Shown here: positions 1 to 64,000 of the stretch, in pieces | Layout of the letters: each line of letters begins with the position of its first letter | Numbering within the stretch: the stretch's first letter is position 1 | Virus record (IMG/VR): IMGVR_UViG_3300021387_000529 | Location: 218,811 to 282,810 of that record | Source: a virus | Taxonomy: Duplodnaviria; Heunggongvirae; Uroviricota; Caudoviricetes | Length of the DNA: 64,000 nucleotides | Strand: one strand, 5' to 3' | Notes under the pieces: generated by a model | Seen by the model: only the letters and a program-made list of their open reading frames with translations | What the model was told of the DNA's origin: nothing | The model's database searches: none | Position numbers and translations under genes: made by a program

Positions 1-104
1 GGAGTAAAAATAGCTACAGAATGTGTCCCATCATCAATGTATTTTCCTGCTAATAGTTTTTCTATAGTTTTTTGCTTCCAGTTATGCTCTAATAGAACTT
101 CCAT
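1..104 (-). CDS. hypothetical protein, N-terminal fragment (gene runs off the left edge)
   Basis: ATG at 104-102 on the minus strand, open to the window edge (MEVLLEHNWKQK...). An ACTAATT box lies 4 nt upstream of the ATG and there is no Shine-Dalgarno site, as in the other late-type genes. Confidence 0.35.
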   Translation of the reverse strand, partial: MEVLLEHNWKQKTIEKLLAGKYIDDGTHSVAIFT

Positions 105-120
105 AAAAAATTAGTTGAAA

Positions 121-357
121 TTATTTAAAGCTTTCCCTGTATTCCTTATCATAAGCGGCTTTTCTCATGTCTGGATATTTTAACATCTTTTGAGCAAATT
201 TAATAGTTGCTTCTTTTATTTTTTTACTTCCAGAAAGGCTCTTCTCAGCATAAGCGTCTAAGCTTTCTTTAGTATTTTCAACCTTTCCTTCTCTAATATA
301 TCTCGCAAGCCAAAGTCCTTCTTCAACATATACTTGTGGTGTGCATGCCATAACCAA
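121..357 (-). CDS. hypothetical protein (78 aa)
   Basis: ORF with an AAGGAGG Shine-Dalgarno site (gataaggaggactttggtt-ATG) and a consensus early promoter upstream on the minus strand. Confidence 0.6.
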   Translation of the reverse strand: MVMACTPQVYVEEGLWLARYIREGKVENTKESLDAYAEKSLSGSKKIKEATIKFAQKMLKYPDMRKAAYDKEYRESFK

Positions 358-379
358 AGTCCTCCTTATCTTTTGTTTT

Positions 380-420
380 TATATTAATATATGAAAATTT
401 TGTTAGAAATTCAAAAATAT
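380..420 (-). promoter_or_regulatory. early-class sigma-A-like promoter (minus-strand copy): TTGAAT, 17 bp spacer, TATATT, within ttTCATATATTAATAT
   Basis: Reverse complement of 380-420 matches the 9-copy consensus TTTTTGAAY-N12-TtCATATATTATAT. It lies upstream of gene 121..357. Confidence 0.6.
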
Positions 421-462
421 TTTTTGAACTTATCACAGACTTTTCATATATTATATTCGTAA
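421..462 (+). promoter_or_regulatory. early-class sigma-A-like promoter: TTGAAC (424-429), 17 bp spacer, TATATT (447-452), discriminator ATATTCGTAA
   Basis: Copy 1 of the conserved motif tttttgaacttatcacagacttttcatatattatattcgtaa, about 22 nt before the Shine-Dalgarno site and ATG of 484. Confidence 0.65.
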
Positions 463-483
463 CCAACAATCAAGGAGAAAACA

Positions 484-819
484 ATGGCAAAATACAACTA
501 TCATCTTGAAGAAACAAAAGATGCAGGTTCACTTTATGCTTACTGTGATGTTTTCAATCTGCACTTTATTCACTTTGAGAAGTGGAACAGTGGAATTGCC
601 CTTGTCGACCTTGAAAGAGGCAAAGCAATCTTCAATGGCCAGAACGGCAAATCATACATTTTTGATGAAGACGTTCCTGAAGATTGGATTGAAGACCAGT
701 ACAACAAATGTGTTGACAAATACAGCCCAATTTCTTCTTACGCTGCTAACAGAATTAAGTTTGACAACGAAGCTGCAGTAAGAAAAATCATCAATGCAAA
801 AAGAGCTATGGACTACTAA
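484..819 (+). CDS. hypothetical protein (111 aa)
   Basis: ORF with Shine-Dalgarno site caaggagaaaacaATG, directly downstream of the early promoter. Confidence 0.65.
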   Translation: MAKYNYHLEETKDAGSLYAYCDVFNLHFIHFEKWNSGIALVDLERGKAIFNGQNGKSYIFDEDVPEDWIEDQYNKCVDKYSPISSYAANRIKFDNEAAVRKIINAKRAMDY

Positions 820-1003
820 AATGGAAAAACTTAATTGGAAACCTTGGAATAAAGAAGCTTACAGAACAATCAAACCCGGAAGGTATCATGTCAAGCTTGA
901 TGATGGAACTATAACATATGATGACTTCAAAAACCGAAGGTCTTTTGGCTATGGTTTTTCAGGTTATGTTGAAAAACACATTGTAGAATATGCTGAGTGG
1001 TGA
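794..1003 (+). CDS. hypothetical small protein (start uncertain; alternative ATG at 821)
   Basis: Short ORF overlapping the end of the previous gene with no clear Shine-Dalgarno site; translational coupling is possible. Confidence 0.4.
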   Translation: MQKELWTTKMEKLNWKPWNKEAYRTIKPGRYHVKLDDGTITYDDFKNRRSFGYGFSGYVEKHIVEYAEW

Positions 1004-1017
1004 TAAGGGGGATAACA

Positions 1018-1353
1018 ATGTCAAAAATCACTGAATTGCTCGACAAACTTGAAAAGATTGAAAATGGTAAACTTGAAAAAATCAAGAAAATGCGTGAAAA
1101 TAAAGGCGCAATTGAATATTGGGAAGACCATGGAGACGGCGGTTTTTGGAAGCCTCTCACTGAAGAAAAAGCAGCGAAGTTTGCAAATGACCATTGGGAA
1201 CTTGATGAGCTTCGTCTCAGTCTGTATTACCTTGTTAAAACAGATGCTGGTATTCGTATCTTGAATGCAGAAGAATACGCAACTTATACGGGAAAAGCTA
1301 CTGTCCTCTATCAGGGCAGCTATACCGCATGTAAAGACTTTATTAAGGTGTGA
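1018..1353 (+). CDS. hypothetical protein (111 aa; the track ORF starts at GTG 997)
   Basis: In-frame ATG at 1018 preceded by the Shine-Dalgarno site taagggggataacaATG. Confidence 0.55.
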   Translation: MSKITELLDKLEKIENGKLEKIKKMRENKGAIEYWEDHGDGGFWKPLTEEKAAKFANDHWELDELRLSLYYLVKTDAGIRILNAEEYATYTGKATVLYQGSYTACKDFIKV

Positions 1354-1356
1354 CAT

Positions 1357-1884
1357 ATGTATGAAGCATTATTTCAAAGAATTAAATCAACAGACTTTCC
1401 ATTGAAATGCAGAGGAATGTATTACTTTGCAAAAGGGCGCCACGCGCATCAAGAACGAAAAGGAAGCGGTTTTCCATACTTCGTTCATCCACGTGGAGTT
1501 GCTTATATTGTAATGGAACACAATGGTACAATTGACCAGATAAATGCCGCACTTGCCCACGACCTTTTAGAAGACACAGAAACATCTTTCCTTGAGATTG
1601 CTGCAATTGGTTCAATTCGTTGTGCAGAAATGTGTGCTGAACTTCGCAACAACAAGTTTACGATTGCTGAAATTGGAAAGGAAAAGTACCTTGAAGACAA
1701 ATTGATGAGAATGGACCCAGACACACTTCTCATCAAACTTGCAGATATGTTGTACAATTCGTATGATATGCCTGCAGAACAAGCCGCGCTCAGAATGATG
1801 TCAAATGCACGTAATGTGATTTTGAAAAGACTTGACCTAACGGAGGACCACAGACAGCTCGCGAAGCTAGTTTTCTGCAGTTAA
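1357..1884 (+). CDS. HD-domain phosphohydrolase, SpoT/Mesh1-type small alarmone ((p)ppGpp) hydrolase-like
   Basis: HAHQERKGSGFPYFVHPRGVAYIV...INAALAHDLLEDT matches the RelA/SpoT hydrolase HD motif (H..Q.RKSGEPYI.HPL.VA...AALLHDV(I/V)EDT). The protein is 175 aa. Confidence 0.7.
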   Translation: MYEALFQRIKSTDFPLKCRGMYYFAKGRHAHQERKGSGFPYFVHPRGVAYIVMEHNGTIDQINAALAHDLLEDTETSFLEIAAIGSIRCAEMCAELRNNKFTIAEIGKEKYLEDKLMRMDPDTLLIKLADMLYNSYDMPAEQAALRMMSNARNVILKRLDLTEDHRQLAKLVFCS

Positions 1885-1896
1885 TATTATAACTAT

Positions 1897-2457
1897 ATGA
1901 AAACTTTGATTTGTGGCCCAATGTACTCTGGAAAGTCAACTGCACTTTTCCAGAGAATGGAGCGCTTACTATTCGCAAAAAAGAAAGTGCTTTTAATCCG
2001 TCCTCAAAAAGATGATAGAGGATATTTTACGCATTCAGACGGCATTGATATTGAGAAACTTGAAAAGAACTTCCCAAACCTTGTCGTGTTGAAATTTAAG
2101 TCAATTGATGAATTTTTAGTGAGAAATATTAAAGCTGACAAATTTGATGCTGTCTTTGTAGATGAATATTTTATGATTCCAGGATCTCATCATCTTTGTC
2201 ATCAAACAGACTTTGATGTGTATTTTGGCGGGCTTTTGGCAACATCTGAATGCACACTTTTTGATGAGACTGTAAAGATTTTGCCATATTGTGACAAAAT
2301 TAAAAAATTAAACTCAGTATGTATGGATTGTGGCTCTGAATTAGCTTCATACTCATATGCTGATTTTAAGAAGACTTCTGAAGTTGATGTTGGTGACACA
2401 AAATACAAATGTTTGTGTCAAAAATGCTATGAAAAAAGGATGACTAATAATGGATAA
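1897..2457 (+). CDS. tdk: thymidine kinase (TK1 type)
   Basis: P-loop GPMYSGKST at the N-terminus, VDEYFMIP, and a C-terminal zinc ribbon (CMDCG...CLCQKC) typical of type-II thymidine kinases. The protein is 186 aa. Confidence 0.85.
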   Translation: MKTLICGPMYSGKSTALFQRMERLLFAKKKVLLIRPQKDDRGYFTHSDGIDIEKLEKNFPNLVVLKFKSIDEFLVRNIKADKFDAVFVDEYFMIPGSHHLCHQTDFDVYFGGLLATSECTLFDETVKILPYCDKIKKLNSVCMDCGSELASYSYADFKKTSEVDVGDTKYKCLCQKCYEKRMTNNG

Positions 2458-2917
2458 CAGCGTCTATACATATTCTGACCATTTTATAAAAATTGATGAA
2501 GAATTTATGCGACCAGACTGTGACAACTGGGAAAAATATGGAAAACTACATATTCCTAAAAGTGTCAAAAAATTTTTTGATGGGCGGCAGCCTGGTTACA
2601 GAATAAAAGCAGAGCATCCAAGCCCATCTTTTTGGGGCAATTCACAAGACAGTGAGTCAGTTCTTAAAAAATTTACTGAGCAGCTTTTTGTTGGCCAAGT
2701 TGAGTGGTCTGACCCGAACCATATTTGTAAACATTGTGGAAGGTTTTACGACCCAGCATATGAGTTTATTGAGGATGAAACAATTCTCAATTTTCTTAAA
2801 GGACAATGGGGTGATGAAAAATGGCCAGACTACTGTCCAGAATGTGAGCATGATTTTTATGACTTTTGCAATAATGCTGCTCAGGCATTTTATGATAGAG
2901 ACAAAATAAAGGACTAA
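2450..2917 (+). CDS. hypothetical Cys-rich (zinc-finger-like) protein
   Basis: CKHCG...CPEC pairs; overlaps the tdk stop. Confidence 0.5.
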   Translation: MDNSVYTYSDHFIKIDEEFMRPDCDNWEKYGKLHIPKSVKKFFDGRQPGYRIKAEHPSPSFWGNSQDSESVLKKFTEQLFVGQVEWSDPNHICKHCGRFYDPAYEFIEDETILNFLKGQWGDEKWPDYCPECEHDFYDFCNNAAQAFYDRDKIKD

Positions 2918-2920
2918 GAC

Positions 2921-3622
2921 ATGGGAAAAGACTTCATAGCGCACTTTGTTGAATTCAAAGATTGGAATTCTGCACTCAACAAGCTTAATAATATGAAAAA
3001 AGCTCGTTATATTCAAGGAGAAGTTTATTCTCTTAATGAGCCTGAACAATCATTTTTTAATGATCGCTATTTTACAGCTAAGTATGACATTAAACATCTT
3101 AATGAAATATATTATACCATCAAAGTTGAAAAAATAAATGGTTTTTCTAAATATGGATATGACTTCCATCCGATGTCGTATCTTTTCAAAGATGGATGGA
3201 CACGATGCCAAGGCTATAAGATTACAATTCGTGGCACAAAATTGAATAATGAAAAAACTGGAATAGATGACTTTTGGCATGGTATGGGGCCAAATGAAAT
3301 AAACTCTATTGTTGACGCAATTGCTCCAGGCTATGATTTTAACTATGCTCATAGCTATAAACCAAAGTTTACAACACTTCCAAAAGAGCTCAAAGAAGCC
3401 GCTAATAAAGCAGCTAAACACTATGACAAATTTGGGGTTTTGATTGAGCTTGGTGACATCATCGTTATTCCGTATGTTATAAATAGCAGTGCCCGCACCT
3501 GTGTTGAAGTTGTTGATAAAATTACTGACACTCGTGTAAATAATGTCACAGCTGAAAAAGTTGTGGTTATACGCACAAATAACACAAACAAAAAACTTAC
3601 GTTTGGAGGTCTTGTAAAATGA
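2921..3622 (+). CDS. hypothetical protein (233 aa)
   Basis: ORF with Shine-Dalgarno site aaggactaagacATG. Confidence 0.5.
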   Translation: MGKDFIAHFVEFKDWNSALNKLNNMKKARYIQGEVYSLNEPEQSFFNDRYFTAKYDIKHLNEIYYTIKVEKINGFSKYGYDFHPMSYLFKDGWTRCQGYKITIRGTKLNNEKTGIDDFWHGMGPNEINSIVDAIAPGYDFNYAHSYKPKFTTLPKELKEAANKAAKHYDKFGVLIELGDIIVIPYVINSSARTCVEVVDKITDTRVNNVTAEKVVVIRTNNTNKKLTFGGLVK

Positions 3623-3936
3623 ATTTTTTTAACAGTGTTGTTTTTAATAGTAATGAAAACAAACTTTCTATTGACTCAGAAGGCGAAGTTGAAATCATTG
3701 TTGATGGAAAAACAATTGCTACTGTAACAGCAAAGAATGTCACTTTCAAAGGAAAAGCAAATAAAGTGAATGGCATGCAATTTAACATAATTGGTGATGT
3801 TTCTGGCGATGTTGATGGCACAAATATTACAATTCAAGGTAATGTTGGTGGCGGTGTTGATGGCACAAATATTACAGTTAAAGGAAGTGTAGATGGCGAT
3901 ATTGATGGAATAAATGTAACTGTCCGTAGTAAATAA
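3619..3936 (+). CDS. bactofilin-like (DUF583-type) beta-helical repeat protein
   Basis: Tandem ~9-residue repeats (IIGDVSGDVDGTNITIQGNVGGGVDGTNITVKGSVDGDIDGINVTV) fit the bactofilin G.V.G.V...I.I repeat pattern. The protein is 105 aa. Confidence 0.45.
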   Translation: MNFFNSVVFNSNENKLSIDSEGEVEIIVDGKTIATVTAKNVTFKGKANKVNGMQFNIIGDVSGDVDGTNITIQGNVGGGVDGTNITVKGSVDGDIDGINVTVRSK

Positions 3937-3961
3937 ATATGAATATAGGAGAAGGTAATAA

Positions 3962-4342
3962 ATGACCAAAGAAATGCTTAAAGCATGTGAAGAATTTCTT
4001 AAGGATGAGAAAAATAGTCCTTCTAATTATAATTTCAAGTCTGATATTTTCAAAGAACTCAGCCATGACAAAGAACAAGAAAAAGAAGCATCATCTGTTG
4101 AGAAGAGATTTTACGATTTTCAAAACAGACTGCGAAAAATATTTATGATTGATGAAAACCATTTTGATATTGACTATTATATCATAAGCGCTGCATTAGC
4201 AGAAGAGTGCCAATATCAAGGTCTCAATCCTCGAGATGCTGTTCGCAGCGCTATGAATGCTCTTAGGTCTGTTATTGTCATCAACAAATATTCAAAATTA
4301 GAAGCAAATTATGAAACGAATAAGATGACGCCTATTCTTTAG
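3962..4342 (+). CDS. hypothetical protein (126 aa)
   Basis: ORF with Shine-Dalgarno site aggagaaggtaataaATG. Confidence 0.5.
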   Translation: MTKEMLKACEEFLKDEKNSPSNYNFKSDIFKELSHDKEQEKEASSVEKRFYDFQNRLRKIFMIDENHFDIDYYIISAALAEECQYQGLNPRDAVRSAMNALRSVIVINKYSKLEANYETNKMTPIL

Positions 4343-5559
4343 TTTCCTCCGCCCCTTTGTATTGCTAACTGCCCAACGAGACCGATAGAATTAAGAATTG
4401 GCTTAAGGTCAGTTTCGATCTCAGTTCGTGTTTCTTTCAATACAGCTGGGTCTAGTTGGCCTGCAACGTCAGTCTTACACAAACTACGCAAAATATTGAA
4501 ATTACGTAAAACTTCTGAACGTGCCATTGGGCGAGCAATTGGCTCTAAATCATCAAAGTCAATATCATCCCAGTTAGGTGACCAACACAACCATTTAATG
4601 TTTAAATTGCCACCAATTGTGCTGTAACCACGAGCATATAGTTTTCCATTTTCTTTTACTTTGCTATAATGCTCACGTCTGAAAACATTCAACATTCCTT
4701 GCTGTGCCATTAGAGCATCAACCATATTAGTTTGTGAGTCTGCTGTTCCAACAAAACCTGGTACCATTTTGTTACGATAACGCAAACCACCACCATAACG
4801 GTTTGAGACTGTTCCCATTCTTCCCATAGCCATTTGTCTTTCGCCAAAGAATGAGAATGGGTTCATAGATTGTCCGCCACCTCCTGTTGCTCCACCTGGT
4901 GTACAGTAATATGGCACGCAACCATATGCATTCTCTGGAAACTCAATGTCGAATGCATTTCCCTGAGCAATATTGCCATATCCCTCTTCACGGATAATTG
5001 GTCTGAATGTATAGTATCTTTGCATTGCAGGCCTAATCATATATTTTACAATCTGTTCTTTTGAATATTCAATATCTTCAAAATTGGCGAATGGGAAACC
5101 AATAATTGTCAAAATTGTTTCAAGTTCATCATCACTGATATTTATTCCGCCATAAGCTGCAACTTTTGTGAGATAGCCTTCTTCTATTGAAGTGTATGGA
5201 ATGAAATTATTATCTGGCAAAAATCCACCATTCCATTTTGCTGGCAAAATACCAAAATATGGAAGCTGAATGCCTTGAACTGCCGCATGAATACCTTCAA
5301 CATCATCTGCTGTCAGTTCATCCCATCTGATTGGAAACTTCGTTTTATTGTCAACACGATAGTCTTCTTGAATATAAACAATTTTATTATGAAGCGGAGC
5401 TCCTGAAACACGTGTTCCATCTAAAGACGCATCAACACGAACGACTGAGCCACGATTGTATATCTTTGTATTCTTATCAACAGTAACCTGTCCTAAAGCA
5501 TTCCAAGTATTCAAAATTTCTTCTTCAGAAGATTGCAATAAATATTTAAACTCATCCAT
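4339..5559 (-). CDS. putative virion structural protein (406 aa, Gly-rich segment), late class
   Basis: Monocistronic minus-strand gene. The ACTAATT box sits 5 nt upstream of the ATG (gacatAACTAATTttatt-ATG) with no Shine-Dalgarno site. The size is compatible with a capsid-type protein, but no fold could be assigned from sequence. Confidence 0.55.
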   Translation of the reverse strand: MDEFKYLLQSSEEEILNTWNALGQVTVDKNTKIYNRGSVVRVDASLDGTRVSGAPLHNKIVYIQEDYRVDNKTKFPIRWDELTADDVEGIHAAVQGIQLPYFGILPAKWNGGFLPDNNFIPYTSIEEGYLTKVAAYGGINISDDELETILTIIGFPFANFEDIEYSKEQIVKYMIRPAMQRYYTFRPIIREEGYGNIAQGNAFDIEFPENAYGCVPYYCTPGGATGGGGQSMNPFSFFGERQMAMGRMGTVSNRYGGGLRYRNKMVPGFVGTADSQTNMVDALMAQQGMLNVFRREHYSKVKENGKLYARGYSTIGGNLNIKWLCWSPNWDDIDFDDLEPIARPMARSEVLRNFNILRSLCKTDVAGQLDPAVLKETRTEIETDLKPILNSIGLVGQLAIQRGGGN

Positions 5560-5576
5560 AATAAAATTAGTTATGT
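5560..5576 (-). promoter_or_regulatory. late-class ACTAATT box immediately upstream of ATG 5559
   Basis: One of at least 14 start-proximal AACTAAWT boxes. Here it also forms an inverted repeat AATTAGT-N8-ACTAATT. Confidence 0.45.
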
Positions 5577-5706
5577 CATACTAATTGTTTATATCACTTG
5601 AGGAATTAGCTTGTTGTCCTCAGCCTTGAATAATATTGATAGGCGATGCAGTAGCATTTTATATGGCAATTATAGCAAATCTAACAAACATTAGGAGAAT
5701 TGACAA

Positions 5707-6753
5707 ATGAGAGTTGACACAAACGCTCAGAAACGCGAAGCTCTTGAGAAAAGACTCGCAGAAAAACGCGCTTTGAGAGAAGGCGCTCAGAAGAAAGTTC
5801 CAGCTTATATGAAGAAACCAACAGCAGACAAAACTGAGAAGTTGGAAGAGGGAAAAACAAATGACTTTGACATTGTTCTTAAAAACTTCAAAGCTCATAA
5901 GCTTGCCAAGCTTGGTGAGTCTAAAGTAACATATAAAGAAATTCGTGCACTTCGTGAAGCTGTAAATGAAGCTAACAAGAAAGGTGTAAAATTGGCAGAA
6001 GCAGATGAAAATTTCGCAGCTCCAGCAGCAGACCCAAATGCAGCAGCAGCCGCTCCTGCTCCAGCAGCTGGTGGTGTTTCACCAGATGTTCAGACACAGA
6101 TTCAGTCTCTTCTTTCACAGGTTCAGGCACTTGCACAGGCAGCTGGCGTAAACACAGCAGACTTCGGTGCAGACCCAAATGCTAATGTTCCTGCAGTTGA
6201 TGGAATGGCACAGCCAACAGCAGCTGATGGTGCAGCTCCAGCAGCAGATCCAAATGCTCCTTTGATGGAAGCTGTAAACAAAGCTCGTAAAGCTAACAAC
6301 GGTAAATGTGATGAAGCTACATTTGTAGACCTCAAAGCACAATTTGGTAAAGCATTGGTTGAGAGCCTTGGTGCTACTCGTGACCGCATCGCAATGCGTT
6401 CAGCTAAACTTGACACATTGAATGAGAAGTTTGAAGGTGACTTCGCTTCTGCATATTTTGAGAATGTTGGCTTGAAAGAGGCTATCTCACCAATCGCTGG
6501 TATTCCTTCTGAGAAAGAAGTTGCTAACGGAACAGCTGATGCTGCTAAAGGTTTGGCAAAAGAGTTGAAAACTCCTGTTGCTTGGCCAGACCATCAGATT
6601 ACAGGCGCTCCACTTCAGGGTGAAGGAGCTAAACAGCAGAAAGTTAAGGAATCTACTTCTCCTGTAACTGATGCTTATGTTGAAAATTTCTATGCTCCAA
6701 AACTTTCTCTCGACACAATTCGTGAGTCTATGCAGAGAGGCATTCTCGGCTAA
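5707..6753 (+). CDS. Ala/Pro-rich protein with repeated A(A/P)ADPNA motif (possible head or scaffold-associated; function unknown)
   Basis: 348-aa ORF with Shine-Dalgarno site ttaggagaattgacaaATG. It has an N-terminal charged coiled-coil-like segment, an A/P-rich low-complexity linker with three ADPNA repeats, and a globular C-terminus. Its G+C is locally higher. Confidence 0.6.
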   Translation: MRVDTNAQKREALEKRLAEKRALREGAQKKVPAYMKKPTADKTEKLEEGKTNDFDIVLKNFKAHKLAKLGESKVTYKEIRALREAVNEANKKGVKLAEADENFAAPAADPNAAAAAPAPAAGGVSPDVQTQIQSLLSQVQALAQAAGVNTADFGADPNANVPAVDGMAQPTAADGAAPAADPNAPLMEAVNKARKANNGKCDEATFVDLKAQFGKALVESLGATRDRIAMRSAKLDTLNEKFEGDFASAYFENVGLKEAISPIAGIPSEKEVANGTADAAKGLAKELKTPVAWPDHQITGAPLQGEGAKQQKVKESTSPVTDAYVENFYAPKLSLDTIRESMQRGILG

Positions 6754-6754
6754 T

Positions 6755-6784
6755 TTGAATAGGGGCGAAATGCCCCCTATTCAA
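6755..6784 (+). other. GC-cored 12-bp hairpin (ttgaataggggc-gaaa-gccccctattcaa, 1-nt bulge) with no U-tract, abutting the Shine-Dalgarno site of the next gene
   Basis: Seen directly in the sequence. It is not a canonical intrinsic terminator and may be an mRNA stabiliser, processing site or attenuator. Confidence 0.4.
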
Positions 6785-6797
6785 TGGAGGAAATAGA

Positions 6798-7220
6798 ATG
6801 ACAAAAGCAGAATATATTAAAGGATATTCAGAATACAGTGCAAAAGAAAATCTTCTTGAAAGAGACTTCAGCAAGTTTGCTGCTAACTGTAAAGAAGATG
6901 GTTTTAATGTAACACGTTCTGACTATCATCGCTATATTGAAGCTGTTAAGTCTGCTAAAAAGGGCAAAAAGCTCACAGAAGCATTGTTCTTGAATGATGA
7001 TGATGACCCAAGAAGCTTCAATGACATTTATGGAGAAGAAGGTATTCCACTTGATGGAGATGAAAATACTCCTGCGACTGTTGAAAACCTCGGTCCAGCT
7101 GAAATCCAGCAGTTGAGAGACTTGGCTAACCAAATTCTTGCAATCGTTGGCACAGGTGCTCCAGCTCCAGATGAAAGCATGACAGGTACGCCAGACTTCG
7201 ATGAAGGTGAAGAAGAGTAA
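6798..7220 (+). CDS. hypothetical protein with an acidic C-terminus (140 aa)
   Basis: ORF with Shine-Dalgarno site aatggaggaaatagaATG. Confidence 0.55.
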   Translation: MTKAEYIKGYSEYSAKENLLERDFSKFAANCKEDGFNVTRSDYHRYIEAVKSAKKGKKLTEALFLNDDDDPRSFNDIYGEEGIPLDGDENTPATVENLGPAEIQQLRDLANQILAIVGTGAPAPDESMTGTPDFDEGEEE

Positions 7221-7244
7221 TCTTCTTTTTTGAATTGCTATAAA

Positions 7245-7285
7245 ATAAAAGCCACTTTTTCACAAGTGGCTTTATTTATTTTTGA
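7245..7285 (+). terminator. rho-independent terminator
   Basis: aaaagccactt-tttcac-aagtggctttt hairpin followed by a T-run. Confidence 0.6.
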
Positions 7286-7322
7286 ACTTTTATAAAATTT
7301 TTCATATATTATTAATGTAATG
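7277..7322 (+). promoter_or_regulatory. early-class promoter copy (TTGAAC 7282-7287, 17 bp spacer, TATATT 7305-7310)
   Basis: tttttgaacttttataaaatttttcatatattattaatgtaa matches the consensus. Confidence 0.6.
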
Positions 7323-7337
7323 GAGAAAATTTAAATA

Positions 7338-8666
7338 ATGGAGAAAGCACTCTATATACATGGTCTTGGTGGTTCAGGAACAGGAAGTTCTGCTACCAAT
7401 GTTAGAAAAGCTCTTGAAGGTATCTATGACGTTGTTGCGAACACATATGACCATTTAGACCCTTTAGAGACTTTTGCAAGAATTAAAGAAGATGCTAAAA
7501 ATGTTGATGTGATTATTGCGTCTTCACTCGGTGCTTTTTATGCTCTGTCACTTGACACAATTAAACCAATTTTAGTTCTTAATCCTTGCATTTGTCCTAA
7601 AAAGGTTATTCCTGGACTTTTACGTGAAGACCAGAAAAAAGGTTATGATGAAGAAAAATGTTTCGAAGAATGGGATATTCTTGAAGAAAGTTGGGCAAGC
7701 ATCGACAGTGAAAATTGCGCAATGCGTTTTGCTGTTTTTTCAGATAAAGACGAATATTTCTCTTTTGAAAAAGAGTTTACAGCAAACTTCAAAAACCTTC
7801 ATTATGGCTTGAAGAATACGAAGTTTATTAACGGAACACACGAAATTGCAAAACATACTGATCAATTGAAGCAGGCTTTTTCAGCATTTTTCAAATATCT
7901 TGCTGAATTAAGCGATGCTGACAATTATGGCTCAGAACAAGTTGAATTAAATGAGTCTCATCTCCAGGAAAAATATCTCAATATGTTTTTCAATTCTGGA
8001 GACGCTCGACAAGAACATTTGATTGACGCAAACTTTGATGAAATTTGGGAAATCCTTGATAAAGCATACGCTTACACAAAAAACAACCAGCGTGGAAAAG
8101 GTGGCCCAGGTGGTTTTACTACTAAAGAAGACTTGTATGCAGATTGTTTGAAGTCTAATGCAATGGTAAAATGTATCAAGTCAGGTGGCGGTAAAATGCA
8201 AGCAGTTGCTATTTACAACCTCAATCGTGGTGGAAGAAAACTTTCATTGATTGGTGGAGATTGTGAATGGAACCCTGAAAAAGGAAAATATGTTGCAACT
8301 GAAGACGGAAAGAAAGCACTTTATAAGATTATCAAAGAAGACATAAAAGACAGTGGCCGTAACTTCTGGGGTGAAATCTCAGATGCTGCTGAAATCTTGT
8401 ATTTCTTCAAAACAAATGCACAATCTATCCCACAATCTGTTGTTGAAGCTTTGATGCCTGGAAAAGGAATACAAAATACTTCACACCATGAGCCTGTGAA
8501 GAGAGATAAGTCTGGAAATGAATACGAAAATCGCTTTGATAAAGACTACTACGAGCGTCCAATTGACGGAAATATCCATCGTAAGGTTGCTGTTACAGCT
8601 CCAGAAAATGTAGACAAAGTTCAAGACTTTCCATTAGTTAGATATAATAAAAAGAAAGGAGAATAA
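7338..8666 (+). CDS. YqiA/UPF0227-type alpha/beta-hydrolase (esterase) domain fused to a C-terminal domain of unknown function
   Basis: The N-terminus LYIHGLGGSG...SSLGAFYA...LVLNP parallels E. coli YqiA (LYIHGFNSS...SSLGGYYA...VVVNP), with a nucleophile elbow (A/G)xSxG. The ~250-aa C-terminal part (GKGGPGGF...GGGK...GGDCEW) is unassigned. The protein is 442 aa. Confidence 0.5.
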   Translation: MEKALYIHGLGGSGTGSSATNVRKALEGIYDVVANTYDHLDPLETFARIKEDAKNVDVIIASSLGAFYALSLDTIKPILVLNPCICPKKVIPGLLREDQKKGYDEEKCFEEWDILEESWASIDSENCAMRFAVFSDKDEYFSFEKEFTANFKNLHYGLKNTKFINGTHEIAKHTDQLKQAFSAFFKYLAELSDADNYGSEQVELNESHLQEKYLNMFFNSGDARQEHLIDANFDEIWEILDKAYAYTKNNQRGKGGPGGFTTKEDLYADCLKSNAMVKCIKSGGGKMQAVAIYNLNRGGRKLSLIGGDCEWNPEKGKYVATEDGKKALYKIIKEDIKDSGRNFWGEISDAAEILYFFKTNAQSIPQSVVEALMPGKGIQNTSHHEPVKRDKSGNEYENRFDKDYYERPIDGNIHRKVAVTAPENVDKVQDFPLVRYNKKKGE

Positions 8667-8671
8667 CACAC

Positions 8672-9136
8672 ATGAGTGAAATCGTAGAAGCTGCAAAGAA
8701 ACGCTATCCAGAAGCTGAAATTGAAGACATTGGCGATGACACAGTCTCAATTGATGGCTATATTTGGCATGCATACAAAGAAGATGAGCTTGAAAGAAGG
8801 GCAAAAGCTCTTATTAAAGAAGTCTTTGAAACATCTTATGATGATGCAGGTTTGACAACTTTTGTTAAAGAAAATGGAGGCTATAAAGACTTCTACAAAG
8901 ACTCATATATCAATGATATTCGTATTTCTGATGACTCTGGCATGTTTGACAGTATGTCAGATGAACAAATCATCGATGAGCTTGAAGCTATGGATTGGTT
9001 TAACGATGGCTATACCAAAGAAATGCTCGACTTTGACAAAATGACAGACTACACATATGATGTTGACGGTTTTTCTATTCTTGATGAAAATGGCAACAGC
9101 TTCTATGAAGACGGTTACAATTTTATTCAAGAATAA
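8672..9136 (+). CDS. highly acidic hypothetical protein (154 aa)
   Basis: The ORF is rich in Asp and Glu and follows 7338..8666 in the same operon. Confidence 0.55.
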   Translation: MSEIVEAAKKRYPEAEIEDIGDDTVSIDGYIWHAYKEDELERRAKALIKEVFETSYDDAGLTTFVKENGGYKDFYKDSYINDIRISDDSGMFDSMSDEQIIDELEAMDWFNDGYTKEMLDFDKMTDYTYDVDGFSILDENGNSFYEDGYNFIQE

Positions 9137-9138
9137 TT

Positions 9139-9180
9139 AAAAATTGAACAAACTCAGATTAATTTATATATAATTTACTA
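9139..9180 (+). promoter_or_regulatory. sigma-A-like promoter variant (TTGAAC 9144-9149, 17 bp spacer, TATATAAT)
   Basis: ttaaaaattgaacaaactcagattaatttatatataattt upstream of the Shine-Dalgarno site AGGAGG of 9194. Confidence 0.5.
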
Positions 9181-9193
9181 TAGGAGGCTACAT

Positions 9194-9934
9194 ATGCCAC
9201 GCATAAAAAAACCTGTTGAAATCTATTCTAAAACTGGGCTTCCATTCCGTCCAGATATGGAGCTTGTCATCAATGCACAGAAAGGCGATGAGAAGTCTTA
9301 TGTTGAACTTTGGGACAAGTTCTTCTTGCTCAGACAGAAAGAAAAGTTTGAGTTTATCAATTGGTGTAAACAGCATCACATCGAAAATGCAGTGTACCAA
9401 GACTATGTAGACTCTTGGGATGCTGATGCTTGGGAAAAATTCCGCAATCAAATGCCTGGTATTCGTATTGATGAGCTCAAAGCAAAGGGTTATACAAATG
9501 ACAACTGGGGTATCACAATTCGTTTGAAAGGCTACTTTGACGTTGTCAACCGTTCTTACAGCAATAACATCCTTAAGAAATTGAACAATGAAGTTCCAAA
9601 TGTGCGCTTTTATGACAAAGATGATGATGAAGGCGTATCGGTTCTCGATAATGTCTCACGTGATGAAGACATCCTTAAAGGATATGCGAAGAAAATCTTG
9701 AAAACTTCATATTCACGTATGCTTGCAGACTTGAATGTAAAGCAGCGTCAAGTTGTAACTTTGAAAGAAAAAGATTCTTCAGTTTCAGCAATCGTTCGTG
9801 AACTTGGAATAAAACGAAAAGAAGCAACAGATGCGCTCGAATATGCAAAGACACGCCTTGAATATTGGGTTGAAAAGTCTTCAAAAGAAGAAGGCGTGCC
9901 AATGACATATCGCGATATGGTTGAATATTTTTAA
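9194..9934 (+). CDS. putative phage-encoded sigma factor (sigma-70/ECF-like regions 2 and 4)
   Basis: LVINAQKGDEKSYVELWDKF resembles region 2, and the C-terminal LNVKQRQVVTLKEKDSSVSAIVRELGIKRKEATDALEYAKTRLEY resembles a region-4 helix-turn-helix. The protein is 246 aa. Confidence 0.45.
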   Translation: MPRIKKPVEIYSKTGLPFRPDMELVINAQKGDEKSYVELWDKFFLLRQKEKFEFINWCKQHHIENAVYQDYVDSWDADAWEKFRNQMPGIRIDELKAKGYTNDNWGITIRLKGYFDVVNRSYSNNILKKLNNEVPNVRFYDKDDDEGVSVLDNVSRDEDILKGYAKKILKTSYSRMLADLNVKQRQVVTLKEKDSSVSAIVRELGIKRKEATDALEYAKTRLEYWVEKSSKEEGVPMTYRDMVEYF

Positions 9935-12900
9935 GACTTCCATGAAGCGCTCTTCTTTCCTTCAATTTTATTATTGATTTCTGAAAGAAGAGCATAAATA
10001 TCATCCAAAGACTTTGCTCCATTATTTGAGGCTTCAGTAGACTTATTAGACCCAAATGAAAATTTAGACTTCCAATCTGCGATTGGAGAACTGCTTGTTG
10101 ATGTATTTTTTTGAACATCTTTTAGAATCTTCACAGAGTCTTTTTTCTTTGAGAGTTCAACCAATTCATTATTCAATGCATGAATAGATGACGCTAAGCT
10201 ATTAACAACATCTTTTGATGACGATAATGACTCAAATGACTTATTAAATGAGTCAGTAAAACTTGACAATGTATTTGCGTCAAATTTTGTAAGTTCTCTC
10301 ATTGCATCAACAAATTTCTTTGCATTCTTTTTCGATGGAGCTTCTTTTATTCCTTTTTCAATTCCTTTAAATCCACTCTTTAATTTTGAGCCATCAATTT
10401 TTGAAACAGCTTTTGTAATAAAGTCAATAGCTTTTAGACCTTTTACCATTGCTTTACTATCAAATTGAGCAGCAGCATTTCCAGCATCAATAAACTTCTT
10501 GAAAACATTTTTCATAGTTTTACCAATAAGAAGCATACTGACGCTTAATGGAATACATGCTGCAGCTGCAACAACTGAAGCAAGAGAAGCAAGACCGATT
10601 TCTCCATAGATTGGAATTAACTGGCTGATTTTATCTGATATTCCATTTAAGTCTGGAAGTTTGGCTAAAACAGACATTGAAGCGAAAAGTGCAGCTGCTG
10701 TTGGGATTAACAACAATGATGACGCCAACATCAATGGAATTGTTGGAATAATGACAATTGAAGCCAATCCAGCAATTGCCAATGCTCCAAATGTTTTTGC
10801 AAGTCCAAAGGCTTTATCAGTTATCACATTCATGTCTGGGAACTTTTCCATAATTTTGAATGCTCCAAGCAATGCTAATGATGAAGCTAACAATAATACA
10901 CCAGCAACTGTCATCATTGGTGCTAAAACAGCTAATGGAACTGCTGCAGCTGCGGCGACTGTTGTTGCTAAAAGAATTCCTGCTAAACCAACCATAGCAA
11001 GCATCATTTGTCCTACACCACCATTCTCATCTATAACTTGTTTTATTTTTCCAACCATCATCACAGAAAGCAACATTGCTCCTGTTGCGATAACTACTGC
11101 AATTCCTACTGCTGCTAAAGCTCCTGCTCCTGCAAGTACATATGGTGCTATTGCTCCAAGCGCAATAACAGCGGCAAAAACAATTGCCATCACTCCAAAT
11201 CCAAAAAGAACCATTTTCCAGTTCTGTTTCATAAAGTCACCAACTTTTGCAAGAAGTTTTACTGAGATTAAAAGACTTAAACTCATAACAGCTAATGCAA
11301 CAGCTAGAACAATCAATGCAAATGCGCCTTTCAAACAATTTTTTGCGAGCTTAGCAAGTAAGATTAAACCAGCAAATAAGACACCTGCAAGCAATAAACC
11401 TGGAATAGCTAAAACTGTCATTGGAACAGTCAAAAACAAAAGTGTTGTTGCTGTCAACAATGCTGTTGCAAAAACACTTAACAATATTACAGTTGCAATT
11501 CCCCATCCAAGTTCTTTCTTCAAATCAGAAAGTCTATTAAGCATAGTAGAAGTTGCATTAATCATATTTGTAAATTTTTTGTCAATGTTTTTGAGATGAG
11601 AAGCTATTCCTGCGGCGAATTTCATTGCTTTCATAGCGATAGCTAAGTTTATAAACAATGGTGTCATCAACATGCATGATACAATAGCTCCAGCAACTTT
11701 AGAAGGTTTAATATCATTAAATCCACTGAAAACTTTTGCAAGTTTACCAGTAAGAAGAGCGAGTGAGCTAAGCCCATCTTCTAATGATTTTTCATGTTTC
11801 TTAATAAATGAACTTGTAAATTTCAAAGCTAAAAACATCGGAACGAGCTGCAATGAGAATGCGATTATTCCAAACGCAATTAAATTTATATTCATTGCAA
11901 TGTTTTTTACAAGTTTAGTTTTATCTGAAAGCTCTTTTACGAGAGCAATATCTATTCCTGAGAATGCTTCTTTAATCTGTAATACCCAACTGTTAATTCC
12001 ATTTGATAAAAAATAAGATGCCAAAACAGCTGGTAAGATGGCAATCGCAAGTGGTGAAGTTGCGATAATCAATGTGCTCATAGCCATCAAACTCAATGCA
12101 ACCTTTGATATTGTTTTTGTATAATCTACATATTTTTTAGAGTCAAATTTATCAAGTGGTTTTTCAATTTTTTTAACATTTTTTACCCAATTTATTATTC
12201 CACTAAAACCAAGTTTAGAAGTTAACAAAAGCGCAACTTGGTATGGAACACCAGCTAAAATAGCAATTGATGCTCCAATTAAGCTGATTGAAGACTTTCC
12301 AATGTCTTTTGCTATTTTTACGATATTTCCAGAGTCAAAAGTTGCTACTTCACTGAGTTTATTTAAGCTTCGAGCATAATTTGTCAAACCTTTAAGATAA
12401 TTTTTTCTTCCATCTGGGAAAAGTTTATTAACCAATCCACTTAAAGGACGTGACTTAATAATAATTAAACTTATAGAGTTGATTGTTTTTGCAGTTGTTC
12501 TAATATCATTAGAAAACTTAAGTAAAGCTGAAGAGTCAATCTTCATATTTATAATGTCTTTATTAAAAGACTTTGCCCAGTTTTTTATGCCTTTTGATGC
12601 ATTGTTTAAAGCTTTTGTGTCTAATGTTTTTACTTTTGAGATGTCTTTTACAAGTTTATTGAATGACTTAATATATTGAGATGCCGCCATTGTATCACCA
12701 GCGACGATAGCAACTGCATTTATATCTCCACCTTTTTTATCGTTTTTCTTTTTTGTTCCAAAAATGTTTCCAAAAAGATTTTTTATACCACCAAACATTT
12801 TTCCAAAAAGTTGTGGAATTGATGAGAAAAATCCTTTTAAGTCTTTAAATGAACTTGTTATTGTATTCTTAATTCCAGCAAATGGCTTCGTTATTGAGTC

Positions 12901-13464
12901 TTTTATTCCTGCCGTAATTTTTGAGAATGGTGACGTAATTAAACTTGGAAGAGACTTCAATGAACCAAGAGCTTTATTGAAAGTCTTTGTAAATGAGTTT
13001 GACATTGAATTTTGTGATTTTTCAAATGACTTAAACATGTCTCTAAAGCTGTTTCCACCTTTTTCAGCAGATTGTATTTTTTGTGGTCTATCTTTTTTGT
13101 TATCTTTTCCAAGATTTCCAAGAGACTTTGTTTGTATATTCAATGCCTTAACTGTATCATTAAAACCTTTTGTTAGTGTTGCTACAATTACAACTGCTCC
13201 AATTCTGTCTGAAACATCAGATTTCATGTCAGTTACATTTTTAGCTCCAGTTTTTAATGATGAGTTTATTTTCTTTCGTTTATCTATTTCTTCAGACAAA
13301 GATGGACTATTTTTTGAAGACTTTTCATTTATAGTATTACTTTTTGCTGTATCTTCTAAAATTGTAAGAATTTTTTCTAAAGCTTCTGTAATAAAATTAT
13401 TTTCATCTTTAAAATATGATGCTGTTTCGCTTGTAGATTTTGCTATCGCTGTTAGTCCATCCAT
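9931..13464 (-). CDS. tail tape-measure protein (putative)
   Basis: 1177 aa with a Lys-rich N-terminus, a long central block of many hydrophobic, transmembrane-like helices, and coiled-coil C-terminal parts. An ACTAAAT box is 5 nt upstream of the ATG. Confidence 0.6.
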   Translation of the reverse strand: MDGLTAIAKSTSETASYFKDENNFITEALEKILTILEDTAKSNTINEKSSKNSPSLSEEIDKRKKINSSLKTGAKNVTDMKSDVSDRIGAVVIVATLTKGFNDTVKALNIQTKSLGNLGKDNKKDRPQKIQSAEKGGNSFRDMFKSFEKSQNSMSNSFTKTFNKALGSLKSLPSLITSPFSKITAGIKDSITKPFAGIKNTITSSFKDLKGFFSSIPQLFGKMFGGIKNLFGNIFGTKKKNDKKGGDINAVAIVAGDTMAASQYIKSFNKLVKDISKVKTLDTKALNNASKGIKNWAKSFNKDIINMKIDSSALLKFSNDIRTTAKTINSISLIIIKSRPLSGLVNKLFPDGRKNYLKGLTNYARSLNKLSEVATFDSGNIVKIAKDIGKSSISLIGASIAILAGVPYQVALLLTSKLGFSGIINWVKNVKKIEKPLDKFDSKKYVDYTKTISKVALSLMAMSTLIIATSPLAIAILPAVLASYFLSNGINSWVLQIKEAFSGIDIALVKELSDKTKLVKNIAMNINLIAFGIIAFSLQLVPMFLALKFTSSFIKKHEKSLEDGLSSLALLTGKLAKVFSGFNDIKPSKVAGAIVSCMLMTPLFINLAIAMKAMKFAAGIASHLKNIDKKFTNMINATSTMLNRLSDLKKELGWGIATVILLSVFATALLTATTLLFLTVPMTVLAIPGLLLAGVLFAGLILLAKLAKNCLKGAFALIVLAVALAVMSLSLLISVKLLAKVGDFMKQNWKMVLFGFGVMAIVFAAVIALGAIAPYVLAGAGALAAVGIAVVIATGAMLLSVMMVGKIKQVIDENGGVGQMMLAMVGLAGILLATTVAAAAAVPLAVLAPMMTVAGVLLLASSLALLGAFKIMEKFPDMNVITDKAFGLAKTFGALAIAGLASIVIIPTIPLMLASSLLLIPTAAALFASMSVLAKLPDLNGISDKISQLIPIYGEIGLASLASVVAAAACIPLSVSMLLIGKTMKNVFKKFIDAGNAAAQFDSKAMVKGLKAIDFITKAVSKIDGSKLKSGFKGIEKGIKEAPSKKNAKKFVDAMRELTKFDANTLSSFTDSFNKSFESLSSSKDVVNSLASSIHALNNELVELSKKKDSVKILKDVQKNTSTSSSPIADWKSKFSFGSNKSTEASNNGAKSLDDIYALLSEINNKIEGKKSASWKS

Positions 13465-13468
13465 AGAT

Positions 13469-13488
13469 TATTTAGTTATAACTAAATA
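13469..13488. promoter_or_regulatory. perfect 20-bp palindrome TATTTAGTTATAACTAAATA placing an AACTAAAT box before both divergent genes (13464 minus strand, 13495 plus strand)
   Basis: Seen directly in the sequence. It is a bidirectional version of the late-class box. Confidence 0.5.
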
Positions 13489-13494
13489 TATTGT

Positions 13495-16400
13495 ATGACT
13501 GACAATAAAGATCCTTACATTTATAATGTTGATAAAAACTCAGATTTTGAACAATTCGCATGGGCTCTTGAAAATTTTGATGTAAAAGCAGCATTCAAAG
13601 ATTTTCTAAATATTGAAAATAACATACAAAAAAGTGATAAAGAAAATAACACAAAAATTTATGATAGTCTCTATAAACAGTTTCTTGATACAAAGTCTTC
13701 AGATCATCTTTCACAATTACAGCTTGATGTTTTAAATTATATTCTTAAATATGAGAACGGAACATATAAAGTTAATGATAAAATCGTAGACATCGAAACT
13801 AACAAGGGTGAAAAGACTTTTACGCTCTATGAGCCAGGATTTTATAAGGTTGAGATTAAAGGACCATCAGGACTTCAATTAAAAAACTCAACAAATCAAT
13901 TTTTATCATCTGGAAAAAATTATGTAGTTTATGAGTCTAAAGATAAAACAACATTTTTTATCATCAATACTAAGTTTGAATACATTTTCCAATATGCTGT
14001 ATCTTCAAATATAAATATTTCATGTGGTGTAGCTGAAGTAAATGACACAAATGTTTTTCTTTTTGAGCAATTTCATGATTATGATCGACCGGTACATAAT
14101 TTTCAGCAATTAATTGAGGTTGATAATTATTTTAATAAATGTGACGTTTATAATGTTAATAAGTCTACTGTATTTGAGTATTTTTCTTTCATAGATGATG
14201 CGTTTGATAAAAACTTTTATTGTCTTAAGACTAATATTGTTTCACAAAGTACAATTTTATCACATGCAGATATAACATACAATCCAACCACATATGTATG
14301 TGGTTTACCAGAAAATGAACGAAGTGAATATCTATCTGGAATTCAAAACGGTTATTATTCTAAAAAAATTTCTGAAAATATGAATATTAACTCTTTGAAA
14401 GAGCTTACTTTCTCTTCATTTTTGAAGTCTGGTGCTGTTTACAATTATAATTATTTGCATGGTGGTGATGGTGGCTCGGTTGTCGCAATTATTAAGCTCG
14501 ATAAAGAAACAACTTTCCAATACAATATTGGAAAGTCTGATGAAGGAAGTTCTACATTTTTAAAGTCATCTAATTATAGTTTCTATGCAGAATGTGGTCT
14601 TAATGCGAATGAAAAAAGTTTTTTAAAGACATCTGACCATATATCAAATGATAGCCTATGCAATTTAAGACTCATCACAGACCATAATTTTAGAGATGAC
14701 GCATCAAAATCTACAACAGACAAAGTAAACTTCCATATTGGAGAAAACTTAGACTATAGCACATATGAAGCCGGTTGCGGAAGAGGCTTTGTTATTATAA
14801 ACAATAATTGTGTTTTTGAGTCTTATGGCGCAGGAGAATATGGCTCAGGCTATAGACTGAATGAATTTAAAAATGCAGTTTATCAACCTCCAAAAAATGG
14901 TTCTATTAAAATAGAATTTCTTGGCTCAAGATATGTTCTTCATAAAAAAGTAAATTTTAGCTCAGACAACAATATTAGAAATAATTTGTATATATGTGAT
15001 GAAGGTCTTCCAATTGGCTGTAAATTTAATTTCCAATCAATGATTACGAATTCTATGTATGGTTGTTTCAAAAATACATATAGCTTCTTGTCTGAAAATG
15101 GAAGACATTTTAACTACATTGGAATTTCTGTTGATACAAAGGAAATTGAAGATAATGTTGTATTAAACTTTGATAACAACTTGAAATATATAAATATCGA
15201 TAAAGAAAATAAAACAATTTTTACACTTCAAAATGACAAAAATCTTTTTGGAACCCTTACTGGATCTGATGGTGAAAGTCTTATGTTAGACACTATTATG
15301 AATGGGTCTTTCAGTTTTTATAATGACCTTTTGTATAATTATAATAAATTTTGTTCAAATGGTCTTTCAGTAAGTATTTCATCATTCTCATCAGAAAGCT
15401 TTGACCTAAAAACATTATTTAAAAACTTTAATAATTTAAATATATTTAATAATGTTGAGTCAATTACACAAGTTGAGTTTTCTTTTGAAAACTCTTTATC
15501 ATTTTCAAAATACACTGACATCTATGGACAAGTCGTATTGCCAGACGTTGATGAGGCTAAGATAGTAAAACTTGAGTACTCTCTTTATAATCATGAAAGT
15601 CCTGTTCCATATGAAAAAGGCCAAAAAATAATTATTCCTTCAAATACTAAAATGTTTTTGAAATTTACATTTAACACTTCAAGGGTAAGACTTGATGAAA
15701 ATCTTACATCATTTCAAGGCTATAAATATTTTTATAGAAAAAATGTAGATTTTGATAATAACTACATAAAAGATGAATATTTTAAAACTAATGGAATAAA
15801 CTTTCAATGTGTTGAATTTATTCCTCAAACATCACAATATTGCAGCGTTTTTATTCAAAAAAATACATATAATTTCTCAATTAGTCCAGACCTTTTTAAT
15901 GAGCTCGACTTAAAAAATTTCTATAATAGAAGTGAGTTTGAAGTTGGAGAAGCTGTTCTTTTACAATTGAACATTAAAAACTATGTTAGAGTTTCAAATT
16001 TAAAAAATTATTATTATAAACAACAGTCAAAAACGATACTTGGTACGCCATTCCCAGCCCCAGATAAAACTTGCCCTTGCTATACATATTTTGATACAAA
16101 TAATATTTTTGAGTCTTTTATTAGATTTGGAAACCTTGAAGACGATAAAAATTTTTGTGACTCTTCAGTTGTAGACCTTTTATCAAGAAAAGGTTTCAAC
16201 AATGTGGCGATTGAAAGCGGCAAAGAAAAAAATTATAATGGCATTGATGTTCTATGCTCAAGAGAAGTTGAAGAAAAAGACTATGAAGGTGATATTACAA
16301 ATAACCCAACTTTAAAAATCACATGTACTGCGTCTGCTTCAAAAGATGAATCTGTCTTTATCTATATCTACATGAAAGAATGCGATATTAAATTAAGACT

Positions 16401-18018
16401 TTCAGCAAATTATAATCCAGGACAAACTATTGCTTGTGTTGAGAACTTGAACTCTGCTTATGTAAGTATATTCAAGAATTACTGCTTTACTATCTTCGGA
16501 GTTGGTGGACCAACTGGAAATGGTGAAAATGGTGGTTTCGGCGAAATGGACGGAACAACTGAGAGTATGCCTGGGTCATTTGGTGGAGATGGCTATAATA
16601 GTGGAAGTGGTGGATGTGGTGGTTCTACTAAAAACATACGGCCTTGGACACATTATTGGGGTGGTTTCGTTCCTACGAATGTCGACCTCCAAGTAGCTGC
16701 TGCAGGTTTTGGAGGATTTCCTGGAAGAGCATTTTTCTCACCTGGGTCTAAAGGTTCTGATGGCCGTTGTTTACTTGGAAATAAGTATCAGTATATCTTT
16801 AAACTTAGAGCGAAAACTTCAGAAAGAGGTGGTCAAAAATTTATAGAAATTTGGAACCCTGGAGAGAAAAAAGTTCCATATTATACAGGAATTCCAATTG
16901 TTGTTTTTACAGAAATTATCAAACATAAAGAAAACTTTATAAAGCCAGTAATTTATATTAAATCTGGAATAAAAGGACTAAGTCATCTAACAGCTGAATA
17001 CCAATTAGATGGCTTAGGTGGTGGTCCTGGACTTCCATCATTTTTAAAAATTATTCATAATAATGATGTTCCTTATGGTAGTAATAACACAGAATTAAAA
17101 TTAATTTCTAAAAAGACAGCTTATGGTGAAATATATTCATATTTTTATGATAATGGTAATTTGTCTATTAGTAATGAAGATGAAAATACTGCTGGAATGT
17201 CTTCTGGAAAGTTAGACTATAAAGATAAAGTTAATGTAGACTCAATGATTTTTGAAGGTGGAATTGCTGGTCAGTGTCACACTAGACAACCAAAAAGAAT
17301 TTCTACTTACCTCACAGTTTGGGGTTGGCCTTCTAATAATAGTAGCGATGATGAAGACAGATTTTCTGACTATTCTCCATTTACATATAATTATTTATCA
17401 GGATATACTGCTTCATATGCTCAAGGAAACAGTCAATTTACTCAAGACTGCAAAGCTAGCCTAAAATTCACATCGTCTGGTTCAGATGATATTAAAGGAT
17501 TTTATACAATAAGTCAAAATTTTACAAGAAATAAACTTACAGATTACCGTCTAAAAGAACTTTTAGGAATTTGCGTTAATGGTAACGATAATGGCACTAG
17601 AACTCGTGGTTCGCTCGTTAAATTTGGATTTAAAGGTTTTGACTCAGAATATTATAGCCTTTTTTGTGATAGTGATACAGGACGTAACTTTGATAATACA
17701 TTTGTATTCACAAATTGTTCGGCTGCATATGGGCTATCTAAAGAGTCAGAAGACGGAGAACAAACAATTGCAGAAAATCTTATGAAATCATTCAACTTTG
17801 TAGGTGAGTCAAATGTTTCAACAGACTCTGGAATCGTAAAAATACAAACATTCAATGATATTAGTGTTGATAAAAACAAAAGTGAAAAAATAAGCTTAGA
17901 GTCATTCTATAAAGGAGAACCAGACAACCATAATAGCCTAATAGATGCTGAAACAAATCCGACATCATTGATCAGTATTAGTACGTCAACCTTTATTCCT
18001 GAACAGCCTTTGGAGTAA
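13495..18018 (+). CDS. large tail protein (fibre or baseplate-associated, putative; 1507 aa)
   Basis: Asn-rich giant ORF with a Gly-rich segment (GGPTGNGENGGFGEMDG...GGDGYNSGSGGCGG). It is divergent from the tape-measure gene and preceded by an AACTAAAT box 7 nt before the ATG, with no Shine-Dalgarno site. Confidence 0.55.
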   Translation: MTDNKDPYIYNVDKNSDFEQFAWALENFDVKAAFKDFLNIENNIQKSDKENNTKIYDSLYKQFLDTKSSDHLSQLQLDVLNYILKYENGTYKVNDKIVDIETNKGEKTFTLYEPGFYKVEIKGPSGLQLKNSTNQFLSSGKNYVVYESKDKTTFFIINTKFEYIFQYAVSSNINISCGVAEVNDTNVFLFEQFHDYDRPVHNFQQLIEVDNYFNKCDVYNVNKSTVFEYFSFIDDAFDKNFYCLKTNIVSQSTILSHADITYNPTTYVCGLPENERSEYLSGIQNGYYSKKISENMNINSLKELTFSSFLKSGAVYNYNYLHGGDGGSVVAIIKLDKETTFQYNIGKSDEGSSTFLKSSNYSFYAECGLNANEKSFLKTSDHISNDSLCNLRLITDHNFRDDASKSTTDKVNFHIGENLDYSTYEAGCGRGFVIINNNCVFESYGAGEYGSGYRLNEFKNAVYQPPKNGSIKIEFLGSRYVLHKKVNFSSDNNIRNNLYICDEGLPIGCKFNFQSMITNSMYGCFKNTYSFLSENGRHFNYIGISVDTKEIEDNVVLNFDNNLKYINIDKENKTIFTLQNDKNLFGTLTGSDGESLMLDTIMNGSFSFYNDLLYNYNKFCSNGLSVSISSFSSESFDLKTLFKNFNNLNIFNNVESITQVEFSFENSLSFSKYTDIYGQVVLPDVDEAKIVKLEYSLYNHESPVPYEKGQKIIIPSNTKMFLKFTFNTSRVRLDENLTSFQGYKYFYRKNVDFDNNYIKDEYFKTNGINFQCVEFIPQTSQYCSVFIQKNTYNFSISPDLFNELDLKNFYNRSEFEVGEAVLLQLNIKNYVRVSNLKNYYYKQQSKTILGTPFPAPDKTCPCYTYFDTNNIFESFIRFGNLEDDKNFCDSSVVDLLSRKGFNNVAIESGKEKNYNGIDVLCSREVEEKDYEGDITNNPTLKITCTASASKDESVFIYIYMKECDIKLRLSANYNPGQTIACVENLNSAYVSIFKNYCFTIFGVGGPTGNGENGGFGEMDGTTESMPGSFGGDGYNSGSGGCGGSTKNIRPWTHYWGGFVPTNVDLQVAAAGFGGFPGRAFFSPGSKGSDGRCLLGNKYQYIFKLRAKTSERGGQKFIEIWNPGEKKVPYYTGIPIVVFTEIIKHKENFIKPVIYIKSGIKGLSHLTAEYQLDGLGGGPGLPSFLKIIHNNDVPYGSNNTELKLISKKTAYGEIYSYFYDNGNLSISNEDENTAGMSSGKLDYKDKVNVDSMIFEGGIAGQCHTRQPKRISTYLTVWGWPSNNSSDDEDRFSDYSPFTYNYLSGYTASYAQGNSQFTQDCKASLKFTSSGSDDIKGFYTISQNFTRNKLTDYRLKELLGICVNGNDNGTRTRGSLVKFGFKGFDSEYYSLFCDSDTGRNFDNTFVFTNCSAAYGLSKESEDGEQTIAENLMKSFNFVGESNVSTDSGIVKIQTFNDISVDKNKSEKISLESFYKGEPDNHNSLIDAETNPTSLISISTSTFIPEQPLE

Positions 18019-18693
18019 GCACTCTTTCAACACTAATGTATTTTGTGTTGTTATGTCATAATAATAAAAAACAGTTAAATTCTCTTTAGTCTTCTCTTCA
18101 AAATAGACTCTATCAAGTTTATTTTTTTCTAAAGAGAATTTCAAAATTTCTCTTCCTTCTTTTAAAATATCTTTTAAAAATTCATGATTACTACTTACAC
18201 CATGCTCATAAAAATAAAGGTCTGTTATTTGGTTTTTTAGATTAAACGAACAATAATTCAAATAAAATATTTTTCCGTTCAAACCAAAGACAAGCTCATT
18301 TTTAATGTTGCTACTTAATATTTCAACCAGTTCTTTTAATGAACTAATGTAAAAATTCTTTATTTTATATATTTGTCTTCTGTTAAAGAAATCTTCACTG
18401 ATAGACGGATTTATGATTTCATAATATTCTTTTAATTTTCCATCTTTTATTTTTTCTGCTCCAAAATAACTGTCACCTCTGTCATAAAAATATGCATATT
18501 CTTTTGCATCTTCAATTGACGGAATTTTACCATTTATGTAGTCCTCATAAGGAACTTTTATCTCAATCTCAGTGATAGTCTTTTTGGTGCATTTAGACTT
18601 CGCATTTTTTAGTCCTAATTTTCTGCGAAGTCTATTTGCTTTTCTATTTGCTCTTTTAATTTCTCGTTTAATTCTTCTTGGTAAAGTTTCCAT
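17986..18693 (-). CDS. hypothetical protein with an Arg/Lys-rich N-terminus (nucleic-acid-binding-like); start uncertain (the track ORF extends to 18747)
   Basis: The internal ATG at 18693 (METLPRRIKREIKRANRK...) overlaps the SbcC stop by 26 nt. No Mre11/SbcD phosphoesterase motifs are present. Confidence 0.45.
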   Translation of the reverse strand: METLPRRIKREIKRANRKANRLRRKLGLKNAKSKCTKKTITEIEIKVPYEDYINGKIPSIEDAKEYAYFYDRGDSYFGAEKIKDGKLKEYYEIINPSISEDFFNRRQIYKIKNFYISSLKELVEILSSNIKNELVFGLNGKIFYLNYCSFNLKNQITDLYFYEHGVSSNHEFLKDILKEGREILKFSLEKNKLDRVYFEEKTKENLTVFYYYDITTQNTLVLKECLLQRLFRNKG

Positions 18694-20719
18694 TTTTTGC
18701 CTCAAAAATATAAATATCGTCATAATTCTCTTCCAAATAACTTCCAAGAGCTTTTTTATGAGATATTAAAAACAGTTGATGGAACTGATGAAGATTTAGT
18801 AAAACTGAAAAAAGTTTAATGGAGTCATTATCGCTTGAGGCTTTATCGATTTCATCTCCAACAAAAAAGTCTATTTTGTAATATTTTGCCAAAATAGTCT
18901 TAAAAGCTGTTGTCAAAACTGCACGTTCAAATCCAGATGACATTCGTGTATCAAGCCATCTATTCTTATTTTCATCAACAACCGTATTGTCTTTTGTATA
19001 CAGCAAATCACAGCCTTTTTTAGAAGTCTTTACAAGGACATCATATTTTGGGAAAATCATATGAACGAAGGCATTTAGATCATTTTTGATTGTATCACAA
19101 AAAACTTTAGTTCGATACTGTGGCAACAACTTATTCAAAACTTCCCAAGCTTCATCATAAACAGATGCCATTATATTCACTTCTGTAAGTTCAGCTTCAT
19201 TCTTTCCCAAAGCTTCATCTATGGCTTTAATTTTATTTCTCTTCTCTTCATTTTGTCTCATGATAAATTGATTTTTATCATTTGCGCGCTCATATTCTTT
19301 TATGTCAGCAAGAATTTTATTATTCTCATTGACTATGCCAGAAACATCAACTTTCTTAATAGAAGAAACTTTATCTTGAAGAGTCTTCTGCTCAACCTCT
19401 AATTTTGAAATTAAGTCTTTCAAGTCTGCAAGTCTTTTTCTGACTAAAGGCTCTTCTGCTAATGAATAACTAATGCCTTTTTTAACTTCCTCAGACTCTA
19501 CAATCATATTCTCATAATTTCTTTTCATATGAGTATATTCTGTGTGAGCTGCTGTCAATTCAGCACTTGTGCTCTGAGCGTTTGTGTTTGCTGTCCTATA
19601 ATAGTCCACCATTTTATCAGCATCTAAACATTTTTCTTTAAGTTCTGAAATCTCTTTCTCAAAATGAGCGACAACATTGTCTGTGCTTTGGCCACAAACT
19701 GGGCACTTTCCATCTCTACATTTTTCTTCTCTCTCTTCAAAAGATTTCAACTCAAATCTGAGGTTGTTTCGTGTGTCAGTCGCTTCGCTTAATTGTTTGT
19801 AAGTCTCTGCAATTGTGTCTTCAATTTTGTTTATGTCTTTGCTTCTTTCAATTGCTTCTGCATCAAGCTCAGCAATTTTTTCCTTAAATTCTTCAATTCG
19901 CTTGTCTTCATCTACAAGTTTATTTTTCAAATTGTCAATGTCACGAAGTTTATTTTCATATGGAGCTACATCGAGTTGGTTTTTATGAAGAGATAATTCG
20001 ACTTCACGGAGCTGAGACATCAATTCATCTTGTTTTTTCTGAGCTTCACTTACTTTAGAAATTTTTTCCAAGTTTTCAGATAGTCTATTATTAAATTTAA
20101 TAATCTGCTCAGCTGTAAAAGGCATTGCAATAGCTTGCTCAAAATGAGACAATTCAGACTTCAAAGCATTTTTAGACGCAGTGTCAATACGCAATTCTTC
20201 GAGCTGTTTTTTTGCCTGTTGCAATTTTTCAGTAATTATCTGCTTTTGTGAGTCATAATTAAAATTAAAAAGATTTTTAATGTATTCAAGACGCGAAGCT
20301 GATGTTTGGTCTACAATATCTTTCGCATTCTGCATTTGGAACATAATTTTTGAATAATATGAAATTCCAAGAGCAGAGAGTTTTTCAGACGCTTTTGTAT
20401 TTTTATATGTTTCGCCTTTGTAGTCTAATTCACATTCATATGGTGTGCCATTCACACGGTTCAATGTTAGGCGTATTTCTGCATCATCCTCATAAATCTT
20501 AAACTTTAAGACAATATTAGCGTTATCACACCCTTGTTTTACATATTCACCATATGTGCCAGAACGTTTTTCATCACTAAAACATATTGATATTGCTTCG
20601 AATACAGCAGATTTTCCAGAAGCTGGTTCTCCATAAAAATAATTTATATTTCCAAAATCAAATGAAGCATTTGTAATGTTCATGAAATTTTTAATTGAAA
20701 GAGACTTTATTCTTAACAT
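18668..20719 (-). CDS. SbcC/Rad50-like SMC-family ATPase (recombination nuclease subunit)
   Basis: N-terminal Walker A (YFYGEPASGKSAV), a long coiled coil with a central CPVCGQ zinc hook, a C-terminal signature (MSSGFERAV), and Walker B plus D-loop (FFVGDEIDKAS). The protein is 683 aa. Confidence 0.85.
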   Translation of the reverse strand: MLRIKSLSIKNFMNITNASFDFGNINYFYGEPASGKSAVFEAISICFSDEKRSGTYGEYVKQGCDNANIVLKFKIYEDDAEIRLTLNRVNGTPYECELDYKGETYKNTKASEKLSALGISYYSKIMFQMQNAKDIVDQTSASRLEYIKNLFNFNYDSQKQIITEKLQQAKKQLEELRIDTASKNALKSELSHFEQAIAMPFTAEQIIKFNNRLSENLEKISKVSEAQKKQDELMSQLREVELSLHKNQLDVAPYENKLRDIDNLKNKLVDEDKRIEEFKEKIAELDAEAIERSKDINKIEDTIAETYKQLSEATDTRNNLRFELKSFEEREEKCRDGKCPVCGQSTDNVVAHFEKEISELKEKCLDADKMVDYYRTANTNAQSTSAELTAAHTEYTHMKRNYENMIVESEEVKKGISYSLAEEPLVRKRLADLKDLISKLEVEQKTLQDKVSSIKKVDVSGIVNENNKILADIKEYERANDKNQFIMRQNEEKRNKIKAIDEALGKNEAELTEVNIMASVYDEAWEVLNKLLPQYRTKVFCDTIKNDLNAFVHMIFPKYDVLVKTSKKGCDLLYTKDNTVVDENKNRWLDTRMSSGFERAVLTTAFKTILAKYYKIDFFVGDEIDKASSDNDSIKLFSVLLNLHQFHQLFLISHKKALGSYLEENYDDIYIFEAKNGNFTKKN

Positions 20720-20767
20720 AGTTTTCTATACCATTTATTATATTAATAATAAGAAATTCAGTATTAA

Positions 20768-20843
20768 CTATATTATAATTTAAAATCTATAGGGAAGCAG
20801 AAAGTGCTTACCCTTTTAAAGATTATTTAAACAGGTAACTAAA
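20768..20843. repeat. conserved intergenic element, copy A (76 nt): ctatattataatttaaaatcTATAGGGAAGCAg-aaag-TGCTTACCCttttaaagattatttaaacaggtaactaaa
   Basis: Identical to copy B (51403..51479) except for the hairpin loop (gaaag versus gggatt). The stem is GGGAAGCA/TGCTTACCC. It lies in the divergent gap between the SbcC start and gene 20892. Confidence 0.8.
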
Positions 20844-20891
20844 CTCACTTTGTAACTATTAATATATTACACATAAATAAGGAAGGATAAA

Positions 20892-21230
20892 ATGAAAGAA
20901 AACACAGCACATGTTGGAATTGATAGCGAAATTGACTACAAGATTGGAGACCATATTTTTACAGCAGACTTTGTAGGTGGCGGTGAAAATGAAAGTAAAT
21001 TCGATGTCAAAGAATATGAAATCAAAGATATGAAAAAAATTCTTGGAAAACCAAATTACTATGAAATTGTTGATATTCGTTTTCCAAAATCAGTTATTAA
21101 GTCCGACTTGCAGACTGGCTTCTTCAAATCAGCAAAAGAAGCTGCAAAGGCATTCTTAGACTCAATTGACTTCATTCATGATGAATGCCATAAAGTTTAC
21201 GAAAAAGAATACGGAAAGGATAATGCTTAA
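20892..21230 (+). CDS. hypothetical protein (112 aa)
   Basis: ORF with Shine-Dalgarno site aaggaaggataaaATG, directly downstream of conserved element A. Confidence 0.55.
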   Translation: MKENTAHVGIDSEIDYKIGDHIFTADFVGGGENESKFDVKEYEIKDMKKILGKPNYYEIVDIRFPKSVIKSDLQTGFFKSAKEAAKAFLDSIDFIHDECHKVYEKEYGKDNA

Positions 21231-22263
21231 ATATAATGTAGATGAGTTTTACAGCTTAGCACAAAAATCTACTAAAACTGTAAAGTCTATTGACCCTCAT
21301 AAAAGACTTGTCTATTTGAATGGCCTGATTGATATGAAATTGGGCCGTGCTTTGCAAGTTTTGGAAAATGCAAAATTCATTAAAAAGTGCTCAATTGCAT
21401 TTATTGGCACAACGCATGCTGATGGAACACGAGACTTAAATCAACATTATGGACATATCTGCATTGATGATGAGAAATACTATCGTGTGTCAACATGTCT
21501 CGATAAGCAGCATATGACTATTCAAATTCCGTCATATGAGTCACAATATTGGGATGAAAATACATATTTGTGCTTTACGACTGGTGACTTATTTCTTACA
21601 GTGAAAGCTTTGGATTTGAATGGCTGTTTGCATACTAAGACTGATATTGGAAATGATGAGTTTTATATTCTCGAGCTTTTACAGAAAAAAGTTGTGCGTC
21701 ATTTTGGTATTATTGATGATGTCAATCTCATGGAGTCTACAGTTTCTGATTGTGACTTGAAAAAAGTTAATTTATTAGATGGCTTTAATGACTTTAAGAT
21801 TAAAGGCTGTCTTTCATCACAGCATCCAAAATATGCATTAAAATACGCGCATTCAAATGATGTTGAGTATTTTGCTTCATTAGAAGGTATTCGTAAAGTC
21901 TATCCTTCTTTACGTTATTCTCGGCAGTATTTGAGCAGTATCTCGAAGAAAAATATTTCTGAAAAATTTAATGAGCCAAAAGAAATTACAATTGACGGAA
22001 TTGACTATATTTTGTACAATATTAAAGGCATCACAATTGATGACTTCATAAAAATGTTGCCTACAGAATATAAGGATGAGTCAGTTCTTTATGATGATAG
22101 CATTGAACTAACTATAAAAGAAGCTGAAGACTTTATTAAGTCTATTTCTTCAATTACAGTAAGTGAGTTTGATATTACAAATATCAAAAATCTTTTCGGA
22201 AAAGTGACGAAAGCGACGTGTAATGAAGCAGTTGAATTAGGACAAATTAGGTGTTATGGTTAA
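21223..22263 (+). CDS. hypothetical protein (346 aa; the track ORF starts at 21166)
   Basis: The in-frame ATG at 21223 has Shine-Dalgarno site gaaaggataATG. The gene is translationally coupled to the helicase gene, overlapping 22256-22263. Confidence 0.5.
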   Translation: MLKYNVDEFYSLAQKSTKTVKSIDPHKRLVYLNGLIDMKLGRALQVLENAKFIKKCSIAFIGTTHADGTRDLNQHYGHICIDDEKYYRVSTCLDKQHMTIQIPSYESQYWDENTYLCFTTGDLFLTVKALDLNGCLHTKTDIGNDEFYILELLQKKVVRHFGIIDDVNLMESTVSDCDLKKVNLLDGFNDFKIKGCLSSQHPKYALKYAHSNDVEYFASLEGIRKVYPSLRYSRQYLSSISKKNISEKFNEPKEITIDGIDYILYNIKGITIDDFIKMLPTEYKDESVLYDDSIELTIKEAEDFIKSISSITVSEFDITNIKNLFGKVTKATCNEAVELGQIRCYG

Positions 22264-24187
22264 AGTTGAGTTTGAAGATGGATTGTTATATGTGACTTGT
22301 GGCGGTGCTCGTTTTTCAGAGCAGCTTGAAACTTGCCGTGATATGAAAATGATTTATTCGCCTTCTAAAAAGGCATGGACAATATCACCAGGAAAATACG
22401 AAGAAGTCTTAGCAGAATTTCACCAGTTTGGAGTTCAGCTTTCAGAATATGACAAACTTCAAATCAACCAGTACATCGATAATATCTCAGACTTTCATAA
22501 AATTATGAAACGTTCTGAGCGTCGTCATTATGATGATGATGTTCTCAATTCCCCACCAAAATATGACTTTCAAAGAGTAGATGTAAACAGAGCAATTAAC
22601 CAAACTTCAATGCTTTTCAAATGGGACACAGGAACTGGAAAGTCATGGGCTCTTGCAGCGACATTAGAAGAATTACGTAAAATTGGAGAAGTTCACAAAG
22701 CAATTATCCTAACTTCATCAATTGGTATTATGAACTTGAATGGTGAGCTTAAGAAGTTCATTAAAAATTATGACGAGTCACGAACATTAGTCGTTGCATC
22801 TGTAACAGACTTGAAAAAAGACAGAGCAATTTTCAGCAATGATGACTATGACATTATTATTATGGGTTATGACTCATTCCGTTCGATAAATGATTATTAT
22901 GACAAAATTGTAAATAAACGTGAAAAGAAAGTTGTAACCGATGAAAATGGAAAAAAGCATACTAAAAAAGTTCGCTATAGAAAGTCTTCATTACCACTGA
23001 AAGAATGGTACGGTGATAAAGAAGGAATAGTCTTTTTAGATGAATGCCATCTTTCTGGAAAGCATGGTTCACAGCGTGGTGATGCTCTTATAATGAATTT
23101 GAAGTTTTGGAAATATCGTTATCTATTTTCAGCAACTCCAAATGATGTAGAAGAAAACTTTTATCCAACATTACGTATTCTTGATAATGCTCTTGTAAAA
23201 GGCCTTTCATACCAAGATTGGTTGCAATTATATTGTGAGCTTGGAACTCGATTTTCAAGATATGCTCCAAATAAGTCTACTTGGAACTGGGGAAAATGGG
23301 CAGCATTACAGCATGCATTAGGCGAAACATATGTTTCAACTCGTGAGAAAAGCTTATTAGGACTTCCACCTGCAATTGATATGGACCTCATAATGGTTGA
23401 AATGTCACCACAGCAAAGAAGAATTTATGAGATTTTCTCAAATATTACGCTTGAAATTATTAAGAAAAGAAACCAAGAGAAAAACACTGGCGTTGTAAAT
23501 GAACTTTTAAATACATTCCAAGTTTTACAAATGGCAGTCGATAATCCAGAGTCTATTATTGGCTCAAAAGTTATGGACACAATCTCTGCTTTGAATATTG
23601 ACACAAAGATGAAAATAGACTTTGTAAATGCATTAAATGATTTTGATTATTTGAAGCACTTTAATAAAATCAAAGCATTGGAAAATATTCTCGAATATGA
23701 ATGTGAAGAAATGGGCAATAAAGTTATAGTTTTCTATTATCACCCATTGACAATGGAAAAACTTAAAAAAATTTACCCAAATGCATTCATCCTGTCTTCT
23801 GATATTGAAGAGTCTGAGCGCTTTAAGATTGTTGAAGACTTCAAAAAGTCTAGTGAGAAAGTTTTAATTGCGTCTATTATGATCGCAAATACTTCATTCA
23901 CATTGACTGAATGTAAAGCAGCAATTTTTTATGAGCGTTATTGGTCTGGAATTATATATGAACAAGCTCGTGGACGTATTCATAGAATTGGACAAACAGA
24001 AGAAACACGTTACTATAATATGTGCTATGAAAACTGTATAGATAATTTGCAGCTTGAAGCATTGAAAACGAAAGGCCAATGTATTCAGAATATCGGTAAA
24101 ATGTCAACACTTACAAAAGATGAATGGCGCTTAATTTTTGGTGGAACAGCTGAAGAATTGAATGGATTCTTAAAAAAGATTGCATAA
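22256..24187 (+). CDS. SNF2-family DNA-dependent ATPase/helicase
   Basis: Motif I KWDTGTGKSW, motif II FLDECH, and motif VI QARGRIHRIGQ (a canonical SNF2 signature). The protein is 643 aa. Confidence 0.8.
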   Translation: MVKVEFEDGLLYVTCGGARFSEQLETCRDMKMIYSPSKKAWTISPGKYEEVLAEFHQFGVQLSEYDKLQINQYIDNISDFHKIMKRSERRHYDDDVLNSPPKYDFQRVDVNRAINQTSMLFKWDTGTGKSWALAATLEELRKIGEVHKAIILTSSIGIMNLNGELKKFIKNYDESRTLVVASVTDLKKDRAIFSNDDYDIIIMGYDSFRSINDYYDKIVNKREKKVVTDENGKKHTKKVRYRKSSLPLKEWYGDKEGIVFLDECHLSGKHGSQRGDALIMNLKFWKYRYLFSATPNDVEENFYPTLRILDNALVKGLSYQDWLQLYCELGTRFSRYAPNKSTWNWGKWAALQHALGETYVSTREKSLLGLPPAIDMDLIMVEMSPQQRRIYEIFSNITLEIIKKRNQEKNTGVVNELLNTFQVLQMAVDNPESIIGSKVMDTISALNIDTKMKIDFVNALNDFDYLKHFNKIKALENILEYECEEMGNKVIVFYYHPLTMEKLKKIYPNAFILSSDIEESERFKIVEDFKKSSEKVLIASIMIANTSFTLTECKAAIFYERYWSGIIYEQARGRIHRIGQTEETRYYNMCYENCIDNLQLEALKTKGQCIQNIGKMSTLTKDEWRLIFGGTAEELNGFLKKIA

Positions 24188-24189
24188 AA

Positions 24190-24222
24190 ATAAAAGCCGC
24201 TCTTTTGAGCGGCTTTTTATTA
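24190..24222. terminator. bidirectional rho-independent terminator between convergent genes
   Basis: aaaagccgctc-tttt-gagcggctttt hairpin flanked by A/T runs on both sides. Confidence 0.6.
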
Positions 24223-24447
24223 AACTCGTGATGGATAAACTTTTGTGTTCCAAGTTTTCATTCTGTCTGGCATTATATTTTCTTCTTTTGTGATAGCATC
24301 GTCTTTCATGTCGTATGTCATATCAGGCTTGTAAAATTTCTTAAACTTACCATCAAGCCCATACCAACCGTCATCCAAGTCAAATAATGGGCAAGGTGGA
24401 ACATTTTCACTTTCTAAGATACTTTCAAAAAGACGTGACTCAGCCAA
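24220..24447 (-). CDS. hypothetical protein (75 aa)
   Basis: Short ORF downstream of 24450..25544 on the minus strand. Confidence 0.4.
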   Translation of the reverse strand: MAESRLFESILESENVPPCPLFDLDDGWYGLDGKFKKFYKPDMTYDMKDDAITKEENIMPDRMKTWNTKVYPSRV

Positions 24448-24449
24448 TA

Positions 24450-25544
24450 TTATACCCTCTTTCTAGGACGCATATCAATTGTTCTGTTATCATGAGCATT
24501 TGTTATGACATAAACAATTCCGTATTCCCAAACTTCAAGTTTGAAAATAATCTCATCTTGGAAGCGTGTAACAGCAACTTCATATTTTGTAAGTTCTTTA
24601 GAAAGTTCATTAGCTTCTTCTTCACTTTCAGCGACTGGCCACATATTTGAGAAATAGTGTTTTTCAAGGAAGTCAATATGCTGTTTATCATATTCAGGAT
24701 GAACTTTCATCTCAACCTTACCTTCGTTGATATAGTCAACCAATGAGAAAATAATTCCAGCAGCTTCATTATAAGAATTACACTCTTTTACATAACCATT
24801 TGTATAATAGTCAACTGAACTGAAGCATGTGCCATGAATAGCTTTATATAGTTCTTTATCAAGGTCTATGCTGTATTTTTTATATTTTGCAGGAATATCA
24901 ACACGTTCTGGAGCAGCAGACTCTTGAAGCTCATCATCAATAAGATGAGACTTATTGTTAAGATTTCCCCAATACATAGAAACATCTTGATAAACTTTCA
25001 AGTCAAAATTACTTACGTCAAGTTTATTAGTTTTTGAAACTTTAAATGCTTTTAAGAGCTTAGTGAAAACTTCTTTTGCAGGATTGCCATCTTCTAAGTC
25101 TTTTATAACAAACTCACTTTTTTCAAATGGACGATTTACAGTACTTTTATGGTATTCTGTGAAAACTGTGCCATAGTCATCTTTTGGGTCTTTAATTTCT
25201 TTAATGATTTCACGTGATACAAATGTCTGAACATATCCTTCAATTGAGTTTATGTACATGTGGAGTGTACATGCAATTCTAAATCCATTTGGATAAGTGC
25301 TGACGTATCCTTTCGTGTAGAACTCTTCACGTTGTGCATCATCAAGATTTACGAGCTTCCATTTTCCGTCTTCTTTTACAAAAATTTGCTCTAAAAATGT
25401 GAGGTAATAATTATCTCTGTCGATTTCTGCCAAAAAAGAAAGCTCTTCAATTTGGCGTAAAACTTCATTGAAATCTCTATTAAAATTAAAGCTGAAGTCT
25501 TCTACTTCAGTATATTTTTCCAAAAGTGTGTCAAGTTTGCTCAT
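24450..25544 (-). CDS. hypothetical protein (364 aa), late class
   Basis: ORF with the box ctgcAACTAATTatttc-ATG and no Shine-Dalgarno site. Confidence 0.6.
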   Translation of the reverse strand: MSKLDTLLEKYTEVEDFSFNFNRDFNEVLRQIEELSFLAEIDRDNYYLTFLEQIFVKEDGKWKLVNLDDAQREEFYTKGYVSTYPNGFRIACTLHMYINSIEGYVQTFVSREIIKEIKDPKDDYGTVFTEYHKSTVNRPFEKSEFVIKDLEDGNPAKEVFTKLLKAFKVSKTNKLDVSNFDLKVYQDVSMYWGNLNNKSHLIDDELQESAAPERVDIPAKYKKYSIDLDKELYKAIHGTCFSSVDYYTNGYVKECNSYNEAAGIIFSLVDYINEGKVEMKVHPEYDKQHIDFLEKHYFSNMWPVAESEEEANELSKELTKYEVAVTRFQDEIIFKLEVWEYGIVYVITNAHDNRTIDMRPRKRV

Positions 25545-25558
25545 GAAATAATTAGTTG
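25545..25558 (-). promoter_or_regulatory. late-class AACTAATT box 5 nt upstream of ATG 25544
   Basis: Member of the start-proximal box family. Confidence 0.45.
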
Positions 25559-25562
25559 CAGA

Positions 25563-25763
25563 TTATTTTGAAGGTCTTTGCGAATAGAGCATCATTTGAA
25601 TTGCTCCTGATACAGACGGGTCTTCTTTTGTTGTAGTTACTTGCCCAAAATGTCGTGAAGCATTTTTACCACAAAATGGGCAAGATATTGAAAAGTCTGG
25701 TTTTGTTGTATAGTCTTTTTTAATTTCTCTATTGCATGATTTGCAAAAATATGTAACAGTCAT
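25563..25763 (-). CDS. small zinc-ribbon protein (66 aa)
   Basis: CKSC...CPFC cysteine pairs. Confidence 0.5.
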   Translation of the reverse strand: MTVTYFCKSCNREIKKDYTTKPDFSISCPFCGKNASRHFGQVTTTKEDPSVSGAIQMMLYSQRPSK

Positions 25764-25766
25764 ATA

Positions 25767-25937
25767 TTACTTAGTGTGACTTGCCCAAGGGTTGTAAGGT
25801 TTGAGACAATTCTCAGAATATTTCTTACAAGATGGGCATCTCTGACGTGCCGTAACTGCTGTTGTACTTGGAACTCTGATAGTCCACTGAAATTTACATT
25901 TTGGACATTGAAATTGAATTGACTTAATTGATGCCAT
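25767..25937 (-). CDS. small zinc-ribbon protein (56 aa), absent from the ORF track because it is under 60 aa
   Basis: Reverse-strand ORF MASIKSIQFQCPKCKFQWTIRVPSTTAVTARQRCPSCKKYSENCLKPYNPWASHTK with two CxxC pairs. It has a strong Shine-Dalgarno site AAGGAGA 9 nt upstream and sits tightly between two minus-strand genes (3-nt gap, 14-nt overlap). Confidence 0.55.
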   Translation of the reverse strand: MASIKSIQFQCPKCKFQWTIRVPSTTAVTARQRCPSCKKYSENCLKPYNPWASHTK

Positions 25938-26367
25938 TTACGTTATTCTCCTTTAAACAATGGAATAGTGTGTTTTTATAGAATGGTCCGAAACTTTCTG
26001 TCAAAATGACATCAGTGCCAAGTTCGTCATCAGACAAAACTTTAGCATAAGGACACTCTAAAGCTTCGATTGGTGTTGATTGCGGAATAACTGGAACTTT
26101 TGGCCCAGTTGAAGGCATCTCTGAAGGCGTAATATTAGCATAATCAGCTGGTGTGTCACCTTGAACAATTTTTGTAGCTGGGTCAACACGCTGATATGTA
26201 ACTGTATTATCATCAAACTCTTTTTTTGCTTCTTGAGTGAAACCAGTTGTTTCACCATTGATTGCTTTAGGCGAGATAAAATATTCTACTGTTGTACCTT
26301 TTGGAGGAATAAAAGAAATTGCCTTCAAAAAGTCTTCTAGTCCAAGTTCATTCGTTGTTAAAAACAT
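25924..26367 (-). CDS. hypothetical protein (147 aa), late class
   Basis: ORF with AACTAAAT 4 nt upstream of the ATG and no Shine-Dalgarno site. Confidence 0.55.
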   Translation of the reverse strand: MFLTTNELGLEDFLKAISFIPPKGTTVEYFISPKAINGETTGFTQEAKKEFDDNTVTYQRVDPATKIVQGDTPADYANITPSEMPSTGPKVPVIPQSTPIEALECPYAKVLSDDELGTDVILTESFGPFYKNTLFHCLKENNVNGIN

Positions 26368-26373
26368 AATTAT

Positions 26374-27138
26374 TTAGTTGGATGCACGTTTAAGTCTATC
26401 CAAAAGCTCAAGTTCGATGAGATTAACCATATCAATTTCTTTTTTATTAGAGCAACACATTTTAATAAATTGACTTTTGATGTGTCTGTTCTTTGGCTTT
26501 TTGAAAATCAAATTGATGTAAAAGCGACACTTCATTTTGATAATGTCACCACCACAAACTTGTTCAAGTTCTTCATCCAATTCATGCAAAACTTCTTCAA
26601 CAATGTCTTCAAATGTGTTTTTGAACATATCTTCAAAATGGTCATAGTCTTGCGAAAGAATAGGCTTAATGTCTGCTTTGTCAGCAATGCTCAATAAGTC
26701 CAATTCAGATGAGTCTGTATCAAGAATTAAAGAAAGAGTTTTGTCTTCTTCTTTTTCACCATAAACAGCTTCAAGAACTTTGTAGTTAATCATTTTACCG
26801 AATGACGTTCCACATTTAAAATTACGACGATACAAATATTGTGACATAAAACGAAGTGATGAGTCACTTGTGTAGTCATCAATAATGTCTGGAGACAAAA
26901 ACTTTTTATGCTTCAATTTCTGCAAAACCATTGAACGAGCATATGTCTGAACAAAACCATACATCTTTGTCCAAATGTTTATTTTCTGTTTATCGTCTTT
27001 TTCTTTGTACCATGCTTCTTGAAGTTTGTAAAGTGTCTGTTCAATTTCAGGTTTATCTTCTAATGAGCCTTCCCACTCGACTTCAGTTGCGTCATCAACT
27101 TCAGGGCGGTCGTCTTCTTCGTAATCAATCAAATCCAT
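26374..27138 (-). CDS. hypothetical protein with an acidic N-terminus (254 aa)
   Basis: ORF. A weak resemblance to a transcription-factor or sigma-like helix-turn-helix at the C-terminus is not supportable from sequence alone. Confidence 0.5.
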   Translation of the reverse strand: MDLIDYEEDDRPEVDDATEVEWEGSLEDKPEIEQTLYKLQEAWYKEKDDKQKINIWTKMYGFVQTYARSMVLQKLKHKKFLSPDIIDDYTSDSSLRFMSQYLYRRNFKCGTSFGKMINYKVLEAVYGEKEEDKTLSLILDTDSSELDLLSIADKADIKPILSQDYDHFEDMFKNTFEDIVEEVLHELDEELEQVCGGDIIKMKCRFYINLIFKKPKNRHIKSQFIKMCCSNKKEIDMVNLIELELLDRLKRASN

Positions 27139-27157
27139 ATATAATATATTAATATAA

Positions 27158-27200
27158 ATTTTTTGAATTTAATTAATCTTTTTCATATATTATATTTGTA
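27158..27200 (+). promoter_or_regulatory. early-class promoter copy (TTGAAT 27163-27168, 17 bp spacer, TATATT 27186-27191)
   Basis: ttttgaatttaattaatctttttcatatattatatttgtaa. The leader is only about 12 nt before ATG 27214. Confidence 0.6.
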
Positions 27201-27213
27201 AGAGGAGACCACA

Positions 27214-27486
27214 ATGGCTAAAGGAAAGCTTGACTTCAAACGCGAAGAACTTGTTGTTGGAACGCTTTATGGAATGTTTTTCCCTGAAAGAATAACAAAA
27301 ATCGTAAAAGAAGGAAAAGCTTCAGTTATTGTTGAACTTGCTGATTGTATGCATCCTGAATATAAAAAACTCGGAGTTTTTAAATTGGAGGAAACTGGTT
27401 TTTATGAGTGCAGAATTGAGTGTGGCAAAGAAGATTTTGAAGGCGCGGAGTTCTGGTTCAATGCCTATGAGCGAGAGGCTGCGTAA
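27214..27486 (+). CDS. hypothetical protein (90 aa)
   Basis: ORF with Shine-Dalgarno site aagaggagaccacaATG. Confidence 0.55.
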   Translation: MAKGKLDFKREELVVGTLYGMFFPERITKIVKEGKASVIVELADCMHPEYKKLGVFKLEETGFYECRIECGKEDFEGAEFWFNAYEREAA

Positions 27487-27814
27487 TCTCGAGTTTCTTC
27501 AGAATAAAGCAAATGCATATTACAAACAAATTGCTGATTTAAAAAGCGACTTGAAACGGATTGGCAAAAATCCGTTGGACATAAATAAATATGTTTCGTA
27601 TTCTCCTGGCGGCTATCATTTTTGGGAAGAAGAGGAAGACTTGTATAATTATCAAAAATATTATGCATATCTTATGTACTTCCGCAAACTCGTCAAACTT
27701 GTTGAGGATGAGATACGAAGACAAAAGAAACTGATAAAAGAGGAACATCGTGAACAGAATAGACGAAATCAAGAAAACCATAAAGCATCGCGCAGTCGTC
27801 CAAAAGATTGCTAA
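27461..27814 (+). CDS. hypothetical basic protein (about 117 aa; the track ORF starts at TTG 27329)
   Basis: Codon usage supports this frame only after about 27460. The ATG at 27461 overlaps the previous stop by 26 nt. Confidence 0.4.
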   Translation: MPMSERLRNLEFLQNKANAYYKQIADLKSDLKRIGKNPLDINKYVSYSPGGYHFWEEEEDLYNYQKYYAYLMYFRKLVKLVEDEIRRQKKLIKEEHREQNRRNQENHKASRSRPKDC

Positions 27815-28160
27815 AGAGCACGGTTACTCTTTCCCACTTCATGATTTCGTGAAGATGATTAACATTGCAATTTTTGGTGACAAAATTGCAACTAAAATTC
27901 ATCGTAAGTTCTCAAGTCATCATGCTCATATGAGACACATTAGAGTTTATTATGATGATGGAATGCATAAATGGTCTAAGGTTCAGCCTGCTGGAAGATT
28001 TATCAAAAATCAGGTAGAAGCAGCGGTTGACTGGGAAAGCGCCCGCTTCACTAAACCTGAAAAACCTTTGAATGCTTACCAAACTTGGAAGAAATATTAC
28101 TCAGACATAGACATGGAAGAAACCTTGAAGAAGTTGGGTTTTTGGGAAGAAAATTTTTGA
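27750..28160 (+). CDS. hypothetical protein (136 aa, GTG start)
   Basis: GTG preceded by the Shine-Dalgarno site aaaagaggaaca. Confidence 0.5.
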   Translation: MNRIDEIKKTIKHRAVVQKIAKEHGYSFPLHDFVKMINIAIFGDKIATKIHRKFSSHHAHMRHIRVYYDDGMHKWSKVQPAGRFIKNQVEAAVDWESARFTKPEKPLNAYQTWKKYYSDIDMEETLKKLGFWEENF

Positions 28161-28196
28161 ACAAAGACTAAACTTTTCATATATTATATCCGTAAA
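28152..28196 (+). promoter_or_regulatory. early-class promoter copy (TTGAAC 28157-28162, 17 bp spacer, TATATT 28180-28185)
   Basis: aaatttttgaacaaagactaaacttttcatatattatatccgtaa. Confidence 0.6.
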
Positions 28197-28224
28197 TCAA
28201 CATCAAACACTAAGGAGTTTTATT

Positions 28225-28527
28225 ATGGCACAGTTCTTCACTTCATACAATGTTTCTGACAAATGGGTTGTAGGTTTTAAGAAAAGCGAATACAACGGAA
28301 AAAATATCATTGTGTTTGGCGACAAGTCTTATGACTTTGATGAAATGTGTGGAATTAAGTGCCAGATAACGACTGGTTCATACTATGCTGAAGACATTGC
28401 AAACCATGCTGGAATGCTTTGGCTTGACAGCTCAGTTGACTCATGGAAAGTTTCTGCTGAAGATATGGTTATGGTTCGCAAAATCATTCATCTTGTTGAC
28501 ATTCTTGATGCTCAGGAGGCTGCATAA
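28225..28527 (+). CDS. hypothetical protein (100 aa)
   Basis: ORF with Shine-Dalgarno site ctaaggagttttattATG. Confidence 0.55.
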   Translation: MAQFFTSYNVSDKWVVGFKKSEYNGKNIIVFGDKSYDFDEMCGIKCQITTGSYYAEDIANHAGMLWLDSSVDSWKVSAEDMVMVRKIIHLVDILDAQEAA

Positions 28528-28811
28528 TGGCCATTAGTTTCACAGACTATGCGAAAAAACATGATGATGAAACACTCTATGATATTCTTTGTAAAGTGTT
28601 TCCGAAAGACTCAGTTTTTAAAACTGATAATGCAAATGTAGTTGAATTGTATTTCCAGAAAAATGGAGCTCCAGACTTTGTTGTCATTGGAACAGAAAAT
28701 GCTCGTCCAGTCTTCACTTACACAATTGAAGTTGAGCAGCTTCAGGAAGGTGGACCATATGAGATTCAAGGAATTCACAACATCCTGTCAAAATTGTCGG
28801 AGGCAGAATAA
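28527..28811 (+). CDS. hypothetical protein (94 aa)
   Basis: ORF with Shine-Dalgarno site caggaggctgcataATG, coupled to its neighbours. Confidence 0.55.
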   Translation: MAISFTDYAKKHDDETLYDILCKVFPKDSVFKTDNANVVELYFQKNGAPDFVVIGTENARPVFTYTIEVEQLQEGGPYEIQGIHNILSKLSEAE

Positions 28812-29413
28812 TGTTTAAAGTTGGTTCAGTAAATAAAGAGAAGCTTGAAAGTTTCGGCCTTCCTTGGAAAGTTTATGAGAACACTGAACTCTGGAAAGGT
28901 GGAAAAGCATTTTGCTTCCAATACCATAAAGGTGATGAAGACAAAATTGAAAACGTCATAAACTTCTTCAATACGTTTGTCAGCTACAACAAGATTGAGT
29001 CTAAGATAACACGCGCTGAAGCTGAAAAACATGCGAAGTGGCTCATTGATAGCAAAAACTATACATATCATTTGGACCCTAATGGAACACCTTTTGATGA
29101 GCTTTCAGAAGAAGACAAGATGGGAATTGGTTATTCGAGCTCAGGCAGTCGATGGTCTAAATGGACAGTTGATGAAATCTTACGCAAAAATGGCTGGTAC
29201 GATGATGACTTGGTTTGGTTTTCTTTGGAGAAAGACAACACCTACACATACCAGATAATTCTTCAAGATGGAATGTGGCTGTATTTTGCTCCATTTTTGA
29301 GCCATGATAATGAGCCATTTGGCTATGTAAAAAACACTGGAATTGAAGATGCAGCTCCACTTCCTTATATGTATGATTGGGCTGAAGTAAAGTTCTTGGA
29401 GGCAAACGCATGA
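28811..29413 (+). CDS. hypothetical protein (200 aa)
   Basis: ORF overlapping its neighbours by 1-4 nt. Confidence 0.55.
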   Translation: MFKVGSVNKEKLESFGLPWKVYENTELWKGGKAFCFQYHKGDEDKIENVINFFNTFVSYNKIESKITRAEAEKHAKWLIDSKNYTYHLDPNGTPFDELSEEDKMGIGYSSSGSRWSKWTVDEILRKNGWYDDDLVWFSLEKDNTYTYQIILQDGMWLYFAPFLSHDNEPFGYVKNTGIEDAAPLPYMYDWAEVKFLEANA

Positions 29414-29724
29414 TTACTGTTGAGCACAGAGACCGCGGAAATGACGAAGAAACTGTTTTCAGAACACAAGGCAATAAGCCTTTTACAGCTGGTGAGCTTA
29501 AAACTGTTCTTAACCAAATTCCTGAAGAGTTTAAGGACGCAGAAGTAAGAATTCAAGAATGTAGTAATGACTATAAAGTCAGAACAATCGTTTTTCGAAA
29601 TGAGAAAATTATGCCGCAAGATGGTGAACTCGACTTTGACAATCGTCGACGTTCAATCCATCTTTTTGGATGTGCAATTTTCAGAGGAGGAACAATCACA
29701 GATGCATATACTTTGGAGTCGTAA
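29410..29724 (+). CDS. hypothetical protein (104 aa)
   Basis: ORF. Confidence 0.5.
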   Translation: MITVEHRDRGNDEETVFRTQGNKPFTAGELKTVLNQIPEEFKDAEVRIQECSNDYKVRTIVFRNEKIMPQDGELDFDNRRRSIHLFGCAIFRGGTITDAYTLES

Positions 29725-30076
29725 ACACAGAGCAAATTGGGTTCGAGATACTGACAAGATTTTTGAGACTGAGCTTGATAAAGGCTCTCAATACTGGTGT
29801 CAGCTTCATAAAAAGCTTGATTGCTATCATTTCTGGAAAAAAGAGCTCAGCAGAATCCAAAATCATATCATTGAGACAAAAGGCGCGATGACTGCAATAT
29901 GGAGAATTAAGTCTTTGCGTTCTGACAGAGACTTGCTTCACTATGAGCTTTTGTATTTTCGTGAGATGTACATCGCCGCGCAAAAACAATGCCGAGCAGC
30001 AAAAAAGTTGATGATTGATGCTGACAGGGCATACAATCGATTTTCTAAAAATCCAGCAAACTATGGGAAGTGGTAA
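29702..30076 (+). CDS. hypothetical protein (124 aa; the track ORF starts at 29567)
   Basis: The ATG at 29702 is preceded by the Shine-Dalgarno site agaggagg. Confidence 0.45.
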   Translation: MHILWSRKHRANWVRDTDKIFETELDKGSQYWCQLHKKLDCYHFWKKELSRIQNHIIETKGAMTAIWRIKSLRSDRDLLHYELLYFREMYIAAQKQCRAAKKLMIDADRAYNRFSKNPANYGKW

Positions 30077-31141
30077 ATGGTAACATCTCTTATTAAAGAC
30101 ATTGCAACTGAAAAACAGAAATCTCAAAACTATTTCAGAATTGTTTTCAAAGAAAAAAATTGGAAAAGTCTTTTTCCAGAAGGCGATGAAAATTATATCA
30201 ATGATTGCGGTTTTATCTGGAATGCTGGTCTTTGGTGTTATGATACATGCGGTGTTCCAGATAAAGATGGCAATACTGTCGGCGTTACATACAAAGAAAG
30301 CGTTCATACTCGGTTAGACTATGACTATGAAAAACATGAGCATGTTACAAAAAACTATGGTTTCATATATGGTGACCGTGTAAAAATCCCAAGCTTCGAC
30401 CCGTTCAAAGACTCTTGGTTTTCGGATGACGGCATCAACAAGAAAAGTCTCACTGTTGAGCCAGTAAAATTTTCACCATTTGAGACACACTGTCATAAAG
30501 TTTTGAATGATGTCAACTATGATTGGAATGGCATCAGCAATACAGATGTTGAAGGAGACAATTCTTGGATTAATAAATCACATCTTGTAATGTCAACATT
30601 TATTTTTGACTATGCTGGAAAACAGCTTCGTAAAAAATATGGTGACTCTGTAAAATATACGTGCGATAAAGGTGAGTATTTATTTTATTACAAAGATGAA
30701 AGCTGGAATACGATCATTGGGCACGGATGTTCATGGGAAGTTTACATCCCCGACAATCAAGACATCACAAAACGTGATATGGAAAAATTGGTTGGTGAAA
30801 CTGGAATTATTGAGCTCTTAGAAAAAGCTTACCAGAATGAGTTTGACTTCATTGTTTCAAAGAAAACCATCAAACCTCGAAAAAACAGACTTGGTGGAAG
30901 ACCAGAAATCAATGTTGATAAGCTTACAGACATGTGCGGAGTTGAAATTGAAGCTGGTGACATGATTGCCTATCCTTATAGCCGTGGAAAATATGACTAT
31001 GGCCTTGGATATGCTATTGTCAAAGAGTTCTCTGGAAAGTATGTTGTGCATGTGAATGGAAAAACATGCGCAAGCAAAGTTTTGGTAATAAAACCAAAAA
31101 ATTCTGAAAAAATATTGCCATTTCAAACAGATGGCAATTAA
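30077..31141 (+). CDS. hypothetical protein (354 aa)
   Basis: ORF. Confidence 0.55.
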   Translation: MVTSLIKDIATEKQKSQNYFRIVFKEKNWKSLFPEGDENYINDCGFIWNAGLWCYDTCGVPDKDGNTVGVTYKESVHTRLDYDYEKHEHVTKNYGFIYGDRVKIPSFDPFKDSWFSDDGINKKSLTVEPVKFSPFETHCHKVLNDVNYDWNGISNTDVEGDNSWINKSHLVMSTFIFDYAGKQLRKKYGDSVKYTCDKGEYLFYYKDESWNTIIGHGCSWEVYIPDNQDITKRDMEKLVGETGIIELLEKAYQNEFDFIVSKKTIKPRKNRLGGRPEINVDKLTDMCGVEIEAGDMIAYPYSRGKYDYGLGYAIVKEFSGKYVVHVNGKTCASKVLVIKPKNSEKILPFQTDGN

Positions 31142-31181
31142 TATATAAAATAATAATAATAATTTTTAAGGAGGTTGACAA

Positions 31182-32825
31182 GTGTTAATTTTGTCAGCAA
31201 TTATTGGTGGAGGAATTCTCGCAATCCTCATTCTTATCATGTTTTTTGTTGGATATTTCAAAGCTCCAACAAATAAATGTTTTGTTATTTCGGGTTTGCG
31301 CAAGAATGCACGAAAAGTTATTGGAAAGTCTGGCTTCAGGATTCCGTTCCTCGAGCGTAAGGATGAGCTTACTCTTGAGTTGATTTCAGTTGATGTAAAG
31401 ACACAGGAAGCTGTTCCAACTGCAGAATGTATCAATATCTCAGTTGATGCTGTAGCGAACATCAAGATTGGTACTTCTGATGAAATGTTGCAGAAAGCAT
31501 CACAGAACTTCTTAAACCAGGATGTACGATATATCAACAGCGTTGCTCGCGAAGTTCTTGAAGGTAACTTGCGTGAAATTGTTGGTACCATGACTTTGAA
31601 AGCCATGATGAATGACCGCAAAACTTTTGCTGAGAAGGTTCAGGAAAATGCAGTTCCAGACCTTAACAAAATGGGTCTTGAGATTGTATCATTCAATGTA
31701 CAGAACTTCAGCGATGAGCAGGGTGTAATCAACAACCTTGGTATCGATAACATCGCAACTATTCAGAAGAACGCATCAATTGCAAAAGCAAATGCTAACA
31801 AAGAAGTTGCTGTTGCAGAAGCAAAAGCTCGTGAAGAGTCAAATGACGCAAAGGTTGCTGCTGATACTGCAATTGCTGAAAAGAACAATGCTCTTGAAGT
31901 TCGTAAAGCCGAACTTGAAGCTGAACGTTTGAAGCAGATTGCAAAAGCTGAAGCTGCAGGTGCAATTGAGAAAGAAACACAGCGTAAGACTGTTGAGGTT
32001 ACAAAACAGGAAGCTGAGATTGCCCGCTTGCAGAAAGAGAATGACTTGAAAGAGCAGGAAATCTCAATCAAGGAAAAAGCACTTGATGCTGAAATCAAGA
32101 AACAGGCCGATGCTGAAAAGTATGCTGCTCAGACTCGTGCTGATGCTGAACTTTATGAACGTACAAAAGCCGCTGAAGCTGAAAAGATTGAGAAAGAGCG
32201 CAATGCTGAAGCAAACCTCATTGCTCTCCAGAAGAAAGCTGAAGCTGATAAATACGAGCAGGAAAAAGCCGCTGAAGCTTTGGTTGCAAGGTCTGAAGCT
32301 GAAAAACAGCAGAAGTTGAATGAAGCTGAAGGTCAGAAAGCTCTTGCTGAAGCTATCCAGGCCAAGGGTGAAGCTGAAGCTGCTGCTGTAAAAGCTAAAC
32401 TCGAAGCTGAAGCTGAAGGTCTTCGTAAGAAAGCACTTGCTGAAGCTGAAGGTTTGAAACAGAAAGGTTTGGCTGAGGCTGAAGCAATCAACAAGAAAGC
32501 TGAAGCTCTCGCAAAGATGAATGAAACTGGTAAAATGGACATGCAGTTGGAAGCACTGAAAGCGCTCTTCAGCCAGTTGCCAGCAATGTATGAAGCAGCT
32601 GCCAAACCTTGGGAGAAAGTTGGAAACATCACAATGTACAGTGGTGGAAAAGATGGTGGTGACAACCTTCTTACAGGCAACATCACTAAGACAATCACTC
32701 AGGTTGGTGCAGGTCTTAAAGACTCGCTTGGTATCGACCTTGGAGACGTTGTTAAGGGCCTTGTTGGTGGAAAGCTTGTTGGTTCAGAAGTTGCGAAAGC
32801 ACTTTCAACAAAAGACAAAGCATAA
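31182..32825 (+). CDS. flotillin-like SPFH/band-7 membrane scaffold protein (FloT/YuaG-type)
   Basis: GTG start after the Shine-Dalgarno site AAGGAGG. The protein has an N-terminal transmembrane helix, an SPFH domain (FVISGLRKNARKVIGKSGF...LEIVSFNVQNF), a ~250-aa Ala/Glu/Lys-rich coiled coil (EA repeats), and a Gly-rich C-terminus. Its architecture and 547-aa length match bacterial flotillin. Confidence 0.8.
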   Translation: MLILSAIIGGGILAILILIMFFVGYFKAPTNKCFVISGLRKNARKVIGKSGFRIPFLERKDELTLELISVDVKTQEAVPTAECINISVDAVANIKIGTSDEMLQKASQNFLNQDVRYINSVAREVLEGNLREIVGTMTLKAMMNDRKTFAEKVQENAVPDLNKMGLEIVSFNVQNFSDEQGVINNLGIDNIATIQKNASIAKANANKEVAVAEAKAREESNDAKVAADTAIAEKNNALEVRKAELEAERLKQIAKAEAAGAIEKETQRKTVEVTKQEAEIARLQKENDLKEQEISIKEKALDAEIKKQADAEKYAAQTRADAELYERTKAAEAEKIEKERNAEANLIALQKKAEADKYEQEKAAEALVARSEAEKQQKLNEAEGQKALAEAIQAKGEAEAAAVKAKLEAEAEGLRKKALAEAEGLKQKGLAEAEAINKKAEALAKMNETGKMDMQLEALKALFSQLPAMYEAAAKPWEKVGNITMYSGGKDGGDNLLTGNITKTITQVGAGLKDSLGIDLGDVVKGLVGGKLVGSEVAKALSTKDKA

Positions 32826-32841
32826 CATAAGCTTTTAAGTG

Positions 32842-32870
32842 AAGGGACCACGAAAGTGGTCCTTTTTTCA
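32842..32870 (+). terminator. rho-independent terminator
   Basis: gggaccac-gaaa-gtggtcc followed by tttttt. Confidence 0.7.
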
Positions 32871-32901
32871 TTAATCTATATTCATAAAGGAGAAACAAAA
32901 A

Positions 32902-33192
32902 ATGAGTGATGCTTTTGATTGTACAAAAGAAGAACATATTTTCAGAAAGAAGCCTGTAACTGTTGCAGCGATTGGTTGGAATGGTAAAAACTTTGATGCA
33001 GTGAAAAAATTTGCAGGCGATAATGTTCATCTTGAAAATGGCGAGTTGGTTATCAGAACTTTGGAAGATGGCGTTGATGGAAAAGCAAAGCATGTAGCGA
33101 CAATTGGAGATTTTGTCATTCGCGGCGTTAAAGGTGAATTCTATTTTTGTAAGCCAGACATCTTTGAGCAAACATATGAGGTAGTTGAGTGA
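32902..33192 (+). CDS. hypothetical protein (96 aa)
   Basis: ORF with Shine-Dalgarno site aaaggagaaacaaaaaATG. Confidence 0.5.
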   Translation: MSDAFDCTKEEHIFRKKPVTVAAIGWNGKNFDAVKKFAGDNVHLENGELVIRTLEDGVDGKAKHVATIGDFVIRGVKGEFYFCKPDIFEQTYEVVE

Positions 33193-33902
33193 TAACTATA
33201 AAAGAATACACGACGAAAGTTCCTCTCCAAATGATTGGAGAGTTTTCCGGTATTTGTTGGGGAGCAAACATTGAAGACAGACAGAAAAACATAAAACGTG
33301 CCTGGGACTGTATCGAAAGTGGGCATGGTAGAACTGAAGAATTTCCAGATGTCTATGTTGTCATAGATGGATATTCAGCAAAATGCCTTCGTGAGTTGTA
33401 CACACATATTGGTGGAAGCCCAACAAGATTGCAAGCTTCAACTCGCTATATTGACTATGAAAAGAAAGGCGTTGATGTTGTAATACCATCTTCAATTGAA
33501 AAAAATCAAGATGCTTTGGCTGTATGGAATTCAACTATTGAAACAGTCAGAAGTGCGATGAGAATACTGAAAGACTATGGTATTCCAAATGAAGACTTGA
33601 CGAATTTATTGCCTCTTGCGTATCGAAGTAAAATGGTTTGGAAAGTCAATCTTCGTACTTTAGTAAACTTCTTCGGAATGCGTTTGTGTAATCGTGCATA
33701 TTGGGAAATTAGAGCACTTGCTAAAGAATTGAAAGATGCTTTGAGTGAATATTCGCCAGAATGGAAAGAAATTGCTGATGCTCTATTTGTTCCAAAATGT
33801 GTTCATGTTGGTTTCTGCACAGAAGCAAAAAGCTGCCATTATAGACCGCCAAAAAATGAAATAAAAATTGTTTGGGAAGGAGGAAATTATGACCCTCAAT
33901 AA
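33189..33902 (+). CDS. thyX: flavin-dependent thymidylate synthase ThyX-like
   Basis: SGHGRTEEF...ELYTHIGGSPTRLQASTRY approximates the ThyX RHR...S...S.RY motif. NLRTLVNFFGMRLCNRAYWEIRALAKEL matches the conserved ThyX (N)ARELxHFxxLRxxxxAQWEIR block. Confidence 0.65.
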   Translation: MITIKEYTTKVPLQMIGEFSGICWGANIEDRQKNIKRAWDCIESGHGRTEEFPDVYVVIDGYSAKCLRELYTHIGGSPTRLQASTRYIDYEKKGVDVVIPSSIEKNQDALAVWNSTIETVRSAMRILKDYGIPNEDLTNLLPLAYRSKMVWKVNLRTLVNFFGMRLCNRAYWEIRALAKELKDALSEYSPEWKEIADALFVPKCVHVGFCTEAKSCHYRPPKNEIKIVWEGGNYDPQ

Positions 33903-34344
33903 AATAAAAGGTGATATTTTCAGCCAGATTGGATATTCAATTGCTTTTGCAGTTGATGCAACTTACAGATGTGATGTCGGTATCTGTAAGCAACTCGATG
34001 ATAAGTTTCGTGTTGAAGCTCTTTTGAAGTCATTGCCTGAAGAGGCAACAAAATGGAAAGGAAAAGGTTACTGTATTGCATTTACTTCAGGAACTCAAGA
34101 CTTATATGCTCTTGTCGTTAAGTCACTTCCACAGAAATATCCAGACTATTCAAACATCAAAGAAGCTCTTATGAGTTTGGCAGCAGATGTTGCACGAAAA
34201 AGCAGCATTCTTACGCCTAAAATTGCTATGCCTAAGATTTGCTGCGGAATTTATGACAGACGAGATTGGGATAAAATTGAAAGTCTTATCATTGATGTTT
34301 TCAAAGGCATTGATTGTGAAATTTTAATTGTTGAAAAAGACTAA
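33889..34344 (+). CDS. hypothetical protein (151 aa); weak macro-domain-like N-terminus, not confirmed
   Basis: ATG at 33889 with Shine-Dalgarno site GGAAGGAGG (the track uses TTG 33868). Confidence 0.5.
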   Translation: MTLNKIKGDIFSQIGYSIAFAVDATYRCDVGICKQLDDKFRVEALLKSLPEEATKWKGKGYCIAFTSGTQDLYALVVKSLPQKYPDYSNIKEALMSLAADVARKSSILTPKIAMPKICCGIYDRRDWDKIESLIIDVFKGIDCEILIVEKD

Positions 34345-34345
34345 A

Positions 34346-34392
34346 ATTTTTTGAACTAGTCACATAATTTTCATATATTATATCCGTAACAA
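34346..34392 (+). promoter_or_regulatory. early-class promoter copy (TTGAAC 34351-34356, 17 bp spacer, TATATT 34374-34379)
   Basis: tttttgaactagtcacataattttcatatattatatccgtaa. Confidence 0.6.
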
Positions 34393-34412
34393 ACGCTATG
34401 GAGGTTGCGGAT

Positions 34413-34751
34413 ATGGTATACACTTCAAAAGAAGCAATTGTAAAACAGATGAGAGCTCAGCTTTCGGTTCGTTCAGACATTCGCAAAAGAGCTCTTCTTC
34501 GCATCTTCCAGAATCAGACATTCGACGAACAGAAGTCTGAGTCAACTAACAAATACAATGGTGTTGGTTTCACAGGAGCTGACGCGCCATTACTTTCATC
34601 ATTTGCAAAACAGCTCAAATATAAAGGTTATCTTTCTGAAAAACAGGATGCAATTCTCAAAAGAAAAATTATCAAATATGCACGCCAGCTTGTAAACGGT
34701 TCAATTGCTGAAGGCAAAATCCGTGAAGTCAATGGCAAATATGTTTGGTAA
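34413..34751 (+). CDS. hypothetical protein (112 aa)
   Basis: ATG at 34413 after the Shine-Dalgarno site GGAGGT (the track starts at 34398, inside the Shine-Dalgarno site). Confidence 0.5.
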   Translation: MVYTSKEAIVKQMRAQLSVRSDIRKRALLRIFQNQTFDEQKSESTNKYNGVGFTGADAPLLSSFAKQLKYKGYLSEKQDAILKRKIIKYARQLVNGSIAEGKIREVNGKYVW

Positions 34752-34770
34752 AAATGTGGGAGGTTTTCTT

Positions 34771-34905
34771 ATGGAAAAGAATAAGAAAAAGTTTTTGAAG
34801 GCTCTTAAAGAAGCCATCAAGAAAGGTTCTTACGATTGGGAAACAGCAATCGAACACACAGCTTCAAAAATCGCAGACTATCCACAAGCTCTTCTTTGGA
34901 GGTAA
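34771..34905 (+). CDS. hypothetical small protein (44 aa; the track ORF starts at 34705)
   Basis: ATG with a strong Shine-Dalgarno site gggaggttttcttATG. Confidence 0.4.
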   Translation: MEKNKKKFLKALKEAIKKGSYDWETAIEHTASKIADYPQALLWR

Positions 34906-34908
34906 AAA

Positions 34909-35223
34909 ATGAAAAAAGTTTTGATGTATGTTGCAGTTGCTATTCTGGCAATTCCATTTACATACGCAGCTGTAAAAGCAGCTGATAAACAGTGGGAATA
35001 CAAGACACGCCAAACTCTTGAATACATGGTCAACCATGACTACGAAGGCATCACACCTGAACTTCTTTCTGAAATCAAAAAATGTATGCCGAATGGTTTC
35101 AAATTTGAAGAATGGGGACATCCTGAATTTGACTGTGATGGACATTGTGACTTCGATGCAATGGTCGCAACTGGCATCAATGAAAAAGACGAACTTAACA
35201 GAATTATGAAAGGAAGCTATTAA
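34909..35223 (+). CDS. small secreted or membrane protein (N-terminal signal or transmembrane helix; 104 aa)
   Basis: MKKVLMYVAVAILAIPFTYAAVKA hydrophobic N-terminus with Shine-Dalgarno site ggaggtaaaaaATG. Confidence 0.55.
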   Translation: MKKVLMYVAVAILAIPFTYAAVKAADKQWEYKTRQTLEYMVNHDYEGITPELLSEIKKCMPNGFKFEEWGHPEFDCDGHCDFDAMVATGINEKDELNRIMKGSY

Positions 35224-35233
35224 TATAATATCT

Positions 35234-35695
35234 ATGTGGTATTATATTAGAAGTTATCCAAGCGCACATTATTTTCTTAACCTTTGTGGTCATTATTCAT
35301 TAACAGAAGAAAAAAGCATTGCTTCTCGCTGGGATGAAAAAGGCCACAAAGCCATGTGGTATTTTTTACATGAGCTTCGAGCATCCACAAATCAAGAATG
35401 GGTTGTTGTTGACATTTATGGTGAAATCATAAAAGAACCTAAAGAAGCCCGCACATTCCTAATTACAAAAATAAACACAATTGAAAATGTTGAGTTTGAA
35501 GTGACACTTGAAGAAAAGACATTTAATGAAGAATTCAACGACAATAAACCTATCCCATCTGACATTTTCTATTCTGAGCTCCGTATAAATGGAGAAATAA
35601 AATTCCTACCTATCGCAAAAGTAAACGGAAAGTTTTACAGATATAAACATTGTCTTCCAGCAAAAGACATGACAGAACGAATGTGGAGATGGTAA
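35234..35695 (+). CDS. hypothetical protein (153 aa, start uncertain)
   Basis: ORF with no clear Shine-Dalgarno site at the first ATG. Confidence 0.45.
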   Translation: MWYYIRSYPSAHYFLNLCGHYSLTEEKSIASRWDEKGHKAMWYFLHELRASTNQEWVVVDIYGEIIKEPKEARTFLITKINTIENVEFEVTLEEKTFNEEFNDNKPIPSDIFYSELRINGEIKFLPIAKVNGKFYRYKHCLPAKDMTERMWRW

Positions 35696-36055
35696 ATGAA
35701 AGAACTTCCAATGGGATTTAATGGAGAGTCGAATAGGCGAGCTCCAGCTATGAGTTATTCCCAATCTATTGGGTGGAAAGGCAATACTCGCATTGAATAT
35801 GTAATTGTTCAAGATGAATATGGCTACTCAGACGAAAGCGGCGAAACATTAAACCGAGTAAAAGTTGAGAAGATTGAGCAGCATTGCCCAGATGGAAAAG
35901 CATATGGACTTTTCTCAGGATGCCCACAGATAAAAGTCATAAATCTGTATATGAATAAAGAAGGCGATGCTTATAAAACTTGGAAAGGAAAACTAAAAGG
36001 AAAGCCAGTTTGTAATTTTTATCGCGGTGTTGTATATGACAATGGGCGTGGTTAA
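35696..36055 (+). CDS. hypothetical protein (119 aa)
   Basis: ORF coupled to the upstream gene. Confidence 0.5.
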   Translation: MKELPMGFNGESNRRAPAMSYSQSIGWKGNTRIEYVIVQDEYGYSDESGETLNRVKVEKIEQHCPDGKAYGLFSGCPQIKVINLYMNKEGDAYKTWKGKLKGKPVCNFYRGVVYDNGRG

Positions 36056-36076
36056 TATTATAAATAGAGGAAAATA

Positions 36077-37252
36077 ATGGATTTTAAATTTTTTATCAAC
36101 AAAGAACAGATTGCAAGAATTAAAACTCTTCAAAACTTTATTAAAAAGCTTGAGTCAATTTCACCATTGAGCCAAACTCAGCTTTTTGTAATTGAAGATG
36201 ACAAGTTGACAATCTATGGTTATGGAAATGGTTCGCTTGGTTCTGGAAATATTCAGGCAACATTTGACTTGATTTCTGATAAAGAGAATGACAATTTTTA
36301 TTTCTCTTGTTCAATTGGAAACTTTGTCAAATTTCTTGAAAAAACAAAGTCTGACATCATTTCAGTAACCTTGAAAGACAGAACTTCATTGACAATTAAA
36401 GGCGAAAACACAAAGTCTGTTTTCAATCAGACAGTCCTTGCAACAGTTGATGCAGAAGTTGAAGAAATTAAAAAAGCTGTAGTAGAATATCCAACTTCAA
36501 ACTATTACAAAGCTTCAAAAACAATCAAGCTTTCTGGCTCAAAAGATACAATCTCAATTGCTTCACAGCTTCTTGCTCTTTTGAACACAAACAAGTTTTT
36601 AACAATCGGCAATAAAAACATTCGAGTTGCAGATGATTGTTCTATTATCGACTTGAAAACTGACATTGAAGACGAAGCATCACTTCTTAAAACAACTGCA
36701 AATCTTTTTGCAGATGTTGATGAGATTAAGTATTATAAAGATGACAATGGCTGTGCATGGATTTATGCTGATGTAGCTCAGTATGGAATTACACTTTATT
36801 TTGCTCAAGAGCCTGAAAACTTCCAGTGCCCAACTGATGCTGAAATTGAAGCTATGTCACCAAAAGACAAATATATCACAGTTTCTGTAAAAGTTGAAGA
36901 TTTGTTTAATGCATTTGATGAGTTCAAAGACGTTTTCAGCAATGACAGTTGGCAGTACAAGCAGGTTTCAATGGTTACAGATGTTAACGCAAGTCTTTTC
37001 AAAATGCATTTTGATGATATGGTAACATCAATTGAGACTGAGCTGCCTTTCACAATTGTTGAAAACAAAGAAGACGAGAATGAGTTTTCAATGACATTCC
37101 CATTCTTACAGTTGAATGTTCTTGAGCCAATTATCAGACAGAATGAAGTTTTAACATTCACATATTCTTCTCTTCCAGAAGAACCAATTATCAAAATTAC
37201 TGGAGACAAAAACTCATTTAATAACATTATCATTACAAAATTGATGGATTAA
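36077..37252 (+). CDS. hypothetical protein (391 aa); possibly a DnaN-like sliding clamp (weak)
   Basis: Shine-Dalgarno site atagaggaaaataATG. The length and alternating beta-rich pattern loosely resemble beta-clamps, and the gene lies next to the recombinase gene. No firm motif was found. Confidence 0.5.
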   Translation: MDFKFFINKEQIARIKTLQNFIKKLESISPLSQTQLFVIEDDKLTIYGYGNGSLGSGNIQATFDLISDKENDNFYFSCSIGNFVKFLEKTKSDIISVTLKDRTSLTIKGENTKSVFNQTVLATVDAEVEEIKKAVVEYPTSNYYKASKTIKLSGSKDTISIASQLLALLNTNKFLTIGNKNIRVADDCSIIDLKTDIEDEASLLKTTANLFADVDEIKYYKDDNGCAWIYADVAQYGITLYFAQEPENFQCPTDAEIEAMSPKDKYITVSVKVEDLFNAFDEFKDVFSNDSWQYKQVSMVTDVNASLFKMHFDDMVTSIETELPFTIVENKEDENEFSMTFPFLQLNVLEPIIRQNEVLTFTYSSLPEEPIIKITGDKNSFNNIIITKLMD

Positions 37253-37277
37253 AAAGTTTCTATTAAAAAACATTTTT

Positions 37278-37312
37278 GCAAGGTAGCTTGAGAAAGGCTA
37301 CCTTGTTTTTAT
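37278..37312 (+). terminator. rho-independent terminator
   Basis: caaggtagc-ttgagaaag-gctaccttg followed by ttttt. Confidence 0.65.
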
Positions 37313-37345
37313 TAATCTAAATTAGATAAAAGGAGAAATTTATAA

Positions 37346-38509
37346 GTGTCAGAAGCGTTTAGAAAATTGATGAAAAAAACGATAGCAGCTGCTCCAAGCT
37401 TGATTGGAGATGGTACAAAGTCAGCATTGAAATGGTGTCCGCTTGAGTCACCATTAATGACATACATGTTCGGTGGCGGTGTTCCAATTGGACGTATTAT
37501 TCGTTTCCGTGGCCCAAACTCAGCTGGTAAGTCTGCTGTTTGTACATATTGTGCAGCTGCCCTTCAAAAGCATCTTCCAGAGATTACAGGAAGACCTGAC
37601 CAGAAAGTCGTAATCTATGTAGACTTTGAGCGTACATTTGAAATGAAATATGCACAAACAATTGGTCTTGATACAAGCCCAGACTATTTTGTTCATTTGA
37701 AGCCTGAAACAATCGAAGATGCTGCAGAGTTCTTGGACGAAGCTATTCGTACAGGTGATGTCGCTGCTGTTATTTGGGACTCAGATGGAGCTTCACCAGT
37801 TCGTACGCAGATGAATGATGAGTTTGGTAAAGCAACTTTTGGTGGTTCTGCTCGTATTACAGCTGAATTTTTGAAGAAGTTCAACATTCTTTTTGCAGAC
37901 CGTGACATAACAACATTGTGGATCTCACAGGAACGCGCTAACATGAAACCAATGGCTCGTTTGCCACAGCCAACTGGTGGTGAGGCTATTCCTTTCTATT
38001 CTTCAATCATTTGTCGTATTACAAAGTCTGATGATATTAAAGACGCTGATGGTATTATTGGAATTGAGATGACAATCCGTGACATGAAGAATAAATGTTC
38101 TGTTCCATTCCGTCTTGCTGAAGGTGTTAAGCTTTTCTTTGATGGTGGTTTTAATGCTGATGCAGAATATATTGACTTCTTCTTGAAGCTCAACTTCATG
38201 GTTCAAAAAGGCGCATATTTCCAGTTTGACTTTGAAGGTGAGCACTATTCATTGCAAGGTCGTCAGAAGTTGATGGATTGGCTTTATGAGCACAAAGACA
38301 CATATGAAAAATGGAAGACTGATGTTAGAAACATGTTGAGTGGTCATATTGACGCTCTTGATAAAGACAATTATGCTGTCAATGAAGAGACTGGTGAAGC
38401 TTTGAATGAGGCTGACCAGAAGAAAGCTGAAGCTTATGCTCTTAAGACAACTGGTGGTAAAGTCGAAGATGAAACAGAAGCTACAGCTGATGAAGCATTA
38501 AAAGACTAA
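37346..38509 (+). CDS. RecA-superfamily recombinase (UvsX/RecA-like)
   Basis: GTG start after the Shine-Dalgarno site aaaggagaaatttataa. MTYMFGGGVPIGRIIRFRGPNSAGKSAV corresponds to the RecA GG(L/I)P.GRI.E..G...SGKT Walker A region. The 387-aa size is similar to T4 UvsX. Confidence 0.75.
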   Translation: MSEAFRKLMKKTIAAAPSLIGDGTKSALKWCPLESPLMTYMFGGGVPIGRIIRFRGPNSAGKSAVCTYCAAALQKHLPEITGRPDQKVVIYVDFERTFEMKYAQTIGLDTSPDYFVHLKPETIEDAAEFLDEAIRTGDVAAVIWDSDGASPVRTQMNDEFGKATFGGSARITAEFLKKFNILFADRDITTLWISQERANMKPMARLPQPTGGEAIPFYSSIICRITKSDDIKDADGIIGIEMTIRDMKNKCSVPFRLAEGVKLFFDGGFNADAEYIDFFLKLNFMVQKGAYFQFDFEGEHYSLQGRQKLMDWLYEHKDTYEKWKTDVRNMLSGHIDALDKDNYAVNEETGEALNEADQKKAEAYALKTTGGKVEDETEATADEALKD

Positions 38510-38515
38510 AGTTTT

Positions 38516-38546
38516 TCAAGCCGGCGAAAGCCGGCTAATTTTTTAA
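38516..38546 (+). terminator. rho-independent terminator
   Basis: agccggc-gaa-agccggct followed by aatttttt. Confidence 0.7.
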
Positions 38547-38549
38547 TAT

Positions 38550-39230
38550 ATGATTGCAGAAAGAGAATGGCTTAAAAAATATATTGGTTATGACACAAAT
38601 ATAACGCATCCTGTGACAATTTTGCATATGTATGATATGTGCAATTTACAATGCTCATGCTGTTATGTTAAACAAGGATGCTATATGGCAATTCCAAGTG
38701 GCACATTTTTGAGTGATGATGCATTACGAAATGTTGTAAAAGAGTCTGCTGAAAGAAATCAATGCATTTTTACAGGAATTGGTGAGCCATTTCTTTTTTG
38801 GGATAAATACACTAAACCAAAATTATTGCCATTATTAAAAGAATATGGCGCAAAATGTGTAATTTCAACAAATGGGCTTTGGGGAAATAATGATGATGTC
38901 ATTAACGACATTATTTCACTTGAGCCAGAATGCATAAACTTTTCTATAGACTATTATCATAAAGTACCTATTGAGAGTCTCAATCATGCTATAAAAATTT
39001 TATCGTCAGACTCTGTGAAAACTAGAATTTTTATGTCACAAATAACAGACAAAGAACACCCAATTGGGCATATCAAACCGATAAATTATGATAAACTTGT
39101 GAAAGTTGAATTTCCAATGAATAGAAACTCTAATTCAAATCAAGGACTTTCTTTTCATGATGCAGATGGACATATAATTTTTACATCAAAACCAACCACA
39201 AAAGAAAGCTCTCTCAATGTATTCGTTTAG
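38550..39230 (+). CDS. radical SAM protein (QueE/NrdG-like)
   Basis: MYDMCNLQCSCCY contains a CxxxCxxC cluster, and FTGIGEPFLF matches the GGEP-like SAM-binding motif. The protein is 226 aa. Confidence 0.55.
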   Translation: MIAEREWLKKYIGYDTNITHPVTILHMYDMCNLQCSCCYVKQGCYMAIPSGTFLSDDALRNVVKESAERNQCIFTGIGEPFLFWDKYTKPKLLPLLKEYGAKCVISTNGLWGNNDDVINDIISLEPECINFSIDYYHKVPIESLNHAIKILSSDSVKTRIFMSQITDKEHPIGHIKPINYDKLVKVEFPMNRNSNSNQGLSFHDADGHIIFTSKPTTKESSLNVFV

Positions 39231-39808
39231 TCTTCTACAGATGGAGTTTCTTCTTGTGTAGACTTTTCATCATTGTTAAACTCTTCTGTTATTGCATCAT
39301 CAACTGTTGAGTCTAATTGTCCTTCATTTATTTTCTGAATAACTGTAATGATATTTGTAATGGTTTTCATGAATTTTGGGTCACGAAGCAAATACATTTC
39401 TACCCAATCCATTGTAATTTTTCCTGGGTCCAAAAATGTCTTCACTTTATTCATGAATTTTTCATTTTCAGAAAGTGCTTTTACAAGCTCATCATTATCA
39501 ACAATCGCATCAATATTTGCCTGAATTTGGCCATGTTTATTTAGAATTAAAGAATTGTTATCAATATCAATAAAACGAGAATTTACCTTAAATTGTGACA
39601 TTAAAACTTTTTTGTCAGTTTGATTTTGTGGATGTGGAATTTCACTGTTTCCGAGAAGATTGACAAATGAACATGTGATAGAGTCAAGGTCTTCGTCTGT
39701 CAATTTTTTATTTACAGAAATTGTAAGGTCATCTGAATTTTTATAAAAACCATCTTTAAGAATAACCTTAAGCCAATTGAAAATTTCTTGTTTTGTTAGT
39801 AATGCCAT
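39227..39808 (-). CDS. hypothetical protein (193 aa), late class
   Basis: ORF with the box gcgACTAATTttttatt-ATG and no Shine-Dalgarno site. Confidence 0.55.
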   Translation of the reverse strand: MALLTKQEIFNWLKVILKDGFYKNSDDLTISVNKKLTDEDLDSITCSFVNLLGNSEIPHPQNQTDKKVLMSQFKVNSRFIDIDNNSLILNKHGQIQANIDAIVDNDELVKALSENEKFMNKVKTFLDPGKITMDWVEMYLLRDPKFMKTITNIITVIQKINEGQLDSTVDDAITEEFNNDEKSTQEETPSVED

Positions 39809-39817
39809 AATAAAAAA

Positions 39818-39845
39818 TTAGTCGCCCTTTCGGGCGACTTTTATT
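39818..39845. terminator. hairpin terminator (agtcgccc-tttc-gggcgact) serving minus-strand gene 39851..40048; it overlaps the box of gene 39808
   Basis: Stem-loop with flanking T-runs on both strands. Confidence 0.55.
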
Positions 39846-39850
39846 ATTGT

Positions 39851-40048
39851 TTATTGTTCATCATCATCGTCATTTCCGAATAAAACTCTATAAGCAGCTG
39901 ACAGTGCATCATCAACTTCTGTTACAGCGTCTTCGAGCTTGTTGTATTCATATCCATTTGTTCCAACTTTATCGTCAACGCTAATAAGAATATCAACAAG
40001 CTTGTCATGAATTTCTTCTGAAAGACTATCAAATGTTTCTTTATCCAT
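39851..40048 (-). CDS. small acidic protein (65 aa)
   Basis: ORF with an Asp/Glu-rich C-terminus (NDDDDEQ). Confidence 0.5.
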   Translation of the reverse strand: MDKETFDSLSEEIHDKLVDILISVDDKVGTNGYEYNKLEDAVTEVDDALSAAYRVLFGNDDDDEQ

Positions 40049-40051
40049 ATG

Positions 40052-41794
40052 TTAACCCCTCTGATTGATTTTATTCATCAATGAAAGAACAAACTTACCT
40101 GTAATCTTCTCAGCAACCTGTCTCTGAACTTCTTTATCTTCGATATTGAGTTCATGACGCATTGCATAAGAAGAAGCACCACGACACCATTCATTTGCCA
40201 TTTCTTCAAAAAGACGGAATGTAAACTTACGTCTGATTGTTACTTTACGACCAAACAATGTTGCGCCTGCATTGAATGCTTCAATAATACCAAGGAATGC
40301 TGTGTAAGCTGATTGTTTACCCCAGTCACGCATCCACTGTGGTCTTGAAGAGTAGTCTTCACCTTTACACAAACCACCCATTACAGTCTCAAGACGCTGT
40401 ACAAACTGTGGAAGTGTCAAAGAAATTTCACAACATTCACAACGGTCAGCAACAGCTGGAGAGATGTCTGTCAATTTCAAGTTTGAAATAAATACAACTG
40501 AAGAGTTGAAAATAAATGATGGCTCCATTGTGTATTCTGACTGTCCATCACCATCTGCATATTCATTTGCGTCATCATCATCTGTGTCAGCGAATACATC
40601 GTCATCTTCATCATCGAATGCTTCCTTCAATCTTGAAGTAGGACGAATCATATTTGTAAGTTCAAGCTTTGTTTTTTCATCAAGTTTAAACTGGTCAGCA
40701 ACAACACCGTTGATAGAATATTTGAAGAAACCTTCTTTAAGAGCTTCCATATCAATATCAACACGAGTTCCTTCTTTTGGAGCTTTTATTGTTGACTCAT
40801 TCAAACCAGAAATCATATCAAGCTGGGCTTGGAATTTGCTCATCATTGTTGTTGGAACAGATACAGGCTTTTTAAGAGCTGAAGGGTCAAGAACAGCTTT
40901 CATAAAGTTTTGTGTGTTCTGGTCACAAGCTTTCATAATAACTTTATCATTATCATCAAGAATAATGATTTCATTATCTTTGTGGAAGAAGAAGAATGGA
41001 ACAACTGATGTCATAGATGGAGACATAGCACCTGCAGAATAGAAAAGTTTCTTTCCAGACTGCCCAATATATTGTTCAATTACTTTACGAACTGTGTATG
41101 TTTTACCAATACCAGGGTCGCCTGCAATCATAGCATGGCGTTTGTCAGCAACACCAACAACGATTTCACGAACGATGTCTTCCATATCATCGAAAACTTC
41201 ATTTACGTCCTGAACACCTGGGGCATCAGCATATTTTTCAGACCAAGCTGCAAGTGTGTCAGACTGAACATAATTCTCTGCATCAAAGTCATCACCTCTC
41301 TTATATGGTCCGTCATCGTCATCAATGTCAGCATAAGCATTATTGCGAGCTGAAGAAGCTGTTCCGGCAAGCGCGTTGCCAACATCATCCTGGTCTACTC
41401 TTCCATTCTTAAGCAACCATTTTACGCCATCGATGTATTCTCTCTGTGAGCAATACTCACCTTTGCGGTTCTTTGAGTCTTCATAGAATGAAGAATTTTT
41501 GAAAGCGTCAAAAGACTTATCATCTGTACCACTTTGCAAAAAGTTTGTGATAGCATCATTTTTTGCTTCGATAAGTTTCTTCATCTGCAAATATCTGTTA
41601 ACTGTTGCTTCTTTTACAGGAGCAGTTGGCTCTTCTGTTGAAGCACTTCCATCCATTTCAGGGTCTTCACTTGCATCATAACCTGCTGTATTATTATTTG
41701 GGTCTGGAGCGAGGTCGGCTAATTCAACACCGTGGTTCTCTCCTTTCTCAATGTCTTTCAAGAGGTCTAATGCGCCTGCTTCAGAAATTCTCAT
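40052..41794 (-). CDS. AAA+ ATPase (580 aa) with acidic insertions
   Basis: Walker A IAGDPGIGKTYTV at about residue 220 and Walker B IIILDDND, with poly-Asp/Glu tracts. An AACTAATT box plus a Shine-Dalgarno site lie upstream. Confidence 0.6.
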   Translation of the reverse strand: MRISEAGALDLLKDIEKGENHGVELADLAPDPNNNTAGYDASEDPEMDGSASTEEPTAPVKEATVNRYLQMKKLIEAKNDAITNFLQSGTDDKSFDAFKNSSFYEDSKNRKGEYCSQREYIDGVKWLLKNGRVDQDDVGNALAGTASSARNNAYADIDDDDGPYKRGDDFDAENYVQSDTLAAWSEKYADAPGVQDVNEVFDDMEDIVREIVVGVADKRHAMIAGDPGIGKTYTVRKVIEQYIGQSGKKLFYSAGAMSPSMTSVVPFFFFHKDNEIIILDDNDKVIMKACDQNTQNFMKAVLDPSALKKPVSVPTTMMSKFQAQLDMISGLNESTIKAPKEGTRVDIDMEALKEGFFKYSINGVVADQFKLDEKTKLELTNMIRPTSRLKEAFDDEDDDVFADTDDDDANEYADGDGQSEYTMEPSFIFNSSVVFISNLKLTDISPAVADRCECCEISLTLPQFVQRLETVMGGLCKGEDYSSRPQWMRDWGKQSAYTAFLGIIEAFNAGATLFGRKVTIRRKFTFRLFEEMANEWCRGASSYAMRHELNIEDKEVQRQVAEKITGKFVLSLMNKINQRG

Positions 41795-41918
41795 GTGTAA
41801 TAATCTCCTTAATAAAAAATTAGTTGGCTTATTTTAAATATACCATTCAATATGTTATGCAAGGTCATTGAAAGTATTCATCATAAATTTTTTAGTCTCC
41901 ATTGTAAAAAATTAGTTT

Positions 41919-42245
41919 TTAAATAAACTTATCTAATATTACAAAGTCTTTTTTCTCAAAAAAATTTTTAAGAGGAACAAACTTTTTAATTTTAGATTTT
42001 TGAAATACCATAAAAATTGCAATCAGCTTTTGTTGTGTATTTATAGATAAATTTTTTAATAAAGTATAGTTATAAAATTTATTTTTTTCTAAAACACTAC
42101 ACAAGTATAAGAAAACTTTCTCTAATAGCTCATCATAATACCCATGAAAAGCATTACATTTAATGATATTTTGCAGAGCTAAATTTATATAATTTAACTC
42201 TGCATTGTCAGACTCTAACTCAAAATTAGTTTCCAGTTCCGTCAT
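41919..42245 (-). CDS. doubtful ORF in a very AT-rich gap (108 aa from the ATG at 42245)
   Basis: Open frame overlapping the giant gene stop by 20 nt with no Shine-Dalgarno site. The region has roughly 20% G+C and may be non-coding or regulatory. Confidence 0.25.
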   Translation of the reverse strand: MTELETNFELESDNAELNYINLALQNIIKCNAFHGYYDELLEKVFLYLCSVLEKNKFYNYTLLKNLSINTQQKLIAIFMVFQKSKIKKFVPLKNFFEKKDFVILDKFI

Positions 42246-45200
42246 CTGGTGGTGCGGCTTCTTCTGAGCGTTCTCCAATTGTGGCATCAATCTCTCCTTT
42301 TCTATATGCTTCTCCTAAAGAAGCAAGGCTAGTTTTAATTATTGGTTCAGCTAAACCTACTTCTGGGACCCAGTTACCATTAGGCAGATTTGCATATAAC
42401 GTTTCATCAATAAAATATTGAAGACTCATATTTTCAAGTAAGAATTCTTTCCATGCTGCAAAGTCTAATACTTTTTCAGTTATTGATGAACTTAGCTCAA
42501 CATTCATGTCTTCTCGTCCTTCTGTAGTAATAGTAAAATAGCCTGGAGCAGCAATTTCTTCACTTAAATACGGTTTAAATATTCTTGGCTTTTCAGGCCA
42601 GACTCTAATATTTGGAATAACAAAATAGTTTCTCTTGTATTCATTCAATTTATATTTGTGCGTTCCATTATCCTCATCAAGAACCATACCATATAATTCA
42701 AGATTATATCTTACTGGGTCATTATTTGTTTTTTCTACATCAACAACAATTACAGTGAAAGATGTTATCTCATATTCTTGTCCTTTAAATTTAAGCTTAA
42801 TCGCTCTTGAAGATGTGTCAACAATATTATAACGTGTAAATGATTTTAGCTCGATATTATTTGGAGACTTTGCAACATCAAGTTTAAGTGCTGATGGAGT
42901 AAGCGTATGCTGTAATTCTATGAGCTGTCTAATATTTTCAGAAGAAATCTCGATTTTTGAGTCAGGAATTGGCAATATCTGACCATTTATATATGAGTTA
43001 TCTCTGAACTTAAACTCATTAACAAATGTCGTTTCTTTGAAAATTTGTGGTCTAACATTTTGTGTATTGAACAAATATTCATTAAATTCAGTTTCAAATC
43101 TATCCGCTGCGCATCTTGTAGACTTTTTCAAAATAGGTGAACGAACAAATGCGTCTTTAACTGAGACCAAATTTCTTCTTAAAGGCTTAATATAATACTC
43201 TTTATAAGTATGGTTAAAATCACCTTCTGAATGAACAACAGACTTTTCTGAAGTAATATTATGGTCATGTGTAAAAGGCGTAAACTCTGCTGTTGCAGTG
43301 TTATCCGCATGTGTTTCTTTCCAATTTTCAAAACCAGAATTACCAATGCTTACAGTATGGTTAAATGTTGTCGGTGTAGTTGTAATATTTGATGTGCCTA
43401 AAAGAACATTTGCTGTTGTAGTTTTAAGCTCAATTTTTTGTTTGCTTAGTGTAACTACTGGTTTTGCAGACTCATTATTAGTTAAAGAAGGAGCAGATTT
43501 TGTGCCTTCAGATACTAAGTCGCTTCCTTTTACAGTTATTTTAACAGTCTTATTATTTGCTGTTGGTGAGAATGTCGCTGATATTGTTGGGGCGCTACCA
43601 GCAAGCTTAGCAGCAGTCCAAAGTTTGTTAATTGCGTCTTGAAGATTATTAAGTGTAATTGTTCCTCCAGAAGATACATCAACAGTTGTTGAATACTCTT
43701 TATCAGAAGTGCTAATTCCTTCAAGGAAATTATTAGAATTAAGTCCTAAACCGCTTTTGATGAATTTCTGTTCGCCAACTGTAATACCTGTAACGTATTC
43801 TGCTTTATCACCTTCCAATTTAACAGTCTTAATTACGTCTTCTTTATTTTGAGTAAATCCATACTGGTTTATTGTATGCGCAGACACATTTACAGTTAAA
43901 GACTTTTTATCATCTTTATTGTTATTATTTTCAGTCTTGTCTTCTATATAATGAACATACTGCTTACTTGATTTATCTTCATTGCAACTATCTACGGTAA
44001 CGTGCAATTGTTCTGTCTCACGAGTAGACATTAAAATAGAGTCTTTACTAATTGACGTTTCAACCTCTTGACTTGTATCTCCACCTTGTGAATTTACATC
44101 TTCTGGAATATTATCAGAAATTAAAACGTCATGTTTATATGAAGCAGCTGTAGAGTCGATGTCTTCTGTTAAGTTGCCATCTGTACCGTCACTAAAGAAT
44201 TCTTTTTCAAAGAAATAACCTTCAGTAAAACCACCTTTAGTTGGGTCTAACCAATCAATATCATTATTAAGATATTGGCTTACATATGAGAACTCATCGC
44301 TGAATTCAAATCCTGAAAGAGGCTTTCCAACGTTTTCTGGTTCAAGAACTTCACCAATCTGTGTCACATCTTTGAGTACAGTAGCTATATCTGCATATTT
44401 ATTAATTCTTTCAAAGAGTGTTTTATCAGGTATATGTGAGTCTCTTATATTTTTACTAAATACATTTTTTTCAATAAATGCTCGAACGTCCAAAGACTCT
44501 ATCTTTGCATCATCACCAAAAATAGACATATCATAGTCTTCATGGTCTGAACAAGAAATTATGTCATAATTCCAGCCTCTTTCGAGTGTATCGTCATCTA
44601 CAATTTCAATATGAGTTGTGTCTGTATCAAGCAAATTATATTTTTCAGATGAACTATAAACTTTTTTATCAATATAATCATTGAAATCACAACTATGTTC
44701 TTTTCCATTTCTGTCTACCCAAACAAGGTCATTATTCGCAATAGGTCTTTGCAAATATGGGAATGCTTGTTCATATTCAGATGAAAGTCCTGTAATTCCA
44801 TTTAAGAAACCAAAGAAAAATTTTCTTTTTTCTAAGTCTTTGCCACATGATGCATTGATCTTATTTAAGAAAAGGTTTACACTTGTATGATAAACTGGTC
44901 TTGCTAAACGATATGACAAACTTGACTCATATACACCATCAGCTTTTGCTTCTACTGTATAATGTTTTTTATCATGATAATCTGACCATGATGGGAAAAA
45001 GTTTTTAATGAATTGCTCATTAATTTTATCAGGATGACCAATAAGCTCAATAATTTTTCTAAATTCACTCGAGACATTTGTTACTTCTTCATATCCTTCA
45101 AAAAGAGAATCTACCCATTCTGCATCAATATCAGCTGAGTCAAAGTCACGCTCACGTGTAAGTTTTATTGAAGGGATTAAGTCTATTGAGTCTTTTTCAG

Positions 45201-48200
45201 GATTTTGTCCTGAAAAATGACAATCAGACGTTTGTCCCTTAGTTGGTAAATCAACTGGATGTTTAAGACTTTCTAAGTAAGTATTTATGTCAACATCCAA
45301 TCCGTCTTTAAACATTGGAACTGCAATGTCTGAATAGTCACCATTTGGTATGTCATAATAGATGTAACCTGTTTTTATTCCTTCAATAAAGTCATTATAC
45401 ACTGCAATTTCTTTTTCATAATCACTTTGTGTATATTTTTCTACTTTTTTCTCACCATTTTCGTAAGTTGTCTTGTCTCCTTGTAGTACATTAGTGTACA
45501 CTCCACCTTCGATGTTACCCAAAATTAAGAAGACATAAAGAGCATAAAATTGGATTGGCTCTGTGAGTTCAACAGAGCAAATTTTTCTTGAATATGCAGA
45601 TTTATTCCATCTTTTATATAATTTTGTTACAGTTTCATCTGACCACTCACCAATAATACTTTGATTTGAGAACTTAAATCCAGGGTCTTTTTGTCCAATT
45701 TTTAGTCCATAACCTGTAACAAATCTATCATTGTCAAATTCGAATGCTGAGTAAACTGAGTCAGTGTTTGAGCTATTTGAAAAAACCTGTATATTATCCA
45801 AACTTTTGAATGTTGGTATATTTCCAAAAGTCATATTTATAAATGACGCGATATGCGTTCTTTTCGGATTAAATGTTCCATCGTATCTAAATTGTGCTTT
45901 CATGAAAGACAATTTTATGATAATGTCATAAATTATTCCTTCAAGAGATTGTGGAGCAAAGGTTGCTTTCTGACCTTCATAAGGTGAGCCATCAGAAAAG
46001 AACTTATCAGGCTCATCAGCCATTACAACATATTTTTCACCATTTCCATTATCTACGACATAGTCGCCTGTTGCGTCACTAACACCAAAAATTGTATTAC
46101 CAAAGAAATTTTCTTCAAGTGTTACTCCAGTTCTTTCTTCCCATTTAGGGTCAATATTTATTGGCCATGAGAAAGGTGTTCCTTTATAAATTTCACCTTC
46201 AAAAGGTAAGTCAGTATTATAACCTTTACAGTTTTTTGAAAAAACAATATTTTTTGCTAAAGTAAAACTATATGAGTCATCAGCTCTTGTATAGTTTACA
46301 GGTCTATCGTAACGTGAGTTCATTGTGATGCGTGAACATGCTTTTATAATCTCTTGACATTTATAGTTTATCCATAATTGAGCAAGATGTGATATTCCAC
46401 CAGACTCTTTTAAAATATCTTTTAATTTTAGATTTCCTTTTGAAAAGTCATCATATGCATCTTCAATTGTTTTAAAATTACGTGTTGAAGAAGAAGCACG
46501 TTTTTTGCCATAGTCACTGTAGTTATCAACTAAAAGATTCAATAATAATGACTTAAAACCATTGTTTTCAGCAACAACGTCAAGGCTATCCAAATAGCTA
46601 TCAGTCTTATAGCTAATAAAGCCATTTTCATTCAAAAATTTCAAAAATCTTGAAATTCCTAAATCATCAACATAGTATGATAATTCTGTTTCGACATTTG
46701 CTTCTTTTGAGAATGCGCCAAAATAGTCATATCCGAATAAAAGTCTTTCAATCTTCAAAAGTCTTTCTTCTGTTTCTGTTGCTGCTCTTGACAAAAGTCC
46801 TAAAAATGACTGATAATCAATTCTTGAACGGAGAGACCAACCATCGTTTATTGCTTGCTTTATATCTGCATCAGACTTATCAACTGAAAGCTTATTTGTA
46901 GACTCATTAATTTTACCATTAAAAGTATCATCAAAAATTTTAAAAGAATATCCATTCTCCAAAAAGTCTGAAAGTCTATCTTTAATAATTGAAATTTTTT
47001 CTTTCCCAGATGTTGACTCATTAAAAATAGATGGATATAATACCTTAAAAATTCTTAATGCGCTCTTATCATATTCAACACCATGCTCATTTGTTGTGTC
47101 TTCTGCTGTGAATGACGCTTGGAATTGTGCATTTAATTTTGCAACTGGAACTTCACCAGACAAGTCATATTCCCATGAGATTTTCTTTTCATTCTCTCCA
47201 TCACCGATAATATAATCTTGTGTGAATATTTCTGTGTCAGAGTCTTTTCCACTTATAAGTCTATAAACTACGCCAGCTTTATTTTCACCATCTGTGTGTT
47301 TGAACTCAATACTACTTGAGAGCTCTCTTGTAAATCCAGATGAAGCATTTCCATCATCTTCATTTATATCAACTTTTCCACCGATATAGATTTTATCGCC
47401 TTGAATTACAAGGTTATTTGCTGAGTCAACCAATGGAGTCCATGGATTGAGTGCAGGATATTGATTCAAATAGATTGAGTTATACTGTGTTGGTCTACGA
47501 CGAACTGTTACATATAGCTGAATAGTTTTTTGAGCTTTAGTTCCTATTGGCCAAGTTACACCAAGACAATCTTCATTATTTACATTTTCAGGCTGAGTAA
47601 TCATATAAAGATATGTATTCTTTGACTCAGCTACAACTTGCCATTCAAATCCAGCAAATTTTCCATTTGGAAGCTGCCAAAAACCTGGTGAAATTATTTG
47701 TCCACTTTCTTTTTCCTGAACAATAATGTCATATGCTTCAATGTTCTGTCCATTATTGTCCATATATGCGCCAAGCTGTACAAGATTTGTAATATTTATT
47801 CTGAGGTCAGATGACTCTACTGTTCCGCCTCTAGTTCCAACTTTTTTGTAAGGAATATCCAATTGATAACACTGTTCTGGCCAAACATATGCTTGAGACT
47901 CAGGTGAGCCTTCTTTTGAATACTTTATTTGAGCAGCACATGTTTTACCGTCATCGATTGTATAATAAAGGTCTCTAAATTTCCAATATGTTGGTTTTGT
48001 TTTTGAAAGAATACCAGTTTCAGTATTCTCACCATAGAGTTCCCAGTTGCCTTCATTTACACGAGTGAATGGACCATTTTTATTTTTAGAGAATACAAAA
48101 ATATCTTTTGCATAACAATATGTAAGAAGTGGCGTCCAATCAATAGACTCACCATAAACAGTATGTACAGACTTATCGATTAAACAATATCCAGCATCTG

Positions 48201-49296
48201 TCAAGTTTTCACCAAAAACAGGCTTGATTGTTCCAATCATTTCTGCAGACGCAATAGACTTTGCATAGCGACAATCAACAAGAAATTTGTTTGTTCCGAA
48301 TCCAACACCTACTTTAAACTCGATTGAGTCAGAAGATTCTTCAAAGTCAATGTCTCCATCTTTAATGCAAGCTGTTTTACCAAATGAGCTTGTGCTAAAT
48401 CCAAAATTTCCGCTTACAATTCCGAGTCTTGTGATTGTGATTGTTTTTCCGAGATAGTCTTCTAATGATAATTTTCCATTTTTTGATGGCGCTACAAAAA
48501 CACCAGCAATGTCATTCTTGTCATTTGCTTTTAAAATTGTGTCATTTAAGACAAGAATACCTTTTCCATTTACAATTTTTACAGGAATAATTTTATCATA
48601 GTCAGATGTATTATCTTCTAATGAGATTTCTTGTGTATCTGTAATATCAACTGAAATTTGTGTTGTGTCTACAACACCGCGTACATCACCTGAGAGCTGA
48701 ATTTCAATTAAAATTTTTTGATATTTTTTTAATACTTCTTTTGATGGAAGTGGAGCATCAGCTATACGTCCAATACAGATGATTGTTCCACCATCATAAG
48801 TGGCCTCTGCGAGGTCTATAGTAAGCTCGCCTTTATTTTTATTTGAAACATAGACTGGCTTACCAATGTCTTCATATGTCCATTTAAAAGCATTTCCATC
48901 ATTTGGAGGAAGATAATAGTCTTCTTTACCATAATTTGCAATATCATACTCAATCTGGCCATGTGATTGAACATGTACTTTTTTGTTATCGCCTGCTATT
49001 CCAGGCTCAAGAAGAATACCAACTGAAAATTGATTTACTGATGGGTCAACAACTACAATTGCGCTATCGCCTTGGCCTGAAGCTTCAACTGCAAGTTGAC
49101 TTTCATATCCAACTGCGACTGGTTGTCCTTTTTTAAGTTTGGTTGAACTACCTACCAAATATGTTGAAAGTGGGTTCAACCAATTAGAAGCTGCATCATT
49201 TTTTGAATTATATCTTAATTGGCCATTTTTTCCATTAATCCAGATGTTACCTTCTTTGTAAAGAAGCTCTTGTGGTAAATCAATATTTGCATTCAT
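42226..49296 (-). CDS. giant virion protein (2356 aa; tail or baseplate-associated, putative)
   Basis: Single 7.07-kb ORF with the box ttcatAACTAATTatttaatt-ATG and no Shine-Dalgarno site. No enzymatic motif was recognised. Confidence 0.7.
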   Translation of the reverse strand: MNANIDLPQELLYKEGNIWINGKNGQLRYNSKNDAASNWLNPLSTYLVGSSTKLKKGQPVAVGYESQLAVEASGQGDSAIVVVDPSVNQFSVGILLEPGIAGDNKKVHVQSHGQIEYDIANYGKEDYYLPPNDGNAFKWTYEDIGKPVYVSNKNKGELTIDLAEATYDGGTIICIGRIADAPLPSKEVLKKYQKILIEIQLSGDVRGVVDTTQISVDITDTQEISLEDNTSDYDKIIPVKIVNGKGILVLNDTILKANDKNDIAGVFVAPSKNGKLSLEDYLGKTITITRLGIVSGNFGFSTSSFGKTACIKDGDIDFEESSDSIEFKVGVGFGTNKFLVDCRYAKSIASAEMIGTIKPVFGENLTDAGYCLIDKSVHTVYGESIDWTPLLTYCYAKDIFVFSKNKNGPFTRVNEGNWELYGENTETGILSKTKPTYWKFRDLYYTIDDGKTCAAQIKYSKEGSPESQAYVWPEQCYQLDIPYKKVGTRGGTVESSDLRINITNLVQLGAYMDNNGQNIEAYDIIVQEKESGQIISPGFWQLPNGKFAGFEWQVVAESKNTYLYMITQPENVNNEDCLGVTWPIGTKAQKTIQLYVTVRRRPTQYNSIYLNQYPALNPWTPLVDSANNLVIQGDKIYIGGKVDINEDDGNASSGFTRELSSSIEFKHTDGENKAGVVYRLISGKDSDTEIFTQDYIIGDGENEKKISWEYDLSGEVPVAKLNAQFQASFTAEDTTNEHGVEYDKSALRIFKVLYPSIFNESTSGKEKISIIKDRLSDFLENGYSFKIFDDTFNGKINESTNKLSVDKSDADIKQAINDGWSLRSRIDYQSFLGLLSRAATETEERLLKIERLLFGYDYFGAFSKEANVETELSYYVDDLGISRFLKFLNENGFISYKTDSYLDSLDVVAENNGFKSLLLNLLVDNYSDYGKKRASSSTRNFKTIEDAYDDFSKGNLKLKDILKESGGISHLAQLWINYKCQEIIKACSRITMNSRYDRPVNYTRADDSYSFTLAKNIVFSKNCKGYNTDLPFEGEIYKGTPFSWPINIDPKWEERTGVTLEENFFGNTIFGVSDATGDYVVDNGNGEKYVVMADEPDKFFSDGSPYEGQKATFAPQSLEGIIYDIIIKLSFMKAQFRYDGTFNPKRTHIASFINMTFGNIPTFKSLDNIQVFSNSSNTDSVYSAFEFDNDRFVTGYGLKIGQKDPGFKFSNQSIIGEWSDETVTKLYKRWNKSAYSRKICSVELTEPIQFYALYVFLILGNIEGGVYTNVLQGDKTTYENGEKKVEKYTQSDYEKEIAVYNDFIEGIKTGYIYYDIPNGDYSDIAVPMFKDGLDVDINTYLESLKHPVDLPTKGQTSDCHFSGQNPEKDSIDLIPSIKLTRERDFDSADIDAEWVDSLFEGYEEVTNVSSEFRKIIELIGHPDKINEQFIKNFFPSWSDYHDKKHYTVEAKADGVYESSLSYRLARPVYHTSVNLFLNKINASCGKDLEKRKFFFGFLNGITGLSSEYEQAFPYLQRPIANNDLVWVDRNGKEHSCDFNDYIDKKVYSSSEKYNLLDTDTTHIEIVDDDTLERGWNYDIISCSDHEDYDMSIFGDDAKIESLDVRAFIEKNVFSKNIRDSHIPDKTLFERINKYADIATVLKDVTQIGEVLEPENVGKPLSGFEFSDEFSYVSQYLNNDIDWLDPTKGGFTEGYFFEKEFFSDGTDGNLTEDIDSTAASYKHDVLISDNIPEDVNSQGGDTSQEVETSISKDSILMSTRETEQLHVTVDSCNEDKSSKQYVHYIEDKTENNNNKDDKKSLTVNVSAHTINQYGFTQNKEDVIKTVKLEGDKAEYVTGITVGEQKFIKSGLGLNSNNFLEGISTSDKEYSTTVDVSSGGTITLNNLQDAINKLWTAAKLAGSAPTISATFSPTANNKTVKITVKGSDLVSEGTKSAPSLTNNESAKPVVTLSKQKIELKTTTANVLLGTSNITTTPTTFNHTVSIGNSGFENWKETHADNTATAEFTPFTHDHNITSEKSVVHSEGDFNHTYKEYYIKPLRRNLVSVKDAFVRSPILKKSTRCAADRFETEFNEYLFNTQNVRPQIFKETTFVNEFKFRDNSYINGQILPIPDSKIEISSENIRQLIELQHTLTPSALKLDVAKSPNNIELKSFTRYNIVDTSSRAIKLKFKGQEYEITSFTVIVVDVEKTNNDPVRYNLELYGMVLDEDNGTHKYKLNEYKRNYFVIPNIRVWPEKPRIFKPYLSEEIAAPGYFTITTEGREDMNVELSSSITEKVLDFAAWKEFLLENMSLQYFIDETLYANLPNGNWVPEVGLAEPIIKTSLASLGEAYRKGEIDATIGERSEEAAPPDDGTGN

Positions 49297-49314
49297 AATT
49301 AAATAATTAGTTAT
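49297..49314 (-). promoter_or_regulatory. late-class AACTAATT box 8 nt upstream of ATG 49296
   Basis: Member of the start-proximal box family. Confidence 0.45.
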
Positions 49315-49333
49315 GAACTAAAATGTCTAATCA

Positions 49334-49714
49334 TTAGCCTTGTTTTTCTTCAATAACAGAAAATTTTAATGGAACAACTGCAGCTTTGCAAATGTCATCT
49401 TTTAGCATTTTATTGTCATCGATAACATCAGCTGGTATAAGCTTTTTTGCAATCAATTGATTTATAAACTCTGGAAAAAACGCCTGAGCCTGCGCAAATG
49501 TTGGAAAAATCTCATTTGAATAAAATGGAAATACAAACTTCTGATTTTCCAATTCTTCTTTCAATAGTTTTGGTGTCTTTTTATGAGCACGCTCATCATA
49601 ATGCTCAAGCTCATTTGCAATTGGCGTGCCATAAAAAATAGCACACTGAAAAAATCCTTCCTGTTTCGGCATTTTGCTCATAATTCTTTCCTTATTGATA
49701 ATATCACTCGACAT
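49334..49714 (-). CDS. hypothetical protein (126 aa) coupled to the chaperonin gene
   Basis: Overlaps the GroEL-like stop by 11 nt. It has no GroES-like mobile-loop signature. Confidence 0.55.
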   Translation of the reverse strand: MSSDIINKERIMSKMPKQEGFFQCAIFYGTPIANELEHYDERAHKKTPKLLKEELENQKFVFPFYSNEIFPTFAQAQAFFPEFINQLIAKKLIPADVIDDNKMLKDDICKAAVVPLKFSVIEEKQG

Positions 49715-51350
49715 TAAACATTCTTCCTGGGTCTACAATTTCATCAAGTGGCTCAATTGACATATTCTTTACGTCTGAAACAACAATAGTGTCAATCGAC
49801 ATAAATTGCTCAGCAATGTTTGAAGAATATATAATTGAGTTCTTTACAACAGTGTATGGGTCAATAATTCCTTTTTCAAGGATGCGCTCAACAGTTGCTG
49901 TTCGTGCATTGAAACCAACATCAGGGTCGTTCAAAATCTGTGGAACAACTGCTACAATTTCAGAGCCAGTTGACTCAATCAATTTCAAAGCTGGAGCACG
50001 AATTGCAGCCATAAATCTCTCATATGCAGTTTTCTGTGGGATAGTCAAGTCTTTTGTATCTTCTGGAGTTGTGCTATATGAAATACGAAGAAGTGAAGTT
50101 CCAGCACCAATCAAAACACCTTCAGCCAAAGAATTACGAACAGCGTTGATTGCGTCTTCATATCTGTCTTTCTTTTCTGAAAGCTCAACTGATGTTAAAG
50201 CTCCAACATAGATTGTTGCAATACCACCTGTAAGGCGAGCGATACGTTCTTTAATTGCATCAATTTGAAATGGCGACTTACCATGAATACAGTCGCCTTC
50301 TTCAGTCAAGCTCTTCAAAAGCTCAATGTGTTTATCAAATTCTTCTTTATTTGTATTTGGGTCAGTGATGATTGTTTCTTTTGCTGTTACATTGATTGCG
50401 CCGCAAGTTCCACAATCTTTAAAAGAATTGAACTCATCAATTTCTTTATCAATACCAATAATTTTTCCAGATGTGATAACAGCAATATCCTGAATATTTG
50501 CCTGAATAGACTCACGTGAAATACCAGGCGCACGAATAAAAACAACATTCTGTGTTACAAGTTTTTTGATATACATTGCAAGAACATCATCACCATATTC
50601 TGGAGCAACAACAAGAATATTTTTTCCGAGAAGTGGCTGCAAAATAAGTGCCAATTTTTCAGAGTCTTCAACAATATCATTAAACAAAATGACTTTTACA
50701 TCATTCAAAATACACTGGTCATTTGCAGAATTGACACATTTTGATGAAATAAAACCTTTATCAAGTTGAAGTCCCTGTTTGATGTCAAGCACAGTTTTTC
50801 CTGTTCGTGACATAGAGTCTGCCATTGAAACAAGACCACCATCACCAATTGAAGTGAATGCTTCAACAACCATATTAGCGATTTCTTCATCACCATTTGC
50901 AGAAACAAGAGCAATATTTCTCATCATTTCTTCTGAGTCAATTGTTTTTTTGTAAGCTTCAAGTTTTTTAAGAACATCTTCACGAGCTTTTTTGTAAGCT
51001 ACACGAAGGTCATTGATGTCAATTCCCTGCATAAGAAGTGAATTAGCTTTATCACACAATGCAGCTGTCAAAATTGTAGTAGATGTTGAGCCATCACCAG
51101 AATGCATATTTGCGCGGTCAGATGCTTCTTTCAAAAGTTTAAGTCCTGTGTCCATACACTCATCCGAAAATTGAAGAATTTTTAAGACTGAAATACCATC
51201 TTTTGTTGATATTGAGTTTGTTCCTTTTGTATAAGAAACAGTACGTCCTCTTGGTCCAAATGTTGATGCTACTGCTCTAGCAGCAAGTTGAATTCCTATA
51301 TTTATCTGAGCTCTTGCTCTTTGTCCAAATATTATACTTTTACCTGCCAT
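49704..51350 (-). CDS. groEL: GroEL-type (Cpn60) chaperonin
   Basis: GPRGRTVSY...TKDGISV...GDGSTSTT...LVVAPEY...GGIATIYVGALTSVELSEKKDRYEDAINAVRNSLAEGVLIGAGTSLL aligns block by block with GroEL ([66 protein letters not shown]). The protein is 548 aa and lacks the C-terminal GGM repeats. Confidence 0.85.
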   Translation of the reverse strand: MAGKSIIFGQRARAQINIGIQLAARAVASTFGPRGRTVSYTKGTNSISTKDGISVLKILQFSDECMDTGLKLLKEASDRANMHSGDGSTSTTILTAALCDKANSLLMQGIDINDLRVAYKKAREDVLKKLEAYKKTIDSEEMMRNIALVSANGDEEIANMVVEAFTSIGDGGLVSMADSMSRTGKTVLDIKQGLQLDKGFISSKCVNSANDQCILNDVKVILFNDIVEDSEKLALILQPLLGKNILVVAPEYGDDVLAMYIKKLVTQNVVFIRAPGISRESIQANIQDIAVITSGKIIGIDKEIDEFNSFKDCGTCGAINVTAKETIITDPNTNKEEFDKHIELLKSLTEEGDCIHGKSPFQIDAIKERIARLTGGIATIYVGALTSVELSEKKDRYEDAINAVRNSLAEGVLIGAGTSLLRISYSTTPEDTKDLTIPQKTAYERFMAAIRAPALKLIESTGSEIVAVVPQILNDPDVGFNARTATVERILEKGIIDPYTVVKNSIIYSSNIAEQFMSIDTIVVSDVKNMSIEPLDEIVDPGRMFNVE

Positions 51351-51402
51351 ATCTTATAATATTAATAGTGCAATGATGAAATTTCTAGAAATTCCCCTAT
51401 TA

Positions 51403-51479
51403 CTATATTATAATTTAAAATCTATAGGGAAGCAGGGATTTGCTTACCCTTTTAAAGATTATTTAAACAGGTAACTAAA
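51403..51479. repeat. conserved intergenic element, copy B (77 nt)
   Basis: Same sequence as copy A apart from the hairpin loop. It lies in the divergent gap between the GroEL start and gene 51505. Confidence 0.8.
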
Positions 51480-51504
51480 AATTCTCATTGTTAATATATT
51501 ATAC

Positions 51505-51813
51505 ATGAGAATAAATAAGACAGAAATTGATGCAATTGTAAATAAAGATGACACATCAATGATTGACATTGTTAAAAATGGTGAAGTCGTACGCAGAACA
51601 AAAGTTTTAAGCTGGAAGAAACAGGAAATTTATGACGCAAAATATAATGGAGCTGCATTGATAGTTCAAATGAAAACTCCACTCACTGGTACAGTTTATG
51701 CTTGGTATACAGCAAAAGACTCTGGACTATGCATTTCACCTATGACACCAGTTTCTACTTTATCTATAACAGAAGCAAAAAAGAGAGAAATTGTTAAAAA
51801 TTTTTTGAATTAG
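51505..51813 (+). CDS. hypothetical protein (102 aa)
   Basis: The ATG directly follows TAATATATTATAC, so the transcript may be leaderless. Confidence 0.5.
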   Translation: MRINKTEIDAIVNKDDTSMIDIVKNGEVVRRTKVLSWKKQEIYDAKYNGAALIVQMKTPLTGTVYAWYTAKDSGLCISPMTPVSTLSITEAKKREIVKNFLN

Positions 51814-51845
51814 TTATGCACTCTTCATATATTATATACGTAACG
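51800..51845 (+). promoter_or_regulatory. early-class promoter copy (TTGAAT 51805-51810, 17 bp spacer, TATATT 51828-51833), overlapping the 3' end of gene 51505..51813
   Basis: ttttttgaattagttatgcactcttcatatattatatacgtaa. Confidence 0.6.
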
Positions 51846-51853
51846 AGGTGAAT

Positions 51854-52960
51854 ATGACAACACTTGAAAATAAAATTCTTGAAGCTCAGGACGCATACTA
51901 CAACGGCACACCAATCATGAACGACATCGAGTTCGATGCTCTCTGGGAACAGTTGAAAAAAGAACAGCCAGACTCTGAAATCCTTCAAGCAGTTGGAGCT
52001 GACCATACTGATGGTTTTGCCAAGGTTGACCATATGATTATTATGGGAAGCCAGAATAAAGCAAAGAATGTTGAAGAGCTCAACGAATGGTATATTTTCA
52101 ACGCCATTGAGCCTGACACAATTGCTCAGTACAAAATGGACGGCATTTCTCTTGAGCTTACATACAAAAATGGTAAGCTTCAGAAAGCTGTAACACGTGG
52201 TGATGGACACACAGGCGATGACATTACAGCAAATGTAAAGAAAATGCAGGGAGTTGTAAAAACTCTCAAGTCAGACTACACAGGCGCAGTTCGTGGTGAA
52301 ATCTTGATGAGCCGCAAAGAAAAAGATGAGTTCTTCCCAGATAAAGCAAACTGCCGCAATGCAGCTTCAGGCGTTGCAAAACGAAAAGATGGCGAAGGTT
52401 GTGAACACCTCGCAGTGGTTGTTTATGATGCCCAGCCTCTTAATATGACTGAGGAAAACTCTTTCAAATATCAGACACTTCTTCAGACTTGGCTTGAAGG
52501 TGAGGGCTTCAAAGTTGCTCCATGGCAGAAAATTGAGCACTTCAGTGCTGAAAAAGCAAAAGAGCTTCTTGACAAAACATTTGATGACTTCGACAACCTC
52601 GAGTTTGATATTGATGGTTTGGTTATCAAACAGAACCGCATTGACGTTAAGGACATTACAACAAACTACCGTCCAAAAACTCAGATTGCTCTTAAGCCTG
52701 AATATGTAAAAGCAACTTCAATTCTTCGTTCAATTGAATGGAGCTTGAAAAATGGAACATTTACTCCGGTTGCTCACTTTGACCCGGTTGAAATCCAGGG
52801 AGCAATTATCGAAAAAGCTTCACTTGGAAATATCTCTCTTATGGAAGATATGGAGATTGAAATTGGACACGAAATAACAGTTGTACGTGCTGGAATGATT
52901 ATTCCAAAAGTTATCAAAGATAACACAACTGGTAAATTTGCTGAAGGTTATGCATTTTAA
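51854..52960 (+). CDS. ligA: NAD-dependent DNA ligase (short, adenylation plus OB-fold form)
   Basis: KxDG motif (AQYKMDGISLELTYKNG) and AVTRGDGHTGDDITANV match the LigA signature TRGDG..GED(V/I)T. At 368 aa the protein lacks the C-terminal zinc-finger, HhH and BRCT domains. The track start is GTG 51848. Confidence 0.75.
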   Translation: MTTLENKILEAQDAYYNGTPIMNDIEFDALWEQLKKEQPDSEILQAVGADHTDGFAKVDHMIIMGSQNKAKNVEELNEWYIFNAIEPDTIAQYKMDGISLELTYKNGKLQKAVTRGDGHTGDDITANVKKMQGVVKTLKSDYTGAVRGEILMSRKEKDEFFPDKANCRNAASGVAKRKDGEGCEHLAVVVYDAQPLNMTEENSFKYQTLLQTWLEGEGFKVAPWQKIEHFSAEKAKELLDKTFDDFDNLEFDIDGLVIKQNRIDVKDITTNYRPKTQIALKPEYVKATSILRSIEWSLKNGTFTPVAHFDPVEIQGAIIEKASLGNISLMEDMEIEIGHEITVVRAGMIIPKVIKDNTTGKFAEGYAF

Positions 52961-52974
52961 GAGGTGAGGAAAAT

Positions 52975-53241
52975 ATGATGAAGAAGAGACTGAGCAAAAA
53001 CTTGGGTGAAGTTGAAGGAACAATCACAAAGGTTCTGGAAGATGCTATTCCGGTTATGAACAAACTTAAAACTGCACAAGAAGTTTCAGACTTCGTTGAG
53101 TTTACATTTGCAACAAATGCAATTAACACTCCAAAGTCGAACAAAATCCTTGAGCGGCTGAAGAAAAGCACAAACTTCACAAAGTCTATCCAACTCATAT
53201 GGAACACAATGCTTGCAGGTGAAAACATGGCCACTTTCTAA
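52975..53241 (+). CDS. hypothetical protein (88 aa)
   Basis: ORF with Shine-Dalgarno site agaggtgaggaaaatATG. Confidence 0.5.
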   Translation: MMKKRLSKNLGEVEGTITKVLEDAIPVMNKLKTAQEVSDFVEFTFATNAINTPKSNKILERLKKSTNFTKSIQLIWNTMLAGENMATF

Positions 53242-53253
53242 AAGGAGAAAACA

Positions 53254-53442
53254 ATGGAAAGAGTTGTAAAAATCTTAATGGAAAGAGATGGAATGTCTGA
53301 AGCAGATGCAAAACGTGAAGTTCAAAACTTCATTGATGATGCGACAGACCTTTTAATGGAAGGTGACCATGAAGGTATTGAAGAGCTCTTGATGGACAAT
53401 CTTGGGCTTGAGCCAGACTATTTGGAGGATTTACTTTTTTAA
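53254..53442 (+). CDS. hypothetical acidic protein (62 aa)
   Basis: ORF with Shine-Dalgarno site aaaggagaaaacaATG. Confidence 0.5.
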   Translation: MERVVKILMERDGMSEADAKREVQNFIDDATDLLMEGDHEGIEELLMDNLGLEPDYLEDLLF

Positions 53443-53900
53443 TGAAAAATTTTGATGAGTGCGGAATGACAGTCGCACATTTGTATGGAAAACAGTCAAC
53501 TTGCAGCCGAAAACAGGTTGGAGTTGCAATTCTTGACAATTATGGACATGTAATTTCAACTGGCTTTAATGGCTCACCAAGCGGTTGTGAGCATTGTAAA
53601 GATGTCTTTACGCCAGATAAGATTAAAAGTCCAGACTACATGGAAGCACATCGACAGTGGGCAGCAATCAATGAAATTCATGGTGAAGCAAATGCAATTA
53701 TTACAGCATTGAAGTTGGGCCGCTCACTTGAAGGATGTATTCTTTACACAACTCTCTCACCGTGTAAAGATTGCGCAAAACTTATCATCGCAGCTGGAAT
53801 AAAAGAAGTTGTTTATGATGAAGTCTATGACAGAGACTCTAGTCCAGTTGAATGGCTCAAAAATCATAGTGTTAAAATTAGGCAGTACTCACTAAACTAA
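53442..53900 (+). CDS. dCMP deaminase (zinc-dependent cytidine/deoxycytidylate deaminase family)
   Basis: H(A/G)E motif (IHGEANAI) and PCKDCAKLI (PCxxC) zinc ligands. The protein is 152 aa. Confidence 0.8.
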   Translation: MKNFDECGMTVAHLYGKQSTCSRKQVGVAILDNYGHVISTGFNGSPSGCEHCKDVFTPDKIKSPDYMEAHRQWAAINEIHGEANAIITALKLGRSLEGCILYTTLSPCKDCAKLIIAAGIKEVVYDEVYDRDSSPVEWLKNHSVKIRQYSLN

Positions 53901-53910
53901 ATTTAATACA

Positions 53911-54177
53911 ATGGGAATGAAAGAAACATTTGATAAAAAATTAGCCTACCTGATTTCCATGGTAGGCTTTCATGGTTTAATGAAGATTCCTAATGATTGG
54001 TGGGACTATGCTTATACTGACAAACCAGCAACAAAGTCTGGTTTACATGAATACGGAACTACTTTTAGGATTGTGTCATTATGCAAACAATATGAAAAAC
54101 AATATCTCAAAAAATTAGATGATGCTGGAATTAAAATATCAGCAACAAAAGATGGAATTACATATTCAAAAAAATAA
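53911..54177 (+). CDS. hypothetical protein (88 aa)
   Basis: ORF. Confidence 0.45.
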   Translation: MGMKETFDKKLAYLISMVGFHGLMKIPNDWWDYAYTDKPATKSGLHEYGTTFRIVSLCKQYEKQYLKKLDDAGIKISATKDGITYSKK

Positions 54178-54206
54178 AAAGACGCTCATGAAGAGCGTCT
54201 TTCTTC
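54176..54206. terminator. bidirectional terminator (aaagacgctc-atgaa-gagcgtcttt)
   Basis: Read on the minus strand, the hairpin is followed by ttttatttttt, so it terminates the bS21 gene. It also follows plus-strand gene 53911..54177. Confidence 0.65.
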
Positions 54207-54464
54207 TTAGTCTTTCTTCGACTGTTTCTTAGCTTCAGCTTCTTTTAGCCATTCAGGTTTTGAAGCTTCTTTACGTTCAGCATCAGCAATCTTTTTCTGG
54301 ATATGGCGTGCATGAACTCTCTTCAAATGTTTCTTTGCAGAAGGCTTAACATAACGTGTCCGTTCCATGTAGTCTGAAAGAATACATTCTTTGTCAATCT
54401 CTTTCTTGAACTTGCGAAGTGCTTTATCAAGAGACATTTTCTCAGTAAGATTGACGGTTACCAT
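54207..54464 (-). CDS. rpsU: ribosomal protein bS21 homologue
   Basis: MVTVNLTEKMSLDKALRKFKKEIDKECILSDYMERTRYVKPSAKKHLKRVHARHIQKK aligns with E. coli S21 ([59 protein letters not shown]), and the protein has a Lys-rich C-terminal tail. The likely start is the ATG at 54464 with Shine-Dalgarno site AAGGA; the track extends to GTG 54500. Confidence 0.8.
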   Translation of the reverse strand: MVTVNLTEKMSLDKALRKFKKEIDKECILSDYMERTRYVKPSAKKHLKRVHARHIQKKIADAERKEASKPEWLKEAEAKKQSKKD

Positions 54465-54514
54465 AAGAATCACCATCCTTAACAGGAGCGGTATACTCAC
54501 TGTTATTTTTTAGA

Positions 54515-54850
54515 TTAATAATTATTCACATCTTTTTTGTCAGCAAGCGCGCTCTCAACAAAACCAAGCAAGTCATTTCCCTGAGGAATATAGAAGTCAT
54601 CACCAGGCTTAAGTGCATTTATGTAAGGCACGTTATTTTCCATTAAAAGAATGTCATCGTCTTCTTCTTTATCATAATATTCTTCAACAATAGTCCAAGG
54701 CTTTGTAATTTGAGAAGATGATATTTTTATGCCAATTGGAATTTTTTCAATTTTTCCATTATTATAATTTATTGAAAGTGGATCTGGAAAATTCAATCCA
54801 TCTTCATCGAGAACACAACTTTCATCATAGTAGTCATAACGTGAATGCAT
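54515..54850 (-). CDS. hypothetical protein (111 aa; the track TTG start at 54868 lies inside the box)
   Basis: The ATG at 54850 is preceded by ttGACTAATTataataca and has no Shine-Dalgarno site. Confidence 0.5.
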   Translation of the reverse strand: MHSRYDYYDESCVLDEDGLNFPDPLSINYNNGKIEKIPIGIKISSSQITKPWTIVEEYYDKEEDDDILLMENNVPYINALKPGDDFYIPQGNDLLGFVESALADKKDVNNY

Positions 54851-54871
54851 TGTATTATAATTAGTCAATTT

Positions 54872-54883
54872 AACTAAATATTT
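54872..54883 (+). promoter_or_regulatory. late-class AACTAAAT box 4 nt upstream of ATG 54884 (plus-strand example)
   Basis: caatttAACTAAATattt-ATG with no Shine-Dalgarno site. Confidence 0.45.
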
Positions 54884-56557
54884 ATGTTTAGCCTTTTTGA
54901 GTCTATTTTATATAAAACACGAGAAAATTACTTACAAGAGTCTCTTGAATATTTGACAGAAGCTGCAAAAAATAAAATAAAAAGTTTTGATGAATTGCCA
55001 TCTGTTTTTTCAAGCCTTGGAATTGGAAAAGAATTTTGCATAAATGGTAAATATTTTGGTATTCAGAAGTCTGGAAACGCAACAGTAAAAAACTGCGGTG
55101 GAAACTTAGTTGTCTCATCAAATGGAAAAAGAGCAATTCCAGCAACACAAAATGAAATTATTGCAGTATTAGATGAAATTAAAAAAGCTAAGCCTGATGC
55201 AAAAACATCTTATGGAAACACTTTTAACATTGATATTGACGGATATGTCTTAAAATTGCGTGTAACAGGTGGTGGAGGTAAACAGAGCACATTCTTTCCT
55301 GCAGGCGATGAAGAAAATAATAGTCCTTATGTTAAAGAAGTTGAAGCTGGCTTGTCAATGTCAAATCTTACATTTTTTGAAGAGTTTATGACTGCACAAC
55401 TATTCAACATTTCTAAGAAAAACGATAGTTTTGAGGATTTATGCAATATTGTTGAAGGAAAAGCCGATAGGTCTTCAGCATTTTATGAAAGATGTTTTTC
55501 AATTTTAAGCAGTATCAATAAAAAACTTTCTGAAGGCGTTAAAAAAGTATTAGAAAATGTAAAGTCAGCAGAAGACTTTAGAAATGAAATTTTGCCTCAA
55601 CTTGGAGACTGGAAAGAAGCAATTTCAAAAGTTGTTGTTTGTATGAACCATAAAATTGATGAAGAAATTAAGCGTGTAAGTGGCGAAAATAGAAACAATT
55701 GGAATAAAGAAAATTGTACTGTAAATGAAGAAATGGTTGCATTCCATCCAAAGCAATTGGACACTTTTGAAGTAGACCAATATTTAGACCCAACTGATAT
55801 TGTTTTATTGAATGAGGTTTATAAACAAGGCGGAACACACACAGATAGAAATGGAAAAGAGAGACAAAATAAACTTGAATATAACACAAAAGGAAAAAAT
55901 CCATTTATTGAGCCAGGAATGAGCTCAAAAGACCCAATTATTAGATATAAAGCAATTGGTGTTTCATTGAAAAAACCTTCAGATAGTGAAGCTAACGCAC
56001 ACTATATTGGAACAGCTCATATTGAAAGGTCTACAGCATTAAGTGTAGGCTTTGACAAAGATGGAAATCTGATTGGTGATTTGAAAGACGTAAAGGTTAG
56101 AAACTCATCTTCATCAGGCTATTTCGACTTCGAAGTAAGTGATGAATTCGCAGAAAGCATTGGAAGCAACACAACTGTAAATTTTTCTATGAGAAATAAA
56201 AATACAAATAGCTCCAGCGGCTCAATTACAGGCGAAGCAAACGGAATTGCTGGAGCACGTGGTGGTGGTTTAGGTGGAGCTGAATTGATGAAGTCACTTT
56301 TTGAAGGTAAGAAAGCTCCAGAAAAATATTCTGAACCATATAAAAATGGCCCATCATTCATAAATTATCTATTGAATGCTTATGGTGAAAAAACAACAGC
56401 TCCAGAAGCAACAAATGCAGATGGCGCTATGAGCATTAAACAAAATAAAGCATTGACTATTGCAATTGCGAAGGCTTTCGCTGCTTCTTTGAAAATTCCA
56501 TTTGTTGAAATTGGAAAGAATGCAACTGTAATACCATCATATATTAAGATCGCATAA
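54884..56557 (+). CDS. hypothetical protein (557 aa), late class, possibly virion-associated
   Basis: ORF with the late box and no Shine-Dalgarno site. No motif was recognised. Confidence 0.6.
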   Translation: MFSLFESILYKTRENYLQESLEYLTEAAKNKIKSFDELPSVFSSLGIGKEFCINGKYFGIQKSGNATVKNCGGNLVVSSNGKRAIPATQNEIIAVLDEIKKAKPDAKTSYGNTFNIDIDGYVLKLRVTGGGGKQSTFFPAGDEENNSPYVKEVEAGLSMSNLTFFEEFMTAQLFNISKKNDSFEDLCNIVEGKADRSSAFYERCFSILSSINKKLSEGVKKVLENVKSAEDFRNEILPQLGDWKEAISKVVVCMNHKIDEEIKRVSGENRNNWNKENCTVNEEMVAFHPKQLDTFEVDQYLDPTDIVLLNEVYKQGGTHTDRNGKERQNKLEYNTKGKNPFIEPGMSSKDPIIRYKAIGVSLKKPSDSEANAHYIGTAHIERSTALSVGFDKDGNLIGDLKDVKVRNSSSSGYFDFEVSDEFAESIGSNTTVNFSMRNKNTNSSSGSITGEANGIAGARGGGLGGAELMKSLFEGKKAPEKYSEPYKNGPSFINYLLNAYGEKTTAPEATNADGAMSIKQNKALTIAIAKAFAASLKIPFVEIGKNATVIPSYIKIA

Positions 56558-56567
56558 AGGAGAAAAA

Positions 56568-58514
56568 ATGTCAAAAATATTTGAGCAAATACTATTACAA
56601 GAAGCTGATAAGTCTCGTTTTTTCAAACCATTATGGGATGAGTTTTCAGGAGACAACGACCTTGTCCAAAAAGATGGTGTAACATACACACAGTTATTAA
56701 ATTTTGTTAATAAAGATGACCCACTTTTGAAAAAACAATTTCAATTAAGAGGTGTTGATTGGCAAAAAGGCTCAGATGCCATGAAATGGGTAGCTATCTG
56801 CCAAGCATATATTGAGAGAGACCAAAAACAAAAAGCTGACGAAAGTAATAAAGCAGCTTATAAACAAAAAGATGTTCTTTCTATGATTAAAGCTGAAAAG
56901 CTTCTTGTATTAGCTGGCGAAAATGAGCCTGCATACGACGTAGACTTTGTCCATCTTTCACAACTTGATAACGGAAAATTTACATTTGTGGTTCCAATGA
57001 CTTATGAAGCTGCTATATTCTGTGACTCAGCAAAGTGTGGTGGTGAAGGCGCAAAATGGTGTATTGGCTATGAGAGAGACCAAGGCTATTGGAATGACCA
57101 TACACAAGATGGACAATTATTTATCTTGGCATTCAACAATGAGTCTTTTGCAAAAGGTCCTAATAATCGTGAAAAAGACACATTAAAATATATGATTACT
57201 TTGTCTCCAGAAGCCAGAGATACTGAAGCTTGGTTACAAAGTGATGAGCCTGAAGACACAATTCCAATTTATAAATTTAAAAAATTCTTTGGACATGACG
57301 CAATTGAAATGGCAACAGTCTTCGCAAATCGTATTTTAGTAGAGGAAAACAGATACTCAGAATGTAGTCAAGACACATTCTGGGACAGAGATGAAGAAGT
57401 TCCAGTTCATCCTTGGGATGACCAAGATTTAATTGACTCAGTATTAGAGTATGACGACTTTTTAGCTGGTATTTATAATATTAACAATAAGCAGCCTGAA
57501 GGCAATGGAAAAGTCGGAAGCAAAGGTTCTTGGGCAAAACAGCATGTTTATGATAAAGCATATAATGAAGTTATTTTTGATGGAAATAATAAGAAAGTAA
57601 TTCCAGCTCAGATGCAGATTGGTGGCAACTTTGATAAAGGTATTTTTGATATTCCAACTTTCTGTGATTGGCTTAAGAAATGTAATGTAGAAAATGCATC
57701 ATCAATTACAATTAAAAATGCGCGTATCGAAAAAATGATACATGAGCCAGAAGCATCAGATAACTCAATGGACATTTACCTTGAGAACTGTGAAATCGGC
57801 GATTTGATATATACAGACTATAGCAATGATATTGAATTCCATATTGATAAAAATTGCTATATTAGCAAGTTGCATTGGCCATGCTCTTCTGAGCATTTTG
57901 ACAATAATTGTGCTCAGCATTTACATATTGATGACGGAGCAACTATTTATAATGAAGAATATGATGAGGATGAAGAACAATTGAATGAGAACAAAGACTA
58001 TAAAAGCTCAAGTCTGCATGAAAAACGAACTGTGCAAGTTGAGTTTATGGACGACACTGAAGCAATGGAGTTTAAAAAAGAAATGGAAAAACGTTATGGT
58101 GTAAATAGAGCAAGTAGATATGCTCTTCCGAAAGGAACTGGAAAGCGTGGAACTGTTTTTGTTGAGTCGAAGTTATTTAACAAAATTCTTGGTGAAACGT
58201 TAAAAGAAGGCTCAAATTATGGACACGGACGAAATGATGTTTATCATTTGAATGACAAGCTCGAATATAAACACAATTGTAGAGGCTCAGAAGTATGTAC
58301 AACTGGTGATATTGTTGTGACATCAGATGGTGATGAGTTTATGGTTGGTAAAAAAATTAAGTCGGTGTTTAAGAAAACAATGGATAATGGAGCACGTCAG
58401 AGGGTTTTTGGAAATGATGTAAATTATTTTGAAACAGACGACCCATCAGTTTTCGTAAAAACAGAATATGACACATTTTTGGAGAATGAGGTAATCTCGC
58501 TCCGTTTTGATTAA
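56568..58514 (+). CDS. hypothetical protein (648 aa)
   Basis: ORF with Shine-Dalgarno site aaaggagaaaaaATG. Confidence 0.6.
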   Translation: MSKIFEQILLQEADKSRFFKPLWDEFSGDNDLVQKDGVTYTQLLNFVNKDDPLLKKQFQLRGVDWQKGSDAMKWVAICQAYIERDQKQKADESNKAAYKQKDVLSMIKAEKLLVLAGENEPAYDVDFVHLSQLDNGKFTFVVPMTYEAAIFCDSAKCGGEGAKWCIGYERDQGYWNDHTQDGQLFILAFNNESFAKGPNNREKDTLKYMITLSPEARDTEAWLQSDEPEDTIPIYKFKKFFGHDAIEMATVFANRILVEENRYSECSQDTFWDRDEEVPVHPWDDQDLIDSVLEYDDFLAGIYNINNKQPEGNGKVGSKGSWAKQHVYDKAYNEVIFDGNNKKVIPAQMQIGGNFDKGIFDIPTFCDWLKKCNVENASSITIKNARIEKMIHEPEASDNSMDIYLENCEIGDLIYTDYSNDIEFHIDKNCYISKLHWPCSSEHFDNNCAQHLHIDDGATIYNEEYDEDEEQLNENKDYKSSSLHEKRTVQVEFMDDTEAMEFKKEMEKRYGVNRASRYALPKGTGKRGTVFVESKLFNKILGETLKEGSNYGHGRNDVYHLNDKLEYKHNCRGSEVCTTGDIVVTSDGDEFMVGKKIKSVFKKTMDNGARQRVFGNDVNYFETDDPSVFVKTEYDTFLENEVISLRFD

Positions 58515-58526
58515 GAGGAATAAAAA

Positions 58527-58859
58527 ATGAGAAACAGACTACTTGAACAGATTTTGAATGAGAAAAGAGTTGATGTATTTGAAAGCACAAACTCAACTTA
58601 TGCGTTTTACAGAGAATGTCTAAATGACATTATGCGTGGCACTATTGCTGATATGGTTGGCGATGGTGATGTGATGTCTGATGGATACGAAATGCACATC
58701 TATTTTGAAATTCCAGAAAGCCATGTTGAATGTAACTGTGACTTCAAAGATGGGACATACAGACTATGCGCATATATCGACCATGAGCCTGAACATAAAT
58801 ATCAAGGTTCAACACTTGAAGAGCTCATTGCAGATGTAAAATCTATTGGAAACGCTTAA
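58527..58859 (+). CDS. hypothetical protein (110 aa)
   Basis: ORF with Shine-Dalgarno site aagaggaataaaaaATG. Confidence 0.55.
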   Translation: MRNRLLEQILNEKRVDVFESTNSTYAFYRECLNDIMRGTIADMVGDGDVMSDGYEMHIYFEIPESHVECNCDFKDGTYRLCAYIDHEPEHKYQGSTLEELIADVKSIGNA

Positions 58860-58867
58860 GTTTTAAT

Positions 58868-58902
58868 TATGAGGCGCTTTTACGGCGCCTCACTTTTTTT
58901 AA
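58868..58902 (+). terminator. rho-independent terminator
   Basis: tgaggcgc-ttttac-ggcgcctca followed by ttttttt. Confidence 0.75.
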
Positions 58903-58918
58903 TAATCACTAAATCTAC

Positions 58919-59695
58919 ATGAAAGAATTAAATGTTTCTAAAGGCTATGAAAATTACTCGCAGAGAAATAATGAAATTGGCTCTGCTGATGTGTGCGGTC
59001 CTACAAACTTCATCCAGGCACTTGAATATTCTGGTTGGCAATGGGACAATTCTATGTTTCCGCAATTTGCTCAACCTGAAGACAAATTGACATATTTTTG
59101 TAGAACTAATCCAGACGTTCTCAAATATTATGAAACAAAATACAACAACATGTATAAAAACTGGAGGAAAGAGAGCGAAGCACTTGCTAAAGAAGAAGGA
59201 AAAGAATATTGGCGTGTTTCTTGTAAAGACTCATATCCACCAAATGAAGTTCATGATGTAATGTCATATGCAGTTAATCTTTTTATTGGCTATAAACCTG
59301 CTGAACTTTCACCACGTCCAGTAACACGTTTTTATAATGAGTTTGTAGAATGGGAAGTTTTGTGGTCTCTCAAAAAGAAGCTTCCAGTTGTTTCATCAGT
59401 TGACCCATTCAAAAGAGGTGGCGGACATTATATCACAATTGTAGGTGTTACATTTAAAAAAGATGTTTCACAAATTGACCTCAATAAGCTTCAATATGAT
59501 GAAAAATCTGTTGGCAAATATGTAGACCTTATTGATGAATACATTATTGATAATACATATGGCAAATTTGATTTCAATCTTAAAAAATATATTGCTGTTT
59601 CAGGAAATGATGAGCATATTAAGCGTGAAAAATTCTTAGAGATTATCAAACCTGTATCACATTATTTTTCAGCTGGCGCAGCCGCTTGTTGTTAA
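58919..59695 (+). CDS. putative papain-like (CHAP/NlpC-P60-type) cysteine peptidase; candidate lysis enzyme
   Basis: Cys motif SADVCGPTNF and downstream His motif GGGHYITIVGV, in the Cys-then-His order of papain-fold peptidases. A CACTAAAT box is 6 nt before the ATG with no Shine-Dalgarno site. Confidence 0.4.
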   Translation: MKELNVSKGYENYSQRNNEIGSADVCGPTNFIQALEYSGWQWDNSMFPQFAQPEDKLTYFCRTNPDVLKYYETKYNNMYKNWRKESEALAKEEGKEYWRVSCKDSYPPNEVHDVMSYAVNLFIGYKPAELSPRPVTRFYNEFVEWEVLWSLKKKLPVVSSVDPFKRGGGHYITIVGVTFKKDVSQIDLNKLQYDEKSVGKYVDLIDEYIIDNTYGKFDFNLKKYIAVSGNDEHIKREKFLEIIKPVSHYFSAGAAACC

Positions 59696-59891
59696 TATAT
59701 AAAGGAATACGAAAATGGATTTTGATAAATTTTGTTCAACAAACTGTATGACAACAAATGAAACTGAAGACTTTAAAAAATGGCTTACTAAAAGAAAGGA
59801 TAATCTCGAGCCACGCTCAATAAACAATTGGCTATATGTGTTTAATTTATTTTTTGACTCTCACTAATTTTTAATAAAGGAGAAATTGTAA

Positions 59892-61127
59892 ATGACAATT
59901 AACCAACATACACTTGCATCTAAGATGAAGTCTGCCCTCAAAACAAAAGGCGGAAATGAGATTACAATCGAAGGTTGCGAGATTTGGGGCCCAGGCATCT
60001 TCGACATCACATACAACACTGATGATGAAATGCCTGCATTCTACACTTACTGTAAAGATATGGGCACAATGGGACGCGGTCATAATATCTGGGAAGCCAT
60101 TGAAGAAATGTTCTGTGCAGATAATGAAATCAGAGATGAGTTTGAAAAGAATAATGAAGAAATTACAGTTCCAGACTCTGAGCTCGAAAAACTTAATTCT
60201 TTGTTGAATGAGACATTTGACTGTGGAGATGAGGTTTTTAATGCTGTTTATGAATGCGCAAATATCTTAAAGTTTGTAATGACAAACTCAGATGATGGAA
60301 CAATTCGCTCTAAAGCAGCTCGTTTGTTTGGCATTAAAAGAGGAACTCAAAAACCTTATCCAGAAGCAGTTGAAGATGCTGACACCGTTGCAGACTACCT
60401 TTTTGAGCAATCTTATGAAGAGTACGCGCAGGACATTTGGGATGCATTTGCTCAATGCCGCCAAAGTTCTCTTAAAGAAGCATCAATAAGAATTTATAAT
60501 AGTGCTGGTAGAAAAATCGACATGAGCACATTAAAGTCTATGTCAGAAGGAAAAACTCTTCTTGTAAGTGTTGGAAATCAACTTCAAGGTTGGAACCATG
60601 CTGGTGATAAAGATGACTATACCTTTAGAGTTCTTGAACAAGGAGCCAATGAACTTGGTTTGCCATTTAATTATGCTTATGTAAAGATGAGTCCTTCAAC
60701 ATATGAAGAAGTTAAAAATAGACTTCCTGAAAATACAAAACTTTTTGAAGACTATGTTGATATTCTTAAAAAAGACGTTAGAGCTGCTGTTGTAAATACG
60801 GGGCTTATGAATTATATTGAATACAGCTATATGTCTACACCAAATCTTGAAGTTCCAGTAATCTTCAAAAAAGCTCTTGGTGAAGACCATATCATATGTA
60901 AATATATTGAAAAGCTCATAAGGTCATATGGCAAAGTTAATAAGCTTAGTAATTTATTTGATGTTCTTGGACTTGAAAGACATTGGCTTTATGAATGCTA
61001 TCCAAAATTTAGACCAATCGAGTCAATACTTGGATTTGCTGGAGTTAATCACTTGCTCGAATGCCTATCTTCATGTGATATAGAAGAAATTGACAGTATG
61101 ATTGCTGAAATTAAGAAAGAGTTCTAA
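59892..61127 (+). CDS. hypothetical protein (411 aa)
   Basis: ORF with CACTAATTTTT followed by the Shine-Dalgarno site AAAGGAG upstream. Confidence 0.55.
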   Translation: MTINQHTLASKMKSALKTKGGNEITIEGCEIWGPGIFDITYNTDDEMPAFYTYCKDMGTMGRGHNIWEAIEEMFCADNEIRDEFEKNNEEITVPDSELEKLNSLLNETFDCGDEVFNAVYECANILKFVMTNSDDGTIRSKAARLFGIKRGTQKPYPEAVEDADTVADYLFEQSYEEYAQDIWDAFAQCRQSSLKEASIRIYNSAGRKIDMSTLKSMSEGKTLLVSVGNQLQGWNHAGDKDDYTFRVLEQGANELGLPFNYAYVKMSPSTYEEVKNRLPENTKLFEDYVDILKKDVRAAVVNTGLMNYIEYSYMSTPNLEVPVIFKKALGEDHIICKYIEKLIRSYGKVNKLSNLFDVLGLERHWLYECYPKFRPIESILGFAGVNHLLECLSSCDIEEIDSMIAEIKKEF

Positions 61128-61175
61128 ATATAATTTGGGGCTTATGGCCCCAATTTTTATCTATGGAGGTAAAAT

Positions 61176-61655
61176 GTGCAAATTAACATCAATAAAAAAA
61201 CTTTTATTTACATTGGCATTATTGTCCTTGTGTTCTTTGCGGGTATTTTCACAGACAGACACACACGATTTGGAAGAGCTTCAGGAACTAGCGAGCAGCT
61301 TGTCGAAGGAATCGTACTCTCAGGAGATGACGCAAGTAGAGTATTGGACGAACTTGGTATTGCAAGATGCACAGGACAATCAGCAGCAGACCTTGGATAT
61401 GCAGTTAGTCAAGGAATTGAAAAACTATGCTACTCAAATGAAGTCCAGCGAGTTTTTATCGATGACGTTCGAAGAGAAATTGATACTGCAACAGAAAATG
61501 CAAAAATTATCAATGACTCTTTCAATGGAGTATCTGACGCAGTCGATTACGGATGGAACGTCATACTCGAAGAAGCTCGAGCACTTAAACGGATTGCTGA
61601 CCGCACAAGAGAATTTGAAGCGAATACTTCTGAAAATGGTAAAAAGCCAGAGTGA
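61176..61655 (+). CDS. membrane-anchored protein (N-terminal transmembrane helix; 159 aa)
   Basis: GTG start 5 nt after GGAGG. Codon third-position usage (A/T/C-rich, few G) matches other genes in the window. By contrast, the overlapping track ORF 61102..61965 has G-ending codons through this stretch. Confidence 0.5.
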   Translation: MQININKKTFIYIGIIVLVFFAGIFTDRHTRFGRASGTSEQLVEGIVLSGDDASRVLDELGIARCTGQSAADLGYAVSQGIEKLCYSNEVQRVFIDDVRREIDTATENAKIINDSFNGVSDAVDYGWNVILEEARALKRIADRTREFEANTSENGKKPE

Positions 61656-61965
61656 AGACATTTCAGTCCTGAATGAAGAAATTGCAAAAGCAATCAATGA
61701 CACTGAGTCTATTAAGCTCAGACTTTCAGTTTGTCAATTACTAGCTGAAAAACAAGCTGAAGAGATTGCTTTTTATGAAAGAATGAAAAAGCGACTACGA
61801 GCAGCAGCTCATGTTGAGATTGGAATTGGAGTTCCATGCTTAGTTGTTGGCCTACTTCCAATTTGGACAGATGAACAGCAGAATATTAAAAATCTGTTTT
61901 TAGGAATTGGAGCTGCTAGTACTGTTGCTGGAACTGCGACTTTTGTTTTTACAATTCATTTTTAA
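61636..61965 (+). CDS. small protein with two C-terminal transmembrane helices (holin-like topology, speculative)
   Basis: This is the in-frame distal part of track ORF 61102..61965, and its codon usage becomes typical only from about 61636. The ATG at 61636 overlaps the stop of 61176..61655. Confidence 0.35.
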   Translation: MVKSQSEDISVLNEEIAKAINDTESIKLRLSVCQLLAEKQAEEIAFYERMKKRLRAAAHVEIGIGVPCLVVGLLPIWTDEQQNIKNLFLGIGAASTVAGTATFVFTIHF

Positions 61966-61971
61966 TAAGAA

Positions 61972-62001
61972 AATACCGCTAAAAAGCGGTATTTTTTTTT
62001 G
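61972..62001 (+). terminator. rho-independent terminator
   Basis: accgct-aaaaa-gcggt followed by attttttttt. Confidence 0.7.
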
Positions 62002-62040
62002 AACTTATACTTTGTTTTTCATATATTATATTCGTAAATC
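61994..62040 (+). promoter_or_regulatory. early-class promoter copy (TTGAAC 61999-62004, 17 bp spacer, TATATT 62022-62027)
   Basis: tttttttgaacttatactttgtttttcatatattatattcgtaa. Confidence 0.6.
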
Positions 62041-62065
62041 ACAATCTTAAAGAGAGGTAATCTAC

Positions 62066-62479
62066 ATGATGACAAGAGCAGAAGCAGCAAAAATGAACAA
62101 AGAGCTTCAGGACGCAGTGAAAGCAATCTTCGAAAAGCACGGAATGACAATTGACCGTTCAAACCTTACATACGGTGACTATGAAATCAAGCTCGCTGTA
62201 AAAGCAACTCCGAAAACAGCTGGTGGAGCAAAGGTTCTTTCACCTGCAGTAAAATCAAAAGCCGCAATGACGGTTGCAATGTTCAATCCAAACTTTAAGA
62301 ATGTTCCAGACCTTTCAGAAAGACTTTTCAACGACCCAGTTATGATTGCAAACCTTGGTTCTGGTTTCGTTGTCGACTACAACAGCAAATGCAGCAAATA
62401 TCCGTTCGTTGTAGAAGTTCACGGAACAAAATATAAATGTGCTCGCAGCAGCATCATCAAGTTTGCAAAAGTTGACTGA
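62066..62479 (+). CDS. hypothetical protein (137 aa), probably highly expressed
   Basis: It has a strong promoter, the Shine-Dalgarno site aaagagaggtaatctacATG, and C/T-ending codon bias. Confidence 0.55.
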   Translation: MMTRAEAAKMNKELQDAVKAIFEKHGMTIDRSNLTYGDYEIKLAVKATPKTAGGAKVLSPAVKSKAAMTVAMFNPNFKNVPDLSERLFNDPVMIANLGSGFVVDYNSKCSKYPFVVEVHGTKYKCARSSIIKFAKVD

Positions 62480-62514
62480 TAATAACAAATAATAATAATA
62501 GCAAGGAGAATAAA

Positions 62515-62856
62515 ATGATGAATCTTACAGGTGAAAAATTTCGAGGAAAATGGGGAAAAGACTATCAGGAAGACTTGAACAAACCTGGTAAATATGTCAT
62601 TGAAGTTGTTGACTACGACGAAGAAAATGAAGACGGCTTCACAAATGTCGAGGTTGACGTAAAAGCTGTCCATCTCACTGCTGGTGAGCATACAATCATT
62701 GCTGAGTTCCTTGATGGCAAAAAGAAAGGTGAGCTCCACATGATGTATTACAATGGCAGCCAGGGTTGCTGGAAATATGGCCCAACTGGTTGGGATGAAG
62801 ATGTTTCAACATTATATCCGCAGCTCTTTGAAAAAACTGTAGAGTTTGACGAATAA
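62515..62856 (+). CDS. hypothetical protein (113 aa)
   Basis: ORF with Shine-Dalgarno site caaggagaataaaATG. Confidence 0.55.
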   Translation: MMNLTGEKFRGKWGKDYQEDLNKPGKYVIEVVDYDEENEDGFTNVEVDVKAVHLTAGEHTIIAEFLDGKKKGELHMMYYNGSQGCWKYGPTGWDEDVSTLYPQLFEKTVEFDE

Positions 62857-62864
62857 AAATAAAA

Positions 62865-62890
62865 AATGGGAGCATTATGCTCCCATTTAT
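62865..62890. terminator. bidirectional terminator (tgggagca-tta-tgctccca)
   Basis: Hairpin with A/T runs on both sides, lying between convergent genes. Confidence 0.65.
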
Positions 62891-62894
62891 AAAT

Positions 62895-64000
62895 TTAAAT
62901 CAATTTTCTAACTTCGCCTTCTTTAACAATCTCACAAGACATGCCTTCTTGCTTCAATAAATTTTGTAAAAATTCTTGAGCGTCTGTATCACCATGAACT
63001 AAGAAAATCTTTTTTAGTTTAGATGTGTCAATTTCATGAAGCCATTCTAAGATTTCTTCATAATCTGCATGAGCTGAAAATGCATTTATTTTATGAACTT
63101 CAGCTTTCAGTTTGTATTCTTTCTTATCAATTGTAAGTGTCTCTTCTTTGTCAAGAATTTTACGTCCAAGTGTTCCTTCACCCATATAGCCAACAACCAA
63201 AATTGTGTTCTTAGGATTAGACACACCTTCTTTCAAATGGTTGATAATACGGCCAGCTTCACACATACCATTTGCAGCTATGATGATTGCTGGCTCTTTA
63301 GACTTTGCAATCTCCAAACTTTCCTTACAATCTCGAACAAACTTAAGAGAACGAACACTGAATGGATTTTTGCCTTTACTGATAAACTCTTTTACAATTT
63401 TATCATTTAGACATTCTGGATGAATATTGAAAACGCCAGTGGCGTTACTCGCCATTGGGCTGTCAACATATACTGGAACATATGGAATTCTTTTAGATGA
63501 CATCAATTGCTTGATATAATAAATCAATTCTTGTGCACGTTCAACAGCAAAAGATGGAATAATGACTTTTCCCTTTCTTTTAATTGTATTATTTATTACA
63601 GCTTCCAACTCGCCATAACAATGCTCAAGTGACTCATGCGTTTTATTTCCATATGTGCTTTCAAGAAAAATATAGTCTGGAGCAGGCATGTTTGTTGCAG
63701 GCTTTTTAGTGATTGGGTTAGACTTACGGCCTAAGTCTCCAGTAAATAAAATATGCATATTGTCGTCTTCTTTATGAAGAAGTTTTTGAAGAAAAGTTTT
63801 CTGTCGTGGTGTTGAAATGTCAAGCATAGATGAACCAAGAATATGACCAGCATCATACATCGTATAAGTCAACTTTTCATCTAATTTCTTTTCTTTTTTA
63901 TATGCATGGCATCTAAAATGATTTATAGTCTCAACTACATCATTTTCATCATAAGCTGCTCCAGCAGGCTCGTACATTTGTATTCGTGCTGAGTCGAACA
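62895..64000 (-). CDS. metallo-beta-lactamase-fold beta-CASP nuclease (RNase J/CPSF-like), N-terminus beyond the right edge
   Basis: DAGHILGSS (MBL motif 3), ...FLESTYGN..., and the beta-CASP motif C in FSAHADYEEILEWL. The reading frame stays open past the annotated Met to position 64000, so the HxHxDH motif should lie outside the window. Confidence 0.7.
   Translation of the reverse strand, partial: FDSARIQMYEPAGAAYDENDVVETINHFRCHAYKKEKKLDEKLTYTMYDAGHILGSSMLDISTPRQKTFLQKLLHKEDDNMHILFTGDLGRKSNPITKKPATNMPAPDYIFLESTYGNKTHESLEHCYGELEAVINNTIKRKGKVIIPSFAVERAQELIYYIKQLMSSKRIPYVPVYVDSPMASNATGVFNIHPECLNDKIVKEFISKGKNPFSVRSLKFVRDCKESLEIAKSKEPAIIIAANGMCEAGRIINHLKEGVSNPKNTILVVGYMGEGTLGRKILDKEETLTIDKKEYKLKAEVHKINAFSAHADYEEILEWLHEIDTSKLKKIFLVHGDTDAQEFLQNLLKQEGMSCEIVKEGEVRKLI

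Follow-up and report, generated by a model that had tools for sequence, protein, structure and literature searches.

Flotillins are membrane organizers found in all domains of life, but what exactly they do in bacteria is a matter of debate. Eukaryotic flotillins are anchored to the membrane by a hairpin with acylation, and the flotillins of Firmicutes have been reported to act on membrane proteases. In Bacillus subtilis, floT is part of a yuaF-floT operon in which an NfeD-family gene adjoins it. The B. subtilis floA and floT genes both belong to the sigma-W regulon, whose triggers are membrane stresses that include phage infection (PMC8581546). Our search of the literature found no study of virus-encoded flotillins, which are present there only as annotation entries; SPFH proteins are listed, with no known role, in the annotations of Xanthomonas phage X1 and phage GIB1 (PMC13384950, PMC13239085).

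Here, we analyzed a flotillin-like gene in a stretch of viral DNA of 64,000 nucleotides, hereafter the window. The first-pass annotation had described it as a full-length flotillin (SPFH) homologue of the FloT/YuaG type in a phage, having its own Shine-Dalgarno site and terminator and no adjacent NfeD partner. The features of the locus are as follows.

31169..31174, + strand: Shine-Dalgarno motif AGGAGG, seen in the sequence, 7 nt 5' of the GTG start
31182-32825, + strand: flotillin-family gene (from the ORF list; 547 aa, GTG start, TAA stop)
31182..31253, + strand: N-terminal transmembrane helix, residues ~1-24 (Kyte-Doolittle and AF2)
31254..31742, + strand: SPFH / Band_7 alpha-beta domain, residues ~25-187 (Pfam, AF2 and Foldseek)
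31743..32516, + strand: long Ala/Glu/Lys-rich helical region, residues ~188-445 (composition, AF2 and alignment)
32517..32822, + strand: C-terminal flotillin region with Gly-rich tail, residues ~446-547 (composition, HMMER and Pfam Flot)
32845..32868, + strand: intrinsic terminator with a 7-bp GC-rich stem, GAAA loop and T6 tail (sequence and RNA fold)
32902..33902, + strand: 96-aa phage-family ORF (phrog_419/1810), then ThyX (PHROG and Pfam; context only)

The expression signals of the gene were found as described, with the AGGAGG motif close to the start codon and a hairpin followed by T6 3' of the gene. The terminator hairpin (GGACCAC-GAAA-GTGGTCC, 32845-32862) has a predicted RNA fold of -18 kcal/mol with z = -4.1, and none of 200 shuffles was equally stable; it was not among the matches of a simple pattern scan. 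Sigma-70-like promoter matches 5' of the flotillin gene numbered 28 compared to 17 +/- 4 expected. Because such matches are no better than chance in AT-rich DNA, no dedicated promoter is claimed.

Analysis of the protein confirmed the proposed architecture, in which a transmembrane helix, an SPFH domain, EA-rich helices and a Gly-rich C-terminus follow one another in that order. The top hydrophobic 19-mer in the Kyte-Doolittle analysis lies at residues 1-21 (mean 2.8-3.0), and the AF2 model has a helix at residues 2-24 (pLDDT ~85). Strands and helices extend across residues 25-177 of the model (pLDDT 75-88), and Pfam Band_7 (PF01145) matched residues 47-206 with 76.1 bits, well above its cut-off of 23.6 (E=4.5e-21). 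Foldseek matched the SPFH domain to mouse stomatin (4fvj; rmsd 2.4-2.7 A, TM 0.8) and to the Band 7 domain of flotillin-2 (1win; TM 0.74). The ~260 residues from 188 to 445 comprise 26% Ala, 18% Glu and 15% Lys, and contain 44 EA/AE dipeptides, compared to only 3 in residues 28-187. This region, which is modeled as helices at residues 188-267 and 276-445, can be aligned to human flotillin-2 up to flotillin-2 residue 315 and corresponds to the coiled-coil wall of flotillin cages. Clade-specific insertions occur within it at residues 344-354 and 420-427.

In the C-terminal region (residues 446-547; 15% Gly), a second HMMER domain aligned residues 397-523 with flotillin-2 residues 302-417 (27 bits). 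Of the two Pfam models that had been suggested as a check, Band_7 was clearly matched, as described above, but Flot (PF15975) scored 23.2 bits at residues 408-492, just below its cut-off of 27. Precomputed PF15975 matches are present for the clade members P0001-P0020. The overall confidence of the AF2 monomer is low (pLDDT 67, pTM 0.36), including that of the C-terminal region. With both the SPFH domain and the C-terminal flotillin region matched, the similarity is not one of low-complexity coiled coil without an SPFH fold, and the gene almost certainly encodes a genuine flotillin-family SPFH protein.

Comparisons with solved structures showed that the window protein is nearer to flotillins than to other SPFH subfamilies. 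In a phmmer search of the PDB, human flotillin-2 and flotillin-1 (9l3g, 9bq2) were matched at E values of 1e-44 to 4e-42 with 26-29% identity, across the SPFH domain, the helices and the C-terminus. QmcA was found at E 7e-7, and no further SPFH subfamily was detected in the PDB sequence search. When Foldseek was run with the AF2 model, the top four matches were chains of flotillin cages (E 6e-21 to 1e-18), and next after them came HflK/C, stomatin, prohibitin, erlin and QmcA (E ~1e-11 to 1e-8). The NCBIfam FloT model (NF058507) gave 261.6 bits (E=1.6e-77), compared to its equivalog cut-off of 700 bits. By the criterion of that model, the window protein is a family-level relative and not a FloT orthologue, so that the FloT/YuaG designation fits its architecture but not its score. 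It is a new member of the known flotillin family.

The replicon that carries the gene is very probably a huge phage, with a divergent phage-like genome of ~301 kb from gut metagenomes. Its phage status rests on gene content, recurrence and size, and not on virion genes. Gene calls on 20 contigs gave an identical protein, and two of these contigs, of 300,791 and 301,258 bp, come from separate assemblies. Genes for SbcC, a helicase, a UvsX-like recombinase, GroEL, NAD-ligase, ThyX, Tk, rpS21 and dCMP deaminase are present in the window and its flanks, together with members of the phage-only PHROG families phrog_419, 1810, 21015, 36352 and 1250; coding density is ~93% and most genes are ORFans. 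No capsid, portal or terminase was recognized in the 64 kb window and ~20 kb of flanks (~84 kb of the ~301 kb) by PHROG searches at strict and relaxed thresholds, Pfam on giant ORFs, tblastn and PDB sequence searches. Specifically, six unknown ORFs, concatenated and compared with phages by tblastn, returned nothing, PDB sequence searches of three giant ORFs revealed no virion protein, and a scan of IMG/VR with the phrog_36352 protein was negative. Megablast found no match for 15 kb around the flotillin gene among deposited phages, or for 24 kb among plasmids.

That these virion genes went unrecognized, and that a sister contig had been binned into a Ca. Fimenecus MAG, would fit a piece of bacterial chromosome, a megaplasmid or a chimeric assembly with an ordinary cellular flotillin. 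We consider such an origin very unlikely, as the ~301 kb contig recurs in separate assemblies, its densely coding, ORFan-rich content includes phage-only families and T4-like replication, recombination and nucleotide genes in addition to rpS21 and GroEL, and the plasmid search had no match. The flotillin itself also argues against it: identity to cellular flotillins (Oscillospiraceae, Ruminococcus, Lachnospiraceae and Erysipelotrichales) is only 46-51% by tblastn and up to 55% in a trimmed alignment, the protein has its own long branch, and relatives are found on IMG/VR viral contigs. The original view that this is a flotillin in a phage is therefore strongly indicated, although by means other than virion genes.

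An alignment-based scan of IMG/VR identified at least 107 viral contigs that encode flotillin relatives, in several distinct clades; it alone succeeded, as a single-protein scan returned no relatives. The best 80 of these contigs have a median length of 134 kb, with 50 of the 80 being at least 100 kb, and contigs of 460 kb and 424 kb also carry flotillin. The clade of the window protein consists of ~20 clusters with 69-99% identity (bootstrap 100). Viral copies L096 and L099 fall inside Lachnospiraceae (bootstrap 97-99, 84-86% identity), and further viral clades grouped with different bacterial groups at bootstrap 71-100. The position of some viral clades beside different Clostridia lineages indicates repeated capture from hosts, and the flotillins of many other large gut phages were independently acquired. 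For the window clade, the phylogeny proposed as a route to the host placed the protein among gut Clostridia flotillins, but did not reach the level of a host family (bootstrap below 50 for the deep placement). A drop from 70% to 52% identity was rejected as a boundary between phage and bacterial copies, as many of the ~50% matches are themselves on huge phage contigs.

The dN/dS of the window gene was 0.135 versus L007 and 0.087 versus L088 (0.073 between L007 and L088), with 0.08 for the SPFH domain and ~0.10 for the helical region, values that are approximate since dS was saturated (above 1). Among 45 phage and bacterial sequences, ~80 positions do not vary. These comparisons show the window flotillin to be intact and under purifying selection within its own clade.

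The order of flotillin, small ORF and ThyX is kept in the sister phage L007 (306 kb contig) and in L087 (460 kb contig), and the 354-aa ORF upstream of the flotillin gene is not conserved even in L007. In agreement with the first-pass annotation, a Pfam search found no NfeD (PF01957) on the genes flanking the window flotillin. None is present in the precomputed Pfam lists covering most of the window and ~10 kb on each side, or on the flanking genes in six other flotillin-carrying phage lineages. As NfeD is also not recurrent beside the nearest bacterial (Clostridia) copies, the missing partner is not phage-specific. PHROGs and PADLOC had no match for the flotillin itself. A conserved partner gene was also sought, and no neighbor was common to all lineages; the genomic context therefore gives no direct functional pointer.

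As its most likely function, we tentatively propose that the protein forms a flotillin-type membrane cage, by which the host membrane would be kept organized and intact through a long infection. An ancestor of this ~301 kb huge phage of a gut Clostridia-type host probably took the flotillin from a Firmicutes host, and the lineage has kept it. The protein would be expressed during infection, together with the nucleotide-metabolism and recombination genes of its co-directional block, a timing suggested only by the gene neighbors, and would insert into the cytoplasmic membrane via its N-terminal helix. There, it would form oligomers, as cellular flotillins and other SPFH proteins do, and build a cage or microdomain scaffold against the membrane's inner face. 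The phage would in this way have its own supply of a membrane-organizing and envelope-stress function, one which phage infection normally induces in hosts. This supply may allow the membrane to remain fluid, energized and intact while a very large phage completes its long replication cycle, once host gene expression has been taken over.

Other functions can be envisaged for such a cage. HflK/C-FtsH governs the stability of lambda CII, structures of HflK/C-FtsH (7vhq, 7wi3, 9cz2) rank high among the fold matches of the window protein, and solved structures, QmcA-YbbJ (8z5g) being one of them, generally show SPFH cages that enclose a partner. Like HflK/C, the phage cage might enclose or tune host FtsH or another membrane protease, which would protect phage proteins or alter the turnover of host membrane proteins. 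We find this unlikely, however, since the flotillin match (E 1e-44) has no HflK/C counterpart at the sequence level, no protease or FtsH-like gene is present in the window or among recurrent neighbors, and lysogeny genes were not seen. A role in counter-defense or membrane repair, with the cage steadying the membrane against permeabilizing abortive-infection effectors and belonging with anti-defense accessory genes, is suggested by gene types that are linked to counter-defense (NAD-salvage, macro-domain and phosphoesterase). In other phage lineages, the flotillin gene is near NAMPT, NadE, isochorismatase, macro domain and phosphoesterase genes. In the window, a macro/phosphatase-like ORF lies two genes downstream of the flotillin, and the end of the window encodes a beta-CASP nuclease that faintly matches Apyc1; host flotillins are themselves stress-induced on phage infection. 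This role is nevertheless improbable: the neighborhood association is loose and varies between lineages, no known anti-defense family matches the protein (PADLOC was negative), and the argument is purely inferential.

The protein is membrane-anchored and comes from a non-structural region, and in three viral lineages an Amidase_2-SLH endolysin is encoded 3-5 genes downstream of flotillin. These features could fit superinfection exclusion, in which the altered membrane would block DNA entry by competitors, or lysis timing through modulated formation of holin rafts. Both seem quite unlikely here, as no lysis genes are near the window flotillin, and the exclusion proteins described so far are small and lineage-specific, unlike this conserved host-type scaffold that has been captured repeatedly. 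We are just as doubtful that phage flotillins are a recurrent tool for membrane takeover, which would form phage-specific microdomains or compartments, or act against the pore-formers of abortive infection. If that were true, the cage would not be a housekeeping substitute but an organelle-like structure that the phage directs.

Repeated capture and purifying selection in large gut phages point to a membrane function that is limiting for infection by large phages. Phage flotillins also offer a natural gain-of-function system in which to probe flotillin cages, and they add a membrane-scaffold class to the host-derived accessory genes of huge phages. For the ~301 kb phage lineage, which is otherwise unplaceable, the flotillin provides a hint of the host at the level of Clostridia.

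Compared to known systems, the window protein is most readily set beside B. subtilis FloT (YuaG) and its Clostridia homologues, with which it has equal domain order and similar length. Unlike bacterial FloT, it is encoded on a phage-like replicon, and it exceeds the length of the median relative by 30-40 residues because of the insertions in the helical wall. Its clade also has eight clade-fixed substitutions at positions that are otherwise conserved. The window flotillin is without an NfeD neighbor, in contrast to yuaF-floT of B. subtilis, and in this it resembles its nearest Clostridia relatives. The eukaryotic flotillin-1/flotillin-2 cage (9bq2, 9l3g) is the best solved-structure match by both sequence and fold. 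However, the anchor of the window protein is a true N-terminal transmembrane helix and not a hairpin with acylation, and, unlike flotillin-1/2, it is presumably a homo-oligomer, because only one flotillin gene is present.

HflK/C-FtsH, QmcA-YbbJ, stomatin, prohibitin and erlin have in common with the window protein an SPFH fold followed by a helical wall, but their likeness in sequence is far weaker, and the window has no NfeD or protease partner gene. Among phages, the crAss-like phage csAssE-Sib (OR575929) encodes a "flotillin family protein" of 566 aa with complete Band_7 and Flot, which is 28% identical to the window protein in the SPFH domain only. Neither this phage nor X1 and GIB1 are related to the window, whose protein falls in a distinct clade of flotillins from Clostridia phages.

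The gene under study and its flanking signals are as follows.

31182-32825, + strand, flotillin-family ORF of 547 aa with a GTG start (ORF list)
31169-31174, + strand, Shine-Dalgarno sequence AGGAGG, 7 nt before the GTG (sequence)
32845-32868, + strand, terminator, a GGACCAC-GAAA-GTGGTCC hairpin followed by T6, 19 nt past the stop codon (sequence)

The Shine-Dalgarno site and terminator that the first-pass annotation had assigned to the gene are therefore both present. RNA folding gave the hairpin a stability of -18 kcal/mol (z = -4.1), matched by none of 200 shuffles; it did not appear in the list from a simple pattern scan. Sigma-70-like matches 5' of the gene were not clearly above the chance level for AT-rich DNA. 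We treat the gene as a member of a co-directional block, from about 28.2 to 39.2 kb, that its terminator ends or attenuates.

Profile and structure comparisons place the window protein in the flotillins at the family level, as a new member. Pfam Band_7 matched with 76 bits (cut-off 23.6) and Pfam Flot with 23.2 bits, slightly below its 27-bit cut-off. The NCBIfam FloT model matched with E = 1.6e-77 and 261.6 bits, which is below its equivalog cut-off of 700 bits, so the protein is a relative of FloT and not an orthologue by that standard. Human flotillin-2 and flotillin-1 were the top matches among PDB sequences (E 3e-44 to 4e-42), with alignments spanning the SPFH domain and helices and a second segment pairing residues 397-523 with the flotillin-2 C-terminus; QmcA, the next subfamily, reached just 7e-7. 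An AlphaFold2 model based on a 45-sequence alignment begins with a helix (residues 2-24), followed by an alpha/beta domain (25-177, pLDDT 75-88) and helices (188-267 and 276-445), and is of low confidence at the C-terminus. When the model was compared with the PDB using Foldseek, four flotillin cage chains (9l3g, 9bq2) ranked on top (E 6e-21 to 1e-18), followed by HflK/C, stomatin, prohibitin, erlin and QmcA, and the SPFH domain superposed on that of mouse stomatin at 2.4-2.7 A (TM 0.8). The likeness thus extends to the SPFH fold and is not confined to the coiled coil. Composition analysis also recovered the hydrophobic N-terminus, EA-rich region and Gly-rich C-terminus described earlier: the 19-mer of highest hydrophobicity is at residues 1-21, the stretch 188-445 contains 26% Ala, 18% Glu and 15% Lys and has 44 EA/AE dipeptides (versus 3 in the SPFH part), and Gly makes up 15% of the final 102 residues. 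Function aside, the original flotillin reading was real and rightly interpreted.

The window's flotillin belongs to a clade of about 20 protein clusters with 69-99% identity. In a neighbour-joining tree with 100 bootstraps this window clade was recovered as monophyletic with bootstrap 100 and had a long stem; its deeper placement had bootstrap <50. Three pairs within the clade gave dN/dS values of 0.135, 0.087 and 0.073 (SPFH ~0.08, helices ~0.10), which are approximate because dS was saturated. Relative to other flotillins, the clade has short helical-wall insertions at residues 344-354 and 420-427 and eight fixed substitutions (P30T, D31N, A33C, I35V, Y83C, V92A, V143M, Q318T) at positions that are >=90% conserved in all other relatives. 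Two of these (A33C, Y83C) introduce cysteines close to where the SPFH domain begins on its membrane-proximal side. Other viral clades were well supported and apart from each other. Two viral loci (L096/L099) fell within a Lachnospiraceae clade (bootstrap 97-99; nearest bacterial copy 84-86% identical), a large viral clade (L123) joined Erysipelotrichales (bootstrap 71), L114 joined Ruminococcus (bootstrap 71) and L098 joined a MAG copy (bootstrap 100). This grouping of separate viral clades with different bacterial lineages indicates that flotillin was captured from hosts repeatedly, rather than in a single ancient event.

One member of the window clade, 79% identical to the window's flotillin, is on a 306,108 bp contig (L007, JAZNWZ010000130.1) in a Ca. 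Fimenecus (Clostridia) MAG bin. This contig has the same order of flotillin, 96-aa ORF and ThyX, with a syntenic ThyX block, and looks like a huge phage of a sister lineage, not like bacterial chromosome; its inclusion in the 'Candidatus Fimenecus' MAG may reflect a binning error or point to the host. Below ~55% identity the matches were not purely bacterial. A 460 kb contig (L087) encodes a flotillin copy 51% identical, in the same order as the window (~356-aa ORF, flotillin, small ORF, ThyX), and another copy is on 166-187 kb contigs packed with small ORFans. A profile-based scan of IMG/VR found flotillin relatives (42-54% identity) on at least 107 viral contigs; of the 80 retained, 50 were >=100 kb, and their median length was 134 kb overall. 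Species-representative genomes held at least 574 relatives, the best of which (46-51% identity) were all from gut or rumen Clostridia (Oscillospiraceae, Ruminococcus, Lachnospiraceae, Erysipelotrichales). Median ORF size and strand bias differed sharply between viral and bacterial flotillin loci.

Across the phage lineages compared, flotillin had no conserved partner gene, and the 354-aa ORF upstream of the window's copy was not common even to the sister phage. The lack of an adjoining NfeD gene, claimed in the first-pass annotation, holds for the window gene and the other phage copies whose flanking genes were scanned, including the crAss-like phage flotillin; nor was NfeD recurrent beside the nearest bacterial copies, whose contexts were ordinary chromosomal ones. 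In that crAss-like phage, csAssE-Sib (OR575929.1, 3399-5626), a complete Band_7 and Flot flotillin of 566 aa directly follows a 164-aa transmembrane protein, which occupies the slot that an NfeD partner would take and has no Pfam NfeD match. Recurrent neighbours in other phage lineages were tandem AAA_33 kinases, a metallophosphatase, PIN-PhoH, NAMPT, NadE, isochorismatase, RNase H, a macro domain and an Amidase_2-SLH endolysin, and a sister contig (L088) has isochorismatase and NAD synthase downstream. With accessory enzymes as its neighbours, flotillin thus belongs to the accessory portion of these genomes that deals with host interaction. Several unrelated large phages (IMG/VR loci, for example L116, L154, L160, L161, L146, L150, L158) have the tandem kinases and metallophosphatase upstream of flotillin, with the NAD salvage genes (NAMPT, NadE, isochorismatase), PIN-PhoH and the endolysin nearby. 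Two genes downstream of the window's flotillin, a 158-aa ORF (33868-34344, +) matched phrog_335 ('phosphatase') and, weakly, a DarG macro-domain model (PADLOC), and may process ADP-ribose.

Several other genes in the window were of interest. A full-length GroEL (49704-51350, -; phrog_5725, E = 2e-100) adjoins a 126-aa ORF that is a candidate co-chaperonin, and the rpS21 gene (PF01165, ~54207-54464, -) has a counterpart on the flotillin-bearing 460 kb contig. A 1177-aa ORF (9931-13464, -) with ~15 strongly hydrophobic segments in residues 395-975 is a predicted giant polytopic membrane protein on this phage-like genome, for which Pfam, PHROG and PDB sequence searches were all empty. Giant ORFs of 1507 aa (13495-18018, +) and 2356 aa (42226-49296, -) had no detectable family or solved-structure relative. 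The radical-SAM gene (38550-39230, +) is 226 aa in some strains and 181 aa without a Pfam match in others (L002 17375-18055 versus L001 17504-18049), which suggests a polymorphism between strains or a frameshift. A 463-aa metallo-beta-lactamase/beta-CASP nuclease (62895 to beyond 64000, -; 10381-11772 in locus L172) extends beyond the end of the window. Its precomputed annotation includes a faint match to the anti-Pycsar Apyc1 family, and directly past it come genes for a GGDEF protein and a eukaryote-type topoisomerase I.

Gene calls on 20 metagenomic contigs gave the identical flotillin protein; two of these contigs, 300,791 and 301,258 bp long, come from separate assemblies and have a common gene order. 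Coding density is ~93%, and the majority of ORFs have no family match. The recognizable genes are a large-virulent-phage set: DNA processing (SbcC-like nuclease subunit, helicase, UvsX-like recombinase, NAD-dependent ligase), nucleotide metabolism (ThyX, thymidine kinase, HD phosphohydrolase, dCMP deaminase), GroEL, ribosomal protein S21, a radical-SAM protein and several phage-only PHROG families. Immediately outside the window are a beta-CASP nuclease, a GGDEF protein, a type-IB topoisomerase and a 5'-3' exonuclease. Repeated attempts to find a capsid, portal or terminase gene were negative over the ~84 kb that was readable. By megablast, 15 kb around the flotillin gene matched no deposited phage and 24 kb matched no plasmid. 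We consider the replicon very probably a phage, and it is highly improbable that the contig has a source other than a phage.

Our data show that the window gene encodes a membrane-anchored flotillin, that it is intact and under selection, and that it lies on a phage-like replicon. By analogy with cellular flotillins, the protein would assemble, on the cytoplasmic side of the membrane, into an oligomeric cage or microdomain scaffold. The phage would thereby have its own source of a function induced in hosts by envelope stress. The B. subtilis genes floA and floT are members of the sigma-W regulon, which responds to phage infection among other triggers (PMC8581546). If such a scaffold kept the membrane fluid, energized and intact up to programmed lysis, this would benefit a very large phage whose cycle is long and which shuts down host expression. 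We tentatively favor this maintenance of the host membrane through infection. Regulation of a protease (FtsH) in the manner of HflK/C is unlikely, as, to the same degree, is counter-defence against membrane-permeabilizing abortive-infection effectors, and a role in superinfection exclusion or lysis-timing control seems a little less probable again.

Full-text literature searches, among them one on SPFH in anti-phage defence, found no study devoted to phage-encoded flotillins or SPFH proteins. Phage SPFH/flotillin genes are already present in the annotations of databases and papers, as the 'flotillin family protein' of csAssE-Sib and as SPFH proteins of phages X1 and GIB1 (PMC13384950, PMC13239085), and one of these papers calls the reason for the gene's presence unclear. 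To these known cases, our analysis adds how broad the pattern is, indications that large Clostridia phages captured the gene more than once, and evidence of selection.

Follow-up and report, generated by a model that had tools for sequence, protein, structure and literature searches.

The locus consists of two adjacent genes on the minus strand of a 64-kb window, by which we mean the whole stretch of 64,000 nucleotides that was analyzed. The first gene (49704..51350) codes for a group I (GroEL-like) chaperonin of 548 amino acids, and the second (49334..49714), located directly downstream, codes for a small protein of 126 amino acids, here called the partner. The two genes overlap by 11 nt (49704..49714, minus strand), so the ATG of the partner gene falls within the last 11 nt of the chaperonin gene. 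A second possible start codon, at M12 (nt 49681), has a Shine-Dalgarno-like sequence upstream of it, AAGGAAAG, and would give a partner of 115 amino acids and a gap of 22 nt to the chaperonin gene, with no overlap. At related loci, the two genes overlap by up to 12 nt or are separated by up to 11 nt (-12 to +11 nt).

The pair is flanked on one side by a 2356-aa open reading frame (ORF) on the same strand (42226..49296), which starts 37 nt past the stop codon of the partner gene; it lies outside the conserved module and is considered here as context only. On the other side, an AT-rich intergenic region (51351..51504) separates the chaperonin gene on the minus strand from a divergent 102-aa ORF on the plus strand. 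The promoter of the module presumably lies in this region, and a consensus scan found sites no more numerous than in shuffled sequences. No terminator was predicted on the minus strand from the chaperonin gene through the small ORF to the 2356-aa ORF. From the shared strand, the spacing and the lack of a predicted minus-strand terminator, we infer that co-transcription of the chaperonin and the partner is plausible.

The source lineage is an uncultivated jumbo phage, and the window is part of a genome with a probable size of 200–370 kb. The sequence is AT-rich (GC ~34%), no tRNA genes were found in the window, and a megablast search of the window against isolated phages gave no match. Genes typical of large phages were identified, including those for a short NAD-dependent ligase, dCMP deaminase, ThyX, thymidine kinase, a radical-SAM protein and ribosomal protein S21, along with genes for an SbcC-like nuclease, a helicase and a protein with a weak tape-measure-like match. 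The chaperonin and the helicase had only distant matches in isolated phages, with at most 30% and at most 25% identity, respectively, and the relatives come from metagenomic contigs with lengths of up to 375 kb. Phage chaperonins were thought to be rare in the first-pass annotation of this DNA, which is correct in a relative sense, with a chaperonin in 269 of 50,697 phage records, but they are common in viromes (PMC5649160).

The Chaperonin and Its Apical Groove

The protein encoded at 49704..51350 matched the Pfam family Cpn60_TCP1 (PF00118) with an E-value of 6.6e-49 (167 bits, against a gathering cut-off of 34.3), and its residues 2–526 matched PHROG 5725 “chaperonin groEL” (E=2e-100). The best matches among solved structures were to mitochondrial Hsp60 and bacterial GroEL (E ~1e-66), with colinearity across residues 4–527. 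The matches to the phage structures EL gp146 (6tmt, 1e-27) and OBP gp246 (6hdd, 1.7e-14) were far weaker, which places the protein on the GroEL side of the family, with ~27–30% identity. In the alignment to E. coli GroEL, the residues of the ATP/Mg site are all kept (T30, G32, P33, K51, D52, D87, G88, D398 and D495), and the GDGTTT motif is represented by GDGSTS. The C-terminus reads ...NMSIEPLDEIVDPGRMFNVE and the GGM repeats are absent. The full-length profile match above the gathering score, the colinearity with the GroEL domains and the ATP-site residues identify the protein as a group I chaperonin of full length, the ATP site of which is intact. The Pfam, PHROG and Hsp60/GroEL comparisons thereby bear out the initial description of a full-length Cpn60 with conserved ATPase blocks but no GGM tail, including the Cpn60_TCP1 profile search that had been suggested as a check.

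The hydrophobic apical groove that is also expected of a group I chaperonin was not found in the window protein. In E. coli, mutagenesis has shown that Y199, S201, Y203, F204, L234, L237, L259, V263 and V264 bind both the substrate and the mobile loop of GroES. At Y199, Y203, F204, L234, L237, L259, V263 and V264 the window protein has F, K, C, A, L, L, I and K, respectively, in an alignment of only ~27% identity. We scored the groove as the number of hydrophobic residues at seven sites (203, 204, 234, 237, 259, 263 and 264). The score is 3 of 7 in the window and ranges from 2 to 5 among the chaperonins that are linked to a partner gene. The full score of 7 is reached by E. coli GroEL and by the GroES-linked chaperonins of the Flavobacterium phage immuto and the Bacteroides phage DAC20, and a score of 6–7 by most other viral chaperonins. 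In the partner-linked clade, Y203 is replaced by K, Q, E, L, S or V and L234 by A, Q, K, H, R, S, M or T, while F204 is C or S and V264 is K, E or D in most members, and V263 is R, T or K in many. These columns are drawn from alignments of ~27–35% identity, in which the flanking blocks GxxxDxG[FY]xS, AP and APG provide good anchors.

The partner-linked chaperonins form a single clade in a neighbor-joining tree (calculated without support values), sister to the canonical GroEL-like group and apart from the GroES-linked phage GroELs, from EL/OBP and from AR9/Machias. The clade is large, with more than 364 chaperonin clusters at 90% identity, and has several hallmarks of its own. These include a proline at E. 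coli position 252 in the motif AP[DE][FY], a deletion of one residue near position 207, and an apical insertion after position ~354 in the helix K–L region, which is 6 residues long in the window and 6–9 across the clade. The GGM repeats are replaced by a conserved acidic C-tail with the pattern N-[LMV]-x-[IVF]-E-x-[LM]-D-x-x-[LV]-x-[ED]. Taken at the level of the sequence, the groove substitutions point to a loss of the canonical GroES-docking surface in the whole clade.

We also searched for a GroES protein that could serve the chaperonin. The search profile was a hidden Markov model (HMM) made from four cellular GroES sequences, and it recovered the annotated GroES proteins in four control loci (immuto, DAC20, phi40:1 and an Acinetobacter contig; L017, L026, L031 and L032). 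Its best hit in the 64-kb window had an E-value of only 0.11; this candidate (20892..21230) had no Pfam support and was dropped. A Pfam scan of 52 small ORFs in the window did not recover Cpn10 among the families at E≤0.014. No Cpn10 was found in the partner-linked loci by the GroES HMM or in the Pfam annotations of the contigs, nor in the ~20 kb around seven relatives. The earlier statement that no GroES lies next to the chaperonin thus agrees with both the HMM and Pfam, and a canonical groES, which would have spoken against a special role for the small protein, was not found in the window or within 3–10 kb on either side in the relatives.

It could still be that the chaperonin uses a GroES protein from the host, or one encoded by the phage outside the 64-kb window, and that the small protein has no relevance for lid function. 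The window covers only a part of the probable 200–370-kb genome, many phages carry GroES alone or at a distance from GroEL (PMC5649160), and groove positions 199, 201, 237 and, mostly, 259 are retained. However, polar or charged residues occupy the key contacts 203, 204, 234 and 264 throughout the clade, whereas phage chaperonins with an adjacent GroES retain all of the key groove residues. Neither the window nor the ~20 kb around the seven relatives yielded a Cpn10, and we regard the use of such a GroES as unlikely, and as the least likely of the alternatives considered here.

The Small Partner Protein

The 126-aa ORF at 49334..49714 has homologs in metagenomes, which identifies it as a real gene rather than a chance ORF. 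Ten clusters were identified at 61–98% identity, and a profile search extended the family to 26 clusters. HMMER, run exhaustively against 1.84 billion representatives, gave 94 family representatives (50% identity) at E≤0.001, of which 62 were significant at E≤1e-10, and the members are 61–165 amino acids long. The partner had no match in Pfam or PHROG, and searches with 95 members of the family against the same databases revealed nothing beyond noise. A tblastn search of 50,697 phage records with the partner gave no match even at E≤1.

Two AlphaFold2 models of the partner, based on 27 and 95 sequences, agree with each other and have mean pLDDT values of 82 and 86, respectively, with a core above 90. 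The predicted fold is of the alpha/beta type, with three long beta-strands, a helical insert and two helices. The first strand (residues 21–31) is followed by a variable and partly helical insert (residues 32–57) that is missing in the 99-aa members of the family, then by the second long strand (residues 59–70), the two helices (residues 73–89) and the third strand (residues 109–116). The model had no fold match in the PDB or in BFVD.

The partner was also considered as a divergent GroES or gp31 protein, and this was ruled out by the Pfam, HMM and hhalign results and by the predicted fold. The hhalign probability against the Cpn10 profile was 0.2%, Pfam gave no match at E≤0.1, and the GroES HMM was silent. 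The model has neither the all-beta barrel nor the mobile loop with a hydrophobic tripeptide that define the fold of Cpn10/GroES (PF00166). The small ORF had been noted at the outset to have no GroES features, and this now holds for the sequence, the profile and the predicted fold alike, while the structure prediction suggested at the same time, in search of a GroES-like beta-barrel, returned the alpha/beta fold instead. An obvious hydrophobic tripeptide of the mobile-loop kind was not seen in the partner, which is an observation that speaks against a cofactor role.

Linkage of the Two Genes

The partner gene is located directly downstream of the chaperonin gene in the window and in many other loci (L001–L007, L010–L016, L019, L021/22, L024/25 and L081), the chaperonins of which show from 71% down to 30% identity to that of the window. 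In seven IMG/VR loci with chaperonins that are 49–35% identical to the window protein, a partner homolog (34–22% identity) was found directly downstream in all seven. Contigs that were retrieved with partner homologs were also paired, namely those for P0023 (L010–12), P0010 (L013/14), P0006 (L015/16), P0070 (L019, profile E=3e-13), P0050 (L021/22) and P0108 (L024/25, profile E=2e-6). On a contig of only 629 bp (L023, P0085), a chaperonin fragment with the C-tail typical of the clade precedes the partner gene. The sole exception among the sampled lineages is P0099 (L020), for which there is no chaperonin within 5 kb on either side, and this homolog also counts against a cofactor role.

The genes around the pair differ between lineages. 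The neighbors are a ligase and the giant ORF in the window and in L015, an SNF2 helicase and Toprim in L013, a ClpP-like protein in L019, HATPase in L021, and NrdD and SMC in L024. Only the chaperonin-partner pair is constant and the flanking genes vary. The 2356-aa protein itself had no match in Pfam or PHROG. A counterpart of 2290 amino acids follows the pair only in the close relatives L015 and L016, no match was obtained by tblastn in L001–L009, and the giant ORF is missing in L013 and in all distant lineages. A chaperonin dedicated to the neighboring 2356-aa protein was rejected because the synteny is confined to close relatives, and the more general suggestion in the first-pass annotation, that the chaperonin serves giant virion proteins, found no support from synteny beyond these two relatives, although it may still hold at the level of function.

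A less biased test of the linkage was performed by scanning IMG/VR with an alignment of chaperonins from the clade, which yielded 48 usable chaperonin loci. The partner was located directly downstream in 8 of 8 loci from the clade as compared to 0 of 40 loci with other chaperonins. One of the eight, L081, is a new paired locus with a chaperonin that is 33% identical to that of the window. A partner HMM made from 98 sequences gave no match near the chaperonins of nine known phages, namely Flavobacterium immuto, crAss-like cr108_1, Bacteroides DAC20, Vibrio K364, an EL-like Pseudomonas phage, AR9, Staphylococcus Machias, Cellulophaga phi40:1 and OBP. In another chaperonin clade (L041/L042), the small ORF that follows the chaperonin gene was compared as a possible distant partner and turned out to be unrelated. 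The pairwise identities of the chaperonins and the partners co-vary (r=0.84, 78 pairs), which fits with joint vertical inheritance, yet this is expected for any pair of genes that are inherited together.

One alternative is that the partner has an unrelated function, for example in host takeover or in the inhibition of a host protein, and simply travels with the chaperonin gene in a stable operon unit. Points in favor are that the partner has no functional annotation or fold match of any kind, and that the homolog in L020 has no chaperonin beside it. However, the gene order around the pair is heavily rearranged in each of the lineages examined, yet the pair itself stays together at more than 15 independent loci with chaperonin identities as low as 30%, and the partner is missing in 40 of 40 loci from other chaperonin clades as well as near the chaperonins of the nine known phages. 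We therefore consider an unrelated function to be improbable. The conservation of the pair across deeply diverged phages with changing neighbors instead lends support to the original idea that the small protein is a novel cofactor or a dedicated substrate.

A Putative Cofactor and Comparison With Known Systems

One hypothesis is that the chaperonin is autonomous, like EL gp146, OBP gp246 and AR9 gp228, and that the small protein is a dedicated client or accessory placed in the same operon for co-expression. Phage chaperonins that are independent of cofactors have been documented (PMC9598537; PMC7185714), their grooves are also degenerate, with 2–5 of 7 hydrophobic sites, and the tight linkage of the two genes is equally compatible with a client. 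However, a single-domain alpha/beta protein of 99–165 amino acids that is modeled with confidence by AlphaFold would be an unlikely obligate client, and the clients known for phage-related chaperonins, such as capsid proteins and endolysins, do not have their genes coupled to the chaperonin gene. A junction that hints at synthesis in a 1:1 ratio would also suit a subunit better than a client. In our opinion, an autonomous chaperonin with a dedicated client is therefore an unlikely explanation.

We favor the hypothesis that the small protein is a dedicated cofactor, different from GroES, of the chaperonin in a conserved two-gene module. This hypothesis builds on the genomic context, and we would give it slightly less than an even chance. 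What favors a direct role as cofactor over the other readings, be it as a cap, a regulator of the cycle or an adaptor for clients, is the combination of a near-obligate and exclusive linkage, a junction that suggests matched synthesis and the remodeled groove. A degenerate groove alone does not imply that a replacement cofactor is needed, because the EL, OBP and AR9 chaperonins function in vitro without any (PMC9598537). For EL, the host GroES has been shown neither to bind nor to influence the chaperonin.

According to this cofactor hypothesis, the two genes would work together as one module that is conserved across a large clade of uncultivated jumbo phages. In this module, the 548-aa protein would, as its sequence suggests, act as an ATP-hydrolyzing group I chaperonin in which the groove corresponding to the site for the GroES mobile loop in GroEL has been remodeled. 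The partner would be made in step with the chaperonin through the overlapping or nearly overlapping junction, and would most likely bind to it as a dedicated cofactor without homology to GroES. Its role could be that of a lid or cap, of a regulator of the ATPase cycle, or of an adaptor that delivers phage clients. We infer, in addition to the co-transcription, a translational coupling of the two genes and a physical binding of the partner to the chaperonin in the role of a cofactor. A more specific and more doubtful suggestion is that the partner represents a structurally new co-chaperonin, in which a non-GroES subunit of the alpha/beta type sits on the remodeled apical domains and takes the role of a lid or controls the cycle.

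Group I chaperonins in phages, some of them without GroES, are already known. The novelty here lies in a separate and abundant chaperonin clade with a remodeled apical domain and, linked to it, an orphan protein family without detectable fold relatives; a literature search of limited scope found no description of this module. For the question of how lid-less phage chaperonins encapsulate or release their clients, the module provides a concrete and abundant candidate cofactor. The partner is small and well modeled, which makes the hypothesis directly testable. If the binding is true, it would add a new class of cofactor to a well-studied machine and assign a function to an orphan family of phage proteins. 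If the partner is a co-chaperonin, it would represent a third solution to the closure of the chaperonin, beside lids of the GroES type and the lids that are built into group II chaperonins, and one that is widespread in uncultivated jumbo phages. Even if the cofactor role were refuted, the module would define a lineage of phage chaperonins, the fourth, that can be recognized by its diagnostic neighboring gene.

To our knowledge, the known group I chaperonins have either a lid with the GroES fold or, in three giant phages, apparently none. The system in the window resembles that of phages that encode both GroEL and GroES, such as Flavobacterium immuto, Bacteroides DAC20, Cellulophaga phi40:1 and those on virioplankton contigs (PMC5649160), in that the chaperonin is a full-length group I protein, colinear with GroEL and with the same residues in the ATP site. 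The order of a large gene followed by a small one, tightly coupled, is likewise found in viral GroEL>GroES operons (PMC5649160). It differs from these in that the small gene does not code for Cpn10, the groove is largely replaced, there is no GGM tail, and the chaperonin is no more than 30% identical to that of any isolated phage. With EL gp146 (6tmt), OBP gp246 (6hdd) and AR9 gp228 it shares the origin from a large phage, the lack of an adjacent GroES and a degenerate apical groove. The window chaperonin nevertheless falls outside this type, termed a “prospective new group”: it belongs to a separate clade in the neighbor-joining tree and is much closer to GroEL than to EL or OBP. For the EL, OBP and AR9 phages, no partner homolog was found near the chaperonin by the HMM, and tblastn gave none anywhere in the phage records. 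The possibility of an “unrelated co-factor” for the lid-less phage chaperonins has been put forward explicitly (PMC7185714), and the literature thus lends plausibility to such a factor.

In concept, the partner may be analogous to gp31 of T4 and CocO of RB49, which are small, phage-specific cofactors that replace GroES without recognizable similarity in sequence. However, gp31 keeps the beta-barrel and the mobile loop of GroES and serves the GroEL of the host (PMC6318259), whereas the partner in the window is predicted to have an alpha/beta fold and is paired with a chaperonin encoded by the phage itself.

Linkage of the small partner to the chaperonin and insertions nearby

Among the loci examined, a single break was observed in the linkage between the chaperonin and the family of small partner proteins, at locus L020. 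This locus is situated on a 56.9-kb Logan contig (SRR17543909) and encodes a member of the partner family (P0099, 5001..5360; profile E=2e-8), which is preceded by a thymidylate kinase gene and has no chaperonin within 5 kb on either side. For another family member, the 99-aa P0023, the listed contig is 940,564 bp long, which greatly exceeds the 200-375 kb of the other contigs and might reflect a chimeric assembly, a bacterial origin or a phage genome of very large size.

Furthermore, genes for IS605 OrfB/TnpB (Cas12f-like) proteins were identified as insertions, a few kb away from the pair of chaperonin and partner genes, at two loci retrieved with partner homologues, L013 (3193..4401) and L022 (7575..8867). 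Because the insertions are missing from the near-identical sister contigs, L014 and L021, respectively, comparison of the sequences indicates recent transposition in the phage genomes of these relatives.

Small neighbors of other viral chaperonins

The IMG/VR loci of marine type (L043-L062, L073, L074, L078 and L080) represent a large group of viral chaperonins of about 500 aa, in which the apical groove is methionine-rich yet fully hydrophobic (LMMLMVM). Our GroES profile, built from four cellular sequences, gave zero matches within 3 kb on either side of these chaperonins, and the GroES of this group may be too divergent for such a profile.

In yet another viral clade, with chaperonins that are 29% identical and hydrophobic at 4/7 groove positions, a conserved ORF of about 90 aa is located directly downstream of the chaperonin (L041, 4628..4891; L042, 4638..4907). 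This ORF, which hhalign showed to be unrelated to the partner family, contains an invariant FNYIDYLEAW..HDCGT motif. A search for GroES at the two chaperonin loci detected none, and the ORF may represent a second, independent example of a small partner that is not GroES.

Small hypothetical ORFs are also located immediately upstream of the “cofactor-independent” chaperonins of AR9 (110 aa; L029, 2546..2878) and the AR9-like Staphylococcus phage Machias (97 aa; L030, 2615..2908), which otherwise share the surrounding synteny. The best BFVD fold match of the partner, a non-significant one, is an 89-aa protein of PBS1, also AR9-like. The crAss-like phage cr108_1 (L018) encodes a 494-aa chaperonin with a mostly retained groove, flanked by two unannotated ORFs, one of 130 aa (3605..3997) ending 4 nt upstream and one of 92 aa (5460..5738) overlapping its end; the GroES profile detected neither.

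Genes surrounding the module

A phage-encoded homolog of ribosomal protein S21 (54207..54500, minus strand; PF01165, E=8e-12) is located near the module in the window and in its close relatives, L015 and L016. Two giant ORFs, of 2356 aa (42226..49296, minus strand) and 1507 aa (13495..18018, plus strand), had no match in Pfam or PHROG; in both relatives, a 2290-aa counterpart of the former immediately follows the chaperonin pair. The window also encodes a 370-aa NAD-dependent DNA ligase homolog (51848..52960, plus strand), of which the short form is retained at 368 aa in L015 and L016. It consists solely of the adenylation and OB domains, whereas bacterial LigA additionally contains Zn-finger, HhH and BRCT parts.

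Follow-up and report, generated by a model that had tools for sequence, protein, structure and literature searches.

Composite elements of about 100 bp, in which a conserved promoter is joined to a stem-loop (PeSLs), have been described in T4-like phages, where they mediate gene shuffling (PMC2839356, PMC4122927). These cassettes are located between co-directional ORFan genes and contain near-consensus sigma-70 promoters together with stems that are effective terminators (PMC2839356). Of the concepts described so far, the PeSL cassette is the closest to the element analyzed here, a non-coding cassette of approximately 80-95 bp that consists of a left block, a variable centre and a 31-bp palindrome. 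The element is present twice in a 64,000-nucleotide stretch of a Caudoviricetes virus (positions 218,811 to 282,810 of IMG/VR record IMGVR_UViG_3300021387_000529; the whole of this stretch is hereafter referred to as the window). Like the PeSLs, it is an intergenic motif of about 100 bp that is conserved and recurs several times per genome in a large lytic phage, it combines a promoter-like box with a stem-loop that varies between copies, and gene insertions or deletions occur right beside it. In contrast to the PeSLs, the element mainly occupies divergent junctions that precede replication genes, with only 2 of the 10 gene contexts being co-directional. Furthermore, its TATAAT is conserved but the -35 hexamer is weak and variable, its stem (-2.3 to -9.2 kcal/mol) is all but lost in 4 of 16 variants, the scan for terminator-like sites was negative, and the 31-bp palindrome has no counterpart in the PeSLs, to which there is no sequence similarity.

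Dyad-symmetric operator and activator sites are also well known at divergent phage promoters, in particular the sites of p4 in phi29 (A2c/A2b-A3), of Mor and C in Mu, and OR in lambda. With these sites the element shares a conserved dyad placed between back-to-back promoters, the presence of several sites per genome and a -10 box that lacks a clear -35, but it is longer, with two conserved blocks, its centre is hypervariable, the spacing to the -10 box varies, and the cognate protein was not found. The antitermination RNA sites nut of lambda and put of HK022, which directly follow early promoters, are comparable in that at least two near-identical copies per genome differ in the hairpin loop and, if the TATAAT of the element is active, in the location just downstream of a promoter. 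However, there is no similarity to boxA or boxB and no Rfam match, both window copies have the same orientation, and in two contexts no gene follows on that strand. T4 middle promoters, which combine a MotA box (TGCTTtA) with a -10 box, resemble the element as a class-specific signal in front of replication genes, and the 3' arm of the hairpin in the window reads TGCTTA; given that the other variants read TACTTA, TAGTTA or TAGTTT and that there is no -10 box at the required 11-13 bp, we consider this match to be due to chance.

Two copies of the element and the genes around them

The phage genome is AT-rich (29-40% G+C), and most of the proteins encoded in the window and next to the element belong to no Pfam or PHROG family. 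The genes that could be named in the window encode thymidine kinase, thymidylate synthase, dCMP deaminase, a UvsX-like recombinase, an SbcC-like protein, a helicase, an NAD-dependent ligase and a GroEL-like chaperonin. Searches with Pfam and PHROGs, and for catalytic motifs in the large ORFs, revealed no RNA polymerase in the window, and no tRNA or tmRNA genes were found.

The first-pass annotation described a second copy of a conserved element next to the chaperonin gene, and this copy (B) is real: a nhmmer profile built from 16 variants yields only two matches in the window, to copies B and A (E 2.6e-20 and 1.3e-19, respectively), and the next-ranked match is unrelated (E = 4). The two copies have the same orientation, each is located inside a divergent intergenic region, and they are identical at every base outside the hairpin loop, which reads GGGATT in copy B, as originally reported, and GAAAG in copy A, copy B being one base longer. 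The sequence of the copies is as first described, but their similarity extends further on both sides: leftward to AGAAATTC at 51387 and 20752, and rightward, beyond a non-conserved gap, to a shared TTAATATATTA box. Neither the window nor the 166 fetched loci contain further degenerate copies; the stretch at 13465-13486 (AGATTATTTA..AACTAAA) resembles a partial copy but has no nhmmer support and was rejected. The features of the two loci are as follows.

18668-20719, minus strand: SbcC-like gene, to the left of copy A
20768-20843, plus strand: element copy A, with TATAAT at 20774-20779, hairpin at 20792-20813 and palindrome at 20808-20838
20892-21230, plus strand: gene for a 112-aa protein, to the right of copy A
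49704-51350, minus strand: GroEL-like gene, to the left of copy B
51353-51365, minus strand: TTAATATTATAAG box, separated by 2 nt from the ATG of the GroEL-like gene and likely the -10 region of the promoter of this gene
51386-51414, plus strand: sigma-70-like promoter match that includes the start of the left block (TAGAAA, 17 nt, TATAAT at 51409-51414; 10 of 12 in a consensus scan)
51403-51479, plus strand: element copy B
51415-51429, plus strand: TTAAAATCTATAGGG, the rest of the left block, invariant in most variants
51427-51449, plus strand: central hairpin (GGG-AAGCA, loop GGGATT, TGCTT-a-CCC), the variable centre
51444-51474, plus strand: palindrome, the right conserved block (TTACC-CT-TTTAAA GATTA TTTAAA-CA-GGTAA), overlapping the 3' arm of the hairpin
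51491-51504, plus strand: TTAATATATTATAC box, abutting the start codon of the gene for the 102-aa protein and likely the -10 region of this gene's own promoter
51505-51813, plus strand: gene for a 102-aa protein, to the right of copy B, followed by the NAD-dependent ligase gene
51786-51844, plus strand: copy of a separate promoter repeat (TTGAAT, 17 nt, TATATT, with extended conservation) before the ligase gene, outside the element

The start codon of the GroEL-like gene (51350-51348, minus strand) is 52 nt to the left of copy B, in agreement with the initial estimate of about 50 nt. The identity of this gene is supported by Pfam (Cpn60_TCP1, 6.6e-49) and PHROGs (2e-100), and that of the SbcC-like gene by Pfam/PHROGs (1.5e-18). 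On the other side, the TTAATATATTATAC box runs directly into the ATG at 51505, as had been noticed. This ATG is probably the true start of the 102-aa gene because there is an in-frame stop at 51472-51474, with no canonical start codon from there to 51505, and because the 3 substitutions that separate the first 25 codons from those in L073 are all synonymous. The gene lacks a Shine-Dalgarno sequence, and the end of a TAATAT hexamer is located 7 nt upstream of the first base of its ATG. A similar layout (TAATAT, 6-8 nt, ATG, no Shine-Dalgarno sequence) is found at the GroEL-like gene (51350), at the minus-strand gene that ends at 27138 and, in L053 and L077, at the GroEL and methyltransferase-like genes; at gene 13495, a comparable ATATATTGT box that does not contain the TAATAT hexamer abuts the ATG. 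Judging by this layout, leaderless mRNAs are plausible for several genes, including gene 51505, for which leaderless or near-leaderless expression had been proposed; however, a longer AU-rich leader of this gene that begins inside the element is equally possible.

Across the contexts, each gene that flanks the element has a promoter box of its own, placed between the element and the start codon: either TTAATAT(A/T)(A/T)T with no clear -35 or TTGAAC-17-TATATT. The shared pattern for which the first-pass annotation proposed to compare the regions upstream of the GroEL and SbcC genes exists in the form of the common TTAATAT(A/T)(A/T)T box, but does not extend to a clear -35. Boxes of the TTAATATATTATAC type flank the element in most contexts; the TTAATATATTATAC box itself corresponds in alignments to the -10 segment of the promoter repeat before the ligase gene in L053 and L088, and equivalents of the TTAATATTATAAG box are retained in L053, L073 and L088. 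The spacing between the element and these boxes varies, by about 4 nt between copies A and B and by more in other contexts. The centre of the palindrome is located at about -45 to -52 relative to the right-hand genes of copies A and B and further away in L003, and is 53-60 nt from the hexamer of the left block, depending on the variable centre.

The promoter repeat before the ligase gene belongs to a family (D1) with 8 copies in the window (e.g., 405-463 and 51786-51844) that consist of TTTTTTGAAC, 14 variable bases and TTTTCATATATTATATNCGTAA. By its sequence, D1 is an ordinary sigma-70-type promoter (TTGAAC, 17 nt, TATATT) with extended conservation, which implies that the host polymerase is probably used, at least in part. 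The early promoter of the AR9 virion polymerase has been reported as AAATATATATTAT-(6N)-G (PMC5312081). The D1 core ATATATTAT is the same as the core of that promoter, with a different spacing to the start; we regard this similarity as a lead only, and TTGAAC at 17 nt points to a host sigma factor.

Anatomy of the element

The left block comprises TATAAT followed by TTAAAATCTATAGGG (51409-51429), and the conservation of the element starts exactly at TATAAT, which occupies a fixed register in 20 of the 23 distinct sequences (TATTAT in two and TGTTAT in one of the others). The -35 position is weak, variable and A-rich (TAGAAA in copy B; AAGAAA, TAAAAA, TTTAAA and others elsewhere), and promoter-like matches around the element are no commoner than in shuffled sequences. 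One context reads TTAAAATCATTAGGGG instead of TTAAAATCTATAGGG, and one has TCATTAGGGG in place of TCTATAGGG. The 39 exact matches to the left-block string ATAATTTAAAATCTATAG in IMG/VR are either known full elements or chance matches that lack the right block, which rules out the left block as an independent unit and indicates that the two blocks always occur together. A lower stem in which the left and right blocks would pair was rejected as well, as the changes in L001, L053, L069 and L088 are, by eye, uncompensated.

The first-pass annotation put the emphasis on a conserved hairpin, but it is the flanks that are conserved, and the hairpin is the least conserved part of the element. In the window copies, it has an 8-bp stem with one bulged A and predicted RNA folding energies of -9.1 and -9.2 kcal/mol. 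Across the 16 variants, these energies span the entire range given above, the interval from GGG to CCC varies from 11 to 18 nt (a range of 7 nt), and the 5' half is hypervariable in both sequence and length; in L021, L052, L077 and L157, the hairpin barely extends beyond GGG:CCC and is nearly gone (-2.3 to -3.3 kcal/mol). The arms vary in a compensating fashion (AAGCA/TGCTT, AAGT/ACTT, AACT/AGTT, AAC/GTT), and four T residues directly follow the stem. The z-scores of the RNA fold are modest (-1.1 to -1.4); as single-stranded DNA, the centre folds with -6.3 to -6.8 kcal/mol and the whole element with -8.3 to -8.8 kcal/mol. In L021, the flanks are near-identical to those of copy A but the centre is different, which suggests exchange between copies.

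The main feature of the element, missed in the first-pass annotation, is the palindrome TTACCCTTTTAAA-GATTA-TTTAAACAGGTAA, which was revealed by the RNAalifold consensus. It is AT-rich, with 13-bp arms and a 5-bp centre, and in the window is found only at the two copies (20808-20838 and 51444-51474). In the alignment, 87.5% of the cells are paired, compared with 31-67% in slid registers, and 10 of the 13 pairs in the arms are invariant; in L069, L077 and L090, the two mismatched positions pair as well, resulting in a perfect 13-bp inverted repeat. The palindrome centre varies (GATTA, GTATA, GAATAC) while the arms stay the same. In addition, TTACC/GGTAA switches jointly to TTTCC/GGAAA, a symmetric change of a single type that is seen in two, possibly related, sequences (L053 and L069) and that fits base pairing in RNA or single-stranded DNA equally well as protein binding. 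The palindrome matches itself on the reverse strand in nhmmer (E 6.5e-4) and folds as single-stranded DNA with -4.7 kcal/mol (z -2.9). The string TTACCC is common to the palindrome and the 3' arm of the central hairpin, so that the two hairpins are mutually exclusive as single strands.

Conservation and gene contexts

Relatives of the element were gathered by pattern scans of IMG/VR and JGI metagenomes, with chance matches removed, and come from rumen contigs. Altogether, they represent about 24 distinct sequences with 16 different centres in 10 gene contexts with unrelated neighbors. The collection scans required TCTATAGGG and CCCTTTTAAA, and the invariance of these two strings is thus partly built in; conserved independently of the search pattern are TATAATTTAAAA, T(G/A)(C/G)TTA and G(AT/TA)TATTTAAA(C/A)(A/G)GG(T/A)AA. 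A relaxed palindrome pattern run against IMG/VR retrieved true elements only (12 of 12 matches). Several contigs carry more than one copy: L008, L011 and L012 are three copies on one 97-kb contig, L003 and L161 share a 47-kb contig, and L007 and L160 a 39.5-kb contig. The density is roughly one copy per 20-30 kb. On both the 47-kb and the 39.5-kb contig, GGTAAC and GGTAAG occur side by side, and the notion that these variants are private signatures of individual genomes was accordingly dropped.

Copy B is conserved in related genomes. The GroEL|ligase junction contains the element in L073, where the ligase is 98% identical, and also in L053 and L088, where identity falls to 57-62% for the ligase and about 80% for GroEL; the junction of copy A likewise contains it in L015, L021 and L025. 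Conservation is therefore not limited to copy A, the outcome that would have counted against the first-pass annotation. In another context (L011, L052, L074, L069), the element is retained even though the neighboring proteins are only 45-65% identical, and at the diverged orthologous junctions the surrounding intergenic DNA is not alignable. To judge from these alignments, the element is under strong constraint for non-coding DNA.

Outside this set of contigs, the element was not detected. The right block has no match in 185,579 bacterial and archaeal genomes, which excludes a bacterial or prophage origin within that collection; a blastn search with the 3.3 kb that surround copy B had no match among 50,697 phage records; and the 91-nt element alone gave only 30-nt chance matches among known phages. 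Nine phage loci that encode GroEL (29-49% identical, several on contigs of 240-330 kb) have no element upstream of the gene. On this sequence evidence, the family is confined to a single lineage of uncultured rumen phages. The element is a previously undescribed repeat and very probably a regulatory cassette, of a type that many large phages possess in individual versions.

Most of the adjacent genes that could be named are involved in DNA metabolism, including those for the SbcC-like protein, the helicase, the GroEL-like chaperonin and the NAD-dependent ligase and, in other contexts, a clamp-loader-like protein, a type IB topoisomerase, an AAA ATPase and an RNA-ligase-like protein. Of the 10 contexts, 8 are divergent, 2 co-directional and none convergent, compared with about 6 divergent junctions among approximately 75 in the window, so the association of the element with gene starts would be, by this informal comparison, far beyond chance. 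On one side, a gene start is always found 65-130 nt away, and on the other side usually at 38-90 nt. The orientation of the element is undefinable at divergent junctions; where the junction is co-directional (two contexts), the left block points towards the gene downstream and the last codons of the upstream gene overlap the palindrome.

A putative operator or promoter cassette and its alternatives

We propose, with a probability of about 0.4, that the element is a lineage-specific, multi-copy operator or promoter cassette that acts in cis for a putative regulator. Under this hypothesis, a dimeric DNA-binding protein encoded by the phage, or possibly by the host, would bind the palindrome and perhaps also the left block, and would jointly activate or repress the neighboring promoters as a single temporal class, similar to the action of operators or activator sites at divergent promoters of other phages. 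The cassette would be located upstream of the promoters of operons for DNA replication and nucleotide metabolism, with promoters on one or both sides being co-regulated. Protein binding and the control of transcription are inferred from the dyad symmetry with a variable centre, the position of the element, the coherence of its neighbors and the weakness of the single-strand folds. In particular, recognition as duplex DNA fits weak and dispensable single-strand structures better than does a stable RNA fold, and the boxes between the element and the gene starts suggest that it is positioned upstream of promoters rather than replacing them. The non-fixed spacing between the palindrome and the -10 boxes argues against a rigid geometry of activator and polymerase. 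Among the small neighboring genes and the scanned ORFs of the window, none has a recognizable DNA-binding domain (HTH or other), and no candidate regulator was found. The possibility that a regulator gene or a set of paralogous neighbors always accompanies the element was rejected, the neighbors in different contexts being unrelated.

Several identities from known families were considered and discarded. The window has no match in Rfam 15 at gathering thresholds, and around copy B even a cutoff of E up to 10 gives only two chance matches to snoRNAs (E 4.9 and 8.9). An intrinsic terminator is contradicted by a negative scan, by the mere four T residues after the stem and by the lack of any convergent or 3'-end-only context. 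The minus strand of the element resembles Cas12a-type CRISPR repeats (TTTAAATAAT..TAGAT), but a single scan of the genome collection found neither an array nor an identical repeat, and the idea of a CRISPR-repeat mimic was dropped.

Among the alternatives, a leader, attenuator or processing signal in the RNA of the right-hand operon is the least improbable, although unlikely. In this case, TATAAT would be a promoter, the transcript would start just before TCTATAGGG, and its first 60 nt would fold either into the central hairpin followed by UUUU or, via the same TTACCC, into the palindrome hairpin. The fixed TATAAT at which conservation begins, and the score of 10 of 12 for copy B as a sigma-70-type promoter, speak for such a start, but the weak and variable -35, and promoter-like matches at the level of shuffled sequences, argue against it. 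Similarly, the compensating arms of the central stem, with several G-T pairs that are possible on the plus strand only, the better folding of the plus strand in 11 of 16 variants, the TTTT directly after the hairpin and the TTACCC shared by both hairpins suggest a structured RNA, whereas the near-absence of the hairpin in four variants, the modest z-scores, the failure of any terminator-like site to pass the scan and the lack of an Rfam match even at E up to 10 speak against it. A plus-strand gene is found within 38-90 nt in 8 of 10 contexts; nevertheless, contexts of the L012 type and the L074/L069 type have no right-hand gene, only the 3' end of an opposing gene, and retain the whole element. 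A further, unlikely reading is a switch made of three related segments, in which the middle one, the left arm of the palindrome (CCCTTTTAAA), would pair either with the left block (TTTAAAA..GGG), which would close the variable hairpin, or with the right arm (TTTAAA..GGTAA).

It is somewhat less probable still that the element primarily serves as a PeSL-like recombination cassette, 80-95 bp of homology plus a promoter through which genes are gained, lost or swapped, a role that would be compatible with regulation. The right edge of the element indeed coincides with changes in gene content: the window and L073 have the 102-aa gene, whereas L053 and L088 lack it and the ligase gene follows directly. 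In addition, L086, unlike L012, has an extra 111-aa ORF next to the element. The centre of L021, which differs from that of copy A despite the near-identical flanks, is also what exchange predicts. Against this, 8 of 10 contexts are divergent, the -35 and the stem are weak, and homology for recombination alone would not preserve the palindrome at 45-65% protein divergence.

Next in order, and improbable as well, is a replication origin or another structural DNA site, with the AT-rich palindrome and the easily melted TATAAT/TTTAAAA marking one of several sites of initiation. T4 origins consist of a promoter and an unwinding element, and herpesviruses have palindromic origins between divergent genes, an outline that the element resembles. 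An AT-rich 31-bp palindrome beside a promoter-like box, present in several copies per genome and set among replication genes (helicase, ligase, SbcC, UvsX-like, clamp loader, topoisomerase), would suit this role. However, origins would not be expected in such numbers (an estimated 2 copies in 64 kb, 3 in 97 kb, 2 in 47 kb and 2 in 39.5 kb), neither iterons nor repeated initiator boxes surround the element, the GC-skew tracks gene orientation and shows nothing specific at the copies, and the cruciform energy is small.

Finally, a promoter for a phage-encoded RNA polymerase is highly unlikely: the conserved AT-rich 20-mer with a terminal G-run, directly after which the sequence becomes variable, the resemblance of CTATAGGG to a T7-type start region and the match of CTATAGGGA to the T7 promoter from -5 to +4 are outweighed by the context that has CATTAGGGG instead of CTATAGGG, by the host sigma-70 type (TTGAAC-17-TATATT) of the common promoter family, by the stem and loop that are not conserved, unlike those of the hairpin promoters known for the N4 virion polymerase, and by the failure to detect such a polymerase in the window. 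The 2356-aa ORF was considered as a virion RNA polymerase and rejected, with no catalytic motifs, no match among PDB sequences and no tblastn match in the 50,697 phage records.

The lineage has no cultured relatives, and most of its proteins belong to no family. For these phages, the element is a rare handle on the timing of gene expression, the 31-bp palindrome a concrete bait in the search for the regulator, and the cassette as a whole a specific marker with which fragments of the lineage can be linked across metagenomes. Should the alternative pairing prove true, the element would represent a novel type of regulatory structure in phages, made of RNA or DNA: in the form of RNA, the switch would be an undescribed phage leader or attenuator over replication-gene operons, and as extruded DNA, a promoter that depends on this structure or one among several origins of replication. 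Otherwise, it would be an ordinary regulatory repeat specific to this lineage.

Genes and local motifs beside the element

The right edge of the element is the exact point at which gene content differs between loci. The gene for a 102-aa protein (51505-51813) is present in the window and in L073, a related locus with the same junction between a GroEL-like gene and the ligase, and is missing from L053 and L088, two further loci with this junction. Similarly, an additional 111-aa ORF adjoins the element in L086 compared with L012, both of which are element-bearing loci elsewhere. In L161, which comes from a related phage contig, one copy of the element adjoins a gene for a eukaryotic-type topoisomerase I (Pfam: Topoisom_I_N, 2.9e-24; Topoisom_I, 1.1e-10), an unusual enzyme to find in a phage. 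The features found near the element are:

Window 51374-51389, immediately left of copy B: local palindrome AAATTTCTAGAAATT
L001 (another element-bearing locus) 4316-4332: G+C-rich inverted repeat CCATGGCA-g-TGCCATGG, 8-bp arms
L161 (contig IMGVR_UViG_3300031867_000124), left of the element: eukaryotic-type topoisomerase I, ORF of 300 aa

The palindrome, which bears a loose likeness to a CodY-box-like motif, is limited to the GroEL junction (the window and L073). The inverted repeat is found only in the L001 context, where it is placed between the element and the promoter box of a clamp-loader-like gene.

A second, promoter-like repeat family and gene starts

Separate from the element is a second repeat family, with the following copies in the window:

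405-463, 7263-7321, 27144-27202, 28138-28196, 34332-34390, 51786-51844, 61980-62038 (+): second-family copies
About 384-416 (-): further copy

The layout is TTTTTTGAAC, 14 nt and TTTTCATATATTATATNCGTAA, that is, TTGAAC, 17 nt and TATATT, within an unusually long conserved stretch, and a Shine-Dalgarno sequence with an ATG lies 20-35 nt downstream of every copy. Two copies stand back to back at 384-463. The family core ATATATTAT is the same as that of the early promoter of the AR9 virion polymerase (PMC5312081).

Clear GGAG-type ribosome-binding sites are present at other genes of the window, and a Shine-Dalgarno sequence is missing at genes 51350 (-), 51505 (+), 27138 (-) and 13495 (+), and likewise at genes of L053 and L077 (another element-bearing locus). 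The ATG of these genes is immediately preceded by an AT-rich promoter-like box. Most have a TAATAT hexamer whose end lies 6-8 nt upstream of the ATG, an arrangement replaced at 13495 (+) by ATATATTGT immediately 5' of the ATG. The hexamer spacing, together with the missing Shine-Dalgarno sequence, suggests that the genes with TAATAT at this position would be expressed as leaderless mRNAs.

Large and repetitive proteins and genome size

Two further ORFs of the window stand out:

31860-32510 (+), within ORF 31182-32825: GCTGAAGCT-rich direct-repeat runs (families D2, D3, D5, D6)
42226-49296 (-): 2356-aa ORF

The product of ORF 31182-32825 contains an SPFH/Band 7 domain and shows a weak flotillin match; the repeats probably encode a repetitive coiled-coil segment of this protein. 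The 2356-aa ORF has no match among Pfam, PHROGs, PDB sequences and 50,697 phage records, nor were RNA-polymerase motifs found in it; its product is apparently a virion or fibre protein of large size.

Outside the clade, the closest GroEL-like homologues (35-49% identity) come from L107, L108, L111 and L112, which are IMG/VR contigs of jumbo-phage size (239-329 kb), and the same samples yield a number of separate element-bearing contigs. Together, these observations hint that the genome of the phage in the window may itself be well above 100 kb.

Follow-up and report, generated by a model that had tools for sequence, protein, structure and literature searches.

At positions 54207-54464, the minus strand of the analysed stretch of DNA (64,000 nucleotides, called the window in the following) holds an open reading frame (ORF) for 85 aa plus stop (MVTVNLTEKMSLDKALRKFKKEIDKECILSDYMERTRYVKPSAKKHLKRVHARHIQKKIADAERKEASKPEWLKEAEAKKQSKKD), which starts with ATG at 54464-54462 and ends with TAA at 54209-54207. 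We refer to this ORF as S21. On the same strand, a gene for an acidic protein of 111 aa (the partner; 54515-54850, pI 4.1) ends 50 nt upstream of S21, and the spacer between the two holds no terminator. Downstream of S21, a bidirectional intrinsic terminator (54176-54204; a 12-bp stem with 5 GC pairs, followed by UUUUUAUUUUUUU on the minus strand) is shared with a convergent 88-aa gene (53911-54177). In all relatives, S21 is likewise followed by a hairpin and a T-run, although the stem sequence differs from one relative to the next. This bears out the downstream terminator proposed in an earlier note on this DNA. The same note had called S21 monocistronic, which is probably wrong given the closely preceding co-directional partner gene and the conservation of the gene pair (see below).

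We consider it virtually certain that S21 encodes a viral bS21, i.e., that it is a homologue of rpsU. The Pfam profile Ribosomal_S21 (PF01165), suggested as a check in the earlier note, matches the 85-aa product with 44.6 bits (E=1.1e-11, profile positions 1-51 of 55) against a gathering score of 27. The product also passes the curated cut-off of TIGR00030 (S21p; 36.3 vs. 28.95 bits) and matches phrog_21469 of the PHROG families, annotated as 'ribosomal protein S21', with E=1.4e-7. Among PDB sequences, all of the 24 best matches are bS21 chains, where those from spirochaete, proteobacterial, Firmicute and Flavobacterium ribosomes score alike (about 20-30 bits). The similarity to bS21 that had been read from the sequence is thus confirmed by each of these comparisons.

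With regard to the details of the protein, S21 shares only about 25-45% identity with any solved bacterial bS21. Its segments ALRKFKK and YVKPS align to the solved chains, K40, P41 and S42 are invariant across the S21 alignment, and the protein is basic (pI 9.9). An AlphaFold (AF2) model based on 16 homologues reaches a pLDDT of 82.5 and places helices at residues 12-25, 28-36, 43-68 and 71-84. When this model is compared to the PDB with Foldseek, the top 7 matches are all bS21 chains with probabilities of 0.95-0.60, yet E-values of 0.06-0.55 and TM-scores of 0.39-0.63. We attribute these weak statistics to bS21 being non-globular and modelled off the ribosome. The C-terminal tail is the least conserved part among the relatives and adds 15-25 residues compared to solved bS21. 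It had been described as Lys-rich, which is correct insofar as residues 60-85 contain 7 K. Given that 5 A and 5 E are found there as well, mixed-charge and K/E/A-rich is a better description.

A word-index search revealed four close clusters of S21 relatives with 96-65% identity, while an exhaustive HMMER search found only 53 representatives with E<=1e-3 among 1.84 billion, i.e., S21 is divergent. It is a member of a divergent subgroup with the signature (Y/F)(V/L)KPSAKKH...H(I/V)xKK. The best matches outside the window's own family are P0005 (from the cluster of P0057) and P0008 (from the cluster of P0058), and both P0057 and P0058 are located on phage-like contigs. This also holds for the nearest subgroup members with checkable context, which are found on large phage-like contigs as well. 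Neither a tblastn search of S21 against 50,697 GenBank phage records nor an IMG/VR scan with the single S21 protein as query gave a match. The S21 family was found only in metagenome assemblies, and one relative may come from cattle rumen, as its record name suggests.

To characterize selection, we compared the S21 core of the window with those of L001 and L003, two relatives from the same family, which results in dN/dS values of 0.06-0.07; the synonymous sites are close to saturation in these comparisons. Between L001 and L003, a value of 0.11 is observed. The S21 core is thus under strong purifying selection (dN/dS 0.06-0.11), which rules out decay of the gene. The relatives are also informative about the start codon. 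The protein encoded by an in-frame extension upstream of the S21 ATG is not conserved among them, and the invariant AAGGATGGTG upstream of S21 is found in a frame that differs between relatives. AAGGATGGTG is thus conserved as an RNA signal, and MVTV is the true N-terminus.

The recognisable genes of the window are of the kind common in large phages. PHROG matches comprise an SbcC-like nuclease subunit, a DNA helicase, a UvsX-like recombinase, an NAD-dependent DNA ligase, a thymidine kinase and a thymidylate synthase, and the GroEL of the window matches phrog_5725 (E=2e-100). Further recognisable genes encode a dCMP deaminase, an SPFH/flotillin protein and a radical-SAM protein. Syntenic metagenome contigs reach 256,585 and 293,460 bp; the shared order is ligase, dCMP deaminase (where present), S21 cassette, proteins of 559-761 aa, a C39-like protein, GroEL and a giant ORF. 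More distant relatives of the partner gene are present in IMG/VR, including a UViG of 385,934 bp. Given the replication and auxiliary genes, the synteny with large contigs and the IMG/VR relatives, we regard the window as belonging to a new family of uncultured jumbo phages with genomes of roughly 250-300 kb. An 8-kb megablast of the window found no match in the 50,697 GenBank phage records, and a search of cultured phages with UvsX returned only matches below 30% identity.

Within its 64 kb, the window shows no recognisable capsid, portal or terminase gene. One could thus read the window as a bacterial chromosome or plasmid with the cell's own rpsU, or the ORF as a decaying hitch-hiker. We regard both as highly improbable. 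The window holds no tRNA genes, no other ribosomal genes were noticed near S21, several genes match PHROG families and the partner has relatives in IMG/VR. Furthermore, most remaining ORFs of the window, giant ones included, are without detectable homologues, e.g., no sequence match to Pfam, PHROG or PDB is obtained for the S21 neighbours or for three giant ORFs of 2356, 1507 and 1177 aa. Decay is in conflict with the dN/dS values given above. The claim of a phage-borne copy is therefore upheld by the family cut-offs passed, the purifying selection and the phage-like contigs.

bS21 is the commonest virus-encoded ribosomal protein, yet what it does in a natural phage-host pair has, to our knowledge, never been demonstrated. 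Mizuno et al. (2019, PMC6375957) described virus-encoded bS21 from about 1,300 viral contigs as well as from the Pelagibacter phage HTVC008M, and huge phages carry it as well (Al-Shayeb et al. 2020, PMC7162821). The S21 of the window resembles these cases in being a small basic S21-family protein from a large lytic-type phage genome under purifying selection, and in being an accessory gene, i.e., present in some relatives and absent in others. It differs in that about 90% of the published cases are aquatic, while the family of the window is known from metagenomes only and its protein is very divergent.

The accessory character is also reflected in the distribution of the partner gene. Four lineages that differ in the surrounding genes have the partner directly upstream of S21. 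Besides the window's own family, these are the clade L089-L092, whose partner is about 60% identical to that of the window, and two lineages in which DnaB flanks the pair on one side and either dUTPase (L096/L097) or ThyA (L101/L102) on the other. The partner is also found without S21, namely in L098, L100 and the IMG/VR loci L103-L106. S21 is thus an accessory gene behind a more widespread phage gene, and the pairing may reflect shared ancestry instead of shared function. For residues 39-88 of the partner, a LysM-like beta-alpha-alpha-beta arrangement is predicted (weak AF2 model, pLDDT 53). The top Foldseek matches of the partner are baseplate proteins of the phages P1, phiCD508 and A-1(L) as well as a LysM effector, none of which is significant (E>1). 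We also considered the partner as an S21-specific cofactor, which is unlikely given its homologues without S21.

The conservation of an acidic/basic protein pair (pI 4.1 and 9.9) in four genomic contexts would be in accordance with a function off the ribosome, i.e., with S21 being an RNA-binding regulator, an RNA chaperone or a virion-packaged protein that acts with or without its acidic partner. Non-ribosomal associations have been reported for bS21, e.g., with the OLE RNP (PMC12054373), and packaging of bS21 into virions has been considered possible by Chen et al. (PMC9723584). Nevertheless, the partner gene occurs without S21 and the conserved residues of S21 are the ribosomal core motifs, such that we assign very little probability to an off-ribosome role.

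With regard to transcription, an ACTAATT box (54859-54865, minus strand) is placed 8 nt upstream of the partner's ATG and forms a candidate late-type promoter of the partner-S21 unit. The box before the partner gene is also found in L001, L003, L089, L101 and L104. Next to it, a divergent ACTAAAT box (54873-54879, plus strand) is located 4 nt upstream of the ATG of a 557-aa gene (54884-56557). In total, ACTAAWT is not over-represented in the window (22 copies vs. 36.7 expected). Considering its placement, 11 of the 22 copies are found 4-8 nt upstream of an ATG (ORFs of at least 50 aa), while control 7-mers of the same composition show a mean of 0.46 such placements per 7-mer; the controls with the most placements are shifted forms of ACTAAWT itself. 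Genes with a box at this distance from their ATG have no Shine-Dalgarno (SD) site. This placement confirms the SD-less class of ACTAAWT genes that had been proposed before.

Back-to-back boxes are observed between divergent genes at 5565/5580, 13470/13481 and 54859/54873. Among these, the pair 13470/13481 forms a perfect palindrome (ATTTAGTTATAACTAAAT), while the boxes at 54859/54873 would serve the partner-S21 unit and the divergent 557-aa gene, respectively. Two genes, with starts at 41794 and 59892, have their box at a larger distance of 22-23 nt from the ATG and an AAGGAG SD in between, which fits a promoter and not a ribosome-binding site. ACTAAWT is thus most likely a phage-specific promoter element, judged from its positions, and the respective transcripts would start at or just before the ATG, i.e., be leaderless or near-leaderless. 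Since the first gene of the cassette carries an ACTAATT box, S21 is most simply explained as the second gene of a conserved two-gene cassette that is co-transcribed with the ACTAAWT class.

Two further start classes can be distinguished in the window. A sigma70-type promoter (TTTTTTGAAC-N17-TATATTATAT-CGTAA) is present in seven copies, each of which is followed by a leader with an SD, and DNA-metabolism genes as well as GroEL carry a TTAATAT(A)TTATA box 1-15 nt upstream of their ATG. The term 'late' for the ACTAAWT genes is our guess, made because these genes are large and without recognisable homologues while the other classes front DNA-metabolism genes. A scan for sigma70-type promoters near S21 was at chance level (9 found vs. 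10.1 expected).

The spacer between the partner gene and S21 contains three further features. The first is the motif TTAATCTAAAAA (54507-54518, minus strand), which is intergenic and overlaps the partner gene's stop codon. In the general form TTAATCT(W)AAAA, it is kept in the window, L001-L004 and L096/L097 and is absent from the L089 clade. It could be an internal promoter, a 5' stabiliser or an anti-SD partner. If it acted as an internal promoter, S21 could also be transcribed on its own. As a general promoter class the motif was rejected, since it is not enriched elsewhere in the window.

The second feature is a hairpin of the form UAACAG...CUGUUA with an inner GAG/CUC helix (54480-54505, minus strand; MFE fold), which abuts the 5' edge of the SD. 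A hairpin of 6-7 bp at this position is found with four different stem sequences in four clades, i.e., the relatives show AUGAG/CUCAU (L001/L003), GUUAGA/UCUAAC (L089) and UGUCCGA/UCGGACA (L096). As it is not followed by a T-run, it is no canonical terminator. We further considered a hairpin over the S21 start codon that sequesters the SD, but discarded it as weak and without real covariation. An Rfam search of the S21 locus returned sub-threshold chance matches only.

The third feature is the SD itself. The earlier note had assigned S21 an SD site of its own, which turned out to be unusually long: UAAGGAUGGUGAU (54469-54481, minus strand) ends 4 nt before the ATG and pairs with the 16S 3' tail GAUCACCUCCUUA via 12 base pairs and one bulged U. 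We scored the SDs of the window by pairing positions -22 to -3 of each ORF start against this tail. With -15.9 kcal/mol, the pairing of S21 is the strongest among about 71 ORF starts, followed by a runner-up with -14.0, while ordinary SDs show about -8.7 kcal/mol.

This strong pairing is conserved. The SD core AAGGAUGGUG is invariant in L001-L004 and L089-L095 (pairing of -13.5 to -15.3), and it is kept in the L089 clade though the remaining spacer is unrelated. The bulged U is conserved as well. Within all three family loci that were ranked (L003, L089 and L093), the SD of S21 is found at rank 1. Two other phage S21 lineages show extended SDs, too, namely L007 with AAGGAGGUGAU (-19.0, rank 1 of 25) and L005 with UAAGGAAGUGAUC (-15.9), the latter before an ACG where its homologues have ATG. 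On the other hand, the more distant S21 lineages L096 and L101 have ordinary SDs (-8.0 and -9.7), and extended SDs also occur on non-S21 genes, e.g., on the dUTPase gene in L096.

To narrow down the host, we compared the SD usage of the window with that of 80 Bacteroidales rpsU loci. Among the window genes of at least 100 aa, 42% show an SD pairing of dG<=-7 kcal/mol, compared to 7% in mock regions. The same analysis of the Bacteroidales loci yields 7% vs. 7% in mock regions. Together with the TTGAAC-N17-TATATT promoters, the frequent SDs suggest that host ribosomes and host RNA polymerase read canonical signals, and the host is thus probably outside Bacteroidota.

None of the further indications of the host is decisive. 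GroEL does not help, as all 120 matches listed are located on metagenome contigs, many of them 260-386 kb long. His54 of S21 aligns without gaps to Tyr54 of 7jil_z and the Bacteroidales motif 'HAxYVQK', while it aligns equally well to the conserved His (RH) of gammaproteobacterial bS21 when a 2-residue gap is allowed. When genomes were scanned for bacterial relatives, nearly all matches were Bacteroidales rpsU (30-40% identity), which was discarded as evidence of origin because the patterns used for the scan favour the Bacteroidales motif from the outset. The family names for flagellin and flotillin do not single out a taxon. A related lineage carries flagellin and FlaA-like genes, names that point loosely to Bacillota or spirochaetes.

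The Bacteroidota are of interest for another reason, i.e., the regulation of their rpsU. There, an SD pairing below -13 kcal/mol is characteristic and underlies a feedback via ribosomes that lack bS21 (McNutt et al. 2023, PMC9976891). The window shares with the Bacteroidia (PMC9976891) an S21 mRNA with by far the strongest SD complementarity of its surroundings (-15.9 here, below -13 there). It differs in the conserved bulged U of its S21 helix and in its other genes. While rpsU carries almost the sole SD of a Bacteroidia genome, where the control works because SDs are not read by ordinary ribosomes, the window is not otherwise devoid of SDs, as the 42% of its genes of at least 100 aa show.

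One might still suspect a feedback-controlled switch, in which S21 alters the exposure of the anti-SD tail and thereby shifts the balance between SD-led and leaderless ACTAAWT mRNAs. The conserved pairing energy of -15.9 kcal/mol, which is below the Bacteroidota rpsU threshold of -13 (PMC9976891), would fit such a switch, as would the extended SDs of two other phage S21 lineages, the gapless alignment of His54 to Tyr54 within 'HAxYVQK' and the two translation-start regimes of the genome. However, a host that serves 42% SD genes (vs. 7% in Bacteroidales) and canonical TTGAAC-N17-TATATT early promoters already reads SDs, His54 fits the gammaproteobacterial His equally well with its 2-residue gap, L096 and L101 are without an extended SD, and such SDs are found on other genes, too (again the dUTPase gene of L096). 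We therefore consider the switch unlikely.

Another close system is the bS21 of the freshwater Bacteroidetes jumbo phages of Chen et al. (2022, PMC9723584), who surveyed 900 genomes. These phages are similar with regard to their genomes of about 290-330 kb, a bS21 gene on the strand opposite to its flanking genes with apparently late neighbours, an aromatic or imidazole residue at position 54 (His in the window) and variable C-terminal tails (PMC9723584). In contrast, the window uses SDs in 42% of its genes as well as sigma70-type early promoters, and no terminase, capsid or protease gene can be recognised next to its S21. It also features the 111-aa partner and the extended SD, neither of which is described in that study, where SDs of phage bS21 genes are not discussed (PMC9723584).

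Concerning the role of S21, we find it fairly probable, and the best explanation of the locus, that an accessory jumbo-phage bS21 enters the host 30S and there maintains or retunes initiation for phage messages. Within the 30S, bS21 is located on the platform, next to the anti-SD tail. The proposed course starts from a unit that would be read in the order ACTAATT box, gene of the 111-aa acidic protein, hairpin, 13-nt extended SD, S21 and intrinsic terminator. S21 would be expressed along with the first genes of ACTAAWT operons, which lack an SD and are probably near-leaderless, and would itself be translated from the region's strongest SD. The small basic protein would then enter the host 30S at the platform beside the anti-SD tail and replace or top up the host bS21. 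As a result, start-site selection would be changed or maintained in favour of phage messages late in infection.

Several steps of this course have parallels in published systems. bS21 is a loosely bound, exchangeable ribosomal protein, and the bS21 of HTVC008M incorporates into E. coli ribosomes (PMC6375957). In phages, bS21 and late structural genes are expressed together (PMC9723584), and bS21 paralogues or the loss of bS21 alter mRNA selectivity (PMC9578407, PMC9976891). On the other hand, E. coli ribosomes with viral bS21 were almost unable to translate in vitro (PMC6375957), which speaks against the proposed course. What the literature usually proposes for viral bS21 is an initiation bias towards phage messages (PMC6375957, PMC9723584), which the earlier note had also put forward. 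Considered on its own, the incorporation of S21 into the ribosome with some effect on initiation is rather probable, too. We infer that the phage S21 may reprogramme host ribosomes.

The main rival of this reading is a pure supply of bS21, i.e., phage S21 would keep the 30S saturated after host shut-off and leave the mRNA specificity unchanged. Here, bS21 is needed for efficient initiation, and the strong SD would provide a yield that matches the ribosome pool. The N-terminal core with its canonical ALRKFKK and Y-x-KPS is in accordance with this, the extended SD fits the need for high yield, bS21 is among the exchangeable ribosomal proteins (PMC6375957), and no specificity-determining feature was identified in S21. 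On the other hand, an identity of about 25-45% together with an extra tail of 15-25 residues is more divergence than a spare part needs. Furthermore, the paralogues of Francisella tularensis show that bS21 variants can alter which mRNAs are translated (PMC9578407). These paralogues resemble S21 in being an extra variant with possibly specialised ribosomes and a leader with regulatory features of its own (PMC9578407, PMC13374519). They differ in being chromosomal, restricted to one bacterium and supported by experiments, while the variant of the window is viral and known from sequence alone. Overall, pure supply is possible but clearly the less probable option compared to an effect of S21 on initiation.

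Finally, we considered whether S21 is specifically tied to the leaderless class. The earlier note had pointed out that an altered initiation specificity would matter for the genes of the SD-less ACTAAWT class. No sequence feature was found that ties the S21 protein to SD-less mRNAs. Ribosomes deficient in uS2 also miss bS21 and show enhanced leaderless translation, for which the authors propose that the absence of bS21 frees the movement of the anti-SD and eases the exit of leaderless mRNAs (PMC10491246). As leaderless translation is thus connected to missing bS21, there is no obvious good fit with a phage that adds bS21. We therefore think a specific link of S21 to the leaderless class improbable. 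Hardly more likely is the more elaborate version with two regimes (SD-led vs. leaderless ACTAAWT), in which a phage bS21 expressed from a status-sensing extended-SD leader would retune the anti-SD platform and favour leaderless late mRNAs over SD-led host mRNAs.

Viral bS21 genes are already well documented, and the S21 of the window is a new, divergent member of them in a new jumbo-phage family. It stands out only by the strongest ribosome-binding site of its region and by its late-looking operon. The parts worth following up are the clear classes of promoters and start sites as well as the conserved extended SD, which two further phage S21 lineages share. The family provides a compact, testable setting for this: the cassette is conserved and carries an rpsU-like extended SD, the start sites split into SD-led and SD-less (probably leaderless) ones, and natural relatives with and without S21 are available. 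If the elaborate version with a status-sensing leader were true, the family would present a virus-encoded switch to specialised ribosomes with built-in feedback. Otherwise, it adds one more divergent lineage, with a host probably outside Bacteroidota, to a known phenomenon.

Between the gene for the 111-aa acidic partner protein and the Shine-Dalgarno (SD) site of the phage S21 gene, the window holds a TTAATCT(W)AAAA motif and a hairpin (54480-54518, minus strand). The motif is conserved upstream of the S21 SD, and the hairpin follows it with a stem sequence that varies by clade, i.e., by group of related loci carrying the partner-S21 gene pair. In locus L005 (9955-10003; also in L006), a different phage S21 homologue has an ACG at the position where its relatives have their ATG start. 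The codons 3' of this ACG almost match the window's S21 at the DNA level, and an extended SD (UAAGGAAGUGAUC, -15.9 kcal/mol for pairing with the 16S 3' tail) lies immediately upstream of it. The ACG could be a non-AUG start.

A related phage lineage (L096/L097) carries a dUTPase gene immediately 3' of S21, again with an extended SD (-19 kcal/mol). Downstream of this partner-S21-dUTPase block follow a flagellin gene (288 aa) and a FlaA-like gene (L096 3691-6336, L097 4727-6336).

The second-strongest SD of the window (-14.0 kcal/mol) belongs to the gene of an SPFH/flotillin-like protein (31182-32825, plus strand), which has Band_7 and Flot domains and FloT as its top NCBIfam match, under the cut-off. 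Such a protein is unusual cargo for a phage. For a radical-SAM protein (38550-39230, plus strand), NCBIfam matches are weak and sub-threshold, the prokaryotic viperin family being among them. Its gene is convergent with one of 193 aa, and both start regions have terminator hairpins immediately next to them.

The window also encodes a phage GroEL of 548 aa (49704-51350, minus strand); no GroES was recognised among the ORFs screened. In all relatives GroEL is followed by a conserved ORF of 118-129 aa (here 49334-49714, minus strand), and a giant-ORF homologue of 2100-2300 aa also comes after GroEL in relatives. The window's giant ORFs of 2356 aa (42226-49296, minus strand), 1507 aa (13495-18018, plus strand) and 1177 aa (9931-13464, minus strand) gave no match in Pfam, PHROG and PDB sequence searches. 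All three are preceded by an ACTAAWT box, the candidate phage-specific promoter element. At three sites (5565-5586, 13470-13487 and 54859-54879) back-to-back ACTAAWT boxes separate divergent genes; the second pair, between the 1177-aa and 1507-aa genes, is a perfect palindrome (ATTTAGTTATAACTAAAT).

A second box type, TTAATAT(A)TTATA, is located 1-15 nt upstream of ATG (1881, 20746(-), 27152(-), 35220, 36052, 51365(-) and 51491). Genes behind it include thymidine kinase, an SbcC-like gene and GroEL, and it may represent a middle promoter class that likewise gives very short leaders. Finally, the window contains seven near-identical sigma70-type promoters, TTTTTTGAAC-N17-TATATTATAT(y)CGTAA, on the plus strand (447, 7312, 27186, 28180, 34374, 51828 and 62022), each followed by a 20-30-nt leader with an SD. 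These are probably early promoters, which the host RNA polymerase would read.
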